Virus record (IMG/VR): IMGVR_UViG_2541047912_000003
DNA: 52,958 nucleotides
Strand: one strand, 5' to 3'
Origin: a virus
Lineage: Duplodnaviria > Heunggongvirae > Uroviricota > Caudoviricetes
A model generated the notes under the pieces. The model had not been told where the DNA came from, ran no database searches, and was given only the letters and a program-made list of their open reading frames with translations. The position numbers and the translations under genes were made by a program. Positions 1 to 52,958 of the stretch are shown here, one piece after another; positions within the stretch are counted from its first letter, which is position 1; the number at the start of each line of letters is the position of its first letter.

Positions 1-91
1 CACAACATCCGAGGACAGCAACACCCGATACTTTTTCCTAGCTTCCAGCAACGGGGTTTCTTCCTCCGTTGCATATACAGCTCACCTTTTT

Positions 92-385
92 TCACCCACG
101 ATTAACCAACAGCCAGACCAGCAGACACGCCACCACCGGCACAGCAAAATCCATCAGGCTTGCCACATCCCAAGCACGCGGATCAAAACCGCCCCACCAC
201 GGCATATTCATTCGCTTGCCATGCCCGAACATTTCAATCCAGCGATATTCTGCCTGGGTATGTTCACGCGCAATGAAGAACGTACAACCGGCTATCGCTC
301 CGTAAGCCCAGTTTCCGGTAAAAAGACCAACCAGTATCTGCGCAGCCACAGCACAAAGTGCATGAAGTAAGGGGCTTATATCCAT
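92..385 (-). CDS. hypothetical small membrane protein (97 aa) distal to the tail-fibre genes
   Basis: ORF with two hydrophobic stretches (LLHALCAVAAQILVGLF, FAVPVVACLLVWLLV); same strand as the tail module; no family recognised. Confidence 0.4.
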   Translation of the reverse strand: MDISPLLHALCAVAAQILVGLFTGNWAYGAIAGCTFFIAREHTQAEYRWIEMFGHGKRMNMPWWGGFDPRAWDVASLMDFAVPVVACLLVWLLVNRG

Positions 386-397
386 TATTTCCTCCTT

Positions 398-676
398 TCA
401 GCTCCATTCCCGAAGCGGTGTTTCCAGCTCCACGACATAATCAGAGAATACAGAAACATCAAACAAGTCATCAAGAATGCGAATGTTGACAAAATAACCA
501 TCATTCCGGATACAGACAGGTTCTCCCTCTTCTGTTACCCCTGTTTCTGTGTAGGTGAAACCAATTTCATCAACTAACAGTTTATTCTGGAGGTCTTCAT
601 CTTCCGCCCAGCCAAGAGATGACAGGAAGGCCTTAAACTGCAGTTTGTCATGAAACTTCAAAGTTAAATCTTTCAT
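398..676 (-). CDS. hypothetical acidic protein (92 aa) immediately downstream of the tail fibre gene
   Basis: ORF start overlaps the tail-fibre stop (676 vs 673), suggesting translational coupling; function unknown. Confidence 0.45.
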   Translation of the reverse strand: MKDLTLKFHDKLQFKAFLSSLGWAEDEDLQNKLLVDEIGFTYTETGVTEEGEPVCIRNDGYFVNIRILDDLFDVSVFSDYVVELETPLREWS

Positions 677-2739
677 ACGACCTCTTTTAATTGCCTGTCA
701 TTTAATTCTTTATGCCATATGCGGAAATTGCGAATATGGCCAAACAGATGTCGTTCTCCAGTGTTCGTCTGCCCTCCAAATCGGATATTTTTATCAGCGG
801 TCACGCCATTATATTCACAATAAACTTCATTAACCGCTTTACCATTTGTCACCACATGAAAGTGACCATCAGCTTTTGCAATACATCCAAATGTGGTTTT
901 CTCTGCAAATACATCTGTCGCTGCGCTATTAACATACGAGCCTGAAGGGTTTGACAGACTCATATATAACTTACCACTACCTCTGTTGATTGCTGCAATT
1001 GCTGATTGCCCGGTATTGGCTGCTGCTATATCCCACACGCGGGGTGCGGCGTTTGGTGCAATATCCCAGTTTTTATGAATCTCAAGTAAAAAAGTAAATG
1101 GTAACTTATAAAGATTATTTCTGGTGGGGATACTAACCAAATCACTGGCTCTTGTCGTTGCGCTGCCTCCTGAAATAATAAATGATGATACACACGGCCC
1201 ATTCTCTACTTGTGGGGTGGCAAGATAAATATAGTCACCAGATACTGTTGCCCCACCCTGCTCAGGAGAATACTGTATCTGAGAGCCTATTTTTAACTCA
1301 CCATCAATTGCCTGAATCGTTGCCCCTGCAAAAATCCAGCCTGTGGTCTTATCCTTCCTGACTCGTGCCGTAATTCTGCCGGCAGCCCCACCTGTCATAT
1401 TAATTTCAAGCGTTTGCGTATCAATGTACGCATCGCCAAGAAAAGTTGTTGCACTACCATCATACTTATCAAACCGTATACGTAACCTTACCTGTCGTTC
1501 TGTTTTAAAACGGCATGAGGTTGTCACGTACTTGTTATCGCCTGAGACATCAACTGACTTTGTTGCAGCAATTGATGCCATATTAATAGCCGAAGTTTGC
1601 CCAACCAGAGAATCGTTGCAGACAAACTTTCCATAAGTAAAACCAAAACTATCTGTCCCGGTTTCGGGCACATCCATGTTTGATGACTTCCCCCAGCTGG
1701 CTGGACTTTCCGAATTGAGCATGTAGTTCGTTCTTTGTCCCTCAATAAGCAGGCCATCACACTCAAATCGCGGCTCATTAATTTCCGCCGTTTTCAGTTC
1801 GCCAGATTTGTTGATATATGTTGCCGTTGATGCGCGACTGAAATTAACCTGTTTATCACTGGCGACCTGAACCACATCGTCACCAATAGCTATTTTTTTA
1901 TAGCCCGGAGAAAAACCCGCAATCATATCCAGTGAATCGTTAAACGGTATCCACACATCAGGCAGCGGCGGCACTATATTCGCATAGGGCTCTGCAGTCA
2001 CTTCCGCTGCGACTTCTGCGCGGTCTGCCGCCTTTTCAGCCCGTGTCGCTGCCGACAGAGCCTCATCCTTTTTCTGCCCGGCCTTTGTTGCGTCTGCTGC
2101 GGCCTCCCGCGCTTTTGTGGTGGCGACTCCGGCATTTTCAGCGGCTGACTCTGCATTACGGCGGGAAGCCTCTTCACTGTCTGCGGAGGCTTCTTCTGAC
2201 GCACGGGCATTTGTCTCTGAACGTTCTGCCGCTGTTGCTGCGTTTTGTGCGGCTGTTTTTGAAGAAGCTGCCGCTTTCGCGCTGTTACCTGCATTCGTCT
2301 CTGATGTTTTCGCCGCATTCCTGGACGATGCCGCTGCTGTTTCTGATTTCTTTGCTGCCGCTGCGCTCTGAGAGGCGGCTTCAGCGTTGCGTGCCACCTC
2401 TTCCACCATCTTTTCAAAACGATACAGTGCCTCCGGACGAACATCATCTTCTGTTGCAGCGCCCAGAAAATCATTCAGCGTCCCCGGCTTAGAATCCTCA
2501 TACACGGTGATGGTCCCGGCATGTGAAGGCGGAAAACCTTCAACCAGCAGGATAACGCTGTACTGGCCATACTCGACATCCATGCTGTAACGTCCGGCTT
2601 CATCCGGATTTTCTGAGGCCACCGTGTTCACCACAACCGTGGTGCTGTTACGTTTTGCTTTGAGCTGAATGGTGCAGTTCTGTATCGGTTTTCCTGCACC
2701 GTCTTTCAGCACGCCTGAAATCTGTACTGCCATATTCAC
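673..2739 (-). CDS. side tail fibre protein (688 aa) with prophage tail-fibre N-terminal domain and Ala-rich coiled-coil repeat region
   Basis: N-terminus MAVQISGVLKDGAGKPIQNCTIQLKA is the conserved prophage tail-fibre N-terminal domain; central low-complexity Ala/Ser/Glu repeat (about 2000-2450); directly downstream of J. Confidence 0.85.
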   Translation of the reverse strand: MNMAVQISGVLKDGAGKPIQNCTIQLKAKRNSTTVVVNTVASENPDEAGRYSMDVEYGQYSVILLVEGFPPSHAGTITVYEDSKPGTLNDFLGAATEDDVRPEALYRFEKMVEEVARNAEAASQSAAAAKKSETAAASSRNAAKTSETNAGNSAKAAASSKTAAQNAATAAERSETNARASEEASADSEEASRRNAESAAENAGVATTKAREAAADATKAGQKKDEALSAATRAEKAADRAEVAAEVTAEPYANIVPPLPDVWIPFNDSLDMIAGFSPGYKKIAIGDDVVQVASDKQVNFSRASTATYINKSGELKTAEINEPRFECDGLLIEGQRTNYMLNSESPASWGKSSNMDVPETGTDSFGFTYGKFVCNDSLVGQTSAINMASIAATKSVDVSGDNKYVTTSCRFKTERQVRLRIRFDKYDGSATTFLGDAYIDTQTLEINMTGGAAGRITARVRKDKTTGWIFAGATIQAIDGELKIGSQIQYSPEQGGATVSGDYIYLATPQVENGPCVSSFIISGGSATTRASDLVSIPTRNNLYKLPFTFLLEIHKNWDIAPNAAPRVWDIAAANTGQSAIAAINRGSGKLYMSLSNPSGSYVNSAATDVFAEKTTFGCIAKADGHFHVVTNGKAVNEVYCEYNGVTADKNIRFGGQTNTGERHLFGHIRNFRIWHKELNDRQLKEVV

Positions 2740-2791
2740 TCCACAAATAAAAAAGGCGCCATTTCTGGCACCCGTATCTGGGTTATAAAAT

Positions 2792-5700
2792 TCAACTGAT
2801 ACTGATACCGGCTGTAGATTTCTTCATCACAACAACAAGAAGGTCGCTGATACTGGTCGTTGGCGTCCAGTTATTAGCACCATATGAAGAAACATTGAAA
2901 GTCAGGGTGACATGGCCGTGTCCGGCAGGCATATCAATGACTGATGAAAATACCCTGCTGACATCCGTCGCGGGTTGCTGAAAGATTTCCTGTCCGTTCT
3001 TCAGCACCTGCAGCTTACAGGTTGAATACCAGTATGACTGTTGGTTGTTGCTGTTGAAGTTTTCATGCTTACCACCGCGAAACAGAACGGGGGGGATTAC
3101 TATCTGACGGTCAAAAGCCTGGTCATCGTACACCGTGACCGTTATTGTACCGCTGGCATAACTGCTATTTCTCGGAAAGGCTTTTCCCACCGTTTTAACA
3201 ATATCGCCTTCAATCTGGTTGGCTGACAGTTTTCCCAGAATCCGGCAGTTCTGATTAATCGTGACATTGTTGAGCGTCCCGGAGTTCGCGTTCACGTTAC
3301 CGCTGATATCCGCATTTTTCGCCGTCAGCCGCCCGTCCGGTGTCAGGGAAAATGCCGGAGGATTACCGCCGCTGGTAATGGTGGGAGCCGTCAGATATTT
3401 CAGGAACACTTCATTCATAAATATCTGATCGCCCTGACCAACAAACATCGGCTTTGTATTGCCATTCGCAGGATTAATCATCGCAATCCTGTCCGCCGCC
3501 AGCAGCACCTGACTCTGCATACCGTCAGGGGTATTCTCAATACCGGCACCAATACCCGCGATATAAAGGCGTCCGTCCTGCATCTGCTGCAGCTTCACAG
3601 CCCACATGCTGTTCAGGTTATTATTTGTATCAACCTGAACCTTCTGTATCTGCTGGATCGCTGCACTCTGGTCTTCCAGTTTCTTATTGACGGTCTGCGT
3701 GATTTCATTGCTGACACCCGTAATGGACGTCCTGATTTCAGCCAGGTCAGGCGCAAGCTGACCGTTATCAATCTGCGTCCACAACTCCTGAGCCAGATGG
3801 GTTTTCCCTATCTCTCCTTTGAAAAAATTCAGATAGCCGGATGCATCATCACTCGGCTGGCCAACAGCCTCCACAAATGCCGATTTGCCAACGGTGTTCA
3901 CACTGCGGATGTAAAAATAATAATCATGGCCCGGTTTGATATTGATACTGGCGGCTATCCAGTACAGCGCCGTGCCAAGATAGCGTGCTGTGGTTTCAAC
4001 CTGCCTGATATCCGCAATCCGCTTTTCCGAGAACCAGAACTCAAACTGTACCGTCGGATCATAAACCGCAAGATGCGGCGTGGCGGTTATCTGAAAATAC
4101 CCCGGTGTCAGCTCAATCTGCGACGGCGCTGCCGGTGCGGCAATCCGGAACGATACCGATGCCGGATCGCCCTGCTGCCCCCACGCATTTACCGCCCGGA
4201 CTGTCAGCCTGTAGTTCCCCAGCGCCAGTTGCCTGAAGCGGTATGTGGTTTCCGTCGTCCGGGCCATGCTGACCAGCCGCTCACTGCCGTCGTCCGCTGC
4301 CACGGTAAGGCGAAGCAGGAAGCTCACGCCCTTCACCACCTTCGGCGTGTCCCATCGCGCCAGCACCTGATATTCCCCGCTGTCTGCGGTGACTTCGGCG
4401 GTCAGGTGCTGCACCGCTGGCGGCGTGACACCATTCACCGTGCCGCTCTGGTCGCCGTCAAAGTGCGCCCCGTTATCCACGATGGCTTCTTTTTCCGGTA
4501 CATGCTGCACGGCGGTGATGGCATACGTACCGTCATCGTTCTCCCGGATACTCACACAGCGGAACAGGCGCTGGCGCAGCGTCGGCAGCTTCAGCCCCCA
4601 CACGCTGTATTCGGCAACGCCGTCAGGAACACGGCTCACTTTCACCTTCACGCCGTCGGTGACGGACTGGACCTCCACGCTGACCGGATTGCCATTTCCG
4701 TCAACCAGGCTTATCAGCGTGGTGGCGGAGGATGGCAGCATGATTTCACGGTCGAGCGTCAGTGTCCGCGCCTGGCTGTTCACCGCCAGCACGCGCCCGC
4801 CGATGCTGATACCCGCATAGTCATCATCGCAGATTTCAATGACATCGCCCGGTACATGACGAAGCCCTTCTGCGCCCACGCTGAAGTCCACGGTCTGCGT
4901 TTCCAGCAGCTCCGTTTTAATCAGCCACAGCCCGGCGCGGTGTGCCTGCCCCCGACTGGTACAGCCAAAGGCATCCATCTTCGTGACGTTACGACCGTAA
5001 CGGGCAATGGCCTGCGTGTCCTCCACAAGCTCTGTCGCCGTCTCCCAGCCGTTATCCGGGTCAATCCAGTTCACCTCAACGGCATTATGGCGGTCTTTCA
5101 GGGCGCTGAAGCTGTAGCGGAACGGCGCGCCATCATCCGGCATCACCACATTACTGCGGTTATAGATCCACACCTTATCCGACGGTCGGTCCTGCACGAA
5201 TGTCAGCGTCTGCCCGTTCCATACCGGCATACAGCGCATCGCCGAGCAAAAATCACTGAGCACATCCCACGCCTTGCGCTGTGTGGTCAGGTACGCATTA
5301 CAGGTGATGCGCGGCTCCGTGCCGCCAAATCCGTCAGGCACCGACTGGTCGCAGTACTGACCGATGACATACAGCGCCCATTTATCCACATCTGCCGCAC
5401 CAAGACGTTTCCCCATGCCATAGCGCGGATGGGTCAGCATATCCCACAGACACCAGGCCATGTTGTTGCTGTATGCCGGTTTTAACGTTCCGTCCCAGAT
5501 ACCGCTGTATTGCCGCGTCTGTGGGTTATAGTTCGACGGCACCTGCAGGATGCGCCCGCGAAAATGATAATTACGGCTCACCTGCTGGCTGCCGAACTGT
5601 TCCGAGTCCACCTGCACGCCGACCAGTGCCGTGTTCGGGTAGCACTGTTTCACATCGATGATTTCGGTGTATGACGACCAGAGCGTTTTGTTCTGCAGCT

Positions 5701-6274
5701 GGTCTGTGGTGCTGTCCGGCGTCATCCTGCGCATCCGGATATTAAACGGGCGCGGCGGCAGGTTACCCACCACCACCGAGGCCAGATACTGCGAGGTGGT
5801 TTTGCCCTTAATGGTGATGTCTTTTTCCGTCACCCAGCCACCGTTACGTTGTATCTGAACCAGCAGGCGGACTTCCGACGGATTCCGGTCCCCCTTTGAG
5901 GTGGTTTCCACCAGTGCCTGCACACCGAAGGTAAAGCGCAGACGGTCGATGTTTGCCGACGTGATGGTCCGGGTGATCGGCGTGTCATATTTCACTTCCG
6001 TACCCAGCACCGTCTCGGAACCGGAGGATTCAAACCCCTCCGGCGGAGTCTGCTCCTGCTCACCTGCCCGGAACACCACCGTGACACCGGAGATATTGGT
6101 ATTCCCCTCACTGTCCAGCACCGGCGTACTGTTCAGCAGCACGCTTTTTAATCCATCCACCGGACCTTCAACCGGCCCTTCGCTGATGGCATCGATCACA
6201 CTCAGCAGCTGCGTGGACTTCAGGTTGTCCTTCGCTTCGCGCGGGGTATGCCCCTTACTGCTGCCTTTACCCAT
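2792..6274 (-). CDS. J: central tail fibre / host specificity protein J
   Basis: 1160-aa ORF, N-terminus [37 protein letters not shown] and overall length match lambda gpJ; follows I. Confidence 0.95.
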
Positions 6275-6334
6275 TCGTCATGCTCCATAAACGATAAAAC
6301 CGCCCGGAGGCGGTTTCACATAAAACATTTTGCA

Positions 6335-7006
6335 TCAGCGACCAATCACCACAACCTGACCACCATCCCCTTCGTCTGCCGTGCTGATCTCCTGAGAAAC
6401 CACGCGTGACCCCACGCGCATTTCACCGTACAGAACCGGCAGAACATTGCCCTGGGCAACCATGTTATCCAGTGAGGAGAAATAGGTGTTCTGTTTGCCG
6501 TTATCCGTTGTCTGTGTACGGGGAGTTCTGGCTTTCGGTGCCAGCATCTGCGCCACACCACCGAGCACCATACTGGCACCGAGAGAAAACAGGATGCCGG
6601 TCATACCACCGGCCCCAATGGCTGCCCCCCATGCTGCAAGGGTGGCTCCAGCGGTAAAGAATGATCCGGCAATGGCGGCAGCCCCCAGGACAACCTGGAA
6701 TACGCCACCTGACTTGGCCCCGGCGACTCTGGGAACAATATGAATCACAGCGCCATCAGGCAGAGTCTCATGTAACTGCGCCGTTAACCCGGACGTGCTG
6801 ACGTCCCGCCCGGCAATCCGTACCTGATACCAGCCGTCGCTCAGTTTCTGACGAAACACCGGGAGCTGTGTGGCCAGTGCGCGGATGGCTTCAGCCCCCG
6901 TTTTCACACGAAGGTCGATGCGGCGGCCAAATCGTTGCAAATCCCCGTAAAGGCAGATGCGCGCCATGCCCGGTGACGCCAGAGGGAGTGTGTGCGTCGC
7001 TGCCAT
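6335..7006 (-). CDS. I: tail assembly protein I
   Basis: 223 aa, matches lambda gpI (Gly/Ala-rich hydrophobic middle); overlaps the 3' end of K by ~100 nt as in lambda. Confidence 0.9.
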   Translation of the reverse strand: MAATHTLPLASPGMARICLYGDLQRFGRRIDLRVKTGAEAIRALATQLPVFRQKLSDGWYQVRIAGRDVSTSGLTAQLHETLPDGAVIHIVPRVAGAKSGGVFQVVLGAAAIAGSFFTAGATLAAWGAAIGAGGMTGILFSLGASMVLGGVAQMLAPKARTPRTQTTDNGKQNTYFSSLDNMVAQGNVLPVLYGEMRVGSRVVSQEISTADEGDGGQVVVIGR

Positions 7007-7647
7007 TTGTCGGTATACCTCTCTCGTTTGCTCAGTTGTTCAGGAATATGGTGCAGCAGCTCGCCATCACCACAGTAAATGGCGGCATGATTCGGCACCG
7101 ATGAACCAAAACAGCACAGCAGCACATCGCCCGGTTGTGCTGATGACAACGGCACCTGATACAGCCCTGTGGCCTCCAGATTATCCAGATAGAGATTCTG
7201 ACCGTGACGCCACCAGTCATCCTCGCGATGAAAATCCGGCATCTCAATCCCCGCCAGATGATAAGCATCCCGGAACAGCGTGTAACAGTCCGTCACCCCG
7301 TGCTCAAAGCGCCGCCCGGTGAGATGCGGCACACAGCGGAACTTATGAATCGTCCCTCGGCAGACCAGCCACCACGGCAAATCACTCTGCACCTGCAGCC
7401 GCCGGTCGGCCTCACTCAGCCAGGGCAGACCACCGGGGTGGCTGTGGACCAGCGCCACAATCTCACCCTGCATTTCTGCCTGCAGCCAGTCTTCCGGCGA
7501 CATACGGAAATACGCCTCCGGCTCACCGGAGATATTCACGCAGGGGAAATATCTTTCCCCCTCCGGCGTGCTTACCACGAAGCCGCACGACTCCGCTGGC
7601 GCACATCGCCGGGCGTGCGCCAGAATCGCTGATTCTGTCTGTGTCAT
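6904..7647 (-). CDS. K: tail tip assembly protein K (JAMM/MPN plus NlpC/P60-like)
   Basis: HSHPGGLPWLSEAD (HxHx7SxxD) motif; ORF begins 6 nt after L stop; an internal Met at 7503 would give the 199-aa form I recall for lambda K, so the start is ambiguous. Confidence 0.85.
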   Translation of the reverse strand: MTQTESAILAHARRCAPAESCGFVVSTPEGERYFPCVNISGEPEAYFRMSPEDWLQAEMQGEIVALVHSHPGGLPWLSEADRRLQVQSDLPWWLVCRGTIHKFRCVPHLTGRRFEHGVTDCYTLFRDAYHLAGIEMPDFHREDDWWRHGQNLYLDNLEATGLYQVPLSSAQPGDVLLCCFGSSVPNHAAIYCGDGELLHHIPEQLSKRERYTDKWQRRTHSLWRHRAWRASAFTGICNDLAAASTFV

Positions 7648-7652
7648 GGGAT

Positions 7653-8351
7653 TTACTGCGAAAGTTTGTTAATGGAAAGGAAGCCGCCAAAGTTGCCGAC
7701 GTTATTGCGGAACTTACAGCCACTCAGGCATTTGCTGCATTTATCCTTCGTGATATCGGACGTCGGCTGGTCATATTCATCCGCGACCGCCGGACCGCTA
7801 TAACCGCACTCATCACCGCGATAGGTCCAGGTGCAGGTGTTGGCCAGCATGATGCGCCCCGGAAAAACAGCACCATCCGTTTCCGTCGGCGTGGACAGTA
7901 CAAAAGAGGCACTCACCGCGCTCAGTTCGCTGCACTGCTCAATGCGCCAGCGGCTGATCACCTCCTGCTCCGGATCGGCGTCACTGTTTCCGTTGACGAA
8001 GTTCACCGCATCCAGAAAACGGGCGTAAACCTTACGCCTGACCACCGTTCCGCCGACCAGACTCTGCAGATCTTCCGCCATCCCGGTGACCATACCGTAC
8101 AGGTTAGAAACCGTCAGCGTGGGGCGCGTACTGGTGCCTTTGCCATTCAGTTCAAAACCACTCCCCTGAATGGGATACGGCTGATACTGTCGCCCCTGCC
8201 AGGTGACCGGCTCACCTTTTTCGTTCTGCTCATTACAGAAAAAATAACGTTCTCCACCGACCTCTGTCAGATCGATTTCCCAGAGCACCACGCTGGCCGA
8301 CTGCTCCGCACGGGTGCATTCATTCAGTGTTTCCTGCCGGATATCCTGCAT
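7653..8351 (-). CDS. L: minor tail protein L
   Basis: 232 aa, matches lambda gpL including the C-terminal Cys cluster (CSKCLSGC). Confidence 0.95.
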   Translation of the reverse strand: MQDIRQETLNECTRAEQSASVVLWEIDLTEVGGERYFFCNEQNEKGEPVTWQGRQYQPYPIQGSGFELNGKGTSTRPTLTVSNLYGMVTGMAEDLQSLVGGTVVRRKVYARFLDAVNFVNGNSDADPEQEVISRWRIEQCSELSAVSASFVLSTPTETDGAVFPGRIMLANTCTWTYRGDECGYSGPAVADEYDQPTSDITKDKCSKCLSGCKFRNNVGNFGGFLSINKLSQ

Positions 8352-8680
8352 CAGATCACCACCTGTTCAAACTCTGCGCTGAACTCAACACGCAGCATAC
8401 TGACCCGCGACGACCATTTTGCGCAGGTCACCTTTATCTGCCGCCACTCATAAGGCGGCGTCCACAGAAAGGCTTTCCAGCCCCCGTGCTCAGCCAGAAA
8501 CGACTCCAGCGCCGTGGCCTCCCAACGGGGAACAGAAAGCGTCACGCTGTACGTTTTCAGGTCGGCATTCAGCCCGGCAGGCGCTCGCTGGGAATAGCCA
8601 TCACCAAAGCGCACTTTCCTGACGGAAGGGGCTGAAGCCACATCCATACCGGGTTTCACTTTCCAGCGGAAGGTCTTCAT
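8351..8680 (-). CDS. M: minor tail protein M
   Basis: 109 aa, matches lambda gpM; stop/start overlap with L. Confidence 0.95.
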   Translation of the reverse strand: MKTFRWKVKPGMDVASAPSVRKVRFGDGYSQRAPAGLNADLKTYSVTLSVPRWEATALESFLAEHGGWKAFLWTPPYEWRQIKVTCAKWSSRVSMLRVEFSAEFEQVVI

Positions 8681-11244
8681 CGTCCACCTCCGGAGAACAG
8701 ACCACCATCGCGCATCTGTGCCTGAATTTCATCACGGGCACCCTTGCGGGCCATGTCATACACTGCCTTCAGCATCTGTGGACCTGGCAGACCATTCGTA
8801 CCGTCGTTCTGAATCACCACGTTGTTGTTCTGCTCAAATCTGATACCCTCTGAACGCCGCATTTGCGCCGGACCTCCGGTGCCACCGACATAACCACCGG
8901 TGGCATAGCCGCGCATCAGCCGGTAAAGATTTCCTACGCCAATCCGGCTGGTTGCCTCCTTCGTGAAGACAAATTCACCACGGTGAACAATCCCCGCTGG
9001 CTCATATTTGCCGCCGGTTCCCGTAAATCCTCCGGTCGCAAAATGGAATTTCGCCGCAGCTGCCTGAATGGCTGTAACGCCTGACGCTGATGCGCCGCCG
9101 CCAATGGCGCTGCCGATACTTCCGACAATCCCCACCATTGCCTGCTTAAGCAGAATTTCTGTCATCATGGACAGCACGGAACGGGTGAAGCTGCGCCAGT
9201 TCTGCTCACTGCCGGTCAGCATCGCCGCCATATTCTGTGCAATGCCATCAAAGGTCTGCGTGGCAGCACTTTTTACCTGCGACATACTGTCCGTGGCGCT
9301 CTCTTCCCACTCACTCCAGCCGGACTTCAGGCCTGCCATCCAGCTCCCGCGAAGCTGGTCTTCAGCCGCCCAGGTCTTTTTCTGCTCTGACATGACGTTA
9401 TTCAGCGCCAGAGAATTATCGCCATACTGTTCCTTCAGGCGCTGTTCCGTGGCTTCCCGCGCTGCCTGCCGGTCAGTCAGCCCCCGGTTTTTTGCATCAA
9501 TGGCGGCCCGTTTTGCCCGTTGCTGCTGTGCGAATTTATCCGCCTGCTGTGCCAGCGCGTTCAGGTGCTCCTGATAGGTGACCTTGTCGCCAAGTGCAGC
9601 CAGCTGGCGTTTGTACTCCAGCGTCTCATCTTTATGCGCCAGCAGGGATTTCTCCTGTGCAGACAGCTGGCGACGTTGCGCCGCTTCCTCCAGTACCGCG
9701 AACTGACTCTCCGCCTTCCACAAATCCCGGCGCTGCTGGCTGATTTTCTCATTCGCTCCGGCATGCTTCTCCAGCGTCCGGAGTTCTGCCTGAAGCGTCA
9801 GCAGGGCGGCATGAGCACTGTCTTCCTGACGCTCTCCTGCAGACACCTTCACGCCGGACTGCTTCGGCTTTTTCAGTGTCGCTTCATAGTCCTTTTTCGC
9901 CGCCGCCATCAGCGTGTTGTAATCTGTCTGCAGGATTTTTCCGTCTTTCAGGGCCTTATTCAGTTCTTCCTGACGGGCGGTATATTTCTCCAGCGGCGTC
10001 TGCAGGCGTTCATAAGCCTTCTGCGCCTCTTCGGTATATTTCAGCCGTGATGCCTCAGACTCGGCCCAGTCCTTTGCTGCCATCTCTCTGGCCTTTTCAA
10101 GATCGGCCTGCAACGTGGCGGCTGAAAGCCCAAGTTGCGCATTCGCTCTGTCCTCCCATGCTCCCCGGAGATTAGCAAGAAATGCGGATGTTTTACCGCG
10201 CCGGTGGCTCCGGCTCTGATACCACTGCCATTTTTTGTCCGCCTCATCAAAAGCCTTTTCTGCTTTCTCCAGCATTTCCTGGGCTGTGTCCGGGCGACCA
10301 ATATCCAGCACCGAATCCCACATGGATTTGAATGCCCGCGCAGTCCTGTCTGCCCAGGTCTCCAGCGTGCCCATGTTCTCTTTCAGGCGGCGGGTCTGGT
10401 CATCAAACCCTTTCGTTGCGGCCTCGTTCGCTGCCTGCAATGCCCCGGCCTCATCGCCGGAACGCTGCAACTGAGCAACATACGCAATTTGCTCCGCCGT
10501 CACGTTATGGAACTGGCGCGCCATCGCCGTCAGCCCCGACGTCGGGTCAGTGGTCAGCTTCCCGAAGGCTTCAGCGACCTTGTCCACCTCCACGCCGGAT
10601 GCAGAGGAGAAACGCGCCACACTCTGGCTGATGGACGCAATCTGAGCCTCACCGCTTACCCCCGCCTTAACCAGTGCACTGAGTGACTCGCTGGTCTGGT
10701 TAAACGTCAGCCCTGCCGCCTGCCCGGCTCTGGACAGGACCAGCATACGATCTGCCGTCAGACCCGACTGATTACCGGAAAGGACCAGCGTTTTGTTGAA
10801 ATCGGACAGGGTTGAGTTACCCTGATACCAGGCATACGCCAGCGCACCGGTCGCCACCGCCAGCGAGGTGGCCCCGACCATCGGCAGGGTGATCGCACCG
10901 GCAAGCCCCCGGAACATGGGGATCATCCCGCCGAAGGAGTCCTTAACCTGACCACCCTGTTGCAGCAGGATCAGCCACGGACTTTGCCCGCCTGCAAGCT
11001 GCGTGGCCACGTCGGTGAACTGTGCAGGCAGCATACGCATGGCAGCTTTATACTGCCCGACGGAAATCCCCGCTTTCTGTGCAGCCAGCGCCTGCCGGTT
11101 CATCGACTGTTCAACGACTGCCGCTGTTTTTTTCGCATCAGTTTCCGTACCGGAAAAATGACGCCTGACTCTGGCCATCTGCTCGTCAAATCTGGCCGCA
11201 TCCAGACTTAAATCAACGACCAGATCGCCTACCGGTTCAGCCAT
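8677..11244 (-). CDS. H: tail tape measure protein H
   Basis: 855 aa, coiled-coil rich, Gly-rich C-terminus; size and position match lambda gpH. Confidence 0.95.
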   Translation of the reverse strand: MAEPVGDLVVDLSLDAARFDEQMARVRRHFSGTETDAKKTAAVVEQSMNRQALAAQKAGISVGQYKAAMRMLPAQFTDVATQLAGGQSPWLILLQQGGQVKDSFGGMIPMFRGLAGAITLPMVGATSLAVATGALAYAWYQGNSTLSDFNKTLVLSGNQSGLTADRMLVLSRAGQAAGLTFNQTSESLSALVKAGVSGEAQIASISQSVARFSSASGVEVDKVAEAFGKLTTDPTSGLTAMARQFHNVTAEQIAYVAQLQRSGDEAGALQAANEAATKGFDDQTRRLKENMGTLETWADRTARAFKSMWDSVLDIGRPDTAQEMLEKAEKAFDEADKKWQWYQSRSHRRGKTSAFLANLRGAWEDRANAQLGLSAATLQADLEKAREMAAKDWAESEASRLKYTEEAQKAYERLQTPLEKYTARQEELNKALKDGKILQTDYNTLMAAAKKDYEATLKKPKQSGVKVSAGERQEDSAHAALLTLQAELRTLEKHAGANEKISQQRRDLWKAESQFAVLEEAAQRRQLSAQEKSLLAHKDETLEYKRQLAALGDKVTYQEHLNALAQQADKFAQQQRAKRAAIDAKNRGLTDRQAAREATEQRLKEQYGDNSLALNNVMSEQKKTWAAEDQLRGSWMAGLKSGWSEWEESATDSMSQVKSAATQTFDGIAQNMAAMLTGSEQNWRSFTRSVLSMMTEILLKQAMVGIVGSIGSAIGGGASASGVTAIQAAAAKFHFATGGFTGTGGKYEPAGIVHRGEFVFTKEATSRIGVGNLYRLMRGYATGGYVGGTGGPAQMRRSEGIRFEQNNNVVIQNDGTNGLPGPQMLKAVYDMARKGARDEIQAQMRDGGLFSGGGR

Positions 11245-11671
11245 ACCGGACTCCTCCTGCGATCCCTTCTGATACTGTCATCAGCATTACGTCATCCTCC
11301 GTCATGCCCGTCACATCCGGGGAAGCGGGGATAACTTCATTCCCGTCCGGGTCAAAGCGGACGCCTCCGGCAAGCCCTGCCGCTTTCTGCATCAGCACAT
11401 CATCTTCAGGCTCTTCGTCAGCCTCACGCCGGTTCAGCAGACTGAAATCCAGCGGATGCATATCCGGATCGCTGAAAAACAGGCTGAGTACGGTGTACGT
11501 CAGCCCGGAAAAGTGCATATCCAGCAGAACATCATGAAAATAGTGGGTACTGTAAAAGCGGTGCCAGTCGGCATACTCCGTGGATGACATCCCGGCAAGC
11601 ATGGCGCGCCAGTCGGGTCGCCCCATCTCACGCGCCAGTTTCAGGGCAAAACTCAGCTCACCGTCGAACAC
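11237..11671 (-). CDS. T: T portion of tail assembly chaperone G-T (expressed by -1 frameshift from G)
   Basis: ORF in the -1 frame relative to G, overlapping the G 3' end; matches lambda gpT. Confidence 0.85.
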   Translation of the reverse strand: MFDGELSFALKLAREMGRPDWRAMLAGMSSTEYADWHRFYSTHYFHDVLLDMHFSGLTYTVLSLFFSDPDMHPLDFSLLNRREADEEPEDDVLMQKAAGLAGGVRFDPDGNEVIPASPDVTGMTEDDVMLMTVSEGIAGGVRYG

Positions 11672-12075
11672 TTTCCCGCAGAAACAGGCTCTGCAGGCCC
11701 GGCGTCCTCTGCCTGTTCAGGGGCATTATTCACCACAAACTCAGACATACCGGACAGCCGGTACACCACGTTTTCAGCATGAGAAATTGCCTCTGTGGGC
11801 CAGGTGGTAAGCACTTCCTGCTCAATCTGTTTAACGGCCTCATTCATGGACGGCATCTGCGTCTTCTTCGGATGGTTATGCCACAGGGACATCGCCACCA
11901 CAAAAGCACCGGTTCTGATGACGTCTTCCACAGTAACCTGCCGGTTGCTGTCTGACTCCGCCTGTTCTGCCTGCCGTTTCATCAGGGCAAGATGCTCAAT
12001 ACGCTGCAGGGCTGACAGTTCAGAAAGCGTGACGGTCACGCCGTTATGTTCAAATGATTCGGTTTTCAGGAACAT
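11653..12075 (-). CDS. G: tail assembly chaperone G
   Basis: 140 aa, matches lambda gpG; slippery heptamer near its 3' end. Confidence 0.9.
   Translation of the reverse strand: MFLKTESFEHNGVTVTLSELSALQRIEHLALMKRQAEQAESDSNRQVTVEDVIRTGAFVVAMSLWHNHPKKTQMPSMNEAVKQIEQEVLTTWPTEAISHAENVVYRLSGMSEFVVNNAPEQAEDAGPAEPVSAGKCSTVS
11671..11677 (-). other. programmed -1 ribosomal frameshift slippery site GGGAAAG (G to G-T fusion)
   Basis: Plus strand reads ctttccc at 11671-11677, i.e. GGGAAAG on the coding strand, about 5 codons before the G stop, as in lambda. Confidence 0.8.
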
Positions 12076-12090
12076 CGCTGACTCTCCGGA

Positions 12091-12831
12091 TTAACTGGCG
12101 GTGACGGTGATTTCTGCAACCGCAGCAAACTCACCATTACCGGATACAACCGGAATGTTGACCCTGCCTGCAGCAACGCCGTTCACGGTGATGGTCATAC
12201 CACTGACCGACACGGTGGCTTTTGTTTTATCCGCAGACACCGCACGGAAGCTCTTGTCGGTTGCGCCTTCCGGCTGGAATGCCACGGTCAGCGTCGTGCT
12301 CTGCCCTTTCACCACCGAGGTGCTGGCAGGCGTCACGGTCATGCCGGTTGCCGCTGTGACCGTGCTGCGATCTTCTGCCATCGACGGGCGTCCCACATTG
12401 GTGACCTTCACCGTGCGGGTGATCACTTCCTTCGCCGTCACCGCTTTACCGATACTGCTGACCCAGCCACGGAACACATCGACCGTGCCGTTCGGGAAGC
12501 GGATTTTATAGGCACGGGTATCACCTTCATTAAACCACGCCAGCAGCGCCTGCTGCCCCTGTTCTCCGGGCATCCACGCCAGCGTGAAGCTGGTATCTCC
12601 GGCTGATTTCTGCCCCTGCCCGGTCGCAGTCCAGTCCGCATCTTCATCATCGAGATAGCTGTCGTCATAGGACTCAGCGGTCAGTTCGCCGGGCGTCAGG
12701 TCTTTAACTTTTGCCAGACGCGACCAGTCCACGTCTGAAAGCGGGTTCGCATAAGGGTCACCGTTCCCCTTATAAACCCACAGTGTGGTCCCGGCACCTT
12801 TCACCGGCATTGTAGGATTTGGTACAGGCAT
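12091..12831 (-). CDS. V: major tail tube protein V with C-terminal Ig-like domain
   Basis: Sequence from [20 protein letters not shown] matches lambda gpV (246 aa); the supplied ORF extends 10 codons further upstream. Confidence 0.9.
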
Positions 12832-12838
12832 ATCGTCC

Positions 12839-13234
12839 TCACATTTCATAGGTAATGACATAAGTCAGATCGGCTGAACTCCACAGGCCCGCATCATCGT
12901 CGCGTCGGTAGTCATAGCCACTGGCCACCATACTGGTGATCAAATCTGACAGTGCCGGGATATCGCTCATCACCGGATAAATCCGGGACTCCATCCACGA
13001 ATCCAGCGCTGAATCCGGCACCTGAGCAGGCAGGAAAACTTCAATATGCAGCTCCGCCTGCCAGGTATCGCTGTCCAGCTCTTCGCCCGTGTATTCAGCG
13101 CCGGTGAGATAAACGGCAATTGCCGGAAAATCCGCCTCATCAAAAACAGCGGGGCGACCATCAAAAAGCGTCGCCCCGGTGTCATATTTTTCCAGTGCAT
13201 CCAGTACGGCTGCACGGAGTTCAGTATGTTTCAT
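12839..13234 (-). CDS. U: tail tube terminator protein U
   Basis: 131 aa, matches lambda gpU. Confidence 0.95.
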
Positions 13235-13809
13235 CGCTTTATTACCATCCTCAGTTGATGCTGCAGCGCATAGCCCAGCTCTTTCGGAAGACGCTCACGC
13301 CGTATCCGCTCAATATTCTGTTTAAACGCCGTGGTCAGCGGCACCGCCATCGGAATTTTCACCACATCAATGGGGTAACGGTTTTTCCCGGCCACACGCT
13401 GCATGACATGCCAGCGGCCATTTTTCAGTTGCTGAATAAACGCGCCGGGAATACGACGGTTTCCCACCACAAGCACGCTGCCGCCACCTTTCAGGGATGA
13501 ACGCTGCCCCTTTTTACGACGCCTGCGTCGGGACAGGACAACCCGCGCGTTACCCAGCCTGATTACGGGCAAATCCCCCCGGTTAACTTTGATTCTGGCC
13601 TGCGGATTTTTGACTGTGGCCCTTTTCAGCCTGGCCCTTTCCTTTACCAGTTTCCGGCGTACCTTTGTCTCACGGGCAACCTGTGCCACCGACTGCGATA
13701 TCGCGGATGAAGCAACGCGGTTAATGGCCATTGCGGCGGCACCGGGCACCGCCGTTCTGCTGATACGGCTGAGGTTTTCAACGGCCTGCTCAAGACCTTT
13801 TATGGCCAT
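13231..13809 (-). CDS. Z: tail completion protein Z
   Basis: 192 aa, matches lambda gpZ (Arg-rich central region). Confidence 0.95.
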   Translation of the reverse strand: MAIKGLEQAVENLSRISRTAVPGAAAMAINRVASSAISQSVAQVARETKVRRKLVKERARLKRATVKNPQARIKVNRGDLPVIRLGNARVVLSRRRRRKKGQRSSLKGGGSVLVVGNRRIPGAFIQQLKNGRWHVMQRVAGKNRYPIDVVKIPMAVPLTTAFKQNIERIRRERLPKELGYALQHQLRMVIKR

Positions 13810-13820
13810 ACATCCCCCTT

Positions 13821-14174
13821 TCAGCGGCGACGGTTAACGGCAGGCGGTACGCCCCGCCCAAGCCAGAGATGACAGCTTCCGCCATCATCCGGCGAAATCC
13901 GGTCTATCCAGAAGTTTTCCTCACCGATGGTCAGCGTGTCGCCGCGCCGCAGCTGCCGCACATCATCAGTCCGGACAAACAGGGACGGGCTGGAGCCTTC
14001 AACGCGCACGCCCTGTCCGGCATAGCTGATATTTTCAGGGTCATCAAAAACACCACGTATCACAGCACCGGACTGCTCACCGGATGTCATGGTGGCTGAC
14101 GTTCCCATGTACCCGCGTATCGTTTCATCGGCGCAGGCAATGGCAGCATCGAACAGGTTATCGAAATCAGCCAC
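13821..14174 (-). CDS. FII: head-tail joining protein FII
   Basis: 117 aa, matches lambda gpFII. Confidence 0.95.
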   Translation of the reverse strand: MADFDNLFDAAIACADETIRGYMGTSATMTSGEQSGAVIRGVFDDPENISYAGQGVRVEGSSPSLFVRTDDVRQLRRGDTLTIGEENFWIDRISPDDGGSCHLWLGRGVPPAVNRRR

Positions 14175-14185
14175 AGCGCCTCCCG

Positions 14186-14581
14186 TTATTGTATTCTGGC
14201 CAGGCCGCGCTCTGTCATTTCAGCTGCCACACCGGCAGAGACACGGAACGCCGTTCCCGGCAGCACAAATGCCACAGCCTCATCCCGCGTGGCGTGAAGT
14301 GCATCAGTATGCAGCGTCACCAGTGCCACAACCGTGACCAGATCAGCCGTATCAGTCACGGTATCCGGCTGCGCTGATACAACCTCATTTTCATGTCCGG
14401 TCAGCACATTTTCCGGGCTGAGAGGGATATCCTGACCGGCAGTGTTGCCCGTGTCATCAAGCTCTTCTTCCAGTTCTGCCACACGGAGCGCCAGTTCTTC
14501 TTTCGTCCCCGTCAGGCTGATATCACGGTTCAGTTGTTCACCCAGCGAGCGGAGACGGGCAATCAGTTCATCTTTCGTCAT
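14186..14581 (-). CDS. FI: DNA packaging / head completion protein FI
   Basis: Sequence from MTKDELIARLRSLGEQL matches lambda gpFI (132 aa); the supplied ORF has a 13-codon upstream extension. Confidence 0.9.
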   Translation of the reverse strand: MTKDELIARLRSLGEQLNRDISLTGTKEELALRVAELEEELDDTGNTAGQDIPLSPENVLTGHENEVVSAQPDTVTDTADLVTVVALVTLHTDALHATRDEAVAFVLPGTAFRVSAGVAAEMTERGLARIQ

Positions 14582-14622
14582 GGACTCCTCCACAGAGAAA
14601 CAATGGCCCCGAAGGGCCATGA

Positions 14623-15412
14623 TTACGCCAGTTGTACAGACACGAACTCATCAGGGTCAGCCAGCAGCATCAGCGGTGCTGACTGAATCATGGTGAACTC
14701 ACGCGCCGGGTCGCCGGTGGTCACCCAGTTTTTCGGGTAACGGGCAGAGGCGTTAATGCCTTCGCGCTGTGCGTCCGCATCCTGAATGCAACCATAGGTG
14801 CGCAGACCGCGTGCCTGAGTGTTCCCCAGCACCATCGTGTTGTCCGGCAGGAAGTTCTTTTTGACGCCGTTTTCCACGTACTGTCCGGAATACACGACGA
14901 TGGCCACATCGCCATACATTCCCTTATAAGACACCGCTTTGCCCAGGTCTTTTACCGCTGTCTCCAGCTCGGAATGAGAGCCGCGACGGGTATCCAGCTT
15001 CTCCTTGACGGCTTTGAAGGAACGGAACAGCGCCCAGCCTTTCGGATCAAACACGATGATATTCACCACACCGCTGGCGTTCAGCGCGTAGGCTTCGATA
15101 TCGTCGGTCGGGTCATACGTGGACTTGTCACGCTTGCTCCACTCCGTGCCGCCGGACTGCGTGATGTTATTCGCCTCACTGCGGCCCATATCCACCTCAA
15201 CCGGATCGAAGGCTTCACCGGTCATGGTATATTTGCCCTTAAGCACGGCAGAAACTGCCTGCATCTCTTCGACCTGGGCAATCGCCAGATTTTCATCCAG
15301 CATATTCTGCCGAATAATACGGCGACGACGGTAAGCCGGGTCAGCCAGGTTCTGCGGATCTTCATCCGGCAGGCGACGCAGGGTCATCTGCGGATTCACC
15401 TCATGCTTGGGT
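14623..15412 (-). pseudogene. E: major capsid protein E, C-terminal ~260 codons, separated from its 5' part by a 10.7-kb insertion
   Basis: Translation PKHEVNPQMTLRRLPDEDPQ...FVSVQLA is collinear with lambda gpE from about residue 83 to the end; preceded in frame by a stop at the insertion junction. Confidence 0.9.
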
Positions 15413-15413
15413 T
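15404..15413. repeat. left copy of 10-bp direct repeat tgcttgggtt (putative att core, attL side)
   Basis: Identical 10-mer at 26130-26139; both lie exactly at the break in E. Confidence 0.7.
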
Positions 15414-15620
15414 ACATGAGTCAAATAGAAAAAAGATACTTGATTTAACAGAGATTTATTTTATAAATGAGAGGGTGCAGAATTACGTAGCAATACATGC
15501 TGCAATACATGGTTAGGGAAAAGCCTTCTTGGCATCGTACAAAAAACAAACCGAATTTTTTCTAACACAGCCAAGTAAAGCCTCCTTCACTTAATTAGTT
15601 AAATTATAAAGGAATATTCA

Positions 15621-16763
15621 ATGAAAATTTTTCTTGCTCATGCAAAAGAAGATGAAACGATAACTGAAGAAATCTATGAAAGGCTAAAAAGTGGAGGATA
15701 TTCCCCTTGGATGGATGTAAAAGATATACCCGCTGGCGTAAACTGGGATTATGAAATCCAAAAAAACTTCGCTAATTCAAACTTGATAATCCTTATCCTT
15801 AGCAAAGTGAGCACTCAGAAAAATGGTTATATTCGCCGCGAAATAAATGACGCCATTGATAAACTAAAGTATTACAAACCAGATGATGTGTTCGTGATAC
15901 CATTACTTATTGATGATTGCGAAGTACCCGCCTACATATCAAGCAAGCTCCAATTCATTGATTTTAAGAGAAATGATGGTTGGGACATTTTATCTAGATC
16001 TTTAAGATTAGCAGCATCGCAACAAAAACTTGAAATATCTCAAGGTATCACTTATGGGCCATTTAACTTTAGCAGCGAGGTTTTCAAGGAAGAATATAAC
16101 AAGATCCCAGGGCATGAAATTGAAATAGCATATCCAAGAATTGAAAGCCATACATTACCGAAATCAGCAAAACTCATTAGTGATTACTTTTCAGGAAAAG
16201 CGGCTTTACATATTTTTTCTGAACGCACATCACTATGGCCAGGAACACCATATTGGGATGAAGAATATAAACACACTTACACTAGTTCCTATAATGAAAG
16301 TTATAACATCTCATACTGTAACGAAAATGTTATGAGCATCCTTCATTCCGTACATTGGTATGGTGCGGGAGCAGCACACCCTAACAGTCATTTTGAAACT
16401 AGTAATTTCGTAATAACCAAGGATGACTACGCATACAAATTTAGTTTATGGGATGTATTTACCGAAGGGAAAGAGCAAGAAGCGATTAATAAGATAAAAC
16501 AAAAAATAATCTCTGAATCAGCTCGTGAATTTTGGGAGAAAACTGGTGAAAAACCAAGTGAGGACGACATTAGTACGTTTGCAACGGGTATCATGGATAG
16601 TAACTTAGACTCGTTCACAATAAATAGTGATGGATTTAGATTCCATTTTGCACCTTACGAAATTCATGCATATGCTTTTGGTTCTTGGGAATTCTTTATC
16701 TCATTCTTTGAAGTAATAGACTTCCTTAAAGAGGATGGAATTTACTCTCTAATAAGGAGTTAA
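15621..16763 (+). CDS. TIR-domain protein (380 aa) with ~250-aa C-terminal domain of unknown function; candidate defence/abortive-infection effector
   Basis: N-terminal ~120 aa (KIFLAHAKEDE, ILILSKVS, candidate catalytic Glu in RREINDA, VIPLLIDDCEVP) fit the bacterial TIR fold; AT-rich codon usage unlike flanking DNA; strong RBS aaggaa; C-terminal WYGAGAAHP motif loosely resembles the GGAH motif of DUF3298/RsiV-type domains (unverified). Confidence 0.7.
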   Translation: MKIFLAHAKEDETITEEIYERLKSGGYSPWMDVKDIPAGVNWDYEIQKNFANSNLIILILSKVSTQKNGYIRREINDAIDKLKYYKPDDVFVIPLLIDDCEVPAYISSKLQFIDFKRNDGWDILSRSLRLAASQQKLEISQGITYGPFNFSSEVFKEEYNKIPGHEIEIAYPRIESHTLPKSAKLISDYFSGKAALHIFSERTSLWPGTPYWDEEYKHTYTSSYNESYNISYCNENVMSILHSVHWYGAGAAHPNSHFETSNFVITKDDYAYKFSLWDVFTEGKEQEAINKIKQKIISESAREFWEKTGEKPSEDDISTFATGIMDSNLDSFTINSDGFRFHFAPYEIHAYAFGSWEFFISFFEVIDFLKEDGIYSLIRS

Positions 16764-17129
16764 CATTTCAATAAGCCTGAAATTTAATCAGGCTTATATA
16801 CATTTCCTTATGATTAAATTATTGCTGTTCTTAAGCAAAGATGCAGCCAGAAGTAATTCCCCCTCAAGCTTGCTTGCACACATAAAGAACTGACACAAAA
16901 CTCTGCTGTAAAGTTGTCTAGCCACACAGCAAAAAACATATGAAACTTTGTTATTCGCAAACTGCTTGCTCTATATTCCACCATCAAGGCGCATAAAGCA
17001 ATTGCAATGGCGCAGAAGTAGGCCATAACTATGAAGTGAAGCTAGCGGCGCGTTATTGGCCGCTTCTGAATAGGGCCTGATTCAACTCAGGGATAAGATT
17101 TTTTCTGGTGATAGACCGCGACGGATGGC

Positions 17130-17330
17130 AACAAAACCAGAGAAAGGAAACGACAGAGGCCAAAAAGCCTGTTTTTAGCACCTGTCGTTTCCTTTCTTTT
17201 TAGGGGGTGTTTTTAATAAAAACATTAAGTTACGGCGAAGAAGAACGGAAACGCCTTAAACAGGAAAATTTTCACAAATAGCAAAAAACTGCGCGCCTGA
17301 CGCCCCGTAGCCTGTCAGATCGCCGGAAAG
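17130..17330. other. satellite cos site (cosQ-cosN-cosB-like), paralogous to the prophage cos
   Basis: About 200 bp roughly 90% identical to 32340-32540 (aggaaacgacag, cacctgtcgtttcctttc, ttacggcgaagaagaacggaaacgcc blocks) in the same orientation; cosN-equivalent 12-mer at 17295-17306 (gcctgacgcccc) differs from the prophage's. Confidence 0.75.
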
Positions 17331-17361
17331 GACCCGCCAGCCAGAGCGGGCCCTAATTTCA

Positions 17362-17745
17362 TCAACCAATCAGCTTATAGCGACCATCCCGTGCATTGCG
17401 GCGTACACGCTCAATCTTGAGGCATAGCGCCGCATCTGGCTTTTTTGGGACAGGTACGCGGCAATATTCAGAAGCGCGAGGAATATTATTTATCCAGTCG
17501 ATCACTTCACTTAAATACCAGGCCTTACGCCCTTCCGTAACCTGCACACGCTCCGGGAACTCTCCACTAGCCTCAAGGTTTAGCAGTGTACGCCGACTCA
17601 GGGTTGTAATTTCCATCACCTGATTCATATCAACAAGGCGCTCGCTTAAACACATTTTGTCAGCGATAGCTTTTAATTCCTCTACAGCTGGATTCGGGTA
17701 CATCATTTCGGCAAGTGGCTTAAGGTCATTGTAATCATTCTGCAT
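17362..17745 (-). CDS. HTH protein (127 aa; AlpA/MerR-like winged helix), adjacent to satellite cos; possible packaging-redirection or regulatory protein
   Basis: C-terminal half (EITTLSRRTLLNLEASGEFPERVQVTEGRKAWYLSEVIDWI) resembles AlpA-type HTH and the Nu1 DNA-binding fold; strong RBS; last gene of the capsid operon next to cos. Confidence 0.5.
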   Translation of the reverse strand: MQNDYNDLKPLAEMMYPNPAVEELKAIADKMCLSERLVDMNQVMEITTLSRRTLLNLEASGEFPERVQVTEGRKAWYLSEVIDWINNIPRASEYCRVPVPKKPDAALCLKIERVRRNARDGRYKLIG

Positions 17746-17756
17746 TGTATCCCCCT

Positions 17757-18098
17757 TTACACACGAGCCAGCGGCTGAACAGAAATACCTGAGCCAACAA
17801 ACGCTGCAATCTTTACTGACAGTTCTTTTACAGACTCAGGCCAGTTCAGAGCATCAACATTTAAGACACCTGTCTTATAGACCTGAGCCTGTGTTTTTTT
17901 CGCGGTGTCGATTTGTACAGCGGAAACATAAACCGCTTTACCTACGCTCGAACCATCCCATACCACCAGTGCACCTGTTGCATCTTCCTGCATCAGTGGC
18001 GTAAATGCAGGAATTACCCCTTTATTAGCTGAAAATATCCCCAGCGTAGTCACCAGTGCTTCAGTGCCAGCCATGAGTTCAGTGTAATGAGTAGCCAT
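17757..18098 (-). CDS. head decoration protein (lambda D paralogue) encoded by the satellite
   Basis: 113 aa; shares the PLM...VVWDG...YKTG...WPE pattern with lambda gpD (26430-26762) but is divergent; strong RBS. Confidence 0.7.
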   Translation of the reverse strand: MATHYTELMAGTEALVTTLGIFSANKGVIPAFTPLMQEDATGALVVWDGSSVGKAVYVSAVQIDTAKKTQAQVYKTGVLNVDALNWPESVKELSVKIAAFVGSGISVQPLARV

Positions 18099-18107
18099 TG
18101 CTCCCCC

Positions 18108-19148
18108 TTAGCCAATGCGAACGGTAACAAAACGATTGATGCGGGCCGGTATTGGCTGTGGTGCTGAATGTGTCTGCACATATTCAATAGCCGGATCACC
18201 AGGCACAATATAGTTTTTCGGTGCAAGTTCGGCTTTAGTCAGCCCCATTCGGATTAGCTCCGGATCCTGAATACCGCCATAGGCGACAATCCCCTGAAGA
18301 GCCGTATTGCCAAGCACCATCAAATCAGGATCAAGGAAATGTTTTTCAGTTCCGTCCTCGTCGGTATAACGCCCGCTGTATACAACAATCGCAACATCGC
18401 CCATATACCCTTTAAAACTCACCGAATCACCAAGGTCTTTAAGGGCCGTTTCCAGTTCGGAATTAGAACCACGACGGGTATCCAGAGCCTCTTTTATCGC
18501 TCTGAATGAACGGTATTTCTTCCATACATTACCGCCCATAATGATGATATTAGTGACGCCCTCACTAAATTCTGCGTAGCTCTCAATATCATCATTTGGA
18601 TCAAAAGTTTCTTTATCCTTACCTGACCACTCAGTACCGCCAGACTGAGTGATGATATTTTGTGGTTTTATATTCCAGTCCAGCTCATAACGTTCAATAC
18701 CATCGCCCTCAATGATATTTTTCCCCGTTGTGATTGCCTGAACGGCAAGCCATTCAATACGTGCACGAATAGCTTTAGCCTGATTTACAATCGCCTGTTT
18801 AACTTTAATATTACGCGCTCCAAAAGCATTGTATTGCTCAGGTGATACACCAGCAGGGCGCACAGCTAACTTATTTGGATCAATGCTGCTTTTCGGCTTC
18901 ATATAGCCTGGACGAATTGTTTTTGATTCGTACCCTTCGTCACGTGAAACTTTACTACCTACCATAGGAGAACAAAACGCTGCAATTGGGATATTTGGAT
19001 CGTCGATTGTATCAAGAATAATATCGCGCGATTCAAACATTACCGAACGAGTAAAAAACAAACTGGTAAACAACGCATTTAGTTGTTTTTGTACATCTAC
19101 AGCATTAACCACCTGTACAAGCTGGGTAGGCGAATATAAATCAACCAT
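18108..19148 (-). CDS. major capsid protein (lambda E paralogue) encoded by the satellite
   Basis: C-terminal two thirds about 50% identical to lambda gpE (ITQSGGTEWS, DTRRGSNSELETA, YMGDVAIVVYSG); likely start at MVDLYSPTQ with AGAGGA RBS; the supplied ORF is extended upstream. Confidence 0.8.
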   Translation of the reverse strand: MVDLYSPTQLVQVVNAVDVQKQLNALFTSLFFTRSVMFESRDIILDTIDDPNIPIAAFCSPMVGSKVSRDEGYESKTIRPGYMKPKSSIDPNKLAVRPAGVSPEQYNAFGARNIKVKQAIVNQAKAIRARIEWLAVQAITTGKNIIEGDGIERYELDWNIKPQNIITQSGGTEWSGKDKETFDPNDDIESYAEFSEGVTNIIIMGGNVWKKYRSFRAIKEALDTRRGSNSELETALKDLGDSVSFKGYMGDVAIVVYSGRYTDEDGTEKHFLDPDLMVLGNTALQGIVAYGGIQDPELIRMGLTKAELAPKNYIVPGDPAIEYVQTHSAPQPIPARINRFVTVRIG

Positions 19149-19365
19149 ACGCATCCTCTTTGCATTCATTAAAAATAATTGTGGATATATGCTATCACCG
19201 ATATTTGTCATGCGAATACATGCAACCGAGTGCAATGTTGTATAAAGTTTTGGGATAACAACTCCAGCGCGGATAATTAGTGTTAATATCTTCACTCCCT
19301 TTGGTCGGGATTTATGTAGCATGCCGGAAAATTTATTTTTTTCCGGCCTTTTTTATTGGCAATAT

Positions 19366-19815
19366 TTAAAACGGAATATCATCTCCCCATTGCTCATTAT
19401 CTCCCACTGGTGGATGGCTTCCTTGCTGATCTGCCTGTTGTTTTGCTCTGTTCAGTGCGTCAGTAGCCTGACCCTGTTGACCTTTTTTGCCGCCCGGTCG
19501 CACCGTTCGCGCACTGATTACGCTGTCTGCGATAACCTGCCAGCCCTGCCGCGTTTCACCGTTCTGTCCAGTCCACTGGCTCACCTGCATATTACCCGCC
19601 ACGCTCAGGAGTTCGCCTTTGTGATGCTTTGCCAGCGCGTCGGCTTGTCTGCCAAACGCCAGGACAGATAACCACATCGTCGCCTGACCGTCATCCGACT
19701 GACTGCAGGGCAGTGATACCGCCATACGCGCCAGCGTCATGGGGGTGCCCTTGCTGGTCTGTTTTGTCTGCGGGTCGTCCACCAACCGCCCGTAAACTGA
19801 TATTTGCGCCGTCAT
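19366..19815 (-). CDS. ssb: single-stranded DNA-binding protein
   Basis: 149 aa, OB-fold-like N-terminus, Gly/Gln-rich linker and C-terminal acidic tip DDIPF; RBS present. Confidence 0.85.
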   Translation of the reverse strand: MTAQISVYGRLVDDPQTKQTSKGTPMTLARMAVSLPCSQSDDGQATMWLSVLAFGRQADALAKHHKGELLSVAGNMQVSQWTGQNGETRQGWQVIADSVISARTVRPGGKKGQQGQATDALNRAKQQADQQGSHPPVGDNEQWGDDIPF

Positions 19816-20057
19816 GCTGCCTGCTCTCCGGACTTAATATTGATTGTTGTCACTTCCTCCGCTTCAGCAATCTCCCGTTCGGTCAGAGTGGCAAAGTTTG
19901 CAGCCGCCGTTGTCATGAATGCGCTAATCAGTTCGGGATGTGCTTTCGCGTATCCTTCCCCGGCGTTGCGGTCGATGATTTTTATCGACACCCTTAACCA
20001 GTGTTCCGTCAAATCAAGGGCGTGCGATTGTGATTTTTTTGTGTGCTTCGCTGTCAT
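19812..20057 (-). CDS. hypothetical protein (81 aa), translationally coupled to ssb
   Basis: Stop overlaps the ssb start (ATGA); immediately downstream of the iteron region. Confidence 0.5.
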   Translation of the reverse strand: MTAKHTKKSQSHALDLTEHWLRVSIKIIDRNAGEGYAKAHPELISAFMTTAAANFATLTEREIAEAEEVTTINIKSGEQAA

Positions 20058-20099
20058 AGGCTTTATCTCACAGCAGTAAATTAAAATTTTTGCGTTTTA

Positions 20100-20335
20100 A
20101 CCCTTCACCTGTTCACCTTTTGATATTTTCTCTTTTAATTCATAATGTTAATGGGTGAACAGTTTCACAAAAACTATTCACCAACTGTTCACCACTGTTC
20201 ACCCTTGAAGCTCAATAAACAATCAAAAAGGTGAACAGTGAATAGTTTGGTGAACAGTTCATAAATAACTGTTCACCCTATAATATACTGATATAAAAGA
20301 TATTTATGACAGGGTGAACAGTGGTGAACAGTTAT
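20100..20335. repeat. iteron cluster (about 10 copies of TGTTCACC / GGTGAACAG in both orientations); putative satellite replication origin
   Basis: Motif recurs throughout 20103-20330 in an AT-rich context, immediately downstream of the primase-helicase gene. Confidence 0.75.
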
Positions 20336-20344
20336 TCCATAAGT

Positions 20345-22165
20345 TTAATTTTTGCTATCGTCATTAGTGACCGATACACATGATGGCATCCAGTCTTCTG
20401 ATTCCTCCGTCAGGGTCACGTTTGAACGCAAACCGTGCTTCGTTTTCCGTTTCATATACTCCCTGCCATATTCCGCCATTGCCCCCGGCATATCTTTACC
20501 GAAGCGCGTCAGTGTTACAGGTTTACCAAACCCATGTGCCCTCATATAAGCCAGATAGGCATGATAGAGATACCTGCGTGGGCTGAATGGCACAATTTCA
20601 GCATTACCCACTAACAGGCCATCACACATTACCGATGCCATGAGATAACCGCAGAAGTCCACCAGCGAATCCCCCTCTCGCTTTATCGCCAGTGCTTCTT
20701 CAGATTTCTGCTGCTCATATAACAGGCGTCTGGCTTCGTCCTGATCAGCAAACCTTGTAAGCAGATGACGAATCACTACCGCCAGCTCACCTTCTATTTT
20801 TTCCGCCAGCATCGAATCGCGTTCGTTCTCCGGTACAACTTCCGAAAAATTGAATATCACCCGACGACGTGAGATCCCCCCGCTGCGGTCACTGAATGAC
20901 ATGGCGTTATTGTTAACCGCCAGCACTACTGCCGGAATACGCGTTGAATAGGGGGCTTTGTGTTTCGGGTCAATTGCCACCTTGTCACCGCCTGTAATGG
21001 CCTTAATCCCTGCCCCATCACCAGCGTAGCGGGTCATATCCGGCATGATAATCAGCGAAAAGCCAACCACTAACGCACGTTCCCTTGCATCTTCCAGCGC
21101 CTTCATGCTTGCTGATACTGTATTAGCCTTACCCGCCAGCATGGTGCAAATCTCCGCCATCACACTTTTACCACTTCCCCCCGGCCCTGTTACCTCAATG
21201 AATAACTGCCAGTCGTACCGGTTCGCCAGCACCATGAATAATGCCGCCAGTACGCGATCTGCCTTGCGGTCATTCTCAGCCACCGAACGGCGCAACCACT
21301 TCCAGAAATTCGGCGCATGTGTTGCCAGCGTTTCCCCCTCTGCTGGTGGGCTGAAAGGTAATTCACTGGCAATTAACAACCAGTCGTTTTTGTTATGCTC
21401 CCGAAAATTACCAGTTCTGGTATCAAATACCCCGTTACTGAATCCAATCAGGTTACGGGCTGTATTCCCCATTACAGGCAAACTTAACTTCATGGTATCT
21501 ACCGCCGATTTAATAGCGTTCTGCGAATAGCTGATCTCCGCATCAATGAAAATCTGCGCCATAGCACGCTGTAACTCTTTATCCTGAACCGGCTCCCATA
21601 CAACGCCGTTGTAATGATGAACGGTGTCAGAGTCGGCATTGATTGCCAGTTCGCCGCCGTAATGTGCAAGGAGAACTTCACCGCGCTGGCTGGCCCCCAT
21701 CTGATTCAACGCCAAAGATGAAGCACGCTCGTCATTTTTGCGCTCAGCCTTCTTCACTGGCAGTTCAATCACCAGACTTTCCCCATGCTCCGCTTCAGCT
21801 TTTAGGCCGACAAGGCGCGGAGTCCAGTCTTCAGGCTCTCGATCAACAAAGCTACGGTAACAACGTGCTTCCTTTACGCCTGCAATAGCAAGTAATGTCG
21901 CAACCTTCGTCAGATTTTTCTCTGCAATCTTTCCGGCACGATAAACACGCACATAATGACGGCCTTCATCGATAATTTGCATATCATCCAGGTTTTCCAG
22001 TTGTTCCGTACCCAGAATTACTGGTGGTGTATCATCTGCTGCAATATGCTTACCCGCCCATTCATTCCATTCTTTTGCATGGCTCCAGGCATCACTGCCA
22101 GCAAAAATGATGACTTCTGTCATTTTGTCGCGCGGTTGGTATTTTAAGTTCGGAGCACGTTTCAT
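20345..22165 (-). CDS. replication primase-helicase (P4/PICI-type, P-loop NTPase)
   Basis: 606 aa with Walker A GPGGSGKS and downstream Walker B-like hydrophobic-acidic stretch; GGAGG RBS; adjacent iteron origin. Confidence 0.8.
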   Translation of the reverse strand: MKRAPNLKYQPRDKMTEVIIFAGSDAWSHAKEWNEWAGKHIAADDTPPVILGTEQLENLDDMQIIDEGRHYVRVYRAGKIAEKNLTKVATLLAIAGVKEARCYRSFVDREPEDWTPRLVGLKAEAEHGESLVIELPVKKAERKNDERASSLALNQMGASQRGEVLLAHYGGELAINADSDTVHHYNGVVWEPVQDKELQRAMAQIFIDAEISYSQNAIKSAVDTMKLSLPVMGNTARNLIGFSNGVFDTRTGNFREHNKNDWLLIASELPFSPPAEGETLATHAPNFWKWLRRSVAENDRKADRVLAALFMVLANRYDWQLFIEVTGPGGSGKSVMAEICTMLAGKANTVSASMKALEDARERALVVGFSLIIMPDMTRYAGDGAGIKAITGGDKVAIDPKHKAPYSTRIPAVVLAVNNNAMSFSDRSGGISRRRVIFNFSEVVPENERDSMLAEKIEGELAVVIRHLLTRFADQDEARRLLYEQQKSEEALAIKREGDSLVDFCGYLMASVMCDGLLVGNAEIVPFSPRRYLYHAYLAYMRAHGFGKPVTLTRFGKDMPGAMAEYGREYMKRKTKHGLRSNVTLTEESEDWMPSCVSVTNDDSKN

Positions 22166-22449
22166 TTATTACCTCCGGCAACTAACATTGCCCGAATTTT
22201 GCGGATATAGCCTGCGGCACGCCTCTGATTATCTGTCTTGCAATTTTTTACCAGAATGAAATCTCTTTCGAACTGCTGACGCGGCATAACACATTCAAAA
22301 TCATAACCATCACGCAAATAAGAGACACGGCGATCATCAACCGAAATAATCTTTACCCGATAGCCATAGCTATCTTTGAAAATATCCCCAAGGCTGATTT
22401 TTGAATGAGCTTGACCGCTGGCAATAAAGCCAGAAAATTTATTTTTCAT
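22162..22449 (-). CDS. hypothetical protein (95 aa) in the satellite replication operon
   Basis: RBS GGAGAA; stop overlaps the primase start. Confidence 0.5.
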   Translation of the reverse strand: MKNKFSGFIASGQAHSKISLGDIFKDSYGYRVKIISVDDRRVSYLRDGYDFECVMPRQQFERDFILVKNCKTDNQRRAAGYIRKIRAMLVAGGNK

Positions 22450-22451
22450 TT

Positions 22452-22676
22452 TTATTCTCCGGTATAGCTCTGGTCGTGTATTTTTATAGCTTCATCCAGC
22501 TCTTTGATGACAGGATCAAGTAACGTAATTAACGCTCCAGCTAAATTAGCATCCCGTTCATCGTGTTCCGCATTTGTTGTCCCATCAAGCCAGGTTGATA
22601 AGATTTCTCGCATATTTTTGCCACAAACGAGCGCGTTTTCAGCATGTGTCAGCACTTTAAAATAAAGATCATTCAT
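22452..22676 (-). CDS. hypothetical protein (74 aa) in the satellite replication operon
   Basis: RBS GGAGG 7 nt upstream; tightly packed with neighbours. Confidence 0.5.
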   Translation of the reverse strand: MNDLYFKVLTHAENALVCGKNMREILSTWLDGTTNAEHDERDANLAGALITLLDPVIKELDEAIKIHDQSYTGE

Positions 22677-23034
22677 GGCACACCTCCTGACGAATACGGG
22701 CGGCGAATATCATCACGCAGCCAGTTGGGGATTGCTGGCGGGCTTCCTGTTCGCTGGTGGCCTCGATGGTAATCACGCGCGGTTGTGTCGTACTCAGGGC
22801 GATAAAACGCCAGAGGAAATTGTTTTCACATTTCTGAATAAACAGCGTGTTTTCTTCCCGCCCTTTCCAGAAAGCCGCAGTATAGCCCATCTCCTTAACC
22901 ATCTTGCGGGCATCAACCAGCGTGTCAGCGGCTACATGTACCGTAGTTGCTCCATCTGCTATGCGATCGCGATGTAGCGCCAGAAAGATGTATATAAATT
23001 TAGGGTGAGTTTGGGTATGCTGTGTTCCAGCCAT
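22669..23034 (-). CDS. hypothetical protein (121 aa), first gene of the minus-strand satellite operon
   Basis: Internal Met of the 304-aa supplied ORF with GAGG RBS; the upstream extension is Ser/Arg-rich and overlaps a convincing plus-strand gene. Confidence 0.5.
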   Translation of the reverse strand: MAGTQHTQTHPKFIYIFLALHRDRIADGATTVHVAADTLVDARKMVKEMGYTAAFWKGREENTLFIQKCENNFLWRFIALSTTQPRVITIEATSEQEARQQSPTGCVMIFAARIRQEVCHE

Positions 23035-23039
23035 AATCG

Positions 23040-23240
23040 TTACCTCGTTTAACGGTTTGGTTAGAAGCCCGGTTAGTGTTCGCGCACTGCCGGGTTTCGT
23101 CGTTTTTATGAATCGATCATTGTGAGATACATAGCGACCATAATGTGAGATATACATTATATTGTGGTGATATACATTGCAAGTGTTTTTATATCTCACT
23201 TTTGTGTATAGTGATATACACATAACAAATTGGTGATTAA
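23040..23240. promoter_or_regulatory. divergent promoter/operator region of the satellite with repeated TGAGATA(T)ACAT-like motifs
   Basis: Several copies of gtgagatacat / gtgagatatacat / gtgatatacat between divergent genes at 23034 (minus) and 23243 (plus). Confidence 0.5.
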
Positions 23241-23242
23241 CT

Positions 23243-23545
23243 ATGTCTGTATACAAAAATGCAAAATCGCAAATGACAACGATCAGGGTTCCCCACGATG
23301 TTATGGAGGGCATGGAATCCGTAAAACTGGACGGCGAAAGCAACGCCGGATTCATAGTAACCGCCATGCGCGGTGAGATCGCCCGCCGCCAGGCAGAAGG
23401 AAGCGGAGAAAATCCCCTCGTGTCTTCACTGGATGCCTTAGCTAAGGTCGAACAAATCGGCATCAAGGCAGCGGAGGAAATCGGGCAACTCGTAGCCGTC
23501 GCTCGTGAAGAACTCCAGCGGCGTAAAGCCAAAGAATCTGAATAA
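23243..23545 (+). CDS. hypothetical regulator (100 aa), divergently transcribed from the satellite replication operon
   Basis: Charged, helix-rich protein adjacent to the operator repeats; position expected for a satellite repressor; no family recognised. Confidence 0.5.
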   Translation: MSVYKNAKSQMTTIRVPHDVMEGMESVKLDGESNAGFIVTAMRGEIARRQAEGSGENPLVSSLDALAKVEQIGIKAAEEIGQLVAVAREELQRRKAKESE

Positions 23546-23895
23546 TTAGTATCAGCGCCGTGATGTGAGTAACTACGGCGCATTGCTATGTAAATACTGG
23601 CAATAAACAGAAAAGGTAGTTCTACTCCGAATAATTTTATCTGACACTACTCCTAAACTAACATGCGCTTATCTTACAGGATATAAATATAAATCCATAA
23701 AATCACGATTAAATAAAGTCGCTCCAAATATAAACCACACCCAACGCTTAACAAGATAGCAACAAACAGATAAATAACTTGCAGAAATATTTATCGCAAG
23801 GATTATCATTATTAATGACAAATCACTTTACCAAGTCATTCCCCTCTCTTATCATAAAGAGAAAGTAATAAATAAGTTAAGGGAGTTAGAATGCT

Positions 23896-24432
23896 ATGAA
23901 TCTAAAAAAAATAGCCACAAACACAAAAAACAAGATAACAGAAACATTCAATAAACTTATATTAGAGGCATCTAAAACCCCCACACAAGATGAAATTAAA
24001 ATACTTGAGAGAAGGAGTAAGAAGTTTAATTACTCCTTTTTCTCATACGCAGTCACAGGAGCTATAATAGTTTTTTGCTCTCAACCATTAATAAAATACG
24101 CAAACCCAATACTTATTTTATTGAGTGGCCTGCTATTGTCTCTCACCATTATCCACCTCAGAATTCTTTATATTTCACAAACAAATAGATCATGGACAAA
24201 AAATAAAAAAACTGCATATATTATTTTAATTTTATCTGTATGTTTCCTAGCGTCAACATTGACGTTGCTATATCAGGCTTACGATAATAACATCACACAC
24301 AAATTGTACTGTAAAAATATACAACAACTTATTGAAAAAAGGATAGAAACAGAAAAAAACATCAGCATATTCAGTGGAATGCAATGCACCCCGGTATATG
24401 ATTACTCTTTATTTGGATTTAATCTCTTATAA
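23896..24432 (+). CDS. AT-rich integral membrane protein (178 aa, about 3-4 TM segments); cargo gene of the satellite
   Basis: Hydrophobic segments (AVTGAIIVFCSQPLI, ILILLSGLLLSLTIIHL, AYIILILSVCFLASTLTLL); very AT-rich relative to neighbours. Confidence 0.55.
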   Translation: MNLKKIATNTKNKITETFNKLILEASKTPTQDEIKILERRSKKFNYSFFSYAVTGAIIVFCSQPLIKYANPILILLSGLLLSLTIIHLRILYISQTNRSWTKNKKTAYIILILSVCFLASTLTLLYQAYDNNITHKLYCKNIQQLIEKRIETEKNISIFSGMQCTPVYDYSLFGFNLL

Positions 24433-24440
24433 AGAATGTT

Positions 24441-24476
24441 ATTACTGATTTGAGTACAAATTCTCAAATCAGTAAT
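24441..24476. terminator. perfect 14-bp inverted repeat hairpin between convergent genes (likely bidirectional terminator)
   Basis: attactgatttgag / ctcaaatcagtaat arms with 8-nt loop, followed by a T-rich tract. Confidence 0.6.
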
Positions 24477-24501
24477 TCATAATATTTTATTCTGAGATAA
24501 T

Positions 24502-24738
24502 TTAAACTACCCACTCACCTCGAATCCATGCCTGCACTTCTGAAAGACGATATGCAACAGCAGTGGAACCAATCTTGATCCGCTTAGGAAATTTTCCTTC
24601 CTTCTCCAGCTTCCAGCGTGTGCTGTTCGCAAGAGTGGTTAGCTCCCGACATTCTTTCTCACGGATCATTCGGTCAATGTTAGGAATGTACTCCAGACCC
24701 TTTTTATCAACAATTGCCATTTTTTTCATGTTAACCAA
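24502..24738 (-). CDS. alpA: AlpA-family excisionase/transcriptional regulator
   Basis: 78 aa, HTH (ELTTLANSTRWKLEKEGKFPKRIKIGSTAVAYRLSEVQAWI) typical of AlpA/Xis; immediately downstream of int. Confidence 0.8.
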   Translation of the reverse strand: MVNMKKMAIVDKKGLEYIPNIDRMIREKECRELTTLANSTRWKLEKEGKFPKRIKIGSTAVAYRLSEVQAWIRGEWVV

Positions 24739-25966
24739 CCTTTTGTTTGAGGATCGTCACTTTTGAATCAGCACCTGCGATGCTATTGAGATATGTAGTC
24801 CAGAGTTCCAGAGCATCCAGTTTTTTAGCCATAAACTTACTCCGGTTGTAAACACCTGCCACGCCAGGTAGCGCATGGCCTAACAGTTGTTCTACTACAT
24901 AAAATTCAACACCGAGATCACTTAGATGAGTAGATAGCGTTCTTCTAAGGTCGTGTAGTGACCATTGTTTTTCATGGCCCAAACGTTTACCGATTTTCCC
25001 CCCAATCTTGCTTACGCTTTCTCTAATTCGCAGACTTCCCAGCACATAACCAGTATGTTTTGTCTCTTCGTGAACATCCGTTACCCACTGTCGTAGAATT
25101 TCAGGTACTGGTCTGACGATTTCAACACCAGTTTTTGAGTGATCTTTTGGTACAGTCCAAACCCAACTTTCGAGATCCCATTCGCTCCATTCTGATAATC
25201 GGGCTTCACTCATTCGACATCCAAATACTGTACAAAGCACAAACATTTTTCGCGTGTATTCAGACATTAGTTTTAAATCAGGCTCGACAAAAATTGCCTT
25301 CCAGAGCTGGCCGAGTTCGGCTTCATCCAGAACCCGATCCCGCTTACCTGCAATCTGCCCCACATCACTCATGCGCAAATCCTTTAAAGCATCACACGTC
25401 GCGTACTGGCGTACCCGACAAAAACGAAGAGCTAATTTAGTGTCAGAAAAAACATACGCCGCCATAACTGGTGCATTACGTTTAATTCGGTCAAAACAGT
25501 CCAGCCATTCATATAGGTGAGTGTCATTTACGGGCAAATGACCGATATAGGGAAAGATATGCTTTCGAAATCTGCCAAGCGTTACAGCATGAGTTTTACG
25601 ACGCACCTTACAGTAATTTTCATACCAGTAATTTAGTGCATCCTCCACTGTGACCGGCTTTAAGCGTTCTTCAGCCTGAATCTTAATCTGGATACGCGGA
25701 TCACGTTTGTCAGCCAACCAACCACGGCACTCGTCGCGCTTTTCCCTTGCCTGTTTGAGTGACATATCAGGATATTTACCCAACGTTAGCCAGACCGGAG
25801 CAGCCCGGCCACCTGCTAACCTGTAGAAGAAAACAAAGCTCACAGCCCCTTTAGTACTCACACGAATAGAAAGCCCCTTTCCATCAGCAATGGTGATCTG
25901 CTTTTCTCTGGGTTTCCCCAGATATCCTTTAAGCGCTTTGTCGCTCAGTTTGTTCTCGCCAGCCAT
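24731..25966 (-). CDS. int: tyrosine integrase (P4-type) of the satellite
   Basis: N-terminal arm-binding region, catalytic region with HDLRRT and HxLGH-like (LLGHA) motifs and terminal Tyr (VYNRSKF); start taken at MAGENKLSD. Confidence 0.85.
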   Translation of the reverse strand: MAGENKLSDKALKGYLGKPREKQITIADGKGLSIRVSTKGAVSFVFFYRLAGGRAAPVWLTLGKYPDMSLKQAREKRDECRGWLADKRDPRIQIKIQAEERLKPVTVEDALNYWYENYCKVRRKTHAVTLGRFRKHIFPYIGHLPVNDTHLYEWLDCFDRIKRNAPVMAAYVFSDTKLALRFCRVRQYATCDALKDLRMSDVGQIAGKRDRVLDEAELGQLWKAIFVEPDLKLMSEYTRKMFVLCTVFGCRMSEARLSEWSEWDLESWVWTVPKDHSKTGVEIVRPVPEILRQWVTDVHEETKHTGYVLGSLRIRESVSKIGGKIGKRLGHEKQWSLHDLRRTLSTHLSDLGVEFYVVEQLLGHALPGVAGVYNRSKFMAKKLDALELWTTYLNSIAGADSKVTILKQKVG

Positions 25967-26098
25967 TTTTAGCCCCAAAAAGCAATACAAGCTGCAATAC
26001 AGAGATGATTGCAACACACAGATAACGAGGAAAATTCAGTGAAAGCGCCAGATAAATTTATTCTTTATTATCAAAAGATTAAGTGTAAAAACCAGCAA

Positions 26099-26374
26099 CT
26101 ACACGAAAGCCTCAGAAAGCCATGCTAAGTGCTTGGGTTTGACATAACCCGGCGTAAATTCAGAGGTGGAGCCGCCACGGGATCGGATAACCTCACCGGA
26201 AACAATCGGCGAAACGTACAGCGCCATGTTTACCAGTCCCGGAATTTGTGAGAGATAGACTTTTTCCGTGGTGAAAGGATAGGTTTCACGGAAAAACAGG
26301 CGCAGAAACAGCGGATCGAACTTAAAGTGATGCTGGGTCGATGCCAGTAATTCTGCAGTTGTATATACAGACAT
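26099..26374 (-). pseudogene. E: major capsid protein E, N-terminal 82 codons, fused in frame to 9 codons of satellite DNA
   Basis: MSVYTTAELLASTQHHFKFDPLFLRLFFRETYPFTTEKVYLSQIPGLVNMALYVSPIVSGEVIRSRGGSTSEFTPGYVKPKH matches the lambda gpE N-terminus, then diverges (LAWLSEAFV, stop) at the junction. Confidence 0.9.
26130..26139. repeat. right copy of 10-bp direct repeat tgcttgggtt (putative att core, attR side)
   Basis: Identical to 15404-15413; encodes the PKH codons present at both E fragment ends. Confidence 0.7.
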
Positions 26375-26429
26375 AAATTATTTCCATAAAAAAAGCCGCA
26401 CAGGCGGCCTTTGTTGATGAAGGGGAAGA

Positions 26430-26762
26430 TTAAACGATGCTGATTGCCGTTCCGGCAAACGCGGTCCGTTTTTTCGTCTCGTCGCTGGCAGCCTCCGGCC
26501 AGAGCACATCCTCATAACGGAACGAGCCGGACTTGTAGAACGTCAGTGTGGTGCTGGTCTGGTCAGCAGCAACCGCAAGAATGCCAACGGCTGCACCGTC
26601 GGTGGTGCCATCCCACACAACCAGCTTACGGGTAGTGCCATCCAGCATCAGTGGGGTCATTGCAGGCGTTTTCGCACTCAATCCGCCAGGCGCAATTGCT
26701 GTATGAGCCGGATCACTGTTACCCAGCGGCTGGTAATGGTTAAACTCTTCTTTTGTCGCCAT
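26430..26762 (-). CDS. D: head decoration protein D
   Basis: 110 aa, matches lambda gpD. Confidence 0.95.
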
Positions 26763-26771
26763 AACTGCCTC

Positions 26772-27179
26772 TTATACCGGTAAAGCTTCAGGTGTATTAA
26801 GTAATTCTTTATTGGTATCAGATGCCAGGTTACCTGCAGCCAGCGGTGCCGGTGCACCCTGCATCAGACGATCCAGCGCAGTGTCACTGCGCGCCTGTGC
26901 ACTCTGTGGTGCTGCGGCCAGAATGCGGCGGGCCGTTTCCACGGTCATTCCGGGGGTTTCTGCCAGAACGCGCGCCTGTTCTTCGCGTCCGTGAGCCTCC
27001 TCACAGTTGAGGATCCCCATAATGCGGCTGTTTTCTGCCGCAACCGCTGCGGTGATCTGTGCGTTCACATCCGGCTGCGCCGCGCTGGCGTTTTCGCCCT
27101 CCTTCGCAGGCTCCACGGTGGTGATGTCAGCCTGCGAAGCAGTGGCTGAAACAGTTGTTGATTGAGTCTCTTTGGTCAT
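26772..27179 (-). CDS. Nu3: capsid scaffolding protein Nu3 (nested in frame within the 3' part of C)
   Basis: In-frame internal Met (MTKETQSTTVSA...) sharing the C stop, as in lambda C/Nu3; exact start not verifiable from sequence alone. Confidence 0.6.
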   Translation of the reverse strand: MTKETQSTTVSATASQADITTVEPAKEGENASAAQPDVNAQITAAVAAENSRIMGILNCEEAHGREEQARVLAETPGMTVETARRILAAAPQSAQARSDTALDRLMQGAPAPLAAGNLASDTNKELLNTPEALPV

Positions 27180-28083
27180 TCGCCCTCCTGAGAGACGGGA
27201 TTTACGTGCATCCAGTGCATCACGCATGACGGTGATCGCATCGCTGCTGTTAACAAGTTCATCAGCCAGTCCGGCATCAATGGCCTCCTGACCGCTGTAC
27301 ACTGCAGCCTCGGTATCCAGCACAGCCTGCACAGACAGGCCGGTATATGCCGACACCTTCTGCGCAAACATCTGGCGGGTTGCGTCCATCCGGGACTGCA
27401 GTGTCTCCCGGACGTCATCCGGAAGATGGCTGTAGGGATTGCCATCCACCTTATGGCTGCCGCTGTAAATCAGCGTGATTTCCACACCCTGTTTCTCCAG
27501 GACAGCACCGTAATTACTGTGAGCCATCATGACGCCGATGGAGCCTGTCCGGGCGGTCTGCGTGACCAGACGCCGGGAGGCGGCACTGGCAAGCAGCTGA
27601 CCTGCACTGCAGTTCATGTCGTTGGCCAGCGCCCATACCGGTTTTATGTCACGCACACGGGCGATGATGTCAGCGCAGTCAAATGCCCCCGCCACCATTC
27701 CGCCTGGCGTGTCCATATCGAGCAGAATGCCGTCCACCATCGGGTCGCTGGCAGCCTGTTGCAGACGGGCGATAATGCCGTTGTAACCGGTCATCCCCGA
27801 GTACGGCTGCAGCGCCCGCGTCCGGCTGACCAGCGTGCCGGACACCGGCAGCACGGCGATGCCGTTCATGACCTGATAACTCCGGGCCTGTCGTGGTCCG
27901 TCATCATCACCGGATAATGCCAGCGTCGCGAGTGCCTCCTGGGCAGTCAGGCTGTCGCCGGACACCGCATCCGTCAGGCGGCTGATCCCAAGCTGGCCTG
28001 CAAGCGCACAAAAGAAAACCCGCGCATAGGCGGGTTCAAGCATCAGCGGCTCATTAAAGGCCATGCTGGCAATATGCGGGAGA

Positions 28084-28103
<20 letters not shown>
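26772..28103 (-). CDS. C: prohead protease / minor capsid protein C
   Basis: Matches lambda gpC from VTAELRNLPHIASMAFNEPLM (GTG start inferred); the supplied ORF extends upstream into B. Confidence 0.85.
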
Positions 28104-31784
<3,681 letters not shown>

Positions 31785-31810
<26 letters not shown>

Positions 31811-32330
31811 TCAGCAACCCCGGTATCAGTTCATCCAGCGCGGCTGCTTTGTTCATGGCTTTGATGATATCCCGTTTCAGGAAATCAACATGTCGGTTTT
31901 CCAGTTCCGGAAAACGCCGCTGCACCGACAGGGGGATCCCGTCGAGAATACTGGCAATTTCACCTGCGATCCGCGACAACACGAAAGTACAGAATGCGGT
32001 TTCCACCACTTCAGCGGAGTCTCTGGCATTCTTCAGTTCCTGTGCGTCGGCCTGCGCACGCGTAAGTCGATGGCGTTCGTACTCAATAGTCCCTGGCTGG
32101 AGATCTGCCTCGCTGGCCTGCCGCAGTTCTTCAACCTCCCGGCGCAGCTTTTCGTTCTCAATTTCAGCATCCCTTTCGGCATACCATTTTATGACGGCGG
32201 CAGAGTCATAAAGCACCTCATTACCCTTCCCACCACCTCGCAGAACGGGCATTCCCTGCTCCTGCCAGTTCTGAATGGTACGGATACTCGCACCGAAAAT
32301 GTCAGCCAGCTGCTTTTTGTTGACTTCCAT
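31785..32330 (-). CDS. Nu1: terminase small subunit Nu1
   Basis: 181 aa, MEVNKKQLADIFGASIRTIQNWQEQGMP winged-HTH N-terminus as in lambda gpNu1. Confidence 0.95.
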
Positions 32331-32339
32331 TGTTCATTC

Positions 32340-32520
32340 CACGGACAAAAACAGAGAAAGGAAACGACAGAGGCTAAAAAGCCCGTTTTCAGCACCTGTC
32401 GTTTCCTTTCTTTTCAGGGGGTGTTTTAAATAAAAACATTAGGTTACGGCGAAGAAGAACGGAAACGCCTTAAACCGGAAAATTTTCATAAATAGCGAAA
32501 ACCCGCGAGGTCGCCGCCCC
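32340..32520. other. cos: prophage cos site (cosB R-site/IHF region and cosN)
   Basis: Reverse complement of the lambda left-end sequence; cosN 12-mer GGGCGGCGACCT is the reverse complement of 32508-32519 (aggtcgccgccc); lies immediately upstream of Nu1. Confidence 0.85.
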
Positions 32521-32667
32521 GTAACCTGTTGGATCGACGGAAAGGACCCGAAAACGAGAATAATTATCACTTACAGCAAGAATCGAATCTGATCTATTAT
32601 GGTGCTTGCTATTATGTGCCGGCACAAGTGCGTCGTTTACCGTCATTTCACACAGAGGCATCATCAA

Positions 32668-32919
32668 ATGAAAATCAGAAATATTCTCGCTATCTCCCTT
32701 GCGACATCATCCTTCAGTTGCCTGGCATTTAAATCCTCGCCCAATGTGCTACCAGGACCAACGAATCAACTAACTGCGGTAGAAAGTAAAATTATCGGAC
32801 ATTTTTATGCCCCACACAGTACATTACCCGGAACAACCATCACAGGGACATGTGACGCCTCCCCCGTCCCGGGATGCACCTGCCCGTTTTGTACTATGCT
32901 GCGTAGCCAAAACCGATAA
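32668..32919 (+). CDS. hypothetical small secreted Cys-containing protein (83 aa)
   Basis: Internal ATG with AGAGG RBS; N-terminal signal-peptide-like segment MKIRNILAISLATSSFSCLAFKS; between cos and the lysis-region morons. Confidence 0.35.
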   Translation: MKIRNILAISLATSSFSCLAFKSSPNVLPGPTNQLTAVESKIIGHFYAPHSTLPGTTITGTCDASPVPGCTCPFCTMLRSQNR

Positions 32920-32980
32920 CATCCGCATTTACCTGGTATTCCATGATGAGTTCACGCAGCGACTGATAGAGGAAGGAAAG

Positions 32981-33160
32981 ATGGTTAGTAAAAGCAAGGC
33001 GCATTGCCGCCGCATGCTGCAGGCATTGCAACAGACGAGAGCAGGTATTTTTGACCAGTTGGAAAACTGCCAGCATACTTTGCCCGAGTATATCGCCATC
33101 TCATCGGAAACCAGTGCAACTCTTATTCATCGGGTTCCACCAGAGAAAAAGAAGAAATGA
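32981..33160 (+). CDS. hypothetical small protein (59 aa)
   Basis: ATG preceded by strong RBS gaggaaggaaag; Lys-rich C-terminus; no family recognised. Confidence 0.3.
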   Translation: MVSKSKAHCRRMLQALQQTRAGIFDQLENCQHTLPEYIAISSETSATLIHRVPPEKKKK

Positions 33161-33282
33161 ACAGTGAGGCGTTGTGTGGCATACAACGCCTTCTTCCATC
33201 ATTCCTCGTCAGCCATGACAAAAATATAACCGCTGGCTCTTTCATTTTTCTCCTGCTTCCAGCCCCTCTCTATCTGGAAGCA

Positions 33283-33609
33283 TCAAGGACGTGACGGCGT
33301 AAAGATAAATTGTCTCTTCACTCCCTGACAGGGGCGATTCTTTTCAAATCGCCATTTCGCCATGGCCTTCACCACTTCATCACGAAACAAATTATGAGGC
33401 TCTGAGCGGAGAAAAACGATCCGTGTCACAGTCCCATCAGCACCAATATCGAACTTAACCTCAACCAGCCCCTTGATATAATTTGCTGCAGCATATTCCG
33501 GATATCGTGGATACACCGTCACTAATTGCCGGGGCTCATCAGCTTTTTGCTGCGAGCATCCCACTGCCAGGACAGATAACAGAAAAAGTAGTAAAAGGCG
33601 TCTTTTCAT
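33283..33609 (-). CDS. lipoprotein with TonB C-terminal-like domain
   Basis: Lipobox LAVGC after a hydrophobic signal (MKRRLLLLFLLSVLAVGCSQQ); C-terminal YPRYPEYAAANYIKGLVEVKFDIGADGTV resembles the TonB_C fold. Confidence 0.6.
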   Translation of the reverse strand: MKRRLLLLFLLSVLAVGCSQQKADEPRQLVTVYPRYPEYAAANYIKGLVEVKFDIGADGTVTRIVFLRSEPHNLFRDEVVKAMAKWRFEKNRPCQGVKRQFIFTPSRP

Positions 33610-34089
33610 TTTTATTCCTACGGGTCTTATTCTGACAATATATCCTGTGTTCCAGACTGCCACATCACCACATCCTGTGCCATTATCTGACTCACATTAC
33701 ATACATCGCATCGGGATACAGTAGTAGCACTTTCTGTAATACAGCTTCCTGTTTCTTCCACCATCGCACCGGGATAAACCCGCGAATCATTAACGCGGTA
33801 AAAACCCGGTGTGCATCGTTTTTAATTATTCCCGCACACTCACGCAGAAGGAATTCCCCGTCGGGCTACGGTCATGGTTAATGCGGGAATACGGCGACGA
33901 TACAGCGCAGCTAAAAGGGTAATGGACGGATAGACCGGTTTATTTCATTCCACAGGATTCTGAGTGTCCCCAACTTCCTCCAATAGTCTGAGCCCACCTG
34001 TGTAGTTTTAATTTTCATCAATCCATTTAACTATCGTTTAATTGTTGTCACATAGGATTCTGCCGTTTTTAACAATGCAGGATAATAAG

Positions 34090-34383
34090 ATGAAAAAAAT
34101 GTTGTTTTCTGCCGCTCTGGCAATGCTTATTACAGGATGTGCTCAACAGACGTTTACTGTTGGAAACAAACCTACAGCAGTAACACCAAAGGAAACCATC
34201 ACCCATCATTTCTTCGTTTCGGGAATTGGGCAGAAGAAAACTGTCGATGCAGCAAAAATTTGTGGTGGTGCAGAAAATGTTGTTAAAACAGAAACCCAGC
34301 AAACATTCGTAAATGGATTGCTCGGTTTTATTACTTTAGGCATTTATACTCCGCTGGAAGCGCGTGTGTATTGCTCACAATAA
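34090..34383 (+). CDS. bor: Bor lipoprotein (serum-resistance moron)
   Basis: 97 aa from MKKMLFSAALAMLITGCAQQTF matches lambda Bor; opposite strand to the lysis genes as in lambda. Confidence 0.9.
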   Translation: MKKMLFSAALAMLITGCAQQTFTVGNKPTAVTPKETITHHFFVSGIGQKKTVDAAKICGGAENVVKTETQQTFVNGLLGFITLGIYTPLEARVYCSQ

Positions 34384-34414
34384 TTGCATGAGTTGCCCAT
34401 CGATATGGGCAGCT

Positions 34415-34891
34415 CTATCTGCACTGCTCATTAATATACTTCTGGGTTCCTTCCAGTTGTTTTTGCATAGTGATCAGCCTCTCTCTGAGGGTGAAATAAT
34501 CCCGTTCAGCGGTGTCTGCCAGTCGGGGGGAGGCTGCATTATCCACGCCGGAGGCGGTGGTGGCTTCACGCACTGACTGACAGACTGCTTTGATGTGCAA
34601 CCGACGACGACCAGCGGCAACATCATCACGCAGAGCATCATTTTCAGCTTTCGCATCAGCTAACTCCTTCGTGTATTTTGCATCGAGCGCAGCAACATCA
34701 CGCTGACGCATCTGTATGTCAGTAATTGCCGCGTTCGCCAGCGTCAGTTCTCTGGCATTTTTGTCGCGCTGGGCTTTGTAGGTAATCGCGTTATCGCGGT
34801 AATGATTAACAGCCCAAGACAGGCAGACGATGATGCAGATAACCAGAGCGGAGATAATCGCGGCAACTCTTCTCACTGATCTATCCCCCAA
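34415..34891 (-). CDS. Rz: i-spanin Rz
   Basis: Matches lambda Rz ([38 protein letters not shown]...). Confidence 0.9.
34474..34656 (-). CDS. Rz1: o-spanin Rz1 (embedded in the +1 frame of Rz)
   Basis: 60-aa lipoprotein with LVVVGC lipobox and [18 protein letters not shown] proline tract, as in lambda Rz1. Confidence 0.85.
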
Positions 34892-35406
34892 CAGGCTAAT
34901 GCGCTTTCCTGGTCACGACGAATAACCTGTCCGTAGCAGTTATTTGAACGTGTGCGGCAATCACGCCCACCGTCCTTAATCCACCAGCGAATCGACTCAC
35001 AGGCACCTTTACGATCACCGGCATTAAGCCGCTTATAAAACGTCGACGGGAAACACTTACCGGGGCCAATGTTATAGGGGCAAAATGACGCGATACCTGC
35101 TTTTTGTGGCTCGGTCAGTGGAACTTTTATATTACGCTCCACCCATGCCAGCGCCTTATCCCGCTCAATGGCGTTAACCTGGGCGCATTTTTCCTTCGAC
35201 AGTTTCATGCCCGGAATAACAGGTTTACCATCCACCACCGTGGCACCCCGGCAAATGGTCCATATGCCGGAACCATCGCGGTATGCCTTTGTGTGGTTAC
35301 CCTCTTTTTCGTCCAGAAACTGGTCAAGTATCTGAGGAGCAGACGCGCCTGCGGCAATCAGCGCCAGAACAGCAGCCGACAGGCCGTATCTGATTTTTAC
35401 GTTCAT
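34873..35406 (-). CDS. SAR endolysin (T4-lysozyme-like muramidase with N-terminal signal-anchor-release segment)
   Basis: N-terminal weakly hydrophobic Gly/Ala-rich segment ([21 protein letters not shown]) followed by [22 protein letters not shown] catalytic region; pairs with a pinholin. Confidence 0.85.
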
Positions 35407-35540
35407 GGATATTTATCAGGATTTATCGGTTTCTGAACCCTGGATATGTTAAGCATTCAGCCCGTCAGTGGTAGGACACTGGCGCTCTGGTTAAGGATTA
35501 TGGGGGATGCTGGCTGAGCTACCCCATCTGAGGATTTGAT

Positions 35541-35780
35541 ATGCAAAAAGAAGTTTTTATCAATATTACAGCTGACTGCTCATCTCCTGCATCAACAGCA
35601 AAAGAAATTGAAGCTCTTAAATATATGATTACAGTAATATTTTCCGTATTGGACCAGAATGAAAAAAATGGAATCATTCATCAATTAAATGAACATGTAA
35701 ATAATCCATATATCAAAAGCAATCTGGAAATGCTGCTACCAATGAAAGATATTGGAAAACCAACTGAAACAAAAGGCTAA
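35541..35780 (+). CDS. hypothetical AT-rich small protein (79 aa) inside the lysis cassette, opposite strand
   Basis: ORF with AT-rich composition; unusual location between holin and endolysin; no family recognised. Confidence 0.35.
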   Translation: MQKEVFINITADCSSPASTAKEIEALKYMITVIFSVLDQNEKNGIIHQLNEHVNNPYIKSNLEMLLPMKDIGKPTETKG

Positions 35781-36091
35781 CAACCAGTAATCGAGTTATC
35801 TGAACTGTTAATTTTTATGGTATACCGCGCCTCTGAACAGGGGCGCGTTTCTGGCAACAGCTCGTCCCCTTCACATAACCCGGCAGCAACATCCAGGAAG
35901 ACCTGTCTGATGCTCCTTCTGGCTGCAGCCTCATAAAACTCCAGCGCGGCACCTTCAACACGGTCCAGCGAGATGTCCAGGTCAAAAATTTCACCGTCAA
36001 AGCGTTTTTTGTCCCGTAACGCTAAAGTTACCGTAACTTTATTCTCAAAATTGCGGATCCCTTTCACAATCAGTTCATAGTTTTGAGTCAT
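35777..36091 (-). CDS. hypothetical protein (104 aa) between holin and endolysin
   Basis: ORF on the lysis-gene strand beginning 5 nt after the holin stop; no family recognised. Confidence 0.45.
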   Translation of the reverse strand: MTQNYELIVKGIRNFENKVTVTLALRDKKRFDGEIFDLDISLDRVEGAALEFYEAAARRSIRQVFLDVAAGLCEGDELLPETRPCSEARYTIKINSSDNSITGC

Positions 36092-36095
36092 TGAA

Positions 36096-36311
36096 TTACT
36101 CTCCCCGTGCAGCCTTACGCTTATCTTCTTTAATCTTGAAATAAAGGTTTGTCAGGTACGTCAGCAGGCCAAATACCAGGCTACCCAGCACACCTATTGC
36201 CGCCCACTGTGAGGGCGTGACTTTATCGAGCAACTGTAAAAACCAGTACCCGGCACTACCTGCTGAGGTACCATAGGCGACACCCGTTGTTAACTTATCC
36301 ATGGATTTCAT
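36096..36311 (-). CDS. class II holin (pinholin, S21-like)
   Basis: 71 aa, [29 protein letters not shown]...[36 protein letters not shown] matches the phage 21 S / DLP12 EssD type. Confidence 0.9.
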
Positions 36312-36440
36312 AACCCCACCTCGCAGACAAAGCGGGTGTAAATTAAGGGGATACTACGTATCGCAATAAAGGCAGAAACGTAACAGATTCGGAGTCAGTG
36401 AATAACTCAGGTATTGGGTTATCAGCTAATATCGAGACTC

Positions 36441-36473
36441 AAAAAATGGAAAAACCCGCTCGACGGCGGGTTT
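36441..36473 (-). terminator. intrinsic terminator upstream of the holin (tR'-like or read-through control point)
   Basis: Minus-strand hairpin CCCGCcgtcgaGCGGG followed by a T-run; about 130 nt upstream of the holin start. Confidence 0.5.
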
Positions 36474-36900
36474 AAGCTGTGTGACGAAGTAACCACTCTT
36501 AACAGCATAACCAATTTTTTACGTACGTAAACTACTAAATGATATTTGTGAGAATGCCACCGAGTGTTCAAAACACCACCACAAATACATAAGAAAACTT
36601 CAACAAATAACCAATGAATAATTTCCGATGTTATTTTTAGTTTGTTTAAATTAAGCTAAAGAATTATAGAGCGCTTATAAATAAGTGCCATTAATATAAA
36701 TTAGCTAATAGATTTATTTTCGTTCAAACAAGAGCCATGAATAGGATTAGATAGAAAAGGTTCAGATAAAAATAGAGATCTACTTCACAAATTAAATGAG
36801 AAACTAAAACTTAAATCTTGAAATAATCGCATTGATTAGATGAATATTTATCGCGCAGTGACATCATTTTTTAATAATAGTTCAAAAAAAAGGGCGTACA

Positions 36901-37983
36901 ATGAAAAAATTAACAGTGGCAATTTCTGCTGTAGCTGCATCAGTACTGATGGCGATGTCTGCTCAGGCAGCTGAAATTTATAATAAAGACAGTAACAAGC
37001 TGGATCTATACGGGAAAGTTAATGCCAAGCACTACTTCTCCTCTAATGATGCAGATGATGGTGATACTACTTATGCCCGTCTTGGCTTCAAAGGTGAAAC
37101 CCAAATCAACGATCAACTGACTGGTTTCGGTCAGTGGGAATATGAATTCAAAGGCAACCGTGCTGAATCTCAAGGTTCTTCCAAAGACAAAACCCGTCTT
37201 GCATTTGCAGGCCTGAAATTTGGTGATTACGGCTCAATCGATTACGGCCGTAACTACGGTGTAGCATACGACATCGGTGCGTGGACTGACGTCCTGCCAG
37301 AATTCGGTGGTGATACCTGGACCCAAACAGATGTGTTCATGACTGGTCGCACTACTGGTGTTGCAACTTATCGTAACAACGACTTCTTTGGTCTGGTCGA
37401 TGGCCTGAACTTTGCTGCTCAGTATCAGGGTAAAAATGACCGCACTGACGTAACTGAAGCCAATGGTGATGGTTTCGGTTTCTCCACTACTTATGAGTAT
37501 GAAGGATTCGGCGTGGGTGCAACCTATGCTAAATCAGATCGCACTGACGGTCAGGTCGCCTATGGTAAGAGCAAATTCAATGCCTCCGGCAAAAATGCGG
37601 AAGTATGGGCTGCAGGCCTGAAATATGATGCGAACAATATCTATCTGGCTACCACATATTCTGAAACTCAGAATATGACCGTTTTTGGTAATAACCATAT
37701 TGCAAACAAAGCACAAAACTTTGAAGCAGTAGCACAATATCAGTTTGACTTCGGTCTGCGACCATCTGTTGCTTACCTTCAGTCAAAAGGTAAAGACCTT
37801 GGTGTTCATGGTGACCGAGACTTAGTCAAGTATGTCGATGTCGGTGCTACTTACTACTTTAATAAAAACATGTCCACTTTTGTTGATTACAAAATCAACT
37901 TAATTGACGATAGTAAGTTTACCAAAACAGCTGGTATTGATACCGACGACATCGTCGCTGTAGGTCTGGTTTATCAGTTCTAA
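36901..37983 (+). CDS. outer-membrane porin (OmpC/NmpC/Lc family) lysogenic-conversion moron
   Basis: 360 aa, signal peptide [39 protein letters not shown] start and C-terminal VGLVYQF typical of enterobacterial general porins; sits between Q and the holin as nmpC/lc do. Confidence 0.9.
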
Positions 37984-38120
37984 TCTGACTTACGAAAAAG
38001 ATATGTTGCGGGAGGCTTTGCCTCCGCAACATATAAGTGGAGCCCTCAAGCCACTTCCTTTAGAAGCACTACCTTGCTTCTTACTATATAAACCTTCTGT
38101 TATATATTACCCTTTATTTT

Positions 38121-38146
38121 GGGGGCGTTTCCACGCCCCATTTTTA
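38121..38146 (+). terminator. intrinsic terminator downstream of the porin gene
   Basis: GGGGCGT-ttcc-ACGCCCC hairpin followed by ATTTTT. Confidence 0.55.
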
Positions 38147-38171
38147 ATAACTTTTAGTAAACAATTGCATA

Positions 38172-38570
38172 TCAATTAGAATTATTAGCAACGATATCCA
38201 TATCTAACCGGATATCTAATGCCATTAACATCCCTTCAATTATGCCCTCAGCCTTCTGTAACCTTTTCCCGATATAACCATCCGAGCAGCAATGCTTACT
38301 TGCCAGTGACATGAATGTCATACCACATACATAATAATCTACTAATAAATCGTGTAAATCGCTGTTGTTCTTTTTCAGACGGGCCATGCACCCGCAAATG
38401 ATCATCGCGTCATCGTCACAACATTGCGGGCGAGATTTTACTTTTGAAGGAATTAATCCCTTAAAACCGGCGGCAACGGACGACCAGGTCACATCTTCAT
38501 GATTATTAGCCGCCCACGCTCCCCAACGCTCAAGAACCATCTGAATATCACGCATCAACTTACTCCACAA
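38172..38570 (-). CDS. Q: late-gene antiterminator Q (small Q, phage 82/DLP12 QuuD type)
   Basis: [25 protein letters not shown]...[20 protein letters not shown]... matches QuuD-like antiterminators; located between rusA and the lysis cassette; start could be 38555. Confidence 0.85.
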
Positions 38571-38640
38571 AAATCAGACCAGAACGCCAATTACAAGCAA
38601 AAATCAACAAAACAGTATTAGTTGATTGTTATCTCTGACT

Positions 38641-38763
38641 TCATACTCCTGCTCCTGTCAGGGTTTTGGCGTAATTCTTCAGTATTCGGTAATCGGTCAA
38701 AACAGAACCAGGAAAACGATATAAGCGCAGGCGCACCCAGCGGCGGCGAAGAAGTTCTGCCAT
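38641..38763 (-). CDS. ylcG: small ORF (40 aa) at the ylcG position between rusA and Q
   Basis: Below the ORF-track size cut-off; translated by hand; Arg-rich MAELLRRRWVRLRLYRFPGSVLTDYRILKNY resembles the DLP12 ylcG product as I recall it. Confidence 0.3.
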   Translation of the reverse strand: MAELLRRRWVRLRLYRFPGSVLTDYRILKNYAKTLTGAGV

Positions 38764-38777
38764 ATAAAACTCAAACA

Positions 38778-39140
38778 TCATTCATTCCCCATTTCGGTGA
38801 TGGTCAGTTCCAGCCTCCCACCTTTGGTAACAGGCATCTTCACAACGCGGTAATCAACGACCTGAGCATCATCCAGCCAGAAACCTGCTTTAGTGAGTGC
38901 GTCAAAAGCGGCTTTTTGCAGATTATCCAGGTCACGGCGACGGCGATCCGGCATGTGGCACTCAATGCGGATTTTCACAGGCATAGCCAGGCCGATATCC
39001 AGCATTGCGTTTTTAATGATTCGGGCGACGTTATCGCGGTATGCCTGCCCCTCTGCGCTGACGTGCGTGCGCCCGCGATTATGGCGGTAATAGCGATTAT
39101 TGCTCGGAGGCCAGGGTAATGTGATGCTGTAGGTATTCAC
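38778..39140 (-). CDS. rusA: Holliday junction resolvase RusA
   Basis: 120 aa, matches RusA (DLP12), including the catalytic Asp-rich region DRRRRDLDN. Confidence 0.9.
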
Positions 39141-39427
39141 GCCTTAATAACCCCCTCTTTCAGCCAGATAACCTGTGTTCTCGCCATACCTTCCAGCGCG
39201 CATTCTTTTGCATATGCAGCATCGACAAAATGTGTGCGGCGGTCGATTTCGTCGTGGCAGGCAGAACATGCAATGGTGGCAATCAGGTCTGGCGGTTTGG
39301 TACCGGTGCCGCACAATCCAGTCAGCCGGATATGTGCCAGTACAGACGTTTCAGGGTTGCCATTACATACGCCAGGGATTCTTACCTGGCATTCCCGACC
39401 ACGCGCTGCTTTTCTCAAATCAGCCAT
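39137..39427 (-). CDS. ybcO: YbcO-like nin-region protein (Cys-rich, putative nuclease)
   Basis: From [28 protein letters not shown] matches DLP12 YbcO; start overlaps the ninE stop. Confidence 0.8.
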
Positions 39428-39590
39428 GATTCCTCCTTGCTGCCAGTCGCAACCATTTTTTATCAACCAGGCTGGCGGTATATCCGAGCAGTGTTGGTAT
39501 TTCGGAAGGCTTCAGCTCAGGTTTACGCTTACGACGATTTGGTACTCTGTAAATGTGCCCGTTCATGACACGAATAAGCGGTGTAGCCAT
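39420..39590 (-). CDS. ninE: NinE-like small protein (56 aa)
   Basis: Not in the ORF track; hand translation [56 protein letters not shown]; TAATG overlap with ybcN stop and ATGGCTGA overlap with ybcO start. Confidence 0.6.
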   Translation of the reverse strand: MATPLIRVMNGHIYRVPNRRKRKPELKPSEIPTLLGYTASLVDKKWLRLAARRNHG

Positions 39591-40045
39591 TACGCCTCCT
39601 GCTTGTCGCGCAGCAGCTGGAACTCGCAGCTCGGCGGAATAGTCAGGTGGCAGCCAATATTCATCGCCCAGGCTTCAACCTTACACAGGAAGACATACAT
39701 CTCTCCGGTATCAAGATCGGAGGTATGGCGTAACGACTGAATAGTGGTGATTTCACCGGTTACGACATCAACCAGGTCTTTGGTTTCATAACCGAGGTAT
39801 GTGTGTTTGAGAGCATCTTTTACCCATGCTGCAGTAGCGAACGATTTCCCCCTGCTTATGAGGTATTCACTGATTTCGCTGTACCACATGTGGCTAAGTG
39901 CATTCTGGGAAAGACTGCGTCTCTCGCGCCACGGTTTAAGCACCATGCGAAAGCATTTGCCGTCCTCCAGATAAGGCTGGATCTGCTGACCGATAGCGGT
40001 GAAGTTACCGCGATGCAGTTTGATGCCATCTTGTGGTAGGTTCAC
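39590..40045 (-). CDS. ybcN: YbcN-like nin-region protein
   Basis: 151 aa, matches DLP12 YbcN. Confidence 0.8.
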
Positions 40046-40234
40046 GCTTCACCTCCACAGAGGTCAGACGCTGGATGCAAAAAATCGCAGGTGCATTTCT
40101 GCATCTGTGAAGGGAGAAGAGAGTTTGGATTGTATGTGCGCATAAACGTCCCCGTTTAGCGCAGAAGTCACCGGAGTTGTTCAGGCTCCGATGACATGAT
40201 TATGGCGAGTTGATTAGTGAAAATCAAAGGCAGA

Positions 40235-40717
40235 TTAATTTAATAATCCTTGGAGAAATCTCACGCACCATCTCAATAGTTGCGCTTGCTCTTGAGAATC
40301 AACAAAAAGATAAGCGTCTTTATTCCCGTGGAAAAGGTTATTTCTTATCCTTATAACTATCTTTAATACTGTAGACATGGTGTTTAGATCTGTTGCTGCG
40401 TCATTTTGAAGCCCATTAACTATTCCCCGCTTATCTCTCTCTCGACCGAAACAGAGGGCGTCAAGTCTTTCCTGCGCATCCCCGTTCAAAATGTATCTCT
40501 GCTTAAAATCGTGAAAAAGTTCGTTGGGCACCTTTATCCCGGCGTCAAGTAACGTTCGAGCATAATTTAAACTGTCTTCCCCCTTAGCAAAGCCACCAAA
40601 AAAACTTTGCTCGACCCTAGGAAAAATCATGCTGAATTGAAGATAAACATCAATCAGTTCATCAGATGGAGGCTCCGATAAATTAAGTAACCGCTGCAGT
40701 CCTTCTGCACTTATCAT
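40235..40717 (-). CDS. hypothetical protein (160 aa) with C-terminal Rx4H (HEPN-like) motif; nin-region insert
   Basis: [12 protein letters not shown] motif fits the HEPN Rx4-6H signature; not part of the lambda or DLP12 nin sets I recognise. Confidence 0.5.
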
Positions 40718-40972
40718 TTTTCACCTTCCTGCTTAAGATGTCGAGGGGCGGATGCCTTGGGCAGAGCGATGTCTGCTCGCGGTAATGTCGTGGCCGCCCC
40801 AAAAAATAGCCCCGCAAATGCTCAGGCTGCTCACGCATCACCGCTTCGGCAATAACCGGTATATTAAGGCGCTCTTTGTAGGCCACTCAGGAGACAGCAA
40901 GGTCAACGTTAACCTTCTCGCGCTCTTCTTGTGTTTTAGCGGCAATATTCCGCTTCGACATGGCGTTACGTT

Positions 40973-41725
40973 TTACTCCTTTTTGGGTGCATACACGTTG
41001 TTTATCCGTTCAATATGAATAGTTACATCCGGGCTTTCTAAGAATAAGAAGTCAATCAAATGACCAATGAGAATGCAGGCATCATTAATAGAGGACCTTG
41101 TGACTTTAATCCCTCCATGACTGCCGTGATTCCCCAACCACTTTAACGCCATGAATGCATCTTTATTTGGTCCCAGTTTATCTGAATAATTTGTGATTCT
41201 TTCATGCGTAGAAAGACGTATTATCTTGCCTTTAACTGTTTTCTCTCTTGGTACATCAAGACTATCAAGCATCATCTCCAGTATGGTTCTCATGGTGTTC
41301 ACCGCTGAAGCTGGGTGCGAGGGGATCAGAGCTGATACTTCCGCCAAGAGATCAGCTATATCTTCAGGGCACTTTTCAGGAAACAGGAATAGAGGAAGTG
41401 GTGGATAGAAATACTTAGGACGGAAACCAGAAACATACCAACGCTCCGTCATTTCGTCATTGAAGCATTCTACAGCAACAACCTGCCCAGACAAAGCAAC
41501 CTTCTCCTGGCAGGCTTGGCGGGTACAGCGCAGCACGCAACTGAATACTCCTCCCGACATTTCCTCATCAAACCATACTTCATCTCTAAACTGAGTTGTT
41601 GCGCTTGAATCAGTTTCTACAAAACTATCAGCGACAATCTCCAGTGTTTCATTCATACAGTTCGGGCAGCGCCAAGCTGGTGCGTCATTTCGTTTAAACG
41701 TGGCATACAGTAATTTAGGATCCAT
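40973..41725 (-). CDS. hypothetical protein (250 aa) with N-terminal Cys4 zinc-ribbon-like motif; nin-region insert
   Basis: WRCPNCMNE...CVLRCTRQAC Cys pairs at the N-terminus; C-terminal LKWLGNHGSHGG; no lambda counterpart. Confidence 0.5.
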   Translation of the reverse strand: MDPKLLYATFKRNDAPAWRCPNCMNETLEIVADSFVETDSSATTQFRDEVWFDEEMSGGVFSCVLRCTRQACQEKVALSGQVVAVECFNDEMTERWYVSGFRPKYFYPPLPLFLFPEKCPEDIADLLAEVSALIPSHPASAVNTMRTILEMMLDSLDVPREKTVKGKIIRLSTHERITNYSDKLGPNKDAFMALKWLGNHGSHGGIKVTRSSINDACILIGHLIDFLFLESPDVTIHIERINNVYAPKKE

Positions 41726-42013
41726 GTTTTTTTCTCCGTGCTTAACGTTTTTGGTTGCGTTAACACTCTATAGGATTTTGCAGCCTTTACTAGTTCATAC
41801 CCAACCGGTCTTAGTAGGCATATTGAATTACAATCAGCTAATTAAGTTCCTCTACATCGAGGGTATAGTCGCATCAGCAACACGGAACTCGCGCTCAAAT
41901 TCTGCAAGATCCTGCTCAAGTGCAACGTAGTCTTCGCAACACAACCATGACGCCCTCAGCACTCTCTACCACATCGCAATGGCACGAATACCCACACACT
42001 CATAACGTTTCGC

Positions 42014-42307
42014 TCATACCCCTACCCTCCCCCAAAACATCAATACCCGTTTCATCACGGCACTCTGGCGACACTCCTTGAAAATCAGGTTCGTGCTCAC
42101 CTTTCCTTCCCGCTCCTCCCTGGTAGCGAACCGGTAATACACCGTTCGCCAGACCTTGCCATCAATAACTAGAATTCTGGCCCGTGCCATTTTGGCTGCT
42201 ACCTGATTGATGCTGGTTACTGTTGCGCCTGTTACCGCAGCAACGTCCTGCACACAGAAGCTCTTATGCGTTCCCAGGTAATGAATAATTGCTTCTTTTC
42301 CCGTCAT
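42014..42307 (-). CDS. ren: Ren exclusion protein
   Basis: 97 aa, MTGKEAIIHYLGTHKSFCVQDVAAVTGATVTSINQ matches lambda Ren. Confidence 0.9.
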   Translation of the reverse strand: MTGKEAIIHYLGTHKSFCVQDVAAVTGATVTSINQVAAKMARARILVIDGKVWRTVYYRFATREEREGKVSTNLIFKECRQSAVMKRVLMFWGRVGV

Positions 42308-43005
42308 ACACTGGCTCCTTTCAGTCCGAACTTAGCTTTAATTTCTGCGATCTTCGCCAGAGCCTGTGCACGATTTAGAGGTCTACCGCCCATGACAGGA
42401 AGTTGTTTTACTGGTTCAGGTATAGCCTCACCACGGTTAATTCGCGCTGTCATACAGGTCAGTTCATCAGCAGCCTTGCGCCGTAATTCCGCGTCAGTCA
42501 GCGCATTGGCTCGCATGTTCTGGTACAGGTTGGTAACCAGCCAGTAGTGCGCGTTCGATTTCCATGGATAAGACTCTGCGTCCGGATACAGGCCACGCTT
42601 CCGGCAATACTCGTAAACCATATCAACCAGCTCGCTGGCGTTTGGCAGCCCGGCGGTAACGGATGCTTCTTCCCGGCACCAGGCAACAAACTGCCCGGGT
42701 GATGGCAGGAATGGTCGATTCTGCCGACGGGCTACGCGCATTCCTGCGTTAACCTGTTCCATTGTGGTGATCCCGTTTTCCCGGAAAGCCAGCACCCACT
42801 GGCGGCGGATTTCGTTCAGTTCGTTCTGGTCCCGGTTAGCCAGGCTCGCTGGGAAAGTTGCCAGTAACTGGCTGAACACACCATTGATGATCTGCGCTAC
42901 CTGTTGTACCTGCGGCTTTTCGTCGTACTGTTCCGGCATGTTGTTGGCGATCCGACGCATCTGCTCACGGTCAAAGTTAACCATCTGTGCGGCGATGTTT
43001 TTCAT
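42304..43005 (-). CDS. P: replication protein P (helicase loader)
   Basis: 233 aa, matches lambda gpP. Confidence 0.95.
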   Translation of the reverse strand: MKNIAAQMVNFDREQMRRIANNMPEQYDEKPQVQQVAQIINGVFSQLLATFPASLANRDQNELNEIRRQWVLAFRENGITTMEQVNAGMRVARRQNRPFLPSPGQFVAWCREEASVTAGLPNASELVDMVYEYCRKRGLYPDAESYPWKSNAHYWLVTNLYQNMRANALTDAELRRKAADELTCMTARINRGEAIPEPVKQLPVMGGRPLNRAQALAKIAEIKAKFGLKGASV

Positions 43006-43931
43006 AGCTCCACCCCGTAAATCCAGTCAGTGTTCGTCAGGTCGAGTTTTGGTTTGCCGGCTGTCACGCCAGCCTGTTGCTTGTTTCGGTTGATTTCGAG
43101 CTGGGTCCACTTGTCGCGGAGTTTGGCCGGACTCAGCACGTTACCGGACCAGAAGTTGTCCTGGCATGCCCAGCGGAACAGTACACACATGTCGCGGTGG
43201 TTACGTCCGTCACGTTCTCGCATCAGGCGGATATCGTTAGCCCACCCTGCAAAATTCGGTTTTCTGGCTGATGGCGCGATGGTCTTCACCATGTCAAACA
43301 TCCACTCTGCGGCGGTCAGGTCTTCTGCTGTCCCCCACTTGCTGCCGCTCTGAATTGCAGCATCCGGTTTCACCACAGGAAGATCGTTTTCTGGCTGGTC
43401 AGAGGATTCGACAGAATTCTCGGACGAAAAAGGTTTTATATTGTCTTTTGTTAGTTTGTCTTTTGTGTTTACCTGATTCGGGTAAACGTCTTTACCTGAT
43501 TTGGGTAAACTTTTCTTACCTGATTCAGGTAAATTTACCTCTTTCAGGTAAACTTTATTTTTCTTACCTGATTCGGGTAATGTTGACCATTCACTGACCA
43601 CATTATTAATGCCTATATTCCGCCCGCTCTGAATCAAAATCCCACGCTTTACCAGAACACTTTTTGCAGCAGAACACTTGTGCGGCAATATCCCGGTTAA
43701 CTCGGAAAGTTGCTCGTTGCTCACCCAATCCATTTTTTTATTAAAGCCATATGTTTTGCGCATGACAGCCAGGAAGACCAGAAGCTGGTGCTGTGTTAAT
43801 CCGGCCAGCATCACAGCTTCCAGCAACTCATTAGCAATGCGCGTATAACCATCATCGAGATCTGCCACGCGCGGCTCCTTTTGTGCCACATCCGGCACTG
43901 GAAAATTGAATATCTCAGCAGTGTTTGCCAT
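43002..43931 (-). CDS. O: replication initiator O
   Basis: C-terminal half nearly identical to lambda gpO; N-terminal DNA-binding half divergent; start taken at MANTAEIFNF; contains the origin iterons. Confidence 0.9.
   Translation of the reverse strand: MANTAEIFNFPVPDVAQKEPRVADLDDGYTRIANELLEAVMLAGLTQHQLLVFLAVMRKTYGFNKKMDWVSNEQLSELTGILPHKCSAAKSVLVKRGILIQSGRNIGINNVVSEWSTLPESGKKNKVYLKEVNLPESGKKSLPKSGKDVYPNQVNTKDKLTKDNIKPFSSENSVESSDQPENDLPVVKPDAAIQSGSKWGTAEDLTAAEWMFDMVKTIAPSARKPNFAGWANDIRLMRERDGRNHRDMCVLFRWACQDNFWSGNVLSPAKLRDKWTQLEINRNKQQAGVTAGKPKLDLTNTDWIYGVEL
43465..43585. repeat. ori iterons within O (about 5 copies of TTACCTGATTYGGGTAA-like palindromic repeats) with adjacent T-rich region
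   Basis: Repeats at 43468-43581 with T-rich tract at 43441-43467; encode the repeated LPESGKK peptide in O. Confidence 0.8.
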
Positions 43932-44017
43932 AATTCCTCCCGCAATGAGTGCGTTACGATTTGCACCTGAAAGTCGGTTCTGTTCGCGCAGACCGGCTTT
44001 CGCCATTTCCGAACCTG

Positions 44018-44557
44018 TCATATTGCCCCCAGCATGGTGGTGACCATCGCCATCAGTGGACCAGCCAAATCCGGGTCCACACGAAACATCGACACAATGC
44101 CTTCACTCATCTCCTTCAGTTTCTGGTGGCGTGGTGCGTTGAGAATGACAGCCTGTTTTGCCTCACTGAGTTCCTTTTCCATTTCAGCCAGCCGAGCCAT
44201 GAAGCTATCCTGCTCAACCAGGTGGCCGCGATATTCCAGCGGTAGTACCGCCAGAATTGCCGGGGTCAGTTCACGCACGTTATTTCGGTATTTTTCAGAA
44301 TCGAATTTGTTATCGAGGAAGCGGAACAGCTTCTGGCGTGCACGGCTGACATCATCAGGGAAATCGATGGTGCCGCCGCCCTGCTCCCGATACTCATTCA
44401 CAATGAGTGCGGCAACAACATCCTGATTATCTGCAGCCGACCAGGCGCGAACGGCATCACGGATTTTTTCGTGGCCTGGCACCTGTTTTGTTTGAGAACG
44501 ATTTATCACCGCAGTCGGGCTAAATCCGCTAGTCTGTTGGTATGTAAGTGGTTGCAT
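44018..44557 (-). CDS. YdaT-like protein at the cII position (putative CII-type regulator)
   Basis: 179 aa; EYREQGGG and LTPAILAVLPLEYRGHL resemble the Rac YdaT family as I recall it; directly downstream of the cro-like gene. Confidence 0.6.
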   Translation of the reverse strand: MQPLTYQQTSGFSPTAVINRSQTKQVPGHEKIRDAVRAWSAADNQDVVAALIVNEYREQGGGTIDFPDDVSRARQKLFRFLDNKFDSEKYRNNVRELTPAILAVLPLEYRGHLVEQDSFMARLAEMEKELSEAKQAVILNAPRHQKLKEMSEGIVSMFRVDPDLAGPLMAMVTTMLGAI

Positions 44558-44626
44558 AATTGACTCCTTTAGTTTGAATTGACTGTTAAGTTGATTGCTT
44601 ATTGTTAAAGAGCGTGAAATGGAAAT

Positions 44627-44857
44627 TTAAGCTGCGTTCTTTTCGGTGTGTGGAAACAACTTCGGAAGATCCGGGCGAATCTGGTATGCCTTCACTACTC
44701 CACCAGTAGCCGTAACAATGCTGCCGACATGTTCAGGGGATACCTTTGCTTTGTTGTGAAGCCACTTATAGACGGCCTGCTGTGAAACTTCGCAGGCAGC
44801 GCCCAGTTTCTTTTGTGAACCAACGATATTGATCGCTGTTTTGATAGCTGGGTTCAT
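44627..44857 (-). CDS. Cro-like HTH repressor (YdaS family)
   Basis: 76 aa HTH protein divergent from cI across an operator-rich intergenic region. Confidence 0.7.
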   Translation of the reverse strand: MNPAIKTAINIVGSQKKLGAACEVSQQAVYKWLHNKAKVSPEHVGSIVTATGGVVKAYQIRPDLPKLFPHTEKNAA

Positions 44858-44961
44858 AACAACCTCCGTGGTTAATTCGAATCAAGATTAAAACTATGGT
44901 TGTTTTTAGTCAACAACCATTTTCGTTTGATAGAATAAAACCTTGGTTGTACATTTGGACT
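44858..44961. promoter_or_regulatory. OR-like operator/promoter region between cro-like and cI genes (AACAACC / GGTTGTT half-site repeats)
   Basis: Four copies of ACAACC/GGTTGT arranged as inverted pairs in 104 bp; the same motif recurs at the OL-like region 47340-47395. Confidence 0.6.
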
Positions 44962-45651
44962 ATGAAAACAACACTCTCAGAAAGACTTAAAGAAGCCAGA
45001 TTAGCGCGAGGCCTTACACAAAAGGCGCTTGGGGATTTGGTCGGGGTTAGCCAAGCTGCTATTCAGAAAATCGAAACAGGGAAAGCTAACCAAACAACTA
45101 AAATCGTGGAGATCGCGAACGCTTTGGGTGTGCGCGCAGAATGGTTATCTTCTGGCGTTGGAAATATGTCAGACAGTACAGTGCAACCAATACCATCAAC
45201 TGTCAGCCATTCCAAATACTTTAAGATTGACGTTCTTGATATAGAAGTGAGTGCCGGGCCGGGAGTCATCAACCGTGAGTTTGTAGAAGTTCTACGCTCG
45301 GTTGAGTACTCGTTTGACGATGCTCGTCACATGTTCGATGGTAGGAAGGCAGAAAATATCCGCATCATTAACGTACGCGGTGACAGCATGTCAGGAACGA
45401 TCGAACCAGGTGATCTGCTGTTCGTTGATATCACGGTTAAATCTTTCGACGGTGATGGCATCTATGCGTTTCTGTACGACGACACCGCCCATGTAAAGCG
45501 CCTGCAAATGATGAAGGATAAGCTGCTGGTTATCTCTGATAACAAGAGCTACTCACCGTGGGACCCGATCGAGAAAGACGAGATGAACCGGGTGTTTATC
45601 TTCGGGAAAGTTATTGGGAGCATGCCGCAGACATACAGAAAGCATGGATGA
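44962..45651 (+). CDS. cI: CI-like repressor (N-terminal XRE HTH plus C-terminal S24 LexA-like peptidase domain)
   Basis: HTH LTQKALGDLVGVSQAAIQKIE; C-terminal VRGDSMSGTIEPGDLLFVD with Ser and downstream Lys (AHVKRL) of the S24 dyad; start may be 44896 or 44962. Confidence 0.85.
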   Translation: MKTTLSERLKEARLARGLTQKALGDLVGVSQAAIQKIETGKANQTTKIVEIANALGVRAEWLSSGVGNMSDSTVQPIPSTVSHSKYFKIDVLDIEVSAGPGVINREFVEVLRSVEYSFDDARHMFDGRKAENIRIINVRGDSMSGTIEPGDLLFVDITVKSFDGDGIYAFLYDDTAHVKRLQMMKDKLLVISDNKSYSPWDPIEKDEMNRVFIFGKVIGSMPQTYRKHG

Positions 45652-45744
45652 CTTAGCAAGTTGGTTTAAATGTTTGTGTGATAAACCAAACTCAAATTAT
45701 AAAAATACTTGATGCTTACTACATTATAAAACTACACATAATCA

Positions 45745-46770
45745 ATGGTTGATTCTATGAATAGTGAAAATAGCAGCTCTGTAAATAAAAAACATAATAA
45801 ACCTAAACAAGTGAAATTAAGAGCTTTTAAGATAGAAAACAATAATCTAACAGAAAAATCTAGCCCCGCGAAAAAGCTTTTATTACAAAAGCTAGTTGAC
45901 TCATCTACCGTAAAAGAACGTTGCATGGTTTTAAACTCTGACGATCTTAGGCAAGAACAAGATTTGATATCGTTCTATCAGACATCAGACAACAGTAATT
46001 CTGTTTTTTGTACAATGGTTAGAATTGCCCCAAGCGAGGGAGTTGAAAAGATTCCCGATCAACTTTTTAACAAAAAATCATTTACAATTAGTGATCTCCA
46101 TAATGCTGACATTGATACAGAGGTCGTATGCAAAAACCATTTCTACTTCTGTATAAGTGATAATTATTTAGTTACCAATCTGCAGATGAATAGGACTATA
46201 TCATCTCTACAAACTTATATACGCTGGCTGGTTGGGAATGAAATGATTGAATTCACACCGATGATTGTTAAAGGTAATAAAGTTCAGCTTAAGGATATAA
46301 AATCAATTTCTGTGAGAGATCCATCTCCTCTTCCAAAAGAAGTATTGGTTCAGTCATCCGATATGAAATCGCCACCATCAGAAATTGAAGAAAAAAATAC
46401 AAAAATAAAACTTTCACACGCTGTTTTAAATGCATTGAAATCAGCTGTACCAAATTTCCCAAATCTAAAAGAAATAATTGACAATCAAATAGTATCAGCT
46501 GAACTGTTAATAAAGTTTAGTAAACCAAGGAGCATGGATGAAGATAGTTATGCTAAACTATTAGGTGCAACATTAAAACCTGTTAGTGATCTTGATAACA
46601 TTGTATTCAAACGAAGTGATGGTCGCTCAGAAATAAAAGGCAAAGATCTTCTTAAGATTAAAAATGTAACAATTGAGGTTACTGATTCAGGCAAGCTTGT
46701 AGAACAAGAGGTATTTCAAGAAATGAGCAGATATTTAAAAGAGATAGAAAATGAAGCGACAAATAGCTAG
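45745..46770 (+). CDS. hypothetical AT-rich protein (341 aa) at the rexA position; candidate abortive-infection sensor
   Basis: Same strand as and immediately downstream of cI; AT-rich; no detectable similarity to lambda RexA by eye, only positional and architectural analogy. Confidence 0.55.
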   Translation: MVDSMNSENSSSVNKKHNKPKQVKLRAFKIENNNLTEKSSPAKKLLLQKLVDSSTVKERCMVLNSDDLRQEQDLISFYQTSDNSNSVFCTMVRIAPSEGVEKIPDQLFNKKSFTISDLHNADIDTEVVCKNHFYFCISDNYLVTNLQMNRTISSLQTYIRWLVGNEMIEFTPMIVKGNKVQLKDIKSISVRDPSPLPKEVLVQSSDMKSPPSEIEEKNTKIKLSHAVLNALKSAVPNFPNLKEIIDNQIVSAELLIKFSKPRSMDEDSYAKLLGATLKPVSDLDNIVFKRSDGRSEIKGKDLLKIKNVTIEVTDSGKLVEQEVFQEMSRYLKEIENEATNS

Positions 46771-47200
46771 CTTGCTAATTGTTCTGATAATTACTATCGG
46801 GCTTCCATCATTTTTAGCTTGGAGGCCTGATCAGTTTTTGATTTCTACATTGTATTCTGTCTGTGGCATAATGTTTTCTATCGGGTTAGGGTTGATTGTA
46901 ACTTTTAACATGTCTGGCATTAAAAACATTAATTATGTTAAAGTTATCAGAAAAGAATTGGTATCTATACGAAATTCTTTTTTGCGCTTTTTCACTCTTT
47001 CTACTTTATGCCTTGTGCTTAGTGAATATTTAAAAGAGTATGAGTTCAGCTTTGAATTTAAATCCCTGATACTAAAATTCTCTCCTTCAATACTTTTTTT
47101 CACATTAATAATTTACGCAATTGTCTTCTTCATAGTAAATTTCCTAAATGTGCAAAAATTAAGTCATGATATCTTCGATAAGATCAATCAAGAACAATAA
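46751..47200 (+). CDS. hypothetical 4-TM membrane protein (149 aa) at the rexB position
   Basis: Four hydrophobic segments; start overlaps the upstream gene by 20 nt; followed by an intrinsic terminator. Confidence 0.55.
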   Translation: MKRQIASLLIVLIITIGLPSFLAWRPDQFLISTLYSVCGIMFSIGLGLIVTFNMSGIKNINYVKVIRKELVSIRNSFLRFFTLSTLCLVLSEYLKEYEFSFEFKSLILKFSPSILFFTLIIYAIVFFIVNFLNVQKLSHDIFDKINQEQ

Positions 47201-47228
47201 CCCGGCCACCGTGCCGGGTTTTCTTTTG
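47201..47228 (+). terminator. intrinsic terminator ending the cI-cassette transcript (timm-like)
   Basis: CCCGGC-caccgt-GCCGGG hairpin followed by TTTTCTTTT immediately after the stop at 47200. Confidence 0.7.
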
Positions 47229-47339
47229 CCCTCCCCTCATCACACACCGTTCAAAAAACCACCACGACCTCGCTTCAGTTATCGCTATGCGATGCAAGTC
47301 ACAAAATAAATCCATCTTAAATACAACCAGTTATATCTA

Positions 47340-47400
47340 AAACAACCAACAAAACAACTTTTGTTGTTGACGATAAAACAACTATAGTTTTAAATGAATT
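47340..47400 (+). promoter_or_regulatory. pL-like promoter with OL-like operators
   Basis: TTGACG (47367-47372), 17-bp spacer, TTAAAT (47390-47395); overlapped by AACAACTTTTGTTGTT palindrome and further ACAAC motifs shared with the OR region. Confidence 0.5.
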
Positions 47401-47588
47401 CATCGCAACAACACAACGATACGGCAATCACCTGATTCACCGTTGCGATGACCGCTTAGATCCGCAGCTTGAATTTCAGCAGGCTCCGGGGAGTGCGAGG
47501 GGTGAAGCGGACGCGTGAACGTCGGTGTGACCAGCTGAAATCAACTCAACACTTCATACCTCAGTCGCTTCAACGAGGCGGCTTAGTT

Positions 47589-47879
47589 ATGACAACCGGC
47601 GGCCATCCACCGCCTGAATACGCGCAGAAGTCTCTATATGTTCAGCAGCCCAGCTTACGGGCAGGAGTTTTTATGGTTCATCAACATTACGGAACGCAGA
47701 CCGTTAATCGCGGTGCGGTCATGCCAGGAATGCTGGTCAAACACAAAGATGGTACCTGGACTGCATCAGCTAATCTACGCGGACGGCTTTATCTTCATCG
47801 CGGCATCGAGCGCACTTATACCCGTGACTTGCTCGTGGAAATTTTTCTCGACGGACGCGGCAACGGCCTGAATCACTAA
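47589..47879 (+). CDS. hypothetical protein (96 aa), first ORF of the early-left operon
   Basis: ATG with GAGG RBS; the supplied ORF extends upstream from a TTG; not recognisable as lambda N, cIII or kil. Confidence 0.4.
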   Translation: MTTGGHPPPEYAQKSLYVQQPSLRAGVFMVHQHYGTQTVNRGAVMPGMLVKHKDGTWTASANLRGRLYLHRGIERTYTRDLLVEIFLDGRGNGLNH

Positions 47880-47954
47880 CCCCCTTTCCTGTTTTCCTAA
47901 TCAGCCTGGCATTTCCCGGGCAATAGTTTCACAGCCATTTTCAGGAGTTCAGCC

Positions 47955-48251
47955 ATGAACGCTTATTACATTCAGGATCGTCTTGAGGCTCAGAGCTGGG
48001 CGCGTCACTACCAGCAGATCGCCCGTGAAGAGAAAGAGGCAGAACTGGCAGACGACATGGAAAAAGGCCTGCCCCAGCACCTGTTTGAATCGCTATGCAT
48101 CGATCATTTGCAACGCCACGGGGCCAGCAAAAAAGCCATTACCCGTGCGTTTGATGACGATGTTGAGTTTCAGGAGCGCATGGCAGAACACATCCGGTAC
48201 ATGGTTGAAACCATTGCTCACCACCATGTTGATATTGATTCAGAGGTATAA
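47955..48251 (+). CDS. gam: Gam (RecBCD inhibitor), short form
   Basis: 98 aa, [40 protein letters not shown] matches lambda GamS. Confidence 0.95.
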
Positions 48252-48256
48252 AACGG

Positions 48257-49042
48257 ATGAGTACAGCACTCGCAACGCTAGCCGGGAAGCTGGCTGAACG
48301 TGTCGGCATGGATTCTGTCGACCCACAGGAACTGATCACCACTCTTCGTCAGACGGCATTTAAAGGTGATGCCAGCGATGCGCAGTTCATCGCATTGCTG
48401 ATCGTCGCCAACCAGTACGGCCTTAATCCGTGGACGAAAGAAATTTACGCCTTCCCTGATAAGCAGAACGGCATCGTTCCTGTGGTGGGCGTTGATGGCT
48501 GGTCCCGCATCATTAATGAAAACCAGCAGTTTGATGGCATGGACTTTGAGCAGGACAATGAATCATGTACATGCCGGATTTACCGCAAGGACCGTAATCA
48601 TCCGATCTGCGTTACCGAGTGGATGGATGAATGCCGCCGCGAACCATTCAAAACCCGCGAAGGCAGAGAAATCACGGGACCGTGGCAGTCGCATCCCAAA
48701 CGAATGTTACGGCATAAAGCTATGATTCAGTGTGCCCGTCTGGCCTTCGGATTTGCTGGTATCTATGACAAGGATGAAGCCGAGCGCATTGTCGAAAATA
48801 CCGCATACACTGCAGAACGTCAGCCGGAACGCGACATCACTCCGGTTAACGATGAAAGCATGCAGGAGATTAACACTCTGCTGATCGCCCTGGATAAAAC
48901 ATGGGATGACGACTTATTGCCGCTCTGTTCCCAGATATTTCGCCGCGACATTCGCGCATCGTCAGAACTGACACAGGCCGAAGCAGTAAAAGCTCTTGGA
49001 TTCCTGAAACAGAAAGCCGCAGAGCAGAAGGTGGCAGCATGA
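48257..49042 (+). CDS. bet: Bet single-strand annealing recombinase
   Basis: 261 aa, matches lambda Bet. Confidence 0.95.
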
Positions 49043-49719
49043 CACCGGACATTATCCTGCAGCGTACCGGGATCGACGTGAGAGCTGTCGAACAGGGGGA
49101 TGATGCGTGGCACAAATTACGGCTCGGCGTCATCACAGCTTCAGAAGTTCATAACGTAATAGCAAAACCCCGCTCCGGAAAAAAGTGGCCTGACATGAAA
49201 ATGTCCTACTTCCACACCCTGCTTGCTGAGGTTTGCACCGGTGTGGCTCCGGAAGTTAACGCTAAAGCGCTGGCCTGGGGAAAACAGTACGAGAACGACG
49301 CCAGAGCCCTGTTTGAGTTCACTTCCGGCGTGAATGTTACTGAATCACCGATCATCTATCGCGACGAAAGTATGCGTACCGCCTGCTCTCCAGATGGTTT
49401 ATGCAGTGACGGCAACGGCCTTGAACTGAAATGCCCGTTTACCTCCCGGGATTTCATGAAGTTCCGGCTCGGTGGTTTCGAGGCCATAAAGTCAGCTTAC
49501 ATGGCCCAGGTGCAGTACAGCATGTGGGTGACGCGAAAAGATGCCTGGTACTTTGCCAACTATGACCCGCGTATGAAGCGTGAAGGACTGCATTATGTCG
49601 TGGTTGAGCGGGATGAAAAGTACATGGCGAGTTTTGACGAGATGGTGCCGGAGTTCATCGAAAAAATGGACGAGGCACTGGCTGAAATTGGTTTTGTATT
49701 TGGGGAGCAATGGCGATGA
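49039..49719 (+). CDS. exo: lambda exonuclease
   Basis: 226 aa, matches lambda Exo. Confidence 0.95.
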
Positions 49720-49874
49720 AGCATCCTCACGATAATATCCGGGTAGGTGCGATCACTTTCGTCTACTCCGTTACAAAGCGAGGCTGGGTATTTCCCGGGC
49801 CTTCTGTTATCCGAAATCCGCTGAAAGCCCAGCGACTGGCTGAGGAGATAAATAATAAACGGGAGAGTGTATGA
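49716..49874 (+). CDS. small ORF (52 aa) translationally coupled to exo and to the downstream gene
   Basis: ATGA overlaps at both ends (49716-49719 and 49871-49874); below the ORF-track size cut-off; translated by hand. Confidence 0.3.
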
Positions 49875-50623
49875 TTCATTTTCACGGTGGTCCAATAACT
49901 CCCGATACCTGTGCGTTGAAAGCCTGGAAAGGCAGACACGCATTCATCAGTTTTGCTAATCCAGCTCAGATTGATCTGGCTTCCGAAGTCACCCAATCAT
50001 TTGCTCTTGATAATGGTGCATTCACATTCTGGACAAAAAACAAGGCCGTAGACTGGAATGAATATTACAGATTTGTTGAACGCTGGGGTAATCACCCTCG
50101 TTTCTCATTCGCGGTTATCCCGGATGTTATCGGCGGAACCAGTGAAGAGAATGACGCCCTGATTGCGGCATGGCCTCACGGTAAATTTATTGGTGCTCCG
50201 GTGTGGCACATGAACGAACCAGATGAGCGATTTATTCGTCTGTGCCATGAGTTTCCCCGCGTCTGCATCGGCTCGATGGGGGAATACGATGCAAAACGAC
50301 CGAGAGCGTGTCGGGCTAAACTACGCGATCTTATACGTCATGTTGTAGATCAGTACGGCTACCCAATCACCAAGATTCATGGGTTACGGATGTTAAATAA
50401 AGACATTTTTACTCATGTACCGCTTTCGTCTGCAGACAGCACGAACGTCGCAAGAAATATAGGCATCGACAAATCCTGGGTAGGTTCGCCATATGCTCCC
50501 GCAAGTAAAGAAACCCGTACGCAAGTTCTTGTGGAACGCATTGAATCATTCAACAGTGCCAGTTCACTTAATTACAACGCTGAACGGGACGTCTTTACCC
50601 CTCAGTTGGCATTCGAAGTGTGA
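49871..50623 (+). CDS. TGT-like (DpdA-like) putative transglycosylase in the exo-xis region
   Basis: 250 aa; LDNGAFTFW resembles the catalytic TDSGGFQ(V)F region of tRNA-guanine transglycosylases and CIGSMG resembles the LMGVG region; no Zn-binding C-terminal subdomain; family assignment from motif recall only. Confidence 0.4.
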   Translation: MIHFHGGPITPDTCALKAWKGRHAFISFANPAQIDLASEVTQSFALDNGAFTFWTKNKAVDWNEYYRFVERWGNHPRFSFAVIPDVIGGTSEENDALIAAWPHGKFIGAPVWHMNEPDERFIRLCHEFPRVCIGSMGEYDAKRPRACRAKLRDLIRHVVDQYGYPITKIHGLRMLNKDIFTHVPLSSADSTNVARNIGIDKSWVGSPYAPASKETRTQVLVERIESFNSASSLNYNAERDVFTPQLAFEV

Positions 50624-50630
50624 GGCCAAT

Positions 50631-50846
50631 ATGACAATAGAACATAATAACGCCCTTCGCAGCATTGCCCGTCAGGCTAATTGTGAAATCAAAAAAGCCA
50701 GACAGCAGTTTCCGGATAAAAACGTCGATGACATTTGCCGTAGCGTACTGAAGAAGCACCGCGAAACGGTAACGCTGATGGGATTCACACCGACTCATTT
50801 AAGCCTAGCGATCGGCATGTTAAACGGCGTTTTTAAGGAACGGTGA
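50631..50846 (+). CDS. hypothetical protein (71 aa), exo-xis region
   Basis: Internal ATG with GAGG RBS; the longer supplied ORF overlaps the upstream gene. Confidence 0.4.
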   Translation: MTIEHNNALRSIARQANCEIKKARQQFPDKNVDDICRSVLKKHRETVTLMGFTPTHLSLAIGMLNGVFKER

Positions 50847-50944
50847 ACATGAAAAGCAAAATCATCAGGGAGCTACAGGCTCCTTTTCTATTATTCGCAT
50901 TCACCCTCAAGCGTATTAACCAACAATTCAGGGATTAATGGAAG

Positions 50945-51163
50945 ATGGCAGACATCATTGATTCAGCATCAGAAATTGAAGAATTACAGCGCAACACAGC
51001 AATAAAAATGCGCCGCCTGAACCACCAGGCTATATCTGCCACTCATTGTTGTGAGTGTGGCGATCCCATAGATGAGCGAAGACGCCTGGCCGTTCAGGGT
51101 TGTCGGACTTGTGCAAGTTGCCAGGAGGAGATCGAACTTAAGAACAAACAATGGGGATTGTAA
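50945..51163 (+). CDS. DksA/TraR-type C4 zinc-finger protein
   Basis: 72 aa with CCECGDPI...CRTCASC four-Cys motif, typical of exo-xis-region TraR-like proteins. Confidence 0.75.
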   Translation: MADIIDSASEIEELQRNTAIKMRRLNHQAISATHCCECGDPIDERRRLAVQGCRTCASCQEEIELKNKQWGL

Positions 51164-51210
51164 TGGCCTCAAAGCAGCAAATTTCAACATCGTCCAACTG
51201 AGGTGTAAAA

Positions 51211-51450
51211 ATGTTCAGAATCATTTTTCCTAACACCTGGTACGTCGACCACCACGGCACTCCCTGCAAAATCCTGCGTTCTACCCACAACAAAGTTCAC
51301 TACATCCAAAAAGGCAGAACATGTATCGCCAGCATGTTCCGCTTTAATCATGACTTTGAACCTGTGAATAAAGCTGATGCAGATCGGATAGCCGAAGAGA
51401 TCGATACAGCAGAACACATTAAGAAGTTACGTGCCATACGCAGGAAATAG
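51211..51450 (+). CDS. hypothetical protein (79 aa), exo-xis region
   Basis: ORF with plausible spacing in the operon; no family recognised. Confidence 0.4.
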   Translation: MFRIIFPNTWYVDHHGTPCKILRSTHNKVHYIQKGRTCIASMFRFNHDFEPVNKADADRIAEEIDTAEHIKKLRAIRRK

Positions 51451-51589
51451 AAAAATTGATAAATTCAATACTGCATTTCTCAGCATTAAATTTATCTCTA
51501 TGACCAGTCAAGAGATGTACCTGCCATGAGCTTAATATCATGTCAGATATATCGGTCACAAACTCCCTCAGTAGCTAAGAGGAGGACAA

Positions 51590-51826
51590 ATGTCTCGACT
51601 AATCACTTTACAGGACTGGGCTAAAGAAGAATTTGGGGACTTAGCACCAAGTGAGCGAGTTCTGAAAAAATACGCGCAAGGGAAAATGATGGCCCCACCC
51701 GCTATAAAAGTTGGTCGCTACTGGATGATTGACCGAAATTCCCGTTTTGTAGGAACGCTTGCAGAACCGCAACTCCCAATAAACGCAAACCCAAAACTCC
51801 AACGGATAATCGCTGATGGCTGCTAG
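51590..51826 (+). CDS. xis: excisionase Xis
   Basis: 78 aa; LTLQDWAKEE...PPAIKVGRYWMIDRNSRF resembles the lambda Xis winged helix; overlaps the int start. Confidence 0.8.
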   Translation: MSRLITLQDWAKEEFGDLAPSERVLKKYAQGKMMAPPAIKVGRYWMIDRNSRFVGTLAEPQLPINANPKLQRIIADGC

Positions 51827-52958
51827 ACCCCGATCTCACAAAATCTCTATACCCAATTTATATTGCAAATTAGATAAGCGAACCGGAAAGGTATATTGGC
51901 AATACAAACATCCACTATCCGGTCGTTTTCATAGCTTAGGAACTGATGAGAATGAAGCAAAACAAGTTGCTACTGAAGCAAATACCATTATTGCTGAACA
52001 ACGTACCCGACAAATATTAAGCGTCAATGAGCGTCTGGAAAGAATGAAAGGCAGGCGCTCAGACATTACGGTGACAGAATGGCTTGATAAATATATTTCT
52101 ATCCAGGAGGACAGGCTGCAACATAATGAACTAAGACCCAACTCCTATCGGCAAAAAGGCAAACCCATTCGTCTTTTCCGTGAGCATTGTGGAATGCAAC
52201 ACCTCAAGGATATTACCGCACTTGATATTGCCGAAATAATTGATGCTGTAAAGGCTGAAGGTCATAACAGGATGGCGCAAGTCGTGAGAATGGTGTTAAT
52301 CGACGTCTTCAAAGAAGCACAACACGCAGGACATGTTCCGCCAGGATTTAACCCAGCGCAGGCAACAAAACAACCGCGAAATCGAGTAAACCGCCAAAGA
52401 TTATCACTGCCCGAATGGCAGGCAATATTTGACAGCGTAAGCAGACGGCAGCCCTATTTAAAATGCGGGATGCTACTTGCTCTTGTCACTGGACAACGTT
52501 TAGGCGATATCTGCAATTTGAAATTCTCTGATATCTGGGACGACATGTTGCACATTACTCAGGAAAAAACCGGTTCAAAACTTGCTATTCCGCTTAACCT
52601 GAAATGCGATGCTCTGAATATTACCCTTCGTGAAGTTATATCTCAGTGCAGGGATGCTGTTGTTAGTAAATATCTGGTCCATTACCGTCACACAACCTCT
52701 CAAGCAAACAGAGGAGACCAGGTTTCTGCGAATACTCTGACAACGGCTTTTAAAAAGGCCAGGGAAAAATGTGGCATAAAATGGGAGCAAGGAACTGCGC
52801 CCACATTTCATGAGCAGCGATCTCTGTCAGAACGGTTATATCGGGAACAGGGTCTGGATACGCAAAAGTTGTTAGGCCATAAATCCAGAAAAATGACCGA
52901 CCGATACAATGATGATCGTGGTAAAGACTGGATTATCGTAGATATCAAAACAGCATAG
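51816..52958 (+). CDS. int: prophage tyrosine integrase (lambda Int family)
   Basis: 380 aa; N-terminal arm-binding region (ARPRSHKISIPNLYCKLDKRTGKVYWQY), C-terminal catalytic region with HEQRSL, LLGHKS and terminal Tyr (DRYNDD); the stop is the last codon of the window. Confidence 0.9.
   Translation: MAARPRSHKISIPNLYCKLDKRTGKVYWQYKHPLSGRFHSLGTDENEAKQVATEANTIIAEQRTRQILSVNERLERMKGRRSDITVTEWLDKYISIQEDRLQHNELRPNSYRQKGKPIRLFREHCGMQHLKDITALDIAEIIDAVKAEGHNRMAQVVRMVLIDVFKEAQHAGHVPPGFNPAQATKQPRNRVNRQRLSLPEWQAIFDSVSRRQPYLKCGMLLALVTGQRLGDICNLKFSDIWDDMLHITQEKTGSKLAIPLNLKCDALNITLREVISQCRDAVVSKYLVHYRHTTSQANRGDQVSANTLTTAFKKAREKCGIKWEQGTAPTFHEQRSLSERLYREQGLDTQKLLGHKSRKMTDRYNDDRGKDWIIVDIKTA

Follow-up and report, generated by a model that had tools for sequence, protein, structure and literature searches.

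A helper-embedded satellite within gene E (major capsid protein) in a Perceval-like prophage: one more copy of the described element 11capE

Results

The window analysed here, the whole stretch of 52,958 nucleotides, contains a helper prophage whose lambda-type major capsid gene E is interrupted by a 10.7-kb satellite at a 10-bp direct repeat, TGCTTGGGTT. Exactly two copies of this 10-mer are present across the window, the attL core at 15404-15413 and the attR core at 26130-26139, as had been claimed in the sequence-only reading of this DNA; 0.22 copies were expected from shuffled sequences, and two were reached in 1 of 100 shuffles. The identity is a 10-bp block, and the sequence flanking either copy showed no relatedness on each side. 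On the minus strand, which is the sense strand of E, the core reads AACCCAAGCA and spans part of codon K79, P80, K81 and part of H82.

The C-terminal part of E (14623..15413, minus strand) starts within codon 79, in its second half, continues up to the stop and includes the attL core; its end had earlier been placed at 15412, which was one position short, while the split of the gene itself was read correctly. Counted from the core, its frame stays open over 262 codons; this part is 100% identical to the major capsid gene of phage Perceval and is labelled in RefSeq as "major capsid protein, missing N-terminus". The N-terminal part (26130..26374, minus strand; codons 1-82) matches positions 1-78 of the Pfam Phage_cap_E profile and is 99.97% identical to Perceval. 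In the integrated state its frame continues 9 codons into the satellite, to a stop at 26099, giving a 91-aa ORF (26099-26374). When 26374..26140 is joined to 15413..14623, the resulting 1,026 nt are in frame and encode an uninterrupted E of 341 aa, which reads ...PGYVKPKHEVNPQ... and has a full-length Phage_cap_E match (E 7.5e-70). Recombination at the core would thus restore E exactly, as had been proposed. The insert that would be removed (15414-26129, 10,716 bp) has a G+C content of mostly 30-51%, compared to 52-64% in the flanks.

A doubled arm-type motif, TGTATTGC, is found near both ends of the insert. One copy, TGTATTGCagcaTGTATTGC on the minus strand, is located at 15490..15509 and the other lies in the same orientation at 25982..26001 (minus strand); their distances to the centre of the core are about 81 and about 133 bp, respectively. 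The window has these two matches, where 0 were expected. This motif is specific to the attP of helper-embedded PICIs (HE-PICIs), with a published spacing of 132 +/- 2 bp on the latter arm (PMC10111431), and both copies are at core distances matching those published there.

The satellite is co-oriented with the helper gene E, and its integrase, alpA, primase, SSB, capsid and decoration genes all point in the direction of the helper late operon. The gene content described in the earlier reading (an integrase with AlpA beside the right junction, a primase-helicase, SSB, capsid paralogues, iterons and a cos-like site) was confirmed. The tyrosine integrase (24731..25966, minus strand) carries Arm-DNA-bind_3, SAM-like and catalytic domains by Pfam, in agreement with the P4-type assignment made before, belongs to the 11capE/HE-PICI clade and is identical at 409 of 411 residues to the 11capE integrase of E. 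coli NRG857c. The adjoining AlpA, an excisionase or regulator (24502..24729, minus strand; Phage_AlpA E 2.8e-15), shares its protein accession with NRG857c. A second AlpA-family protein of 127 aa (17362..17745, minus strand) adjoins the cos region and matches Phage_AlpA (E 7.6e-9), phrog_2790 (E 2e-49) and the AlpA structure 8c3t in the PDB (E 2e-9); there was no match to the Rpp structures in the PDB.

Two head protein paralogues follow, one of the decoration protein D (17757..18098, minus strand; Pfam HDPD E 4.4e-15; 43 of 120 residues identical to helper D) and one of the major capsid protein E (18108..19148, minus strand; 346 aa; Phage_cap_E E 1.1e-41; 143 of 349 identical to helper E). 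The latter is without the att core, its homologous site being AGCCGAAAAG and not AACCCAAGCA. The replication genes, on the minus strand, comprise an SSB (19366..19815; Pfam SSB E 2.6e-16) and a primase-helicase (20345..22165) with D5_N, DUF5906 and Pox_D5 matches in Pfam and a P4-family primase C-terminal domain, whose TIGR01613 match (E 3.5e-27) is under the NCBIfam cut-off and whose accession is common to NRG857c 11capE. Directly downstream of the primase gene, an AT-rich candidate replication origin (20099..20337) contains approximately 12 repeats of the form GGTGAACAGT / ACTGTTCACC, some in each orientation. Counted together with its complement, the 9-mer GGTGAACAG is found 9 times there, and the rest of the 53-kb window has a single further copy.

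The smaller minus-strand genes encode an 81-aa protein (19812..20057; phrog_1231 E 2e-48; no Pfam match), a DUF4222 protein (22162..22449; Pfam E 3.4e-22), a 74-aa protein (22452..22676; phrog_2196 E 4e-35) and an Icd-like (host cell division inhibitor-like) protein (22669..23034), which is over the cut-off of NCBIfam phage_ICD_like (E 6.6e-23) and also matches "transcriptional repressor" families in PHROGs (E 4.5e-30). A candidate SymR-like structured RNA (23029..23101, plus strand) lies antisense to the Icd-like start codon; it scored 35.3 bits against Rfam RF01809, below the gathering score of 61, and had a minimum free energy of -33.8 kcal/mol, with z -5.95 on the plus strand compared to z -2.5 on the minus strand. 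Also on the plus strand are a YlcI/YnfO family protein (23243..23545; NF041551 E 8.5e-20; phrog_6522) and a predicted membrane protein of 178 aa (23896..24432) within an islet of 30% G+C, which is conserved in the NRG857c and TUM1886 copies and reached no family cut-off in Pfam, PHROGs or PADLOC. No C4/isrK immunity RNA was found in the satellite, no Bro-N domain was found by Pfam, and an Rpp-type packaging redirector was not detectable by sequence.

Beside attL, the plus-strand cargo gene (15621..16763) encodes TIR_2 (aa 3-122) and DUF3298 (aa 278-362) domains by Pfam. The PADLOC match was limited to the TIR part, and TIR domains of TIR-APAZ structures in the PDB were also matched (E 4e-8). 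The gene is presented as a candidate single-gene anti-phage defence. The slot in which it sits is variable, with different genes in other copies of the satellite.

The satellite has a cos region with cosQ-, cosN- and cosB-like parts (17131..17336, minus strand), in which the 12-nt cohesive-end position (17294-17305) reads GGGCGTCAGGCG. Aligned over 206 bp with the helper cos site (32345..32550, minus strand), located upstream of Nu1 (31785-32330), it shows 89.8% identity, and its cosB part is approximately 90% identical to that of the helper. The cohesive end itself has mismatches at 5 of its 12 positions to the helper cosN, GGGCGGCGACCT at 32508-32519, the 12-mer with which the Perceval genome record begins. 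The variant cosN is kept in other copies of the satellite and matches the cosN of the phage contigs L012, L047, L050 and L062. In three of these (L012, L050 and L062), Nu1 and gpA are 98.9-100% identical to those of the resident helper, as compared over full lengths for L012, and over full Nu1 plus the first 130-150 residues of gpA for L050 and L062; evidently, then, a single terminase type works with either allele.

An empty site was found in nature in strain LF82, where the same prophage is phage Perceval (OV696612): the flanks are identical and the 10-mer occurs once. Window positions 10270-15413 align to 11524-6381 of Perceval and 26130-32519 to 6390-1, so that on the Perceval side the blocks share the 10-mer and nothing more. 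Over the alignable blocks, the helper and the plaque-forming Perceval are 95-99.97% identical, and the only helper genes flagged as pseudogenes are E and one theta-subunit gene. Occupied sites, a search for which the earlier reading had suggested, were also recovered: the integrase-side junction is present in 173 of 5,426 complete E. coli genomes, and the full 11.5-kb architecture in at least 27 complete, independently assembled genomes, four of them at 100% identity. In one 100%-identical genome, 22KM0354, the composite is located at icd. The alignment of the 11.5-kb query to NRG857c has 85% coverage and 99.2% identity, with different cargo genes beside attL. The core was unchanged in all 35 junctions examined (22 attL, 10 attR and 3 attB), all 17 complete cases had an open C-terminal part of E, and the E flanks carry synonymous differences between occupied genomes, pointing to different helper backgrounds and several lineages. 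No point was found in favour of an assembly chimera with artefactual junctions, and recurrence of the junctions across independent genomes, together with published junction-spanning reads and qPCR for NRG857c (PMC10111431), excludes it.

Discussion

We assign the satellite to the published helper-embedded PICI 11capE, as one copy of it in the site group E:Phage_cap_E:80, with a probability of about 93% for this assignment jointly with the mechanism proposed below. This class was described, and examined in induction tests, in 2022-2023, and the element of E. coli NRG857c is Eco567.11capE (Tommasini, Mageeney and Williams 2023, NAR Genom Bioinform 5:lqad036, PMC10111431). The two share nearly the whole integrase, the same AlpA and primase proteins, the same 10-bp core at codon ~80, the doubled motif and its spacing, the gene order, the position of the cos-like site and the helper type (icd-integrated, Perceval-like). 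They are ~99% identical except in the cargo, which is DUF262+HEPN in NRG857c and TIR_2+DUF3298 here. A satellite in capsid gene E is already known, and the present one is one more copy of a described element; the claim that this choice of target was undescribed does not stand, as the site is the founding example of the class, with 201 copies mapped (PMC10111431). Three points are absent from that paper: the variable defence-like cargo slot, the cohesive-end difference from the helper and the SymR-like antisense RNA.

As the satellite splits E and brings no replacement E sequence, the helper is unable to make capsid protein while the satellite is integrated, which agrees with the crippling of the helper suggested earlier. 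In the mechanism we propose, a Perceval-like lambdoid prophage located at icd would have received the satellite at codon ~80 of its major capsid gene through the satellite's own tyrosine integrase. SOS induction of NRG857c makes the entire composite leave icd and replicate, with precise excision of the satellite following only later (PMC10111431). By analogy, the same late and precise order may apply here, and the earlier suggestion that excision is tied to helper reactivation is supported by this near-identical element, which was shown to excise precisely after mitomycin C (PMC10111431). Helper late transcription that passes through D and the E stub and runs on into int and alpA could time the excision; promoter and terminator scans were at chance level, so this read-through is argued from gene orientation. 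The composite, at ~57 kb or ~123% of helper length, would probably be unpackageable. Replication of the excised satellite could then start at the iteron origin and rely on the primase-helicase and SSB that it encodes, and it could be packaged by the helper terminase via the lambda-like cos, probably as multimers if heads are helper-sized. The TIR cargo may act as a defence gene for the lysogen.

The cohesive-end difference raises the possibility that the resident prophage is a mere landing site and that the productive helper is another lambda-like phage with the GGGCGTCAGGCG allele, such as the four contigs sharing it. We regard this as improbable, since the terminases of three such phages are nearly those of the resident, the satellite cosB resembles that of the resident, and the attachment site is confined to the resident helper type. 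It is more doubtful still that the satellite inactivated the prophage in a dead-end insertion, leaving an immobile, vertically inherited remnant with no regulated excision. NRG857c gave no plaques, its helper and satellite virions were not recovered, and many helpers of such satellites appear truncated (PMC10111431). However, in this copy the integrase and AlpA are intact, as are the two att arms and the two halves of E. In addition, the helper is close to a plaque-forming phage and has few pseudogene flags, the C-terminal part of E is consistently open in what appear to be several lineages, and the excision measured in the sister element is precise and late (PMC10111431).

The P4-family integrase architecture, AlpA, the P4-family primase domain and the capsid and decoration genes could instead suggest a P4-like satellite or a capsid-forming PICI, a classification we find very improbable. 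P4 also shares helper-dependent cos packaging, as proposed here, but equivalents of sid, psu, delta and epsilon were not found in our satellite (Pfam, PHROGs), its helper is lambdoid and not P2-like, and its target is a helper gene and not a tRNA gene. Capsid-forming PICIs likewise encode their own major capsid protein, but carry the whole module for head formation and packaging (Alqurainy et al. 2023; bioRxiv 10.1101/2022.09.08.507074), whereas only E- and D-type paralogues are present here; with portal, protease, head-tail connector and terminase genes absent from the insert, the satellite cannot build a head alone. The gene order fits the published PICI zones (PMC10111431).

The classical Gram-negative PICIs, such as EcCICFT073, share the int-alpA ... 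primase/ori ... capsid ... cos order and a lambdoid cos helper (Fillol-Salom et al. 2018; 2019, PMC6739421), and the absence of terS from this copy is a further likeness. They differ in targeting chromosomal genes and affecting the helper in trans only, and in redirecting packaging with Rpp and a divergent cosB (PMC6739421), whereas here no Rpp is detectable and cosB is close to that of the helper. A further parallel is regulated gene integrity or "active lysogeny", as with phi10403S in Listeria comK and skin in Bacillus sigK, where the integrated element likewise splits a gene without supplying a replacement, and its precise excision makes the gene whole again at a defined time. The difference is that the gene split here is that of a second mobile element, the helper phage, and that the regulation serves the satellite.

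The split capsid gene

The two parts of a lambda-type major capsid gene E were found on the minus strand on either side of an insert of 10,716 bp, and both break points are copies of the 10-mer TGCTTGGGTT (15404-15413 and 26130-26139). These are exactly the two copies present in the 52,958-bp window, with 0.22 expected from shuffles, and the sequences beside them show no relation to each other on either side. On the minus strand the core reads AACCCAAGCA and spans E codons 79-82. One ORF (26374..26099) contains E codons 1-82 and, after them, nine foreign codons up to a stop; the rest of E is located in the ORF ..15399-14623. When 26374..26140 is placed directly before 15413..14623, the reading frame continues over 1,026 nt and yields a 341-aa protein reading ...PGYVKPKHEVNPQ..., which matches Pfam Phage_cap_E across the whole profile (E 7.5e-70); with the Pfam version now current, the N-terminal fragment extends as far as profile position 78. 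The rejoined protein is identical to lambda E at 328 of 341 positions, a figure that is indicative only. The G+C content is mostly 30-51% in the insert, compared with 52-64% in the flanks.

The sequence-only reading had proposed that a satellite split E at a shared 10-mer, and the in-frame protein with its full-profile match bears this out; the feature is real and was interpreted correctly. The one correction concerns the end of the C-terminal part, which had been placed at 15412 and lies at 15413.

Identity with a published satellite

The element in the window is an Eco567.11capE-type helper-embedded PICI (HE-PICI), a phenomenon that is already known. This choice of target had been thought undescribed, which is wrong: a description appeared in 2022-2023, and it was of this same element (Tommasini, Mageeney and Williams 2023, PMC10111431), so that the window is a further instance and no discovery. 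Eco567.11capE (11capE) is an 11-kb island of E. coli NRG857c, located in the lambda-type capsid gene of the icd prophage, with a 10-bp attL/attR identity block and its own capsid gene (PMC10111431). When NRG857c was treated with mitomycin C, the composite of helper prophage and satellite left icd and replicated; the satellite was then precisely excised at 2-3 h, from 42-98% of helper copies, as determined by qPCR and deep sequencing (PMC10111431).

NRG857c was among the matches to the window, with 99.2% identity over 85% of the query. The integrase is identical at 409 of 411 residues to that of 11capE in NRG857c, a pairwise identity that places it in the 11capE clade, and AlpA and the primase have the same protein accessions as in NRG857c. 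The doubled motif tgTGTATTGCantgTGTATTGCa, with the unit TGTATTGC, occurs exactly twice in the window (15490-15509 and 25982-26001), co-oriented, with 0 expected. The distance from the core centre to the nearer edge of the copy is about 81.5 bp for one and 133.5 bp for the other; the published HE-PICI-specific values, counted from the attP centre, are 81 ± 2 bp (upstream) and 132 ± 2 bp (downstream) (PMC10111431). The capsid gene of the satellite is diverged at the homologous site (AGCCGAAAAG versus AACCCAAGCA), as is also stated in PMC10111431, so that self-integration would be prevented. Taken at the level of sequence, the element has all of the testable features that define the 11capE group: a split, co-oriented E, an identity block near Phage_cap_E position 80 with no replacement E sequence in attP, an integrase of the clade and two doubled motifs.

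Gene content and classification of the insert

Read on the minus strand from the right junction, the insert begins with a tyrosine integrase carrying an Arm-DNA-bind_3 domain and then AlpA, both encoded on that strand. An islet of 30% G+C between alpA and the YlcI gene encodes, on the plus strand (23896-24432), a predicted multi-pass membrane protein of 178 aa that Pfam, PHROGs and PADLOC assigned to no family and that is kept in the NRG857c and TUM1886 copies. The YlcI/YnfO protein that follows is encoded on the strand opposite to the integrase. The minus strand then carries an Icd-like protein, a 74-aa protein, a DUF4222 protein and a primase-helicase of 606 aa with D5_N, DUF5906 and Pox_D5 domains. 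A candidate origin (20099-20337) is AT-rich, with roughly twelve GGTGAACAGT iterons that point in either direction. Further minus-strand genes encode an 81-aa protein, an SSB, a capsid E paralogue (41% identity to helper E), a decoration D paralogue (36% identity to helper D) and, beside cos, a second AlpA-family protein of 127 aa. The cos-like region (17131-17336) is co-oriented with the helper cos (32345-32550) and 89.8% identical to it, and a 380-aa TIR_2+DUF3298 protein, encoded on the plus strand (15621-16763), adjoins the left junction. Every item that had been listed for the insert from the sequence alone is present.

This order fits the published 11capE zones of Integration, Bro/dynamic, Replication and Late (PMC10111431), with int-alpA, then the membrane protein, YlcI and Icd-like genes, then primase, origin and SSB, and then capsid, decoration, the second AlpA and cos, but neither a Bro-N domain (Pfam) nor a C4/isrK RNA (Rfam) was found, so that the agreement lies in the order alone. 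Gram-negative PICIs are in general islands of 10-15 kb with int, alpA, a primase-replicase with an origin and a packaging signal that matches the helper's, and the 10.7-kb element has int, alpA, primase and origin, a cos like that of its helper and no lysis or tail genes. Gram-negative PICIs are also marked by helper-dependent induction and packaging and by transfer at high frequency; from the 11capE family no virions have been recovered so far (PMC10111431).

Three other assignments were considered. P4-like satellites have a core set of psu, delta, sid, epsilon and alpha together with a P2-type helper; the element resembles them only in its integrase, its AlpA and the P4-family domain of its primase, no psu, sid or delta was found with Pfam or PHROGs and the helper is lambdoid, and this assignment was rejected. 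The P4 CI/C4/isrK immunity RNA had no Rfam match even at E 10 in a 650-nt control region, where the only match was a sub-threshold SymR-like one. Capsid-forming PICIs carry a whole head and packaging module of their own (capsid, protease, portal, connectors and terminase small subunit/HNH), and this class was rejected because only E and D paralogues are present, with no portal, protease, connector, tail, lysis or terminase genes among the insert ORFs. For Rpp-type redirection the comparison is EcCICFT073, in which an Rpp homologue (RppA/B/C) lies beside a cos with a divergent cosB (PMC6739421). The 127-aa protein beside cos in the window matches AlpA (PDB 8c3t) and no Rpp chain, including RppC, and no Rpp is detectable in the element, and unlike the divergent cosB of EcCICFT073, the satellite cosB is about 90% identical to the helper cosB; this possibility was rejected at the sequence level.

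The empty site and the home prophage

The C-terminal part of E is 100% identical to that of phage Perceval (OV696612), which E. coli LF82 carries as a prophage at icd. The window aligns with Perceval in two blocks (10270-15413 to 11524-6381, and 26130-32519 to 6390-1), whose overlap is exactly the 10-mer; Perceval has it as a single copy within an intact E. E is also intact in the LF82 chromosome (NC_011993, 1201412-1202437), and the empty sites that the sequence-only reading had suggested looking for exist in both Perceval and LF82. In strain 22KM0354, whose genome matches the window at 100% identity, icd and a fragment of icd flank the composite. The window starts just past sitD and ends with the last base of the helper integrase gene, leaving sitABCD (prophage moron region) and the icd attachment sites just outside. 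Besides E and one theta-subunit gene, no helper gene is annotated as a pseudogene.

LF82 and NRG857c are closely related AIEC strains with the same icd prophage; its E gene is whole in LF82, and in NRG857c it contains the satellite. Perceval from LF82 forms plaques and has been propagated as such (bioRxiv 10.1101/2022.10.28.514194), and NRG857c gave Tommasini et al. no plaques (PMC10111431). The two strains form a natural pair, empty and occupied, which is absent from PMC10111431.

Prevalence and conservation of the junctions

A 210-nt attR probe across the integrase-side junction, counted at a coverage of at least 80%, was found in 173 of 5,426 complete E. coli genomes; in about 3,200 genomes the match is confined to the E half. 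The value of the window is modest: it confirms the junction in about 3% of E. coli, points to LF82 and NRG857c as a natural strain pair and draws attention to three undescribed details, given below. At least 80% of the whole 11.5-kb region was covered in 27 genomes; in four the identity is 100%, and 22KM0354, Z0117EC0036 and MEI3O-23 are all 100% identical over the region. Copies differ in their cargo, and for this reason a probe for the cargo-side junction had full coverage in just 16 genomes.

It could be argued that the insertion is a dead end and the element a decaying remnant, or that the region is an assembly artefact. The 35 junction sequences compared come from E. coli genomes and IMG/VR contigs. 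Their core does not vary (22/22 attL, 10/10 attR and 3/3 attB), the E flanks vary synonymously among copies and the C-terminal part of E shows no premature stop in any of the 17 complete cases, which together argue against a dead-end insertion. The recurrence of the junctions and the invariant core exclude an artefact of assembly. The synonymous differences indicate that the copies lie in what would be different helper backgrounds.

Among the IMG/VR loci (L010-L062), satellites whose capsid, decoration and second AlpA proteins are ~99-100% identical have primase alleles with only 43-49% or 85-87% identity to that of the window, and the integrase of one locus (L018) is only 53% identical. These differences indicate that replication and integration modules have been swapped within the family.

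A proposed cycle

By sequence, E is disrupted with no replacement in attP and recombination at the core would restore it exactly. The satellite genes run in the direction of the helper late operon, in that int, alpA, primase and the capsid paralogue are on the minus strand, as are E and its neighbours D, FI, portal and terminase. The excision of the sister element in NRG857c is precise, late and follows replication of the composite (PMC10111431). Helper late transcription through D and the E stub into int-alpA could time excision, as was also inferred in PMC10111431. Promoter and terminator scans of the insert gave counts not above shuffles and hence are uninformative on read-through.

The composite is ~57 kb in 22KM0354, which gives a helper of ~47 kb and a composite of roughly 123% of the helper length. 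Given lambda packaging limits, the composite would be unpackageable. The satellite could replicate from its iterons and be packaged via its own cos by the helper terminase, and a helper-sized head would be filled by four satellite copies (43 kb). The E and D paralogues may have a part in building, resizing or modifying heads. The picture is a striking one, of a parasite of a virus that holds the capsid gene of the virus hostage and returns it only on leaving.

Cohesive ends

Three details are undescribed in PMC10111431: a variable defence cargo slot, the cohesive-end allele and an antisense RNA over the Icd-like gene. Its text contains no TIR, cosN, cohesive ends, LF82 or Perceval, and 'defense' appears only in a reference title.

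The satellite cosN (17294-17305) is GGGCGTCAGGCG and the helper cosN (32508-32519) is GGGCGGCGACCT; 5 of 12 positions differ, with the rest of cos ~90% identical. The GGGCGTCAGGCG allele is conserved in the satellite family and is also present in a minority of lambda-like phages. It was found in all five fetched E. coli copies, in 73 complete genomes (with a short probe) and in 53 IMG/VR contigs. Four of these contigs (L012, L047, L050 and L062) have lambda-like phage cos sites with the same allele beside Nu1, and a satellite-specific cosN was rejected for this reason. A search of GenBank phages with the variant cos gave no megablast match, which is weak evidence since linear phage records split cos across their ends.

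Nu1 and gpA are 98.9-100% identical to those of the resident helper in the three phage contigs with terminase genes in the fetched DNA, compared over full lengths for L012 and over full Nu1 and the first 130-150 gpA residues for L050 and L062. Judging from these proteins, essentially one terminase type serves both cohesive-end alleles in nature, and the resident terminase probably cuts the satellite cos too. An end from the helper and one from the satellite would nevertheless fail to anneal.

We consider it unlikely that the cohesive-end difference between the satellite and its helper is functional. In the unexcised composite, the helper cos is followed ~15 kb downstream by the satellite cos in the same orientation, and cutting from helper cos to satellite cos would yield non-annealing ends. 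The difference would likewise keep concatemers of the helper apart from those of the satellite. Such 'cohesive-end incompatibility', absent from the published description, would separate two cos replicons in one cell.

Cargo slot and antisense RNA candidate

The slot between attL and cos contains TIR_2+DUF3298 here, DUF262+HEPN in NRG857c, Abi and a small terminase in TUM1886, and DUF2971 elsewhere. Satellites carry defence hotspots, and the variable slot fits this. The varying slot was seen at 15621-16763 (+) in the window and in three fetched loci (L004, which is NRG857c, L005 and L006). The TIR_2+DUF3298 protein matched in PADLOC through its TIR domain only, PADLOC gave nothing for the membrane, YlcI and Icd-like proteins, and no paper linking DUF3298, a TIR domain and phage was found in the literature searched.

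The start codon of the Icd-like (cell-division-inhibitor) gene is overlapped in antisense by a SymR-like candidate of 73 nt (23029-23101, plus strand), which has two hairpins and then a U-run. The score of the candidate against Rfam RF01809 is 35 bits, under the gathering score of 61, and its folding z is -5.95 versus -2.5 on the opposite strand. In one more diverged copy (L043), the region of the second hairpin differs in sequence and is still an inverted repeat.

Follow-up and report, generated by a model that had tools for sequence, protein, structure and literature searches.

A TIR-DUF3298 protein carried by an Escherichia coli phage satellite is most likely a single-protein anti-phage defence with a sensor fold new to immunity

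Immunity in bacteria, plants and animals relies to a large part on TIR effectors that are combined with a variety of sensors, and the specificity of the sensors makes up much of the open biology of the field. In the SpbK system, a TIR NADase that needs head-to-tail TIR assemblies is triggered when the phage portal protein YonE binds to it directly, which sets the precedent for single-protein TIR NADases that are switched on when a phage protein clusters their TIR domains (PMC12847820). In SPARTA, the TIR domain of TIR-APAZ is an NAD(P)+-depleting effector that is activated by oligomerisation. Substitution of its catalytic glutamate (E77A in Crt TIR-APAZ) removes NADase activity (PMC9097488). 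For E. coli, the survey of Wang et al. (2024, PMC11350192) groups TIR proteins in 64 clusters and reports 12 of 32 TIR systems as active and 20 as being without activity. [quoted passage not shown] Satellites embedded in their helper prophage have been described as HE-PICIs, of which the type '11capE' (Eco567.11capE) is an element of ~11 kb that interrupts gene E, the capsid gene of lambdoid phages, at an identity block of 10 bp (PMC10111431).

The stretch of DNA analysed here, the window, is 52,958 nucleotides long and contains an E. coli prophage that hosts a satellite. The following features delimit the satellite and the position of its cargo.

14623 to 15411, minus strand: C-terminal fragment of the lambda-E-like major capsid gene of the prophage, split by the satellite
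15404 to 15413, no strand assigned: 10-bp att identity block TGCTTGGGTT at the integrase-distal junction (PMC10111431)
15414 to 26139, minus strand: helper-embedded PICI satellite of 10,726 bp, with its int, AlpA-like, Icd-like, primase, SSB, capsid, decoration and HTH genes all on the minus strand
15432 to 16929, no strand assigned: variable cargo cassette of 1.5 kb that holds the TIR gene only, delimited by homology to sister satellites
26129 to 26374, minus strand: N-terminal fragment of the same lambda-E-like capsid gene, on the other side of the satellite
26130 to 26139, no strand assigned: second copy of the 10-bp att block TGCTTGGGTT, at the integrase-proximal junction

In-silico removal of the 10,726 bp between the two copies of TGCTTGGGTT gave an intact 341-aa lambda-E-like capsid ORF, and the minus-strand genes of the satellite are co-oriented with the late operon of the prophage. 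Compared with the elements in PMC10111431, the satellite is a helper-embedded PICI. Because it is of the HE-PICI '11capE' type, the carrier element is already known, and its backbone is present in ~3200 E. coli genomes; the presence of a satellite in a capsid gene, considered as a possible new phenomenon, was set aside as published (PMC10111431). The satellite primase is annotated with an internal stop in IAI39 and AR_0013, the two annotated strains, of which AR_0013 is about 98% identical to the window, and the satellite may therefore be decaying. The preliminary description had placed the TIR gene next to attL. The gene is indeed 207 bp from the satellite/prophage junction that lies to the left in window coordinates, but this junction is integrase-distal and would therefore be attR by the lambda convention.

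Homology to two sister satellites ends at 15431 and restarts at 16930/16949, so that the replaceable cassette of 1.5 kb contains nothing but the TIR gene. At the same position, one sister satellite has an Mrr_cat nuclease gene and the other a gene for a 310-aa protein with no family match, in agreement with the earlier proposal that the TIR gene occupies a variable satellite cargo slot. PD-T7-1 (E=1e-124) was identified in a second variable slot of one sister satellite. The presence of Mrr_cat and PD-T7-1 in the slots of the sisters supports the idea of a cargo hotspot for this satellite family. Helper-embedded PICIs can have at least two variable slots with defence-type genes, and the variable end cassette is new to their description; in the text of PMC10111431, 'TIR' and 'cargo' do not occur, and 'defense' occurs once, in the reference list.

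The gene and its putative translation signal are as follows.

15610 to 15613, plus strand: AGGA Shine-Dalgarno-like motif, 7 nt 5' of the ATG, read directly from the sequence
15621 to 16763, plus strand: TIR-PdaC-DUF3298 ORF of 380 aa plus stop, with an ATG start; the product is identical to WP_000688840.1

WP_000688840.1 is annotated as 'TIR domain-containing protein', and we found no citation of WP_000688840 in the literature searched. Several properties of the gene had been proposed beforehand, and these hold: the AGGA motif accounts for the claimed ribosome binding site; the ORF is a single-gene unit on the plus strand, convergent with the minus-strand genes of the satellite; and its composition is AT-rich and foreign, with a GC content of 35.5% (GC3 30%) as opposed to 44.5% in the rest of the satellite and 57% in the flanking prophage. 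The motifs quoted for the protein are also all present, i.e., KIFLAHAKEDE at residues 2-12, RREINDA at 72-78 (including E74), VIPLLIDDCEVP at 92-103 and WYGAGAAHP at 246-254. A simple sigma-70 scan gave no promoter between the satellite junction and the TIR ATG, and a promoter of its own is therefore unsupported for the TIR gene. The 600 bp 3' of the ORF contain only spurious short ORFs and no partner gene. Using a 2-kb query that comprises the TIR gene and its flanks, we identified matches with 99.5-100% identity in 16 of 5426 complete E. coli genomes, and in all 16, the TIR gene is annotated beside a capsid-gene fragment and the satellite HTH gene. The protein has neither a signal peptide nor a transmembrane segment; its N-terminus directly forms TIR strand A, and its hydropathy maximum in a 19-residue window is 1.27. 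As judged from its sequence, the TIR-DUF3298 protein is cytoplasmic.

Two features define the N-terminal part of the protein.

15627 to 15986, plus strand: TIR domain, residues 3-122
15840 to 15842, plus strand: codon of Glu74, the predicted catalytic glutamate, which aligns with E77 of Crt TIR-APAZ

That the protein begins with a TIR domain, as had been suggested from its motifs, was established by a match to Pfam TIR_2 (PF13676) over residues 3-122 (76.7 bits against a cut-off of 28; E=2.8e-21), and the domain has the flavodoxin-like alpha/beta TIR fold. A candidate catalytic glutamate had been placed near residue 74. In an alignment of 60 homologues of the TIR-DUF3298 protein, spanning identities down to ~21%, E74 is conserved in 60 of 60. 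Searching with a profile made from these homologues, we found that the closest solved TIR relative is SPARTA TIR-APAZ (E~1e-11, residues 2-130), with E74 paired with E77. Among the PADLOC models, Aga_TIR matches with 61.8 bits but over residues 2-118 only, and the SAVED_TIR match is confined to residues 2-82, i.e., to the TIR part. Matches to ThsB-type domains are weak, with 20.4 bits for PADLOC ThsB, 16.4 bits for NCBIfam ThcB4 and a sub-threshold 13.8 bits for Pfam ThsB_TIR (cut-off 21.2). The closest solved and PADLOC relatives of the domain (SPARTA TIR-APAZ and Aga_TIR) are NAD+-depleting effector TIRs, and the TIR domain is predicted to destroy NAD+. By extension from these relatives, we infer that the protein has NADase activity and is activated by oligomerisation.

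The C-terminal part is described by the following features.

16038 to 16760, plus strand: C-terminal PdaC(DUF4163)+DUF3298 module, predicted sensor, residues ~140-380
16356 to 16385, plus strand: invariant loop W246-N255 (WYGAGAAHPN), the equivalent of the RsiV lysozyme-contact loop E163-T171
16653 to 16682, plus strand: loop P345-G354 (PYEIHAYAFG) with invariant Y346 and Y351, the equivalent of RsiV Y255-G263

This part had been presented as a novel domain, and that claim must be withdrawn in favour of a recognisable PdaC/DUF4163 plus DUF3298 module with the RsiV/3CYG fold. Pfam DUF3298 matches residues 278-362 with 42.8 bits (cut-off 24.1), while Pfam PdaC/DUF4163 remains sub-threshold over residues 166-256 (16.4 bits against a cut-off of 29.1); PF13739 is present in more distant TIR-fused homologues, and the two-lobed fold of the protein in the window spans both lobes. 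In comparisons of the structure model, matches were obtained with 3CYG (18.0), RsiV bound to lysozyme (5JEN; 17.0), BF2082 (3S5T; 16.8) and PA4972 (4E72; 16.4). These are also the top four Foldseek entries for the model, and the Foldseek list includes the deacetylase SpPgdA. The inter-domain geometry of the model is uncertain (pTM 0.64), and the predicted C-terminal module itself has the two-lobed 3CYG/RsiV fold. 3CYG, 3S5T and 4E72 are given as relatives of RsiV by Hastie et al. (PMC5014341). A novel C-terminal fold is therefore ruled out by the DUF3298 profile match, the Foldseek ranking and the structural match to RsiV/3CYG. The remark that WYGAGAAHP loosely recalls the GGAH motif of DUF3298/RsiV-type domains was correct, because the C-terminal model matches RsiV-family structures; Pfam and structure comparison both lead to this same module.

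Across the 60 homologues, the C-terminal half shows no variation at Y247, G248, G250, A252, H253, N255, Y346 and Y351. In a profile alignment to RsiV, for which we used an RsiV sequence that agreed with 17 residue numbers in the contact table of PMC5014341, these residues fall in the RsiV loops E163-T171 and Y255-G263. Both loops bear lysozyme contacts, including S169, Y255, P259 and Y261 (PMC5014341). In the same alignment, the GAAHPN loop has six residues that are absent from RsiV. The two motifs, which we refer to as the saddle motifs (WYGAGAAHPN and PYxxxxYAxG), recur in DUF3298 proteins that are secreted lipoproteins, and conservation among the 150 closest relatives of the module is 90% or higher; being common to these proteins, the motifs may reflect structure rather than a specific ligand. 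MPT64, with the same domain content, does not bind lysozyme (PMC5014341). In light of these findings, the loops are best described as a generic functional or structural site of the fold and not as a demonstration of lysozyme binding.

The architecture is not restricted to the window. A word-indexed search identified 131 clusters (90% identity) that share the layout of TIR_2 plus DUF3298 in ~380 aa, from Enterobacterales, Burkholderia, Pseudomonas, Xanthomonas, Collimonas, Azonexus, Sphingomonas and many metagenomes. Thus, the TIR-DUF3298 architecture recurs across Proteobacteria in about 130 protein clusters. When the module alone was used as the query, almost all matches were TIR fusions. When 1.84 billion representatives were searched exhaustively with HMMER, 189 proteins with the module were obtained at E<=1e-30; among the best 150 of these 189, a TIR-profile search detected a TIR domain in 96, and the remainder are mostly fragments or secreted forms. 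A Pfam scan of 10 module relatives that lack a TIR domain or are of unusual length showed that, in some cytoplasmic proteins, the domain in front of the module can differ: it is an HNH endonuclease in four of them (P0279, P0289, P0294 and P0312) and DUF4062 in P0216, while in P0188 the TIR domain and the module are followed by a beta-helix extension. Swapped enzymatic "warheads" on a constant module are the usual signature of a sensor-effector immune protein, and the replacement of TIR by HNH argues that the N-terminal position is that of an effector. The module would be the sensor. To our knowledge, the known members of the PdaC/DUF3298 fold are secreted, lipoproteins or membrane-anchored, and the fold has until now been known only extracellularly. 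The topology of the module in the window, cytoplasmic and behind a TIR domain, is unusual.

The genomic settings of these genes are varied. P0279, one of the HNH-DUF3298 genes, is part of a defence island: it is flanked on one side by restriction-modification-like genes, namely, methyltransferase genes of the N6_N4 and Eco57I-like families and a DpnII-MboI gene, and on the opposite side by GmrSD, NERD and SIR2_2+DUF87 genes. P0289 is near NYN, DUF2971 and another TIR gene. TIR-DUF3298 genes were found between the replication and packaging modules of Burkholderia and Xanthomonas prophages, in TrbL/TrfA or MobA elements, at one setting adjoining AbiTii, and adjoining paired reverse transcriptases plus an integrase or an AAA_23/SMC ATPase. 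In IMG/VR, full-length relatives are present on 14 viral contigs, whereas a tblastn search of GenBank phages returned no close relative. The endolysin gene directly follows the TIR-DUF3298 gene in one lineage of Xanthomonas prophages. ORF-family clustering of 18 diverse loci detected no conserved neighbour except for groups of three, which come mostly from closely related loci; on inspection, the three small recurring neighbour families were uninformative or lineage-specific. The limits of the cassette, the 600-bp downstream scan and the clustering of neighbours at the 18 loci thus give no sign of a conserved partner gene for TIR-DUF3298.

We favour, with a probability of about 60%, the explanation that the sensor binds a phage cue, the TIR domains cluster, NAD+ is depleted and the infection is aborted, so that the gene is a stand-alone, satellite-borne immune gene. 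The observations behind it are what the domains are and how they fold, a Glu that never varies, the lack of a signal peptide or transmembrane segment, the lack of a conserved partner, the occurrence of the genes on mobile elements and within defence islands, and the exchange of TIR, HNH and DUF4062 on one module. In the proposed mechanism, the cytoplasmic PdaC-DUF3298 module would sense an infection-derived ligand, which would be seated in the conserved saddle that the two loops, WYGAGAAHPN and PYxxxxYAxG, make up. The ligand-bound proteins would bring their TIR domains into the head-to-tail assemblies that TIR NADases need, and Glu74 would then cleave NAD(P)+, depleting NAD+. Loss of NAD+ would arrest or kill the infected cell before the competing phage matures, and this abortive infection would shield the clonal population together with the satellite and the helper prophage. 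We infer an anti-phage abortive-infection role for TIR-DUF3298, and this reading is strengthened by the genomic context and the swapping of the N-terminal domains.

The fold of the module raises the possibility that the ligand consists of muropeptides, peptidoglycan precursors or a cytoplasmic muralytic enzyme and that the protein monitors general envelope damage rather than a phage protein. Elsewhere, the PdaC/DUF3298 fold is linked to the cell wall, as in RsiV, in the peptidoglycan deacetylase PdaC and, in the Foldseek list, in SpPgdA. The saddle residues are invariant down to ~21% identity and are common to extracytoplasmic relatives, which suits a conserved ligand; RsiV binds to lysozyme in its peptidoglycan-binding cleft (PMC5014341); and the gene lies directly upstream of the endolysin gene in the Xanthomonas lineage. 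Yet the flank of the lysis cassette is a common site of added prophage genes, and a single lineage shows this arrangement; MPT64 has the same domains without binding lysozyme; and the binding mode of RsiV is not transferable, because RsiV lacks the GGAH loop that is invariant in the TIR-DUF3298 proteins. A monitor of wall damage is therefore an unlikely explanation, and so is a related reading, in which the module, as a dedicated receptor derived from the extracytoplasmic lysozyme-receptor fold, would detect phage muralytic enzymes that accumulate before lysis, or wall fragments from the breach made by the phage, and drive the swappable TIR, HNH or DUF4062 effectors. We regard a wall-related cue as an attractive minority hypothesis that might follow from the role of the fold elsewhere and from the one endolysin-adjacent lineage. 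Turning from the sensor to the effector, the TIR domain could be a signal generator like ThsB of Thoeris. On sensing infection, it would produce a messenger (a cADPR isomer or a His-ADPR-type molecule) that acts on an effector elsewhere in the genome, and would not itself kill through NAD+ depletion. Many bacterial TIRs yield signals, there are weak ThsB-type matches (20.4, 13.8 and 16.4 bits), and SpbK makes cADPR besides ADPR (PMC12847820). We find this improbable given that the 18 diverse loci share no conserved neighbour, that the TIR domain scores far higher against effector-type TIRs, that the interchange with an HNH nuclease marks the position as that of an effector, and that an unlinked effector would be lost on transfer because the TIR gene moves as a 1.5-kb single-gene cassette.

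The carrier suggests yet another role, namely, that of a toxin that serves the satellite, through addiction or against its helper or sibling satellites, rather than in defence against unrelated phages. The gene is at the very end of a helper-embedded PICI and convergent with late-transcribed satellite genes; late read-through from the helper would be antisense to the TIR gene, and its expression could therefore be coupled to induction of the helper. However, close homologues are not confined to satellites, being present also on chromosomal islands, on ICE-like elements and in true prophages, and an antitoxin-like partner was not found in the clustering of neighbours at the 18 loci. We give this role a slim chance; it overlaps with defence and does not exclude it. 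Finally, the protein could be a virulence factor that, like TcpC/TcpB, uses its TIR domain against the TLR signalling of an animal host, with an MPT64-like module for host targeting, in line with its occurrence in some human, dog and poultry isolates of E. coli and with the description of MPT64 as a secreted mycobacterial effector that binds host membranes. This is very improbable: the protein has neither a signal peptide nor a secretion signal, many bacteria of soil, plants and water (such as Burkholderia, Xanthomonas, Sphingomonas, Collimonas and Azonexus) have members of the family, the genes are located in prophages and defence islands, and variants with an HNH nuclease would make no sense as TLR mimics.

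With a single-protein abortive-infection gene as the preferred explanation, we asked whether the family had been recorded. The PADLOC search that the preliminary description had proposed as a check gave no full-length match; in both PADLOC-DB 2.0.0 and NCBIfam 20.0, all matches are limited to the TIR region and far under the family cut-offs. A literature search that paired DUF3298, DUF4163, PdaC, RsiV or MPT64 with TIR or phage defence gave nothing relevant. We know of no link of the DUF4163/DUF3298 fold to immunity and of no characterised member besides RsiV, the lysozyme receptor. Most likely, TIR-DUF3298 represents a new form of single-protein defence against phages, in which the fold of the sensor is one not linked to immunity before. 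In this family, the sensor fold has moved into the cytoplasm and become coupled to at least three different N-terminal enzymatic domains, and the family is compact (380 aa, one gene), broadly spread and cloneable from E. coli. If the ligand were wall-related, it would be a new infection cue, and a receptor for muralytic enzymes or peptidoglycan would represent an unrecognised class of bacterial immune sensor that parallels the innate sensing of peptidoglycan in animals. A point against a defence role comes from the E. coli TIR survey, in which 20 of 32 systems were inactive: no DUF3298 domain is described among the active systems, and the TIR-DUF3298 cluster may have tested negative or never have been cloned (PMC11350192).

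Among known elements, HE-PICI '11capE' resembles the satellite of the window in having its own capsid gene and in its co-orientation with the late genes (PMC10111431). The TIR-NLR of P4 satellites, another E. coli TIR protein that acts against phages, is also cargo of a satellite hotspot, but its further domains are STAND and TPR (Rousset et al. 2022, PMC9122126). Neither for TIR-NLR nor for E. coli TIR-I to TIR-IX is DUF3298 or PdaC described (PMC11350192 and PMC9122126). The layout of TIR-V and TIR-IX appears reversed relative to the N-terminal TIR domain of the protein in the window, although PMC11350192 is silent on this point. The preliminary description had recognised no Thoeris, STING, SAVED or Argonaute partner, and profile matches and gene surroundings agree with it. 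With regard to Thoeris, ThsB_TIR is sub-threshold, the cassette holds no effector gene and no neighbour recurs at the 18 loci; with regard to the TIR effectors of CBASS, Pycsar and type III CRISPR systems, only the TIR part matches SAVED_TIR and there is no cyclase gene in the surroundings. RsiV is a membrane-anchored, extracytoplasmic protein coupled to sigma-V by regulated proteolysis, whereas the protein in the window is cytoplasmic and TIR-fused. Between the two, sequence identity is about 15%, RsiV has a 6-residue gap at the GGAH-type loop, and, unlike an RsiV-type anti-sigma factor, our protein has a TIR N-terminus, no transmembrane segment and no sigma factor gene nearby. It also differs from SPARTA and other short pAgo systems in that it has no APAZ domain, ends in DUF3298 and has no Argonaute gene nearby. 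The alignment of the catalytic glutamates (E74/E77) extends the likeness to the SPARTA effector; SPARTA senses via guide RNA and target DNA, whereas the protein described here would sense via PdaC-DUF3298. SpbK of the Bacillus subtilis element ICEBs1 is likewise a single-protein TIR abortive-infection system encoded by one gene on a mobile element, and we have adopted SpbK as the working model for how TIR-DUF3298 may act.

The 10.7-kb satellite (window 15404-26139) splits the lambda-E-like major capsid gene of the prophage exactly, and its removal in silico restores an intact 341-aa capsid ORF. Among the published types of helper-embedded PICI, the satellite matches '11capE' (PMC10111431). A segment of its backbone, consisting of the 3' end of the HTH gene and the adjacent spacer, has a match in 3187 of 5426 complete E. 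coli genomes (~59%).

Features of the satellite and its insertion site (window coordinates; strand where assigned)
14623-15411, capsid gene fragment
15404-15413, att core copy
~20345-22165 (-), satellite primase gene
23243-23545, YlcI-like gene
23896-24432 (+), second variable slot
24502-24729, AlpA-like gene
26129-26374, capsid gene fragment
26130-26139, att core copy

The 11-mer GCTGCAATACA was found close to both satellite ends (window 15491-15512 and 25991-26001), and GCAATACATG occurs in a tandem repeat at the left end. These repeats may represent arm-type sites of the integrase or the 'doubled DNA motif' that was reported to be unique to HE-PICIs.

Window positions 10270-32550 are collinear with strain AR_0013 at ~98%, while the two diverge elsewhere, including beyond ~32550; none of the genomes inspected was identical to the window. 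The collinear host element in AR_0013, a lambdoid prophage resembling DLP12, is located at tRNA-Arg and carries IS and group II intron insertions. In both IAI39 and AR_0013, of which the latter is ~98% identical to the window in this region, the annotation gives the satellite primase gene as a pseudogene containing an internal stop. If this stop also exists in the window, the satellite copy there may lack autonomous replication.

In addition to the end cassette with the TIR-PdaC-DUF3298 gene, the satellite has a second variable slot, which is flanked by the YlcI-like and AlpA-like genes and in the window contains a gene for a hydrophobic protein of 178 aa. A family search with this protein gave no match above threshold. 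PD-T7-1, a validated defence gene, occupies this slot in a sister satellite (E=1e-124). The gene for the 178-aa protein could be a further unrecognised cargo or defence candidate.

Homologues of the TIR-PdaC-DUF3298 protein were also found in other settings. Identical copies of the homologue P0015 are encoded at 8001-9146 in three Yersinia enterocolitica loci (L003, L004 and L005) with differing chromosomal contexts, i.e. in a TrbL/TrfA element, adjoining two reverse-transcriptase genes and an integrase gene, and adjoining an AlpA gene. The ~170-190 bp upstream of the gene, which include a small ORF ending 3 bp ahead of the ATG, are common to all three loci. This constancy suggests that the gene travels together with its own leader in a small cassette.

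In a Xanthomonas prophage (L011, 8001-11223), a TIR-DUF3298 homologue lies 160 bp 5' of an endolysin gene (phrog_90 match, E=6e-57); the two genes have the same orientation, and the Rz spanin gene comes next. The same arrangement is present in L026 and L028. This position is suggestive because the best-known relative of the sensor fold is a lysozyme receptor. The arrangement was observed in a single lineage only, and the site is a common one for added prophage genes.

Finally, two loci (L016, 7001-7999; L015, 7001-8005) encode HNH-PdaC-DUF3298 proteins, in which a nuclease replaces TIR on the same sensor-like module. Their genes are located in a defence island, which includes restriction-modification-like genes, GmrSD, NERD and SIR2_2+DUF87, or close to NYN, DUF2971 and TIR genes. 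These proteins appear to represent a sister family of defence candidates that so far has no name.

Follow-up and report, generated by a model that had tools for sequence, protein, structure and literature searches.

A helper-type cos site with a different cosN in a satellite embedded in a lambda-like prophage

The satellite and its helper prophage

The stretch of DNA that we analysed, 52,958 nt from IMG/VR record IMGVR_UViG_2541047912_000003 (hereafter the window), carries a lambda-like helper prophage on the minus strand, with the genes for Nu1, then gpA, B, C and D, tail genes at 1-15400 and a lambda-type integrase gene (a 380-aa ORF, 51816) at the window end. The small terminase subunit of this prophage is identical to lambda Nu1 at 180 of 181 positions. 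The gene for its major capsid protein, E, is interrupted after codon 82 by a 10,726-bp satellite, with the N-terminal 82 codons ending at 26130 and the rest of the gene resuming at 15399 (Table 1). The 380-aa ORFs at 15621 and 51816 were considered as repeated copies of an IS element and rejected as such, as they are unrelated, one being the TIR cargo gene of the satellite and the other the lambda-type integrase of the helper. Within the prophage, between the Q-like and lysis regions, there is also a porin gene (36901-37983, plus strand; Pfam Porin_1, 2e-151), a placement that resembles that of nmpC/ompC-like genes in other lambdoid prophages and that recurs in the same arrangement in the icd prophage of CFT073.

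The satellite lies inside one of the helper's late genes, co-oriented with it and bordered by a short att identity block, which is the arrangement of a PICI of the helper-embedded type (HE-PICI) as described by Tommasini, Mageeney & Williams 2023 (PMC10111431), whose model is the pair 11capE/50icd of E. coli NRG857c. Its genes are ordered int, 78-aa AlpA, 304-aa repressor-like, DUF4222, D5 primase, SSB, E-like, D-like, 127-aa AlpA-family, cos and TIR+DUF3298, and they fit the HE-PICI succession of Integration (int and alpA), Bro/regulation, Replication (primase and SSB) and Late (capsid genes) zones. The Bro zone holds the gene of the 304-aa repressor-like protein (22669-23583, minus strand), whose last 50 residues match phage repressor families in PHROGs, and a divergently oriented gene (23896-24432, plus strand) for a 178-aa predicted membrane protein with no family match. 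The E-like protein has an N-terminal extension of ~60 aa, and the E-like and D-like proteins share only ~41-46% protein identity with helper E and D. Cargo varies between elements in a hotspot that lies between cosB and attL, with TIR+DUF3298 here and DUF2971, DUF262+HEPN, abortive-infection or restriction genes in relatives (L001 and L216-L221).

Over 84% of its length the satellite is 99.3% identical to 11capE (NC_017634.1), with which it shares the integration site in gene E, the 10-bp identity block and the gene order. Strain 21KM1392, another carrier, gives a 100% match. The cos of 11capE (L221) is also like that of the window satellite in carrying GGGCGTCAGGCG against a lambda-type helper cosN. 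The two elements differ in cargo, which is DUF262/HEPN in 11capE and TIR+DUF3298 in the window, and in a Nu1-like terS remnant that is present in 11capE and fully deleted here. Excision and replication have been shown for 11capE, and a 258-bp sequence of 90% identity shared with its helper at the cos position was reported, but the word cosN has 0 occurrences in that paper and the cosN difference is absent from it (PMC10111431).

Table 1. Features of the satellite and of the helper prophage in the window
Feature	Position	Strand	Remarks
Helper E, C-terminal fragment	14623-15399	-	resumes PKHEVNPQ...
Satellite, helper-embedded PICI of 11capE type, 10,726 bp	15414-26139	-	10-bp att core TGCTTGGGTT at 15404-15413 and 26130-26139
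Cargo gene, TIR + DUF3298, 380 aa	15621-16763	+	slot that holds Nu1-like terS and other defence genes in relatives
Satellite cos site	17130-17336	-	equals lambda -31 to +176 (cosQ through R1)
Satellite R1, TerS site	17141-17156	-	CTGTCGTTTCCTTTCT, same in helper; homology stops ~20 nt beyond
Satellite R2, TerS site, inverted relative to R1 and R3	17182-17197	-	16-mer AGAAAGGAAACGACAG, same in helper; from inverted-repeat search
Satellite R3-R2 spacer with IHF site I1	17198-17240	-	length same as in helper; 2 mismatches in 38 nt
Satellite R3, critical TerS (Nu1) binding site, lambda bp 50-65	17241-17256	-	AGGCGTTTCCGTTCTT, 16/16 as in helper and lambda
Satellite cosN, cohesive-end sequence	17294-17305	-	allele 5'-GGGCGTCAGGCG; helper GGGCGGCGACCT; nick positions predicted
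Satellite cosQ heptamer GGGTCCT	17329-17335	-	sequence and 23-nt spacing to nick same as in helper; also as in lambda
127-aa AlpA-family wHTH protein	17362-17745	-	last gene of satellite late operon; judged not to be a cosN adaptor
Satellite D-like decoration protein, 113 aa	17757-18098	-	
Satellite E-like major capsid protein, 404 aa	18108-19322	-	
Satellite canonical AlpA, 78 aa	24502-24738	-	
Satellite integrase	24731-26017	-	
Helper E, N-terminal fragment	26099-26374	-	ends ...KPKH
Helper terminase large subunit gpA (TerL), 641 aa	29885-31810	-	
Helper terminase small subunit Nu1 (TerS), 181 aa	31785-32330	-	Pfam Phage_Nu1 9e-101; PDB 6hn7_B, 1j9i
Helper prophage cos	32344-32550	-	lambda-type cosN GGGCGGCGACCT at 32508-32519

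The cos sites of satellite and helper

A repeat search found just two direct repeats of at least 40 nt in the window, one of which pairs 17131-17345 with 32345-32559 at 88% identity and was also aligned with MAFFT. Trimmed to lambda numbering -31 to +176 (17130-17336 and 32344-32550) it is a direct repeat of 207 nt with 22 mismatches, no indels and 89.4% identity, in agreement with the first-pass annotation, which had given a same-orientation alignment of ~90% between 17130-17330 and 32340-32540. The two cos sites of the embedded composite stand in direct order, and the distance between them is 15.2 kb in one direction and at least 37.7 kb in the other. The homology begins at cosQ and stops just past R1, and because the loci are unrelated beyond these borders on both sides, the homologous block is exactly the functional cos from cosQ to R1.

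Comparison of the subsites showed no mismatch between satellite and helper in cosQ (0/7), R3 (0/16) and R1 (0/18), one at the edge of R2 (1/19), whose 16-bp core is identical, and five in cosN (5/12). The similarity covers the Nu1-binding R sites, the span from cosN to R1 contains no indels relative to the helper, and cosB is laid out as R3, IHF site, inverted R2 and R1. Judged by its sequence, the satellite site is a complete lambda-type cos, with cosQ, cosN, R3, the I1 spacer, R2 and R1. The first-pass annotation had read it as a helper-type packaging signal that could yield different cohesive ends, and the sequence supports this: both the sequence and the spacing of the R sites, of the IHF spacer and of cosQ have been kept, and the overhang would differ from that of the helper at five positions. 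The coordinates given here for R2, R1 and I1 rest partly on the general layout of lambda cos. The R3 coordinates, a further part of the placement of I1 and the role of cosQ in termination are from PMC9026076.

The five differences in cosN fall at positions 6, 8, 9, 10 and 12 (GGGCGTCAGGCG in the satellite versus GGGCGGCGACCT in the helper), and the hypergeometric probability that five of the 22 mismatches lie within those 7 nt is 1.6e-4. Positions 1-5, 7 and 11 are kept, as is the flanking CG on each side. On the plus strand the aligned 12-mers are cgcctgacgccc in the satellite (17294-17305) and aggtcgccgccc in the helper (32508-32519); that the two cores differ had been noted in the first pass with the correct helper sequence, although its satellite sequence, gcctgacgcccc, was one base out of register. 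The two predicted satellite ends (5'-GGGCGTCAGGCG) are complementary to each other but match the helper ends at only 7 of 12 positions, and with so limited a match satellite-helper hybrid molecules should cyclise poorly. The predicted overhang duplex energies are -18.7 and -19.0 kcal/mol for the cognate pairs and -9.1 and -9.3 kcal/mol for the satellite-helper hybrid.

There is no terS behind the satellite cos, and cargo follows where the homology ends after R1 (in lambda, terS starts ~190 bp from the left end). On the other side, the stop codon of the 127-aa gene is separated from cosQ by a 24-nt stretch (17336-17361; GGGCCCGCTCTGGCTGGCGGGTCC) that is conserved in 92 IMG/VR loci and that includes a short inverted repeat, CCCGC...GCGGG, overlapping cosQ. 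An Rfam scan of the whole window gave no family at the gathering score, and a promoter and terminator scan around the satellite cos gave nothing exceeding the shuffle expectation.

cosN alleles in lambda-like phages and in satellites

Natural cosN variation has reportedly been surveyed by Vahanian et al. 2017 (Virology 509:140). Differences in bp 7-12 of cosN are common among lambda-like phages, and right-half variants are nicked efficiently by lambda TerL, since the enzyme is positioned by TerS that is bound at R3 (Feiss et al. 2015, PMC4669245). In the same work bottom-strand nicking was insensitive to sequence with TerS at R3, the cosN change G2C was harmful and C11G neutral, and a 2-nt mismatch between cohesive ends cut the viable yield ~4-fold. 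TerL has likewise been described as an enzyme of low sequence specificity that is positioned by TerS at R3 (Murialdo & Feiss 2022, PMC9026076). G2 and C11 are both present in the satellite allele, which also keeps the left half and the CG on either flank. Among N15, gifsy-1 and mEp213/LLS the same TerL works on different cosN alleles, and we propose likewise for the satellite, although the published lambda-like variants differ at 2-3 positions whereas the satellite differs at five, position 6 included, and its allele, unlike the natural variants of lambda-like phages, is carried mostly by satellites.

An IMG/VR-wide scan with the 17-mer around the satellite cosN returned 61 loci, mostly satellites; five of the loci (L009, L015, L027, L042 and one more) were set aside as chance matches in unrelated GC-rich DNA. 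Four prophage cos sites on uncultivated contigs carry GGGCGTCAGGCG (L013, L050, L061 and L023), and in the three loci that extend far enough (L013, L050 and L061) the genes that come next encode Nu1 and gpA with 99-100% identity to those of the window helper. The neighbours of L050 were surveyed over ~7 kb downstream of cos, where no satellite genes were found, and this locus has an apparently full-length match to an E-type capsid gene. Across the lambda-type cos sites of IMG/VR and GenBank (L104-L215), phages with gpA ~99% identical use at least three cosN alleles, namely GGGCGGCGACCT (~87%), GGGCGGAAGGCG (~10%) and, rarely, GGGCGTCAGGCG. Of the two variant alleles only GGGCGGAAGGCG, and not GGGCGTCAGGCG, was seen in an isolated phage, PhiR46_1; it is also present in YDC107_1, and gpA is 99% identical to that of the window helper. 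In a comparison of 52 full-length gpA sequences, none of the residues was associated with a particular cosN allele. An R3-anchored scan found GGGCGTCAGGCG in none of 103 newly fetched phage cos sites, and the IMG/VR-wide scan found it in 4 sites in a phage context. Haplotypes of the spacer between cosQ and cosN are common to different cosN alleles, which indicates recombination around cosN.

The relatives of the satellite fall into three classes. One has a lambda cosB and a Nu1-like terS whose product is 72% identical to that of the helper and which is often a pseudogene; another has a lambda cosB with the Nu1-like terS truncated or deleted, as in the window; the third has a different cosB together with a chimeric TerS, made of a new N-terminal domain and a Nu1-type C terminus. 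The Nu1-like TerS that many relatives encode directly after cosB (L001, 4181-4732; L216-L218, 16750-17301; L220 and L221, 16750-16944) has the same DNA-binding half as that of the helper and a divergent C-terminal half. Its gene is intact in some relatives and interrupted by internal stops in others; in 11capE it has been shortened to 64 aa, and the window satellite has lost it by deletion.

For the allele counts, satellites were retrieved by their flank alone. All 45 flank-retrieved sites with a lambda-type cosB carry GGGCGTCAGGCG. In 36 of them, which represent 25 haplotypes, cosN shows no variation, its five distinguishing positions included, and the functional subsites show little, whereas differences in both flanks reach to within 4-5 nt of cosN. 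Where sister satellites encode a chimeric TerS of their own and have another cosB, the lambda cosN is present in 35 of 50 cases and GGGCGTCAGGCG in 9 of 50. Fisher's test of cosB type against cosN allele gives p ~2e-18, a value uncorrected for shared descent, and the satellite counts are not independent because the satellites are close relatives. The pattern of satellite flank, lambda cosN and R3 was found in neither IMG/VR nor metagenomes (0 matches), where the variant pattern occurs 19 times and 3 times, respectively. A BLAST search of 5,426 E. coli genomes with a synthetic query joining satellite flank, lambda cosN and lambda cosB gave no full-length match above 96.3%, which is only suggestive by itself in view of the variation among spacer haplotypes. 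Each of the 11 satellite/helper pairs in which cosB is of the lambda type, 11capE/50icd included, has a helper with the lambda cosN, as follows from the rarity of GGGCGTCAGGCG in phages. Together these counts show an association of the shared helper cosB with the phage-rare GGGCGTCAGGCG that seems complete among the sampled satellites and undescribed. It could have arisen either because the satellites inherited a cos module that was captured once or because incompatible ends were selected for.

Packaging of the satellite and alternative readings

We consider it probable that 17130-17336 is the working packaging site of this 11capE-family satellite and that it is cut by the unmodified helper terminase with no adaptor needed. 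The satellite would excise and replicate, as 11capE does, and helper Nu1 would then bind the unchanged R sites together with host IHF and so position helper gpA on the satellite cosN, where it would introduce nicks 12 bp apart. By analogy with EcCICFT073, packaging would begin at the cosB side and end with the cutting of a later cosQ/cosN, and four satellite units of 10.7 kb (42.9 kb) would fill a lambda-sized head. At least three alleles of the right half of cosN, that of the satellite among them, occur naturally in combination with what is essentially one gpA, and therefore no adaptor need be invoked. Helper Nu1, IHF and gpA thus most likely cut the satellite cos directly, and the predicted products are ends unable to pair with those of the helper.

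It had been suggested in the first pass that the altered cosN might need a specificity adaptor and that the adjacent HTH protein could be it, the helper terminase being unable to cut this cosN unaided. The 127-aa HTH ORF exists as described, throughout this satellite family its gene is the one immediately upstream of cosQ, and AlpA, Xis, MerR and the Nu1 DNA-binding domain all have winged HTH folds. The Rpp precedent also shows that satellites can retarget TerS (PMC6739421). The protein itself, however, matches Pfam PF05930 at 35.8 bits (gathering cut-off 21), its family profile matches the AlpA of PDB 8c3t at 3.5e-13, and neither the protein nor the profile has any detectable Rpp or TerS similarity in PDB even at E = 10; an AlphaFold2 model from a 32-sequence alignment (mean pLDDT 58, pTM 0.32) was too poor for fold searching. 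Near-identical versions of it (up to 99% identity, median 94%) occur in sister satellites whose cosN is of the lambda type. Moreover, Rpp acts on cosB and not on cosN, and rpp lies downstream of cos, whereas the 127-aa gene is on the cosQ side and not on the terS/rpp gene side. Nor would the terminase require an adaptor, given the prophages described above that pair GGGCGTCAGGCG with unchanged Nu1 and gpA, among them L050 with no satellite genes nearby, the lack of any allele-tracking residue in the 52 gpA sequences and the tolerance of TerL to right-half changes (PMC4669245). We regard retargeting by this protein as extremely unlikely, and the adaptor hypothesis can be dropped. Much the same view, if marginally less severe, applies to the site being a decaying relic that the cosN changes have inactivated, with the satellite spreading passively in the prophage or by other routes, which we judge very unlikely. 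Such decay would fit the difference at 5 of the 12 cosN bases, the expected virions of helper 50icd, which Tommasini et al. could not detect for the model element (PMC10111431), and the Nu1-like terS, which is decaying across the satellite family through internal stops, truncation and, as in the window, deletion. But random decay would not have spared a monomorphic cosN and conserved cosQ, R3, R1 and spacing over 25 haplotypes, GGGCGTCAGGCG is also found in prophage cos sites, and the satellite site still has those bases whose importance is established (G2, the left half and the flanking CG).

The cosN difference might also be a selected insulation device, by which a satellite that shares the TerS sites of its helper keeps non-complementary sticky ends, so that a molecule cut at the satellite cos at one end and at the helper cos at the other cannot cyclise. 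The embedded composite, with its two cos sites in direct order, could give rise to such molecules, and on this reading a satellite that has a cosB and a TerS of its own would have no need of the device. The invariance of GGGCGTCAGGCG in the 45 flank-defined sites despite polymorphism close to cosN argues for this, as do the predominance of the lambda cosN in the own-TerS sisters, the missing combination of satellite flank, lambda cosN and R3, the scarcity of GGGCGTCAGGCG in phages and the uniform lambda cosN of the paired helpers. The same picture would result, however, if a cosN-cosB-terS block had been captured just once from a GGGCGTCAGGCG-bearing phage; the counts are not independent, and the pair data add nothing past the rarity of the allele in phages. 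Five mismatches in 7 nt may also block gene conversion across cosN and so act as a neutral barrier, and we found no clear fitness benefit to the satellite in killing hybrid molecules. Selection of this kind is in our estimate unlikely. We hold as similarly doubtful the general rule that it would imply, namely that the cos of a satellite of lambda-like phages has to differ from that of the helper in one module, in cosB where the satellite has its own TerS or Rpp and in cosN where it uses the TerS of the helper, as a selected insulation between genomes that are in cis when embedded.

On the reading that we prefer, direct cutting by the helper terminase, the satellite can be compared with known systems. 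In P4 with P2/186 and in SaPIbov5 a helper-type cos on a small replicon is packaged by the unmodified helper terminase, as proposed here, but these elements are described as carrying the helper cos as such, whereas the overhang of the window satellite is not complementary to that of its helper. EcCICFT073 (Fillol-Salom 2018, 2019; Murialdo & Feiss 2022) is, like the satellite, a Gram-negative PICI using a lambda-type terminase, with a late zone that ends in capsid-like and decoration-like genes followed by cos; the gene in the slot upstream of cos that is equivalent to the 127-aa gene is unrelated and shows no homology. Its cos1 keeps cosQ and the lambda cosN (GGGCGGCGACCT) and has an unrelated cosB read by an Rpp-TerS heterodimer, of which the window satellite is a mirror image, with the helper cosB kept, a different cosN and rpp absent. 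Redirection of the Rpp type thus does not describe the satellite, as its cosB is that of the helper and no Rpp (a wHTH protein of 139-154 aa) lies downstream of its cos, there being no credible ORF between R1 and the cargo gene.

The satellite element, its copy of cos, the variation of the right half of cosN and the tolerance of lambda TerL were already known. What seems to be unreported is that the model HE-PICI and its relatives would make cohesive ends unable to pair with those of the helper. If the association of cosB and cosN is selected, it would be a second route, besides retargeting by Rpp/TerS, by which the packaging substrate of a satellite is separated from that of its helper.

Among the relatives with a non-lambda cosB in IMG/VR (L063, L097, L103 and others), a protein of 170-180 aa is encoded ~145-175 nt downstream of cosN. 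It was considered as an Rpp and rejected, as it has the C-terminal part of Phage_Nu1 and no Rpp match in PDB; it is the chimeric TerS, in which a novel N-terminal domain is fused to the TerL-binding C-terminal part of Phage_Nu1.

Follow-up and report, generated by a model that had tools for sequence, protein, structure and literature searches.

The window, a stretch of 52,958 nucleotides, contains a lambda-like prophage whose major capsid gene E is split by a satellite that encodes a capsid protein (E') and a decoration protein (D') of its own. The satellite is a known helper-embedded PICI (HE-PICI) of the Eco567.11capE family (11capE below), site class E:Phage_cap_E:80. We consider it probable, though well short of certain, that E' and D' are the late-zone capsid module of this island and that they would build shells of normal size rather than act as a capsid-size switch. 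The arrangement itself, in which a satellite with a capsid gene of its own lies at a 10-bp core in its helper's capsid gene and shares the helper's type of cos, is already known and was published in 2023 (PMC10111431).

Integration site and identity of the element

Two copies of the 10-bp core AACCCAAGCA delimit an element of 10,726 bp. The attL-side crossover core is located at positions 26130..26139, where AACCCAAGCA lies on the minus strand, and the attR-side copy at 15404..15413. Helper E is interrupted at codon 82, which leaves an N-terminal fragment (codons 1-82; 26130..26374, minus strand) and a C-terminal fragment (codons ~80-341; 14623..15413, minus strand). When the two halves are joined at the core, they give an intact E protein of 341 aa that is identical to lambda gpE at 328 of its 341 positions, and precise excision would be predicted to restore helper E. 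The preliminary description, which had proposed a satellite of about 10.7 kb embedded in helper E, was correct on both points. It had also placed the att core in a region common to helper E and E', and this holds: the core sits within the sequence GYVKPKH of helper E, near codon 80 in the Phage_cap_E profile, and the PGYxKPK motif that contains it is the best-conserved stretch in the N-terminal third of the E family. The counterpart of the core in E' differs at five of the 10 DNA positions. The core genes of the element share their strand with the helper's late operon.

In the attP published for HE-PICIs, a pair of doubled TGTATTGC motifs in the same orientation flanks the centre, one lying 81 ± 2 bp upstream of it and the other 132 ± 2 bp downstream (PMC10111431). 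The element has one doubled TGTATTGC arm motif at 15490..15509 (minus strand), ~81 bp away from the centre of the core, and a second one at 25982..26001 (minus strand), ~133 bp from it, so that the spacings agree with those published.

The founding helper-embedded PICI is 11capE of E. coli NRG857c (Tommasini, Mageeney & Williams 2023, PMC10111431). The integrase of our element, a P4-type tyrosine integrase of 411 aa that belongs to the HE-PICI clade (24731..25966, minus strand; Pfam), is identical to that of 11capE at 409 of 411 positions (99.5%), and a placement outside the 11capE clade was excluded on this ground. The capsid proteins are identical at 345 of 346 positions, and the RefSeq protein accession of D' is one and the same in NRG857c and IAI39. 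The two islands also have in common the 10-bp core in helper E, the arm motifs and the gene order, and the helper of 11capE is likewise a lambda-like prophage at icd; satellite cos and helper cos are about 90% identical in both cases. They differ in the cargo between cos and attR, which is TIR+DUF3298 in the element and DUF262+HEPN in NRG857c; outside it there are a few point differences. When the near-identical 11capE was induced, the composite was found to excise and replicate, after which the satellite excised, but particles of 11capE or of its helper have never been recovered (PMC10111431).

The helper is a lambda-like icd prophage, of which ~42.2 kb lie in the window. Its decoration gene D is intact (26430..26762, minus strand), and its cos (32345..32550, minus strand), whose cosN at 32508-32519 is the canonical lambda sequence GGGCGGCGACCT, is located upstream of Nu1. 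The annotation marks the side tail fibre gene as truncated, and the helper may therefore be partly defective.

Gene content of the element

The genes are arranged in the order int-alpA, then an Icd-like/repressor-like gene with small ORFs, then DUF4222-primase-SSB, and finally E'-D'-AlpA-like-cos, which conforms to the four-zone order of HE-PICIs (integration, Bro/regulatory, replication and late). The alpA gene (excisionase/activator; 24502..24729, minus strand; Pfam Phage_AlpA, E=3e-15, and the RefSeq annotation of identical copies) adjoins int. In the replication zone, a primase/helicase gene with D5_N, DUF5906 and Pox_D5 domains (20345..22165, minus strand; Pfam) is accompanied by a gene for a single-stranded DNA-binding protein (19366..19815, minus strand; Pfam SSB). 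Iterons TGGTGAACAGTT are present at 20154-20342, just 3' of the primase/helicase gene (repeat families D6 and D13), and are likely the ori. The element thus has the features that mark Gram-negative PICIs of the EcCICFT073 type, namely int, alpA, a pri/rep gene with this likely ori at its 3' side, a size of about 10-15 kb and a helper-type cos.

The regulatory zone gave no match to a Bro-N domain or to a C4/isrK RNA. P4-like immunity RNAs of the C4/isrK type were also searched for with Rfam at a permissive threshold, which returned only a weak symR-like match (35 bits versus a gathering score of 61), and this candidate was discarded. Promoter and terminator scans did not exceed shuffled expectation.

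Directly 3' of D' lies a gene for a second AlpA-family winged-helix protein of 127 aa (17362..17745, minus strand; Pfam Phage_AlpA, PDB 8c3t AlpA, phrog_2790), and the order E'-D'-AlpA-like is also found in Serratia and E. coli variants. An Rpp-type redirection of packaging by this cos-adjacent protein was considered and rejected, as the protein belongs to the AlpA family and is unlike RppA and RppC. RppA gave no meaningful match to the element by tblastn, and neither Rpp nor TerS was found. Between cos and attR, in a variable region, lies an accessory gene encoding TIR_2 + DUF3298 (15621..16763, plus strand; Pfam, PADLOC TIR models), a candidate anti-phage defence gene; relatives carry DUF262+HEPN, Abi_C or other genes in this position.

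Searches with Pfam, PHROGs and tblastn found no homologue of a portal, protease, terminase or Rpp protein in the element, as had been stated for the first three before these searches were made, and the element has no tail or lysis genes either. Judged by its gene content, the element must rely on head-completion, packaging and tail functions of the helper. This dependence had been anticipated. The element also carries a lambda-type cos with 90% identity to the helper site.

The satellite cos

The satellite cos, a lambda-type site of 206 bp with a cosQ-cosN-cosB-like organization, is located at 17131..17336 (minus strand), and its 90% identity to the helper cos (blastn) takes in the cosB region. 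The satellite cosN is a variant 12-mer, GGGCGTCAGGCG (17294-17305), which differs from the helper cosN at five of the 12 positions, and efficient cutting of the satellite site by the helper terminase is therefore not certain. Four cos-to-cos copies of the satellite amount to 42.9 kb (4 x 10,726), compared with ~42.2 kb for the helper. By length, such a tetramer falls within the lambda packaging range and would fill a normal head; because four copies come so close to the helper genome in size, the small genome of the satellite does not require a small head.

The capsid protein E' and the decoration protein D'

The E' gene (18108..19148, minus strand) encodes a major capsid protein of 346 aa that belongs to the HK97-fold family of lambda gpE (Phage_cap_E; Pfam E=1e-41). 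A ribosome-binding site, AAGAGG, is present 6 nt 5' of the ATG at 19148. A 404-aa ORF extends to 19322, but we rejected the idea that it encodes a longer form of E' with additional, novel N-terminal sequence: homologues measure 343-352 aa, the ribosome-binding site lies ahead of the ATG at 19148, and the RefSeq annotation has 346 aa. E' is 43% identical to the reconstructed helper E over 328 aa (BLASTP, E=1e-84). The similarity is unevenly distributed: identity is 49-52% across the C-terminal two thirds but 26% over residues 1-120, which bears out the earlier description of an E homologue about 50% identical in its C-terminal two thirds and divergent at its N-terminus. The N-terminus is divergent but still homologous to that of E.

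The D' gene (17757..18098, minus strand) encodes a head-decoration protein of 113 aa. That it is a D-like protein was confirmed by its assignment to the gpD (HDPD) family (Pfam E=4e-15) and by its match to helper D, with 41% identity over 78 aa (residues 30-107; BLASTP, E=2e-17). Both the E'/E and the D'/D similarities far exceed chance (BLASTP).

The N-arm/E-loop region of E' is 30% identical to that of the lambda-E group and 45-53% identical inside the satellite group, and the N-terminal arm of D' is unlike that of helper D and conserved with that of c1500, the decoration protein of the PICI EcCICFT073. Both features argue for a cognate E'/D' pair.

A fold model of E' gave TM scores of 0.84-0.88 to lambda gpE and of 0.90 to PDB 3BQW, its top fold match. 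According to this model, E' would be an ordinary gpE-like subunit, with the fold and length of gpE and no extra domain; the model does not discriminate T number. The preliminary description had proposed alignment and structural modelling of E' against E as a check on capsid-size remodelling, and their outcome, the same fold and length and no extra domain, does not favour that idea.

An old lineage of satellite capsid genes

Database matches to E' form two groups, one 52-99% identical to it and the other about 43% or less; the four members of the first group that were sampled are all in PICI contexts. E' and D' genes are retained at full length in at least six genera, always in satellites, over a range of identity from 99% to 52%. 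When E' was compared by tblastn with 50,697 phage records, the closest sequence was lambda E, at 42.3% identity, and a recent capture of E' from the helper or another phage was rejected, as nothing exceeded this value. Compared with a variant that is 85%/94% identical, E' has a dN/dS of 0.09 and D' one of 0.12, at dS ~1. These ratios (about 0.09-0.12) indicate that both genes are kept under purifying selection, and E' and D' belong to an old, satellite-resident lineage that such selection has maintained.

The pair is not tied to the interruption of E. It is also carried by PICIs integrated at fis in the chromosome, by EcCICFT073, and by an Edwardsiella HE-PICI that splits the portal gene of a helper whose E and D are intact. 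The E'/D' module is generic to Gram-negative PICIs.

Comparison with other satellites

EcCICFT073 offers the closest point of comparison with experimental results. Its capsid protein c1499 (crystal structure PDB 3BQW) is 55% identical to E', and its decoration protein c1500 is 54% identical to D' over the full length; the genes are located after pri-ssb and before cos, as in our element (Fillol-Salom et al. 2018/2019, PMC6092414, PMC6739421). Both islands have a lambda-like helper, and cos packaging by the helper terminase, as in EcCICFT073, is predicted for our element too. However, EcCICFT073 is integrated in the chromosome and not in its helper, and it has a divergent cosB together with RppA, which redirects the helper TerS, whereas our element has a helper-like cosB and no Rpp. 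In EcCICFT073, deletion of the capsid or the decoration gene left transfer and interference unchanged; the encapsidated DNA was all phage-sized and was carried in heads of phage size, with no small capsids found (PMC6092414). At 55% identity, and with its use of Rpp, EcCICFT073 is an imperfect guide to the present element.

In SaPIbov5, another cos-packaged satellite, Ccm is, like E', a homologue of the HK97-fold capsid protein of the helper; it occupies the pentamers and changes the shape and size of the capsid (Carpena 2016; Hawkins et al. 2021, PMC8569155). Ccm, however, belongs to a Gram-positive system, is unrelated to E' in sequence and has no decoration partner, and its size effect has been demonstrated while none is known for the E' lineage. 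The capsid-forming PICI (cf-PICI) EcCIEDL933 has the same int, alpA and rep backbone and a capsid protein of its own, but cf-PICIs also encode portal, protease, head-tail connectors, HNH, TerS and TerL, and tails are all that they steal (Alqurainy et al. 2023, preprint 10.1101/2022.09.08.507074). Our element encodes just the shell and decoration proteins; it lacks the full head set and the terminase and HNH genes by which cf-PICIs are recognized. P4, with its helper P2, is similar in size (about 11 kb), P4-type integrase, D5-like primase, helper-type cos and accessory defence hotspot. P4 makes small heads by means of an external scaffold (Sid) and a decoration protein (Psu) that act on the helper capsid protein, and its helper is P2-like rather than lambda-like; no homologues of Sid, Psu or Delta, which serve P4 in capsid sizing and transactivation, were found among the ORFs of the element with Pfam and PHROGs.

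Discussion

The P4-type integrase has placed the element at the core in codon 82 of helper E. In the sequence of events that we favour, late transcription of the helper would read into the element, so that E' and D' are expressed. E' and its cognate D' would assemble lambda-like shells of normal size on the helper portal and protease/scaffold, which would supplement or replace gpE while helper E is still split, and the helper terminase would package the satellite from its own cos as cos-to-cos multimers. That E' replaces helper E in normal-sized shells is plausible. Because deletion of c1499 or c1500 had no phenotype in EcCICFT073, it is solely from conservation that we infer a role for E' and D' in building satellite capsids.

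The preliminary description had taken the small genome and the E'/D' pair as signs of size remodelling by capsid substitution. E' and D' would then replace gpE and gpD and give smaller heads (e.g., T=3/T=4) for the 10.7-kb genome, with portal, protease/scaffold, terminase and tail supplied by the helper and with the helper genome excluded. SaPIbov5 Ccm is a precedent for a capsid homologue that redirects shape and size (PMC8569155), and PmCI172, which has a capsid homologue, makes small capsids, a link made without a genetic test (PMC6092414). The N-arm/E-loop third is moreover where E' and E are least alike (26-30% identity), and in HK97-fold capsids these parts make inter-subunit and scaffold contacts; a cognate D' has also been maintained beside E'. 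Nevertheless, we consider such small heads unlikely. The E'/D' module is not confined to elements that interrupt E; with its 55%/54% identical genes, EcCICFT073 packaged phage-sized DNA only; E' has the fold and length of gpE with no added domain; the element encodes neither a scaffold nor another known size determinant, as Sid, Psu, CpmAB and TcaP-like proteins were all sought among its ORFs (Pfam, PHROGs) and none was found; and a T=7 lambda head has room for the satellite tetramer. In addition, a simple volume-scaling estimate gives a capacity of ~21 kb for a T=4 lambda-type head and of ~14 kb for a T=3 head, both of which fit a single 10.7-kb copy poorly because cos packaging needs a nearly full head. 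The remodelling claim thus found no support.

Another role for E' and/or D' would be to act on the helper or on host defences, either as poison subunits or as capsid proteins that escape or decoy capsid-sensing systems. PICIs in general interfere with their helpers, a divergent capsid protein made alongside E could co-assemble badly with it, and the context is rich in defence functions, with the TIR cargo gene nearby. Even so, loss of c1499 or c1500 did not relieve the interference of EcCICFT073 with lambda, which RppA explains, and a poison or decoy would leave the purifying selection on a matching decoration protein unexplained; we therefore regard this role as improbable. The two genes might instead be passively captured late genes of no present use to the satellite. 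Capture of late genes, helped by the position of the element among those of the helper, has been proposed (Tommasini et al., PMC10111431); PICI late zones are dynamic and take up helper late genes (PMC10111431), and the lack of a phenotype for c1499 and c1500 would fit as well. But a dN/dS of ~0.1 at dS ~1 and the retention of full-length genes in satellites across at least six genera make idle passengers highly improbable. As no phage source exceeds 42% identity, any capture must be ancient, with the genes maintained since.

Between classical PICIs and cf-PICIs there may be room for a 'shell-only' capsid-forming strategy, in which the satellite makes the shell from E' and D' and steals portal, protease/scaffold, terminase and tail from the helper. 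We offer this only tentatively and hold it to be rather unlikely. If it is true, there would be shells of satellite protein, perhaps of another size or stability than helper heads, and the null result in EcCICFT073 would be a matter of redundancy with helper gpE in the laboratory.

In many Gram-negative PICIs, strong purifying selection maintains a capsid/decoration pair from a lineage found in none of the phage records searched, yet the only knock-outs, those in EcCICFT073, gave no phenotype. The HE-PICIs at the E site are a natural place to ask what this pair does, because the satellite keeps the helper capsid gene broken while it is integrated and helper E is not available until the satellite leaves. 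If E' and D' do build a shell, the range of satellite strategies would be extended between stealing everything and stealing only tails.

A satellite element splits the capsid gene of a lambda-like prophage

The window equals positions 2851477-2904434 of NZ_CP151067.1 (E. coli 21KM1392) and is occupied by a lambda-like prophage in minus-strand orientation, extending from just past sitD to the prophage integrase adjoining icd. The head genes of this helper are ordered as in lambda (Nu1, A, portal gene, S49 protease gene, D and E), and upstream of Nu1, at 32508-32519, is the canonical lambda cosN, GGGCGGCGACCT. The helper E gene is in two pieces: codons 1-82 stop at 26130, and the remainder restarts at 15413. 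A 10-bp core, AACCCAAGCA, is common to both break points, and rejoining the pieces at this core yields an intact 341-aa protein, identical to lambda gpE of PDB 7VI9 at 328 positions. The insert is 10,726 bp core-to-core, with a G+C content below that of its flanks. In the region 673-2739 and its flanks, the prophage has a side tail fibre gene that is truncated according to the RefSeq annotation, as well as iss and a gene for an ompC-like porin, and it abuts sitABCD. The helper may be short of full competence.

The core is located in PGYxKPK, the best-conserved motif of the N-terminal third in both lambda-E and satellite capsid proteins, and is therefore a sensible target for a satellite that has to locate many helper variants. 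The core and the corresponding DNA of the satellite's own capsid gene, AAGCCGAAAAGC, disagree at 5 of 10 positions, which accords with a published comment judging self-integration unlikely (PMC10111431).

The element contains genes for integration (a P4-type integrase and alpA), regulation (an Icd-like/repressor-like gene and small ORFs) and replication (a DUF4222 protein, a D5-type primase and SSB), followed by late genes encoding a lambda E-family capsid protein (E'), a gpD-family decoration protein (D') and a second AlpA-family protein, and then a cos region. Three to four TGGTGAACAGTT-type iterons are present immediately 3' of the primase gene (20154-20342), where the replication origin of a PICI is expected. 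Between the Icd-like and YlcI-like genes, the divergent regulatory region gave a weak symR-like Rfam match (23029-23101, plus strand; 35 bits against a gathering score of 61, E=0.001), and Rfam detected no C4/isrK-type immunity RNA in the element. Searches within the element did not reveal a portal, protease, terminase or Rpp (redirector of helper TerS) homologue, and Pfam and PHROGs analyses of its ORFs identified neither a scaffold nor another known size determinant.

The second AlpA-family protein (127 aa; 17362-17745, minus strand) is encoded directly after D', just upstream of cos, a place that it keeps in a Serratia fis PICI and in E. coli variants; the Gram-negative PICI EcCICFT073 likewise encodes RppA in this late zone. 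The 127-aa protein may regulate late genes or bind cos. Between cos and attR lies a variable cargo slot (15621-16763 here; L004:2012-3728, L012:13180-13941 and L014:12230-13546 in compared loci of other genomes). In the window, it holds a TIR_2+DUF3298 gene with PADLOC TIR-model matches, on the plus strand, opposite to the other element genes; in E. coli NRG857c it holds DUF262+HEPN, and in variants whose E' is 85% identical an Abi_C or AF_1680-like protein. The slot looks like a defence-gene hotspot.

The element is an 11capE-type helper-embedded PICI

Tommasini, Mageeney and Williams (2023) described Eco567.11capE from NRG857c, hosted by a lambda-like icd prophage, with a 10-bp attL/attR identity block and a cos segment common to satellite and helper at about 90% identity (PMC10111431). 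They named the class helper-embedded PICIs (HE-PICIs), of which 201 were mapped to site class E:Phage_cap_E:80 and 290 to further sites in late genes (PMC10111431). Our element matches the NRG857c proteins at 409/411 (integrase) and 345/346 (E') residues, and the distances from the core centres to its doubled TGTATTGC motifs are about 81 and about 133 bp, as against 81 +/- 2 and 132 +/- 2 bp in the publication (PMC10111431). The sole difference is the accessory cargo. We therefore identify it with very high confidence as an 11capE-type HE-PICI; at least 80% of it is present in 26 of 5,426 complete E. coli genomes. The satellite embedded in helper E that the preliminary description had recognized is confirmed, but it has been known since the 2023 publication.

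E' and D' form a conserved pair found in satellites

E' (346 aa, Phage_cap_E; 18108-19148, minus strand) and D' (113 aa, gpD family; 17757-18098, minus strand) were assigned with Pfam. E' is 43% identical to helper E over 328 aa (E=1e-84), and D' is 41% identical to helper D over 78 aa (E=2e-17). Identity between E' and E is 26% in the first 120 residues and 49-52% across the C-terminal two thirds, in line with the estimate given previously. A 404-aa ORF reaching 19322 was rejected as an artefact of ORF extension, because the ATG at 19148 has an AAGAGG ribosome-binding site in front of it, homologues are 343-352 aa long and RefSeq gives 346 aa. The E' stop and D' start share a frame and are separated by 9 nt (18096-18113; …RIG*GGAMATHY…). 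In one contig, the database protein P0005 (463 aa) is this pair with Leu in place of the stop, either a genuine fusion of capsid and decoration proteins or an error of sequencing.

Both proteins are under purifying selection (dN/dS 0.09 for E', with dS about 1.05, and 0.12 for D'). The alignment of D' with helper D begins only at residue 30, but that with the EcCICFT073 decoration protein c1500 covers its entire length, and the E' N-arm/E-loop shows 30% identity with the lambda-E group versus 45-53% inside the satellite group. In the lambda capsid, the E-loop and N-arm of gpE pair with the gpD N-terminus; together, these patterns suggest that D' is fitted to E' and not to E.

In a search of 5.8 billion proteins, the relatives of E' split into a 52-99% identical group (Escherichia, Cedecea, Scandinavium, Serratia, Edwardsiella, Salmonella and Lelliottia) and lambda-E-like proteins at 43% or less; among 50,697 phage records, nothing was nearer than lambda E (42.3%). 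All sampled members of the former group are in PICIs. The same pair occurs in the model Gram-negative PICI, EcCICFT073 (c1499, 55% identical to E'; c1500, 54% to D'). The Serratia fis PICI has the order int-alpA-primase-E'-D'-AlpA-like. A Lelliottia fis PICI (L009:11409-12752) adds to E' and D' an S49 (gpC-like) protease, and has a Phage_HCP protein near alpA, which looks like a step to a fuller satellite-encoded head module. In Edwardsiella tarda, an HE-PICI (L007:765-12681) with E' (60% identical) and D' interrupts a lambda-like prophage in the portal gene, and this helper has intact E and D genes of its own. Judged by these relationships, the E'/D' pair is a satellite lineage and not an answer to the interruption of E. 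E. coli variants occur at the E site and off it. Some E-site variants (E' 85% identical) encode an extra Nu1-like small terminase subunit (L013:11948-12490, L012:11948-12490), with 38% identity to the Nu1 of our helper; the packaging-specificity module is therefore variable within the family.

Packaging and capsid size

The cosQ and cosB of the element are helper-like (about 90% identical), and the reliance on helper head and terminase functions proposed earlier holds. The satellite cosN (17294-17305) has the 12-nt cohesive end GGGCGTCAGGCG, also found in the NRG857c and IAI39 copies, which differs from the helper's at 5 of 12 positions; a third variant, GGGCGGAAGGCG, occurs in phage YDC107_1. 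From these sequences, satellite ends would not anneal with helper ends. Lambda accepts about 38-51 kb for packaging. Four element copies amount to 42.9 kb, similar to the helper DNA within the window (about 42.2 kb), whereas three (32 kb) and five (54 kb) fall under and over this range. Four copies fit a normal head, and therefore a 10.7-kb genome needs no small head.

This arithmetic bears on the earlier proposal that substitution by E' and D' remodels capsid size, which we consider unlikely even though size control by a capsid homologue has a precedent in SaPIbov5 Ccm and possibly a second in PmCI172. DNA extracted from EcCICFT073 particles was all phage-sized, and deletion of c1499 or c1500 neither relieved interference with lambda nor changed island transfer; the authors concluded that full-sized heads take up the island and that the terminase passes over cos sites (Fillol-Salom et al. 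2018, PMC6092414). An AlphaFold model for E' (pLDDT 79, pTM 0.80) resembles the CFT073 protein crystal structure 3BQW (TM 0.90) and lambda gpE (7SJ5, 7VI9; TM 0.84-0.88), predicting a gpE-like fold with no added domain. The element encodes no known size determinant either. The preliminary description stands as to satellite, gene content and helper dependence, but its size-remodelling inference is unsupported.

We propose instead that E' and D' build normal-sized shells with helper parts, a role that we assign tentatively, at slightly below even chances. The element is integrated at the core within helper E and has an independent replication module; in 11capE, mitomycin C caused the composite of satellite and helper to excise and replicate, and then led to satellite excision, and virions were not recoverable (PMC10111431). 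Q-antiterminated helper late transcription would cross the co-oriented element and express E' and D', which, with the helper portal and protease/scaffold, could form lambda-type shells and supplement or replace gpE while helper copies still hold the insert. Satellite concatemers would then be packaged as tetramers by the helper terminase.

Follow-up and report, generated by a model that had tools for sequence, protein, structure and literature searches.

We identify ORF178 as a genuine gene under purifying selection, and not a chance AT-rich reading frame, in the viral DNA analyzed here (a stretch of 52,958 nucleotides, IMG/VR record IMGVR_UViG_2541047912_000003, referred to below as the window). 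Our favored reading of its function, to which we assign a probability of roughly 40%, is that the product acts as a stand-alone, SieA-like exclusion factor of the inner membrane. The gene is best explained as a horizontally acquired, self-contained cargo (moron) gene in a slot next to the alpA and int genes of a satellite, and it makes an ordinary, plausible anti-phage candidate; from its position and architecture we infer a role in either superinfection exclusion or abortive infection, as had been suggested in a preliminary description made from the sequence.

The status of ORF178 as a gene follows from its CDS annotations, its low dN/dS, and the existence of homologs, 22 to 37% identical and found in other genera and in metagenomes, with common invariant residues (P71, C139, Q143, F159, and C164). 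The 178-aa open frame of the preliminary description is present as claimed, beginning with ATG (Table 1). A CDS is annotated for it in 60 of 60 E. coli genomes listed, of 67 with ORF178 DNA; the copy at L005, which has a +1 frameshift in an A8 run at codons 3 to 6, is without an annotated CDS. Between allele classes, dN/dS is 0 to 0.25 in codons 1 to 80 and 121 to 178, and by this measure purifying selection covers two thirds of the protein. The hypervariable cassette that divides the two E. coli allele classes has a dS of 0.46, a dN of 0.40, and an omega of 0.87 to 1.0, compared with 0 to 0.25 elsewhere, and the nucleotide alignment reveals within it a compensated -1/+1 frameshift around codons 102 to 112. 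A minus-strand hydrophobic ORF of 50 aa in the leader (23669 to 23821) was also considered and was rejected as coding, given that its changes are mostly non-synonymous and that one allele has a stop at codon 2.

Table 1. Features of ORF178 and of the satellite region around it (positions in the window)
Feature	Position	Strand	Basis
Replaceable module (hotspot): ylcI-like gene, AT-rich leader, ORF178, hairpin	23106..24504	.	Breakpoints versus sister elements
YlcI/YnfO-family gene, 100 aa, first of rightward unit	23243..23545	+	Profile matches, RefSeq annotation
AT-rich conserved leader 5' of ORF178	23546..23895	+	98% mean column identity over five alleles; exceeds mid-ORF
Weak hairpin after ylcI, at start of leader	23555-23581	+	Fold -17 kcal/mol, z = -2.0
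Sigma-70-like promoter candidate, TTTACC / 17-nt spacer / TATCAT	23827..23855	+	Consensus scan, 9/12 matches
Shine-Dalgarno AGGGAG, 10 nt before ATG 23896	23880..23885	+	Sequence reading
ORF178 CDS, 178 aa + stop	23896..24432	+	ATG-initiated ORF, hydropathy, dN/dS, CDS annotation
Residues 1-46, K/R-rich helical N-terminal region, predicted cytoplasmic	23896..24033	+	Charge table, model
Membrane core, TM1-TM3 (predicted)	24034..24279	+	Kyte-Doolittle windows, 15-member charge table
Codons 81-120, hypervariable cassette dividing two E. coli allele classes	24136..24255	+	dN/dS, nucleotide alignment
Residues 129-178, conserved C-terminal domain, predicted periplasmic	24280..24429	+	Alignments A1, A2
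Perfect 14-bp inverted repeat, 8-nt loop; terminator-like hairpin, either strand usable	24441..24476	.	Repeat scan, RNA folding
alpA-family regulator/excisionase, conserved right border of hotspot	24502..24738	-	PHROG 2790 5.3e-18, RefSeq annotations
Satellite tyrosine integrase, target = prophage capsid gene E	24731..26017	-	ORF and locus comparison; type in PMC10111431

The element that carries ORF178 is a helper-embedded PICI of the published type 11capE and is inserted into a lambdoid prophage, within its major capsid gene. This gene, E, is divided into two parts (14623 to 15399 and 26099 to 26374) that flank the element, and the layout matches that of 11capE (PMC10111431). In the helper-embedded PICI (HE-PICI) Eco567.11capE, the integrase targets the lambda-like capsid gene E, and the element has alpA, a primase, and capsid and decoration genes of its own (Mageeney et al. 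2023, PMC10111431); the type strain for 11capE, E. coli NRG857c, has an ORF178 that is 99.3% identical. That study covers the element and its integration and left the opposite-strand hypothetical genes, ORF178 among them, uncharacterized (PMC10111431). In the four-zone PICI layout published there, the integration genes are followed by a dynamic "Bro zone," which the ORF178 slot matches in position; no description of the slot as a defense hotspot was found in PMC10111431, where the terms cargo, membrane, TIR, and abortive have 0 mentions.

As claimed earlier, ORF178 is located between a divergent regulatory region, to which the ylcI-like gene belongs, and alpA/int. The claim that it is a cargo gene is well supported, in that the whole module is swapped for unrelated genes in near-identical elements. 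Homology to sister elements ends at 23070 to 23105 and restarts at 24505 to 24511, and the segment between is the sole one to differ between elements that are otherwise 93 to 99.9% identical; outside the module, identity is 92.6 to 99.9% to L002, L003, and L004 and 79 to 81% to the Kosakonia element (L006). Occupants of the slot in sister elements are a putAbiC gene (PF16872, 2.8e-16), a CAP12/Pycsar-type TIR gene (PF10137, 1.2e-33), and a 305-aa unknown. Shorter, diverged YlcI/YnfO-family versions accompany these other cargoes, and the family member beside ORF178 matches NCBIfam YlcI_YnfO_N (8.5e-20) and PHROG 6522 (1.7e-61). The int/alpA genes of this element are present in 176 of 5426 complete E. 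coli genomes; separate counts over the 5426 genomes gave 67 with ORF178, 37 with the TIR gene, 11 with putAbiC, and 6 with the 305-aa gene. The satellite also has a TIR gene of its own at its opposite end, ~7 kb from ORF178.

Composition and signals agree with this picture. The AT-richest stretch of the element is indeed the one in which the gene was said to lie, with a GC content of 0.303 over 23580 to 24480 and 0.302 in ORF178, compared with 0.464 for the satellite minus its two cargo genes and 0.492 for the whole window. Deviant GC (0.30 versus 0.46) and signals of its own, the latter being consensus matches only, mark ORF178 as a cargo or moron gene, as does the variable occupancy of its slot in collinear elements (L002, L003, and L004). 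The gene is on the strand opposite to the satellite operon. The putative promoter, identified by consensus match only, is invariant in five of five alleles, the promoter and Shine-Dalgarno region is likewise invariant among alleles, and the ATG at 23896 is invariant as well, with an alternative ATG at 23891 reading ATA in alleles L026 and L030. DNA of 30% GC is often silenced by H-NS in E. coli, and constitutive expression of ORF178 is therefore not assured.

The perfect 14-bp inverted repeat noted in the preliminary description exists, but it does not bracket ORF178, since both arms (24441 to 24454 and 24463 to 24476) are 3' of the stop codon. It is the sole inverted repeat of at least 10 bp within 60 bp in the interval from 23500 to 24800, and its RNA fold (-20.9 kcal/mol, z = -5.5) was as good in 0 of 200 shuffles. 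This single hairpin separates the convergent ORF178 and alpA genes (alpA stop at 24502) and lies within the variable module, and it therefore travels with ORF178. An Rfam scan of 22600 to 24800 returned only a sub-threshold SymR-like match, outside ORF178.

The description of the product as a small multi-TM membrane protein with three or four helices holds as far as membrane helices are predicted, but hydropathy and AlphaFold2 both indicate three, not four. Kyte-Doolittle windows place the helices at about residues 47 to 66, 71 to 94, and 106 to 128, in agreement with an alignment-based AlphaFold2 model (pLDDT 83) with helices at 31 to 61, 71 to 94, and 100 to 147; in the N-terminal region, the model has helices at 3 to 26 and 31 to 61. 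From hydropathy and the positive-inside rule only, ORF178 is predicted to be a three-pass inner-membrane protein with an N-in/C-out orientation. Residues 1 to 46 contain 11 positive and 5 negative charges, and in 15 family members there is a net positive charge on the N terminus and on the loop at 95 to 105, the C-terminal domain being close to neutral. The length of the N-terminal region ranges from 13 to 49 aa among full-length family members. In the core, TM1 (~47 to 66) is followed by a short loop predicted to be periplasmic (QPLIKYANP, residues 63 to 71; family motif QPLxKYANP), TM2 (71 to 94), a basic loop predicted to be cytoplasmic (95 to 105), and TM3 (106 to 128), with P71 and G78 invariant or nearly so in family alignments.

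The C-terminal domain is characterized by the invariant residues C139, Q143, F159, and C164, a family motif (HDxYC...EKNSxIFxxMQCR), and a dN of about 0 between alleles. In 14 of the 15 members its cysteine count is exactly two, the exception being allele P0004 with three, and a C139-C164 disulfide probably staples this ~50-residue domain on what is predicted to be the periplasmic side. The strongest conservation in the family is found in the loop at 63 to 71 and in residues 135 to 165 and thus falls on the predicted periplasmic face. The cytoplasmic loop and the start of TM3, where frameshifted replacement is tolerated, vary freely.

ORF178 represents an orphan family that is tiny (8 clusters among 1.84 billion representatives), patchy, and confined to mobile elements and islands. 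In a Kosakonia HE-PICI, a 35%-identical homolog occupies the same slot, between an icd-like gene and alpA; int and alpA are 86% and 92% identical in this pair, and the cargo protein is thus far more diverged than the core. A Pantoea homolog adjoins an HNH gene and a primase fragment, and a Brenneria homolog has an alpA-like ORF 0.5 kb off and an integrase-like ORF about 6 kb off. Homologs in Pseudomonas are found in defense-island-like contexts with a type XI retron RT-protease (1.4e-174), Fic, and DUF4238; one distant homolog, P0015 of Pseudomonas mandelii (L032), lies 49 bp 3' of the type XI retron RT-protease gene on the same strand. Homologs also occur close to a pyocin S locus (L033), immediately beyond a T6SS cluster (L007), and adjoining an Imm42 gene (L055), and one metagenome locus has an integrase fragment, Imm42, and umuDC beside the homolog. 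No homologs were found in 50,697 phage genomes, and plasmid carriage was represented by one weak match, on a Pantoea plasmid. No conserved partner gene was found beside family members, with neighbors differing in every context examined (in Kosakonia and L034, the convergent ORFs that follow the homolog are related neither to one another nor to putAbiC), and this absence fits a single-gene function. No mention of the RefSeq accession WP_001049530 was found in the literature searched.

Attempts at family assignment gave 0 matches for ORF178 in PADLOC and in PHROGs, only sub-threshold membrane-composition matches for the family in Pfam, one far-sub-threshold match in NCBIfam (12.9 bits versus a cutoff of 300), 0 matches at E <=10 in a profile search of PDB sequences, and nothing at E <=0.001 when the pLDDT-83 model was compared with BFVD by Foldseek. 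Several specific candidates were rejected. For P22 SieA, hhalign of alignment A2 returned a probability of 0.7% (E of 0.076) over 28 columns of TM helix, and the SieA motif FxRYPxEAxxFNK is absent from ORF178. For putAbiC (PF16872), there was no Pfam match, and the hhalign probability was 0.1%. Membership in the SLATT/2TM effectors was dismissed on scores of 15.6 bits for DUF4231 (cutoff, 24.7) and 14.1 for Saf_2TM (cutoff, 29.5); these matches look compositional and were obtained in only 3 and 2, respectively, of the 15 sequences scanned, a set that includes four near-identical E. coli alleles. No CD-NTase, SMODS, SAVED, or TIR gene adjoins family members in the contexts examined. A type XI retron accessory or effector was rejected on the basis of a single adjacency (L032) among about eight non-E. 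coli contexts, RT-protease adjacency being absent from the E. coli, Kosakonia, Pantoea, Brenneria, other Pseudomonas, and metagenome contexts; PADLOC classes type XI retrons as single-gene systems. Class I holins have ~100 aa, three TM helices, an N-out/C-in topology, and a basic cytoplasmic C-tail and are encoded beside an endolysin. ORF178, with 178 aa, a predicted N-in/C-out topology, and ylcI and alpA but no lysis genes as neighbors, was not retained as one.

Under the favored explanation, transcription of ORF178 would start at a promoter of its own and run against that of the satellite and helper late genes, and the protein would be inserted in the inner membrane, where its periplasm-facing surface would interfere with entry of the incoming phage genome. 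The target may be an ejection or tape-measure protein or an inner-membrane entry factor, and the effect would be protection of the cell carrying the prophage-satellite composite, that is, superinfection exclusion as for P22 SieA. ORF178 is a reasonable anti-phage candidate because sister elements carry known anti-phage genes in the same slot, and conservation on the periplasmic face leans, as an argument only, toward envelope exclusion over a cytoplasm-sensing abortive system. Counting against exclusion, profile searches and hhalign detected no sequence or profile similarity to known exclusion or defense proteins. A more ambitious version of this idea, which we consider doubtful, is that ORF178 founds an undescribed family of stand-alone anti-phage proteins in which the disulfide-stapled periplasmic domain and the QPLxKYANP loop recognize or obstruct phage genome delivery. 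Such proteins would be carried by helper-embedded satellites protecting the composite and in Pseudomonas may be recruited as a membrane partner, for example, of a type XI retron.

Alternatively, ORF178 may be an abortive-infection membrane effector that is inert until it receives a phage cue and then permeabilizes or depolarizes the membrane, killing the cell before phage release. Known defense genes of the slot are of the abortive-infection or effector type (putAbiC, with one N-terminal TM helix, and the CAP12/Pycsar-effector-type TIR gene), and position thus fits such a role at least as well. In addition, P0015, downstream of the type XI retron RT-protease, could be the membrane effector of that system, and the K/R-rich helical N terminus, predicted to be cytoplasmic, could be a sensor or gate. 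However, the most constrained parts of ORF178 are predicted to be periplasmic, whereas the cytoplasmic loop is replaceable and the N terminus is variable in length; the 2TM-family Pfam matches are sub-threshold and apparently compositional, only one of about eight non-E. coli contexts places a family member beside a retron, of a type that PADLOC treats as single-gene, and hhalign offers next to no support for relatedness to putAbiC. We regard an abortive effector as unlikely. More unlikely again is a role in the life cycle of the satellite or its helper, through timing of helper lysis, membrane interference with the helper or a competing prophage, or exclusion of the same satellite or helper only. 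ORF178 is the commonest of the counted slot genes (67 genomes, with int/alpA in 176), and together with the same-slot homolog in the Kosakonia relative this suggests long residence in the element lineage; the two old allele classes and the correspondence of the slot to the "Bro zone" (PMC10111431) also favor such a role. Nevertheless, ORF178 is dispensable, being missing from sister elements with 93 to 99.9% identical flanks, and the late genes of the satellite and of the helper are transcribed in the other direction. ORF178 is also unlike a holin in size and predicted topology, with no endolysin adjacent, and family members are found outside satellites too.

The immunity proteins of pore-forming colicins are small and cross the inner membrane with three or four TM helices, and ORF178 could conceivably be fitness cargo whose product, an orphan immunity protein, protects against a toxin acting on the envelope; candidates would be pore-forming bacteriocins and contact-dependent or T6SS effectors delivered to the periplasm. 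The conserved periplasmic domain, of the disulfide type, could be the part that binds such a toxin in the periplasm, and homologs are located near the pyocin S locus, the T6SS cluster, and Imm42. We nonetheless find this improbable: there was no Pfam or NCBIfam match to colicin, pyocin, or polymorphic-toxin immunity families, a cognate toxin gene was adjacent in no context examined, and the L033 pyocin is of the nuclease type with a small immunity gene of its own. Furthermore, the specificity of pore-former immunity proteins is carried by their transmembrane helices, and these are the least conserved part of the ORF178 family. Equally little credence is given to the view that ORF178 is a conserved but phenotypically silent or decaying passenger with no measurable phage role. 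H-NS probably silences such AT-rich DNA, the copy in one genome (L005) is frameshifted, and the family is tiny and patchy, but these observations must be set against purifying selection on two thirds of the protein, the CDS in all 60 listed E. coli genomes, two allele classes and many hosts, motif conservation across genera, and an invariant promoter/Shine-Dalgarno region.

If ORF178 does confer phage resistance, as the SieA-like reading proposes, it would add a new family to the few characterized inner-membrane exclusion factors, and its conserved periplasmic domain would provide a tractable handle on the passage of phage DNA through the inner membrane. A defense hotspot would likewise be established in the alpA-proximal slot of helper-embedded PICIs, and this slot would be a cheap source for mining new systems because several of its occupants are still unannotated. 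The practical stake is modest: ORF178 is present in about 1% of complete E. coli genomes, avian-pathogenic and clinical strains included, and could matter for phage-therapy host range.

Several known systems offer points of comparison. The self-contained moron gene for HK97 gp15 has a lambdoid context, and its product, a small membrane protein, is reported to stop DNA from entering at the inner membrane; gp15 is much smaller than ORF178, with a single predicted TM helix. The putAbiC protein shares the slot and orientation of ORF178 in sister satellites, and both are small membrane-anchored proteins, but the single TM helix of putAbiC is N-terminal and accompanied by a soluble domain, whereas ORF178 combines three predicted TM helices with a small domain containing a cysteine pair. 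PICI-encoded immune systems are known from the literature. The arrangement described here resembles the defense hotspots of P4-like satellites (Rousset et al. 2022, PMC9122126) in its fixed slot, alternative cargo, and mixture of recognizable anti-phage genes and unknowns and differs from them in that the element is a helper-embedded PICI, the slot lies between alpA and a divergent regulatory region, and a YlcI/YnfO-family gene is part of what is exchanged. P22 SieA, an inner-membrane protein of 162/164 aa with three predicted TM helices, no signal peptide, and very divergent sequence types, blocks DNA injection on its own (PMC10883804). Like SieA, ORF178 is a single gene that would be expressed from a mobile element, and its 178 aa and three TM helices, predicted by hydropathy and the model, conform to the SieA-like format of three TM helices in ~160 aa. 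The carrier of ORF178 is a satellite and not a phage, however, and whereas the conserved motif of SieA (FxRYPxEAxxFNK) is C-terminal and predicted to be cytoplasmic, the conserved C-terminal domain of ORF178, with its cysteine pair, is predicted to face the periplasm.

Comparison with sister elements indicates that ORF178, a 178-codon open reading frame, occupies a replaceable slot of the satellite. In alignments of the window with elements that share 92.6-99.9% identity in the flanks, similarity ends at 23070-23105 and returns at 24505-24511, and the interval between is swapped for other cargo, in agreement with the preliminary description of ORF178 as a cargo gene. Sister elements hold here a diverged YlcI/YnfO gene with a putAbiC protein (PF16872, 2.8e-16; L002), a CAP12/Pycsar-effector-type TIR protein (PF10137, 1.2e-33; L003), or a 305-aa unknown protein (L004). 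This int/alpA pair is present in 176/5426 complete genomes, and ORF178 is the commonest of the slot occupants counted (each gene separately: ORF178, 67; TIR gene, 37; putAbiC, 11; 305-aa gene, 6). The L004 element also keeps a 79-bp stretch (3653-3729) that resembles the ORF178 3' end and hairpin at 73% identity, a weak match in AT-rich DNA that hints at ORF178 as an earlier occupant there.

The reading frame itself was found as described, as was the AT-richness of its surroundings: 23580-24480 has 30.3% GC, the minimum of the element (rest of the satellite, 46.4%; window, 49.2%). ATG 23896 is invariant among alleles, and the nearby ATG 23891 is ATA in two of them. The perfect 14-bp inverted repeat is present and is the sole such repeat in 23500-24800. 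It does not bracket the gene, however, as had been proposed; both arms lie 3' of the stop codon and make up one hairpin, placed where ORF178 and alpA converge. As RNA, it would fold into a 22-bp stem (-20.9 kcal/mol, z = -5.5), and 0/200 shuffles fold as well. Upstream lies a 350-bp AT-rich leader that is 98% conserved among alleles. Because hairpin and leader are both inside the replaceable segment, ORF178 moves as a self-contained module of promoter-like site, Shine-Dalgarno sequence, ORF, and terminator-like hairpin. A 50-codon, highly hydrophobic TTG-start ORF antisense within the leader (23669-23821, -) is probably non-coding, since most allele differences in it change the encoded residue and codon 2 is a stop in one allele.

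Features of the ORF178 module and the surrounding satellite (window positions)
Feature	Position	Strand	Remark
ORF178	23896-24432	+	ATG to TAA, 178 codons
Shine-Dalgarno	AGGGAG, 10 nt upstream of ATG 23896	+	read from sequence
Promoter-like site of ORF178	23827-23855		TTTACC, 17 nt, TATCAT; consensus match
Inverted repeat arms	24441-24454 / 24463-24476
alpA	24502-24738	-	convergent with ORF178
Capsid gene E, C-terminal fragment	14623-15399		one flank of satellite
Capsid gene E, N-terminal fragment	26099-26374		other flank of satellite
TIR_2 + DUF3298 gene	15621-16763	+	380 aa
SymR-like match	23029-23101	+	sub-threshold Rfam match
icd-like gene	22669-23034	-

Annotation and allele comparisons show that ORF178 is a real gene. 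Its DNA occurs in 67/5426 complete E. coli genomes, with a CDS annotated in 60/60 of those listed, and falls into two allele classes (at least 99% identity, 22 genomes; 90-95%, 45 genomes). Between classes, dN/dS is 0-0.25 for codons 1-80 and 121-178. Codons 81-120 (24136-24255) show dS 0.46, dN 0.40, and an omega of about 0.9-1.0, and the nucleotide alignment reveals a dense substitution block with a compensated -1/+1 frameshift near codons 102-112. There, the two classes read the same DNA stretch in different frames, and a basic loop and hydrophobic helix are kept in both; only this general character, a basic loop and then a hydrophobic helix, matters in codons 81-120. An A8 homopolymer lies near the start (23904-23911, codons 3-6), and in genome NZ_CM142689 (L005; 3644-4181) nine A's for eight leave ORF178 frameshifted and its CDS annotation absent, which may reflect slippage-based on/off switching, real decay, or homopolymer sequencing error.

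The satellite spans 10.7 kb, bounded by a TIR gene (from 15621) and the integrase (ending at 26017). Its insertion site is a prophage's lambda-like major capsid gene E (flanking 15400-26050), which the satellite splits and with which it shares its orientation. It carries int, alpA, an icd-like gene, primase, SSB, and its own capsid and decoration genes. It is the published helper-embedded PICI (HE-PICI) type Eco567.11capE (Mageeney et al. 2023, PMC10111431), whose type strain NRG857c has ORF178 at 99.3% identity. That paper reports that the non-hypothetical genes are all oriented like the interrupted capsid gene; cargo, membrane proteins, and TIR genes are not among its topics. The orientation of ORF178 and of the ylcI-like gene is opposite to that of the capsid gene. 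The TIR gene, at the opposite end of the satellite from ORF178, is a second AT-rich cargo gene, with TIR_2 and DUF3298 domains (Pfam 2.8e-21 and 1e-10) and PADLOC matches to Aga_TIR-PNTD1-PNTD2 models (1.6e-17, TIR domain only); it is missing from some sister elements (e.g., L012, L013, and L028). The divergent regulatory region contains a SymR antitoxin RNA match (35.3 bits, gathering score 61, E = 2e-4) that lies directly upstream of the icd-like gene and in antisense to it; it may mark an antisense RNA with a regulatory role or have arisen by chance. In E. coli IAI39 (L001, 13152-15726), an IS3-family element interrupts the satellite integrase, the primase is an annotated pseudogene with an internal stop (intact in the window), and the composite is rearranged, since its right junction is replaced by another integrase's fragment adjoining tRNA-Arg.

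The ORF178 family is very small, with 8 clusters among 1.84 billion representative proteins (HMMER) and a few further members when 5.8 billion sequences were searched with a profile. The 50,697 phage genomes searched contained none, and Pfam, PADLOC, and PHROG models gave no match; NCBIfam gave a far-sub-threshold match only. In a related Kosakonia HE-PICI, also located within a capsid gene, the same slot holds a homolog of 35% identity, and int and alpA there are 86% and 92% identical; the cargo protein is thus far more diverged than the core genes. In Kosakonia sp. S29, a second, convergent 203-aa ORF with one N-terminal TM helix (L006, 10510-11121, -) lies between the homolog and alpA. This ORF could be assigned to no family and resembles neither putAbiC nor the neighbours of other family members. 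The Pantoea homolog adjoins an HNH gene and a primase fragment, the Brenneria homolog has an alpA-like ORF 0.5 kb off and an integrase-like ORF about 6 kb off, and a metagenome homolog (L055) neighbours an integrase fragment, Imm42, and umuDC. Pseudomonas homologs lie in variable islands, one near pyocin S and AAA_21 genes. In Pseudomonas mandelii (AZQQ01000096, region 6303-8447), the distant 148-aa member P0015 follows a type XI retron RT-protease (PADLOC 1.4e-174) on the same strand after a gap of 49 bp, in an island where Fic and DUF4238 genes lie on either side. Such retrons are classed as single-gene systems, and from this single case P0015 is conceivably an unrecognised membrane partner. 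No neighbour gene recurred across the contexts examined, and the family appears to consist of solitary genes carried on mobile elements and islands.

Of the three or four hydrophobic helices first proposed, three are supported by hydropathy (about 47-66, 71-94, and 106-128) and a fourth is not. Alignments reveal two conserved patches, a QPLxK(Y/F)ANP loop between TM1 and TM2 and a C-terminal HDxYCxxxQ...EKNSxIFxxMQCR, in which C139, Q143, F159, and C164 are invariant. Charge patterns agree across 15 members: most have a net basic N-terminal region, the loop from TM2 to TM3 is basic and free of acidic residues, and the C-terminal domain is near neutral, with exactly two cysteines in 14/15 and a third in allele P0004. 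By the positive-inside rule, this charge pattern suggests an N-in/C-out topology, which would place both patches and the cysteine pair on the periplasmic side, where a disulfide is possible. An alignment-based AlphaFold2 model was confident (pLDDT 83; helices 3-26, 31-61, 63-68, 71-94, 100-147, and 152-161), and fold searches with it gave no informative match.

We regard it as established that ORF178 is membrane-protein cargo that is exchangeable, self-contained, and under selection, and that its slot otherwise carries genes recognisable as anti-phage. As to function, we tentatively favour envelope-level exclusion (probability about 0.4), because constraint falls mainly on the face predicted to be periplasmic and the cytoplasmic loop can be replaced freely, because the gene is solitary, and because its size and predicted three-TM architecture parallel those of P22 SieA, an inner-membrane protein of 162/164 aa with three TM helices that by itself blocks DNA injection (PMC10883804). 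Homology to SieA was ruled out (hhalign probability 0.7%). Abortive infection, which we consider unlikely, is favoured by the kind of genes that otherwise fill the slot and by the lone retron adjacency. A role in the satellite or helper life cycle seems less probable again, and both immunity against an envelope-acting toxin and the lack of any phage-related role appear improbable.

Small membrane exclusion proteins are a known kind, and ORF178, while unsurprising as a finding, is a reasonable candidate that merits a plating assay. The satellite type is already published, and satellites with cargo and defence hotspots were also known (PMC9122126). What this analysis adds is the recognition of an orphan family with a conserved, predicted-periplasmic Cys-pair domain, the demonstration that the alpA-proximal slot of capE-type HE-PICIs is a hotspot, and the place of ORF178 as its commonest counted occupant.

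Follow-up and report, generated by a model that had tools for sequence, protein, structure and literature searches.

What are the two genes that a DLP12-like E. coli prophage carries between ren and ybcN, and do they work together? The window, by which we mean the whole stretch of 52,958 nucleotides that was analysed, encodes at this position a protein of 250 amino acids and one of 160 amino acids, called X below. An initial annotation had read them as an independently acquired toxin-antitoxin or abortive-infection pair, separated and flanked by non-coding DNA. Both ORFs that it described are present, with exactly matching coordinates, on the minus strand and between these two neighbours (Table 1). 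The ren gene is genuine, with 85% identity to lambda Ren.

Table 1. Coordinates of the features of the ren-ybcN interval in the window.
Feature	Coordinates	Strand	Basis or remark
160-aa protein X, unannotated family of solo 155-185-aa proteins	40235..40717	(-)	ORF; PHROG 27260 (function unknown)
R123-I-R125-N-N127-L-F-H130-G-N-K133, X family signature (HEPN-like R-N-x3-H)	40319..40351	(-)	invariant
DNA polymerase III theta (holE / P1 hot-like) pseudogene	40714..40961	(-)	Pfam, three-frame translation, RefSeq, alignment
Theta + X homology block, common to Salmonella, Klebsiella and Enterobacter prophages	40163..40954	(-)	blastn of window vs L002, L004-L007, L025, L026
250-aa zinc-finger-DUF4145 protein (zinc finger putative)	40973..41725	(-)	Cys-rich N-domain, linker, C-terminal HEPN domain
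C-terminal HEPN (DUF4145) domain of 250-aa protein (~residues 121-245)	40991-41365	(-)	
K195-W-L-G-N-H-G-S-H203, active-site-equivalent motif of DUF4145 domain	41117..41143	(-)	Lys replaces catalytic Arg
N-terminal Cys-rich beta domain of 250-aa protein (~residues 1-110)	41396-41725	(-)	
288-bp leader of DUF4145 cassette	41726..42013	(-)	present only together with DUF4145 gene

Base composition and homology agree with acquisition from elsewhere. The GC content is 40.6% in the 250-aa gene and 43.6% in the X gene, against 51-54% in the flanks, and blastn of the window against other prophage loci showed that homology stops at the cassette edges. The single module that had been proposed is not supported, and the two genes are inherited separately. 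The block that holds theta and X breaks at ~40954 and does not include the DUF4145 cassette (about 40955-42013). This cassette includes a 288-bp leader that was found in 47 E. coli genomes, in all of them at ≥99% identity and only alongside the DUF4145 gene, and that is absent from other enterobacterial loci. The leader may carry the gene's own promoter. A promoter and terminator scan of the locus gave signals at shuffle level, none above chance, and the spacers contained no tandem repeats, Rfam match or notable inverted repeats indicative of a type III (RNA) antitoxin or sRNA. The cargo genes have the orientation of the PR early-right operon; this orientation, together with promoter and terminator signals no higher than chance, counts against the overall explanation that we propose below. 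Flanking spacers of about the predicted size exist (288 bp and 189 bp), but the downstream one is conserved lambdoid sequence with an annotated 33-aa ORF.

The gap of ~255 bp between the two genes had also been taken for non-coding DNA. It contains instead a decayed gene for DNA polymerase III theta, recognised by Pfam PF06440 (DNA_pol3_theta) with 56.7 bits (cutoff 34.6) and E = 2e-15, which begins 11 nt past the stop of the 250-aa gene and at its other end overlaps the X gene. The intervening frame resembles HolE and phage P1 Hot in matching this model but differs from them in being a pseudogene, dispensable for the retention of X. Three-frame translation revealed an in-frame TGA (40887-40889) as well as the loss of one nucleotide near 40771/40772; both lesions are supported by alignment with intact Salmonella and Klebsiella copies, and RefSeq labels the copy 'frameshifted; internal stop'. 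The nonsense codon is common to the window and IAI1, theta is truncated at the N-terminus in OkiPb01694, and the Enterobacter copy has a premature stop. Intact copies of 77-84 aa precede X in Salmonella and Klebsiella prophages, and their stop overlaps the start of the X gene (ATGA, 4 nt), a junction conserved across three genera. X has a Shine-Dalgarno sequence in its own upstream region (GAAGGTGA). The interval is made up of three separately acquired pieces, and these are inherited independently.

The N-terminal part of the 250-aa protein is rich in cysteine. The CxxC...CxxxxC motif noticed earlier holds up: five cysteines are present (C20-x2-C23 plus C63-x3-C67-x4-C72), and all are invariant across 14 homologs, down to 32% identity. 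A conserved linker, YFYPPLPLF, leads to a C-terminal domain that matches Pfam DUF4145 (PF13643) with E = 7.9e-12 and 45.5 bits (gathering cutoff 23.1) over residues 132-216. PF13643 was found in 14/14 homologs, and the domain has the four-helix HEPN fold. Apart from DUF4145, scans with PADLOC, NCBIfam and Pfam returned nothing. The DUF4145 gene is ≥99% identical among all 51 E. coli carriers and is under purifying selection, with a dN/dS of 0.12.

The closest characterised relative of this protein is RAZR (PD-T7-4), the ring-activated zinc-finger RNase of E. coli (Zhang et al., Nature 2026, PMC13017515; Vassallo et al. 2022). RAZR is activated by ring-shaped phage proteins, forms higher-order oligomers, cleaves RNA non-specifically and causes abortive infection; its catalytic residues are R146 and H154, and Ala in place of the Arg abolishes defence (PMC13017515). 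The 250-aa protein shares with RAZR its occurrence as a single gene on mobile elements, the succession of an N-terminal Cys-rich domain (a putative zinc finger), a conserved linker and a C-terminal DUF4145 HEPN domain, and the spacing of a basic residue-x7-His within xLGNxxxH. In an alignment with a PD-T7-4/RAZR homolog, the K195...H203 motif falls on I-R-L-L-G-N-K-G-A-H, with Lys opposite Arg. A profile of the 250-aa family (A2) matched the PD-T7-4-positive protein of locus L029 at E = 2e-7, with both the motif and the linker (YFYPPLPLF/YLFPSI) aligned. As a positive control, this 229-aa L029 protein matches PADLOC PDLC04109 at E = 3.3e-11, whereas the 250-aa protein has no PADLOC PD-T7-4 match at E ≤ 1. 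Its N-domain also differs, being ~110 aa long and beta-rich with the pattern CxxC...Cx3Cx4C, where the RAZR ZFD has ~65 aa, and Lys195 takes the position of the catalytic Arg. A PDB sequence profile search with the family gave no meaningful match and no RAZR chain, and Foldseek of the model against the PDB gave noise only, so that no solved RAZR chain was matched by either route. Judged from these alignments, the protein appears to be a distant, Lys-variant relative of RAZR that may act as an RNase. The missing canonical Rx4-6H, with K195 for Arg, and the failure of the PADLOC PD-T7-4 model are observations that count against the overall explanation.

BxaP is a BREX-associated DUF4145 protein that provides an abortive-infection-type defence against T4 (PMC10799925). 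Like the 250-aa protein it is a single DUF4145/HEPN-containing protein, and its anti-phage effect was shown experimentally, but its DUF4145 is N-terminal and joined to a HEAT-like C-terminal region, it has no zinc finger and its genomic context is another one. The experiments on RAZR and BxaP show that single DUF4145 genes can be abortive-infection defences (PMC13017515, PMC10799925).

Clustering at 50% identity divides the family of X into 172 or more clusters (172 representatives with E ≤ 1e-3), and E. coli carries two alleles at 95-100%. The HEPN Rx4-6H signature claimed for this protein is real and lies in R123-I-R-N-N-L-F-H130-G-N-K133-D. A bare Rx4-6H is uninformative because 44 of the 96 window ORFs of ≥100 aa have such a motif; the weight comes from its invariance throughout the family. 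All 66 relatives in alignment A3 share R123, R125, N127, H130 and K133, and RxRNNxxHGxK is invariant in 150 further ones (A6), 216 sequences together; E36 is invariant or nearly so. Within the window, R[NDH]x3HG occurs in the 160-aa ORF alone. An AF2 model of X is all-helical, with the motif ending the penultimate helix (110-130), followed by a loop (131-140) and a last helix (141-159). [quoted passage not shown]

Profile and fold searches, however, gave no confirmation that X is a HEPN protein. X had no Pfam, NCBIfam or PADLOC match. Among the 66 A3 members, similarity to HEPN profiles was sub-threshold (HEPN_RiboL-PSP in 2/66, best E = 1e-4), as were other Pfam matches (DUF3644 in two, DUF4209 in one and SWT1 in one); Pfam scans found no HEPN match in the 150 further members and no HEPN link for two family consensus sequences and 18 individual members. 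Weak, scattered matches were obtained in a PADLOC scan of the 66 members, with CARF_HEPN and Csx1 at E = 0.01-0.02. The X and DUF4145 families are not related by hhalign (probability 0.2%). Profile searches with the X family matched neither the PDB nor a RiboL-PSP-HEPN-like neighbour protein in L053, and the fold similarity of the model to HEPN structures was at noise level. We found no tblastn match to X in 50,697 isolated phage genomes, and nothing in the literature by protein accessions or by DUF8608.

Small solo HEPN families have been described, among them the integron-cassette HEPN (PDB 3jrt), the RiboL-PSP-HEPN / AbiD-AbiF clade and ApeA (Anantharaman et al. 2013; PMC3710099). X resembles them in its all-helical structure, in the R-N-x3-H-G that closes the penultimate helix, with an invariant upstream Glu, and in its contexts, since R-M operons, a cassette array and prophages are among those listed in PMC3710099. 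It differs from them in that RxRNNxxHGxK is specific to the X family and no significant profile or PDB-sequence match links it to any of them. Membership of the integron-cassette HEPN (3jrt) or APECO1_4465 family was rejected, with no sequence match and different architectures (PMC3710099). We consider X most likely to be a minimal HEPN-like, metal-independent RNase, a putative solo effector in conflict or defence without a dedicated antitoxin.

The genomic neighbourhoods of X vary. In E. coli A3024 and OkiPb01694 its neighbour is a NADAR + PRTase-CE cassette, and other prophages have a solo relative of 29-33% identity immediately upstream of NinB. Outside prophages, X members are found immediately behind hsdR at two loci (L008, L013) and within a type I R-M/GmrSD island (L029). 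Another belongs to an integron-like array of cassettes in Vibrio cholerae (L030), among DUF645, DUF3709 and CcdAB genes; this array looks like the superintegron. Across 31 loci, no conserved partner gene of X was found. The family extends over Proteobacteria, Bacteroidota, Planctomycetota, Acidobacteriota and an archaeon. At two remote loci a zinc-finger-DUF4145 (RAZR-type) gene comes directly before the X gene; that X proteins are an undescribed family of minimal solo RNases, which serve without antitoxin as effectors of phage defence or conflict, and which cooperate with RAZR-type genes at these loci and do not adjoin them by chance, is a tentative idea that we regard as unlikely.

The position between ren and the nin genes resembles the variable cargo slot known from DLP12 and further lambdoid prophages: the location is the same, and strains differ in the cassette that occupies it, which may be ren + DUF4145, NADAR + PRTase-CE, or a NACHT protein that adjoins X. 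In K-12, the DLP12 slot holds emrE, ybcK, ybcL and ybcM. The P2/P4 defence hotspots provide a comparison for such a slot (PMC9122126), and our literature search found no description of the ren-nin slot as a formal defence hotspot.

Our preferred explanation, held with slightly better than even confidence, is that the ren-ybcN interval is a moron slot with independent single-gene, defence-type cargo plus a dead theta. The cargo slot of a decaying DLP12-like lambdoid prophage would have accumulated three independent elements. The first would be a ~1.04-kb cassette composed of the 288-bp leader and a single zinc-finger-linker-DUF4145(HEPN) gene, the second theta, a common holE/hot-like gene of nin regions that is dead here, and the third X, a small solo protein with RxRNNxxHGxK that would act alone. 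If the cassette is expressed in the lysogen, the variable Cys-rich N-domain of the 250-aa protein could sense a phage protein assembly, which would reposition or oligomerise the HEPN domains into an active RNase. Cleavage of RNA would then abort infection by a competing phage.

One or both genes might instead serve the phage itself: during lytic growth they would be transcribed from PR along with the nin genes and act in host RNA takeover or counter-defence. Their strand and position match the delayed-early nin operon, diverged prophages carry X at the same place in the nin region, and the chance-level promoter and terminator signals would fit this reading, too. Yet relatives of the two genes are also found away from phages, in R-M islands, in the cassette array and next to an integrase, the lysis genes of this prophage are pseudogenes while both ORFs are intact, and RAZR is host-protective with its own promoter (PMC13017515). 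We regard service to the phage as improbable.

The 250-aa protein could also be a catalytically inactive HEPN with a nucleic-acid-binding or regulatory role exerted through its zinc finger, and no RNase. A pattern scan found no Rx4-6H anywhere in the protein, Lys replaces the catalytic Arg throughout the subfamily, the canonical motif is missing in ~20% of DUF4145 members (PMC3710099), and homologs are called 'DNA binding protein' in PHROG 1305 and phage SEN8. These labels are bare annotations, however. K195, G198, N199, S202 and H203 are strictly invariant in the 14 homologs, as expected of a retained active site, with the His kept and the charge preserved by the Lys, and a 70%-identical homolog adjoins Septu PtuA/PtuB in a P2-like prophage defence hotspot. 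Loss of catalysis therefore seems to us quite unlikely.

Less probable still is the pair model, which places both genes in a single toxin-antitoxin or Abi module where one regulates the other or, in a softer version, sees their products as two cooperating HEPN-type subunits. Both genes occur together in 46 of ~55 E. coli carriers, they are tightly packed on one strand through theta (an 11-nt spacer, then the overlap), and in L029, a remote Bacteroidetes R-M island, a PD-T7-4/RAZR homolog is directly upstream of an X homolog. This linkage and the Bacteroidetes arrangement also count against the overall explanation. But a third gene lies in between, the allele histories of the two genes differ, and R-M islands often contain DUF4145 genes in any case (PMC3710099). 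X is found without a DUF4145 gene in Salmonella, Klebsiella and Enterobacter prophages, next to an intact or truncated theta (four contexts; L002-L007), in the two E. coli strains with the NADAR + PRTase-CE cassette and at 30 of the 31 screened loci with a more distant X, and homologs of the 250-aa protein exist without X in other mobile-element hotspots (L051-L054). The pair proposed by the initial annotation is not borne out.

Least probable of all is a tie of X to the replisome, in which X would partner or modulate theta, Pol III or Pol I and not be a conflict RNase. In favour of it are the theta-X overlap that is conserved across genera, X homologs that overlap the polA stop codon in two Rhodobacterales genomes, and a distance of 265 bp between theta and an X of 29% identity in L140. 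In L140, however, the gene order is reversed and uncoupled; 80/80 prophage theta loci have no X and a variable gene following theta; the surroundings of most X relatives contain neither theta nor polA; and theta decays in three lineages where X stays intact under purifying selection (dN/dS = 0.10-0.16).

If neither protein is active, the interval would hold ordinary prophage cargo and a pseudogene. If the 250-aa protein is active, the RAZR-type sensor-RNases would gain a subfamily with a larger zinc-finger sensor and Lys for Arg, which would bear on how far HEPN chemistry withstands substitution and on the ways in which specificity for triggers becomes diverse. Should X turn out to be an RNase or a defence effector, a widespread family missed by Pfam, NCBIfam and PADLOC would join the HEPN and defence catalogue. 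The ren-ninB junction of lambdoid prophages is a cargo hotspot worth mining.

The prophage is lambdoid and DLP12-like, and the interval is on its minus strand. Both open reading frames (ORFs) proposed in the initial annotation are present between ren and ybcN, and E. coli chromosomes such as SCU-484 match this region at 100% identity. After ybcN come ninE, ybcO, rusA, ylcG and quuD, and then an ompC/nmpC-like porin gene. As in DLP12, the porin gene is flanked by the Q antiterminator gene on one side and the lysis region on the other. The lysis region is decayed in SCU-484, the identical strain, and holin, DUF1327 and rzpD are pseudogenes in its prophage. A 33-aa ORF preceding ybcN is annotated in phage 82 too, as orf33 with promoter-like features, and the surrounding 185 bp show 92-96% conservation across many lambdoid phages. 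A promoter and terminator scan of the interval gave no signal above chance, and a search for an RNA element or repeat able to act as an RNA antitoxin found none.

Features of the ren-ybcN region and its surroundings (window coordinates)
Feature	Position	Strand	Remark
OmpC/NmpC-like porin gene	36901-37983	+	
ybcN	39590-40045	-	
33-aa ORF	40042-40143	-	between X and ybcN; overlaps ybcN start; annotated in RefSeq
160-aa ORF (X)	40235-40717	-	after 250-aa ORF
theta (holE/P1 hot-like)	40714-40961	-	PF06440, 56.7 bits; pseudogene in RefSeq
250-aa ORF	40973-41725	-	after ren
ren	42014-42307	-	85% identical to lambda Ren
P	42304-43005	-	
O	43002-44021	-	
cI-like HTH/S24 repressor	44896-45651	+	
341-aa ORF	45745-46770	+	downstream of cI-like repressor
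149-aa ORF	46751-47200	+	downstream of cI-like repressor

The gap of about 255 bp between the two ORFs had been read as non-coding, but it encodes a homolog of the DNA polymerase III theta subunit. Theta starts 11 nt past the stop of the 250-aa gene, and two lesions disable it: an in-frame TGA (40887-40889) and a deletion of 1 nt (near 40771/40772). The nonsense codon is common to the window and E. coli IAI1, and the frameshift is an addition in the window lineage. In intact copies the TGA stop of theta shares bases with the ATG start of the 160-aa gene (X), which has its own Shine-Dalgarno sequence, GAAGGTGA. Theta is N-terminally truncated in OkiPb01694 and carries a premature stop in Enterobacter. 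X does not depend on theta as a partner: several lineages have lost theta function independently with X intact in all of them, and X was found in 0 of 80 IMG/VR prophage theta loci, where very different genes follow theta. At one locus (L140) the order is reversed, with theta 265 bp downstream of an X relative.

The 250-aa protein and X do not form a pair, contrary to the toxin/antitoxin or abortive-infection reading: theta separates the genes, and each occurs without the other elsewhere. Close X homologs (75-81% identity) are confined to Enterobacteriaceae. In Salmonella, Klebsiella and Enterobacter prophages theta comes before X in every case; the 4-nt overlap is conserved in the first two genera, and theta is truncated in the third. 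A DUF4145 gene, the family of the 250-aa protein, never adjoins X in these loci. In blastn the block shared with these prophages spans window 40163-40954 and leaves out the DUF4145 cassette (about 40955-42013), whose 288-bp leader was found solely alongside the DUF4145 gene. In E. coli A3024 and OkiPb01694, X and a theta remnant adjoin a NADAR and PRTase-CE cassette, with ren and DUF4145 replaced. Homologs of the 250-aa protein without X were found next to Septu PtuA/PtuB in a P2-like prophage of Serratia, after an integrase in Pantoea, and near ImuB/SRAP genes in Serratia plymuthica. Among 5426 complete E. coli genomes, 55 carry X, 51 the DUF4145 gene and 46 both. All carriers share at least 99% identity in the DUF4145 gene, while X has two alleles; between the window and IAI1, X shows 8 differences and the DUF4145 gene 0.

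In Pfam, the 250-aa protein has an above-threshold match to DUF4145. This family is part of the HEPN superfamily, and fusions of DUF4145 to zinc ribbons, among other domains, are on record (PMC3710099). The reported zinc-ribbon-like motif held up: 14 homologs, with identity down to 32%, all keep C20, C23, C63, C67 and C72. In an AF2 model (pLDDT 87) the N-domain (about 1-110) is rich in beta structure and the C-domain is helical. Comparison with the Serratia homolog gives a dN/dS of 0.12. Among characterised systems RAZR (PD-T7-4) is the closest; it joins a zinc-finger domain through a conserved linker to a DUF4145 HEPN domain, requires R146 and H154 for defence, and assembles around ring-shaped phage proteins into an active form that cleaves RNA non-specifically (PMC13017515). 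BxaP is a second DUF4145 defence protein with experimental support (PMC10799925). The PADLOC PD-T7-4 model did not match the 250-aa protein, but the 250-aa family profile found (E = 2e-7) a Bacteroidetes protein that does match it (E = 3e-11). The pairwise alignment of the two proteins (25% identity, 146 residues) pairs YFYPPLPLF with YLFPSI and LKWLGNHGSH with IRLLGNKGAH. From this profile match and the motif and linker alignment, the 250-aa protein is therefore a distant relative of RAZR. It differs in an enlarged N-domain and in having Lys195 at the catalytic Arg position. Lys195 is invariant across the subfamily, which suggests a site that is retained but altered rather than decayed. The 250-aa protein is classed here as a RAZR-type ZF-DUF4145 variant. 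The Lys for Arg and the PHROG label 'DNA binding protein' would also suit a catalytically dead nucleic-acid binder, to which we assign low probability.

X belongs to an unannotated family. An exhaustive HMMER search (E <= 1e-3) returned 172 cluster representatives at the 50% identity level, nearly all stand-alone proteins of 155-185 aa. A word-indexed search gave 262 clusters (90% level), all 'hypothetical' and lacking a Pfam domain, from Proteobacteria, Bacteroidota, Planctomycetota and a Nitrososphaeraceae archaeon. E36, R74, R123, R125, N127, H130 and K133 are invariant, and dN/dS is 0.10-0.16. The Rx4H motif singled out initially is real and lies within RxRNNxxHGxK, invariant in 216 of 216 aligned relatives. 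A bare Rx4-6H says little, because 44 of the 96 window ORFs of at least 100 aa carry one; the stricter R[NDH]x3HG is confined to X among window ORFs. Three features are HEPN-like (criteria from PMC3710099): the polar residue after the Arg, a conserved upstream Glu, and the position of the motif, which in the AF2 model (only eight close sequences as input; only one of five models confident) ends the penultimate helix, followed by a loop and the last helix. Pfam, NCBIfam and PADLOC did not match X. HEPN-family models gave sub-threshold matches in 6 of 66 members, none in 150 further members and none to the family consensus sequences; a PDB profile search with the family found no match, and hhalign no similarity to the DUF4145 family. 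No independent test backed HEPN membership; for X it is a plausible, putative assignment.

Genomic context is the best functional clue for X, and no conserved partner gene was found among its relatives' loci. Relatives directly follow hsdR with a 4-nt overlap (L008, L013), share a cassette array with CcdAB in Vibrio cholerae (L030), and lie in prophage nin regions. Those of 29-33% identity are solo genes of other prophages, and in two cases a true NinB comes directly after them. Another lies inside a type I R-M island on Bacteroidetes MAG contig k141_47384 (L029:3115-4510), ordered HsdM-HsdS-RAZR homolog (PD-T7-4, 229 aa)-X member (169 aa)-GmrSD-HsdR. A ZF-DUF4145 gene thus immediately precedes an X gene a second time, in a phylogenetically remote setting. 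The RAZR homolog next to X there and the linkage of both genes within E. coli favour a functional pair or cooperation, for which our confidence is low. In one Rhodobacterales genome, an X-family gene and polA (DNA polymerase I) have 4 nt in common at the polA stop codon (L010:1897-5309); in another, the X-family gene abuts the polA end (L016:2033-5423). With theta and polA as neighbours, a replisome-linked role for X is likewise of low likelihood.

The analysis establishes the anatomy of the locus, the independence of its genes, the fold of the 250-aa protein, selection and genomic contexts. For enzymology, triggers and expression in the lysogen, we infer the following. The DUF4145 cassette is most likely a RAZR-like single-protein sensor-RNase, in which sensing of a phage protein assembly by the zinc-finger domain would bring the HEPN domains into an active arrangement; RNA cleavage would follow, so that a competing phage's infection aborts. 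X is most likely a minimal, self-contained RNase-type conflict effector; theta is a bystander, now dead. That the genes instead serve the phage's own lytic cycle has a low chance. The initial observation is partly confirmed; its interpretation is partly supported in its RNase and defence flavour and wrong in its pair architecture.

The ren-ybcN junction is most likely a cargo slot. At L025:4268-5901 (A3024) and L026 (OkiPb01694), the NADAR-family and PRTase-CE genes fill it upstream of theta/X; they have weak PADLOC matches (PDC-M42C, PRTase_III-A) and constitute an alternative defence-like cassette. In an Enterobacter mori prophage (L007:6875-8776), the genes directly after X encode a NACHT-domain protein of 633 aa and a DinI homolog, replacing ninB; the NACHT gene may be further STAND-type defence cargo of the nin region. 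In a Serratia marcescens P2-like prophage (L051:4001-6813), a homolog 70% identical to the 250-aa protein lies between baseplate/spike and tail genes, next to the Septu pair (PtuA, E = 2e-148; PtuB, E = 2e-93), at what looks like a P2-type defence hotspot. The two ORFs co-oriented with the cI-like repressor match nothing in Pfam or PADLOC. They occupy the position of rexAB in lambda, and may be another uncharacterised module expressed in the lysogen. No new principle emerges yet, but two single-gene candidates, concrete and testable, come out of this region together with a hotspot.
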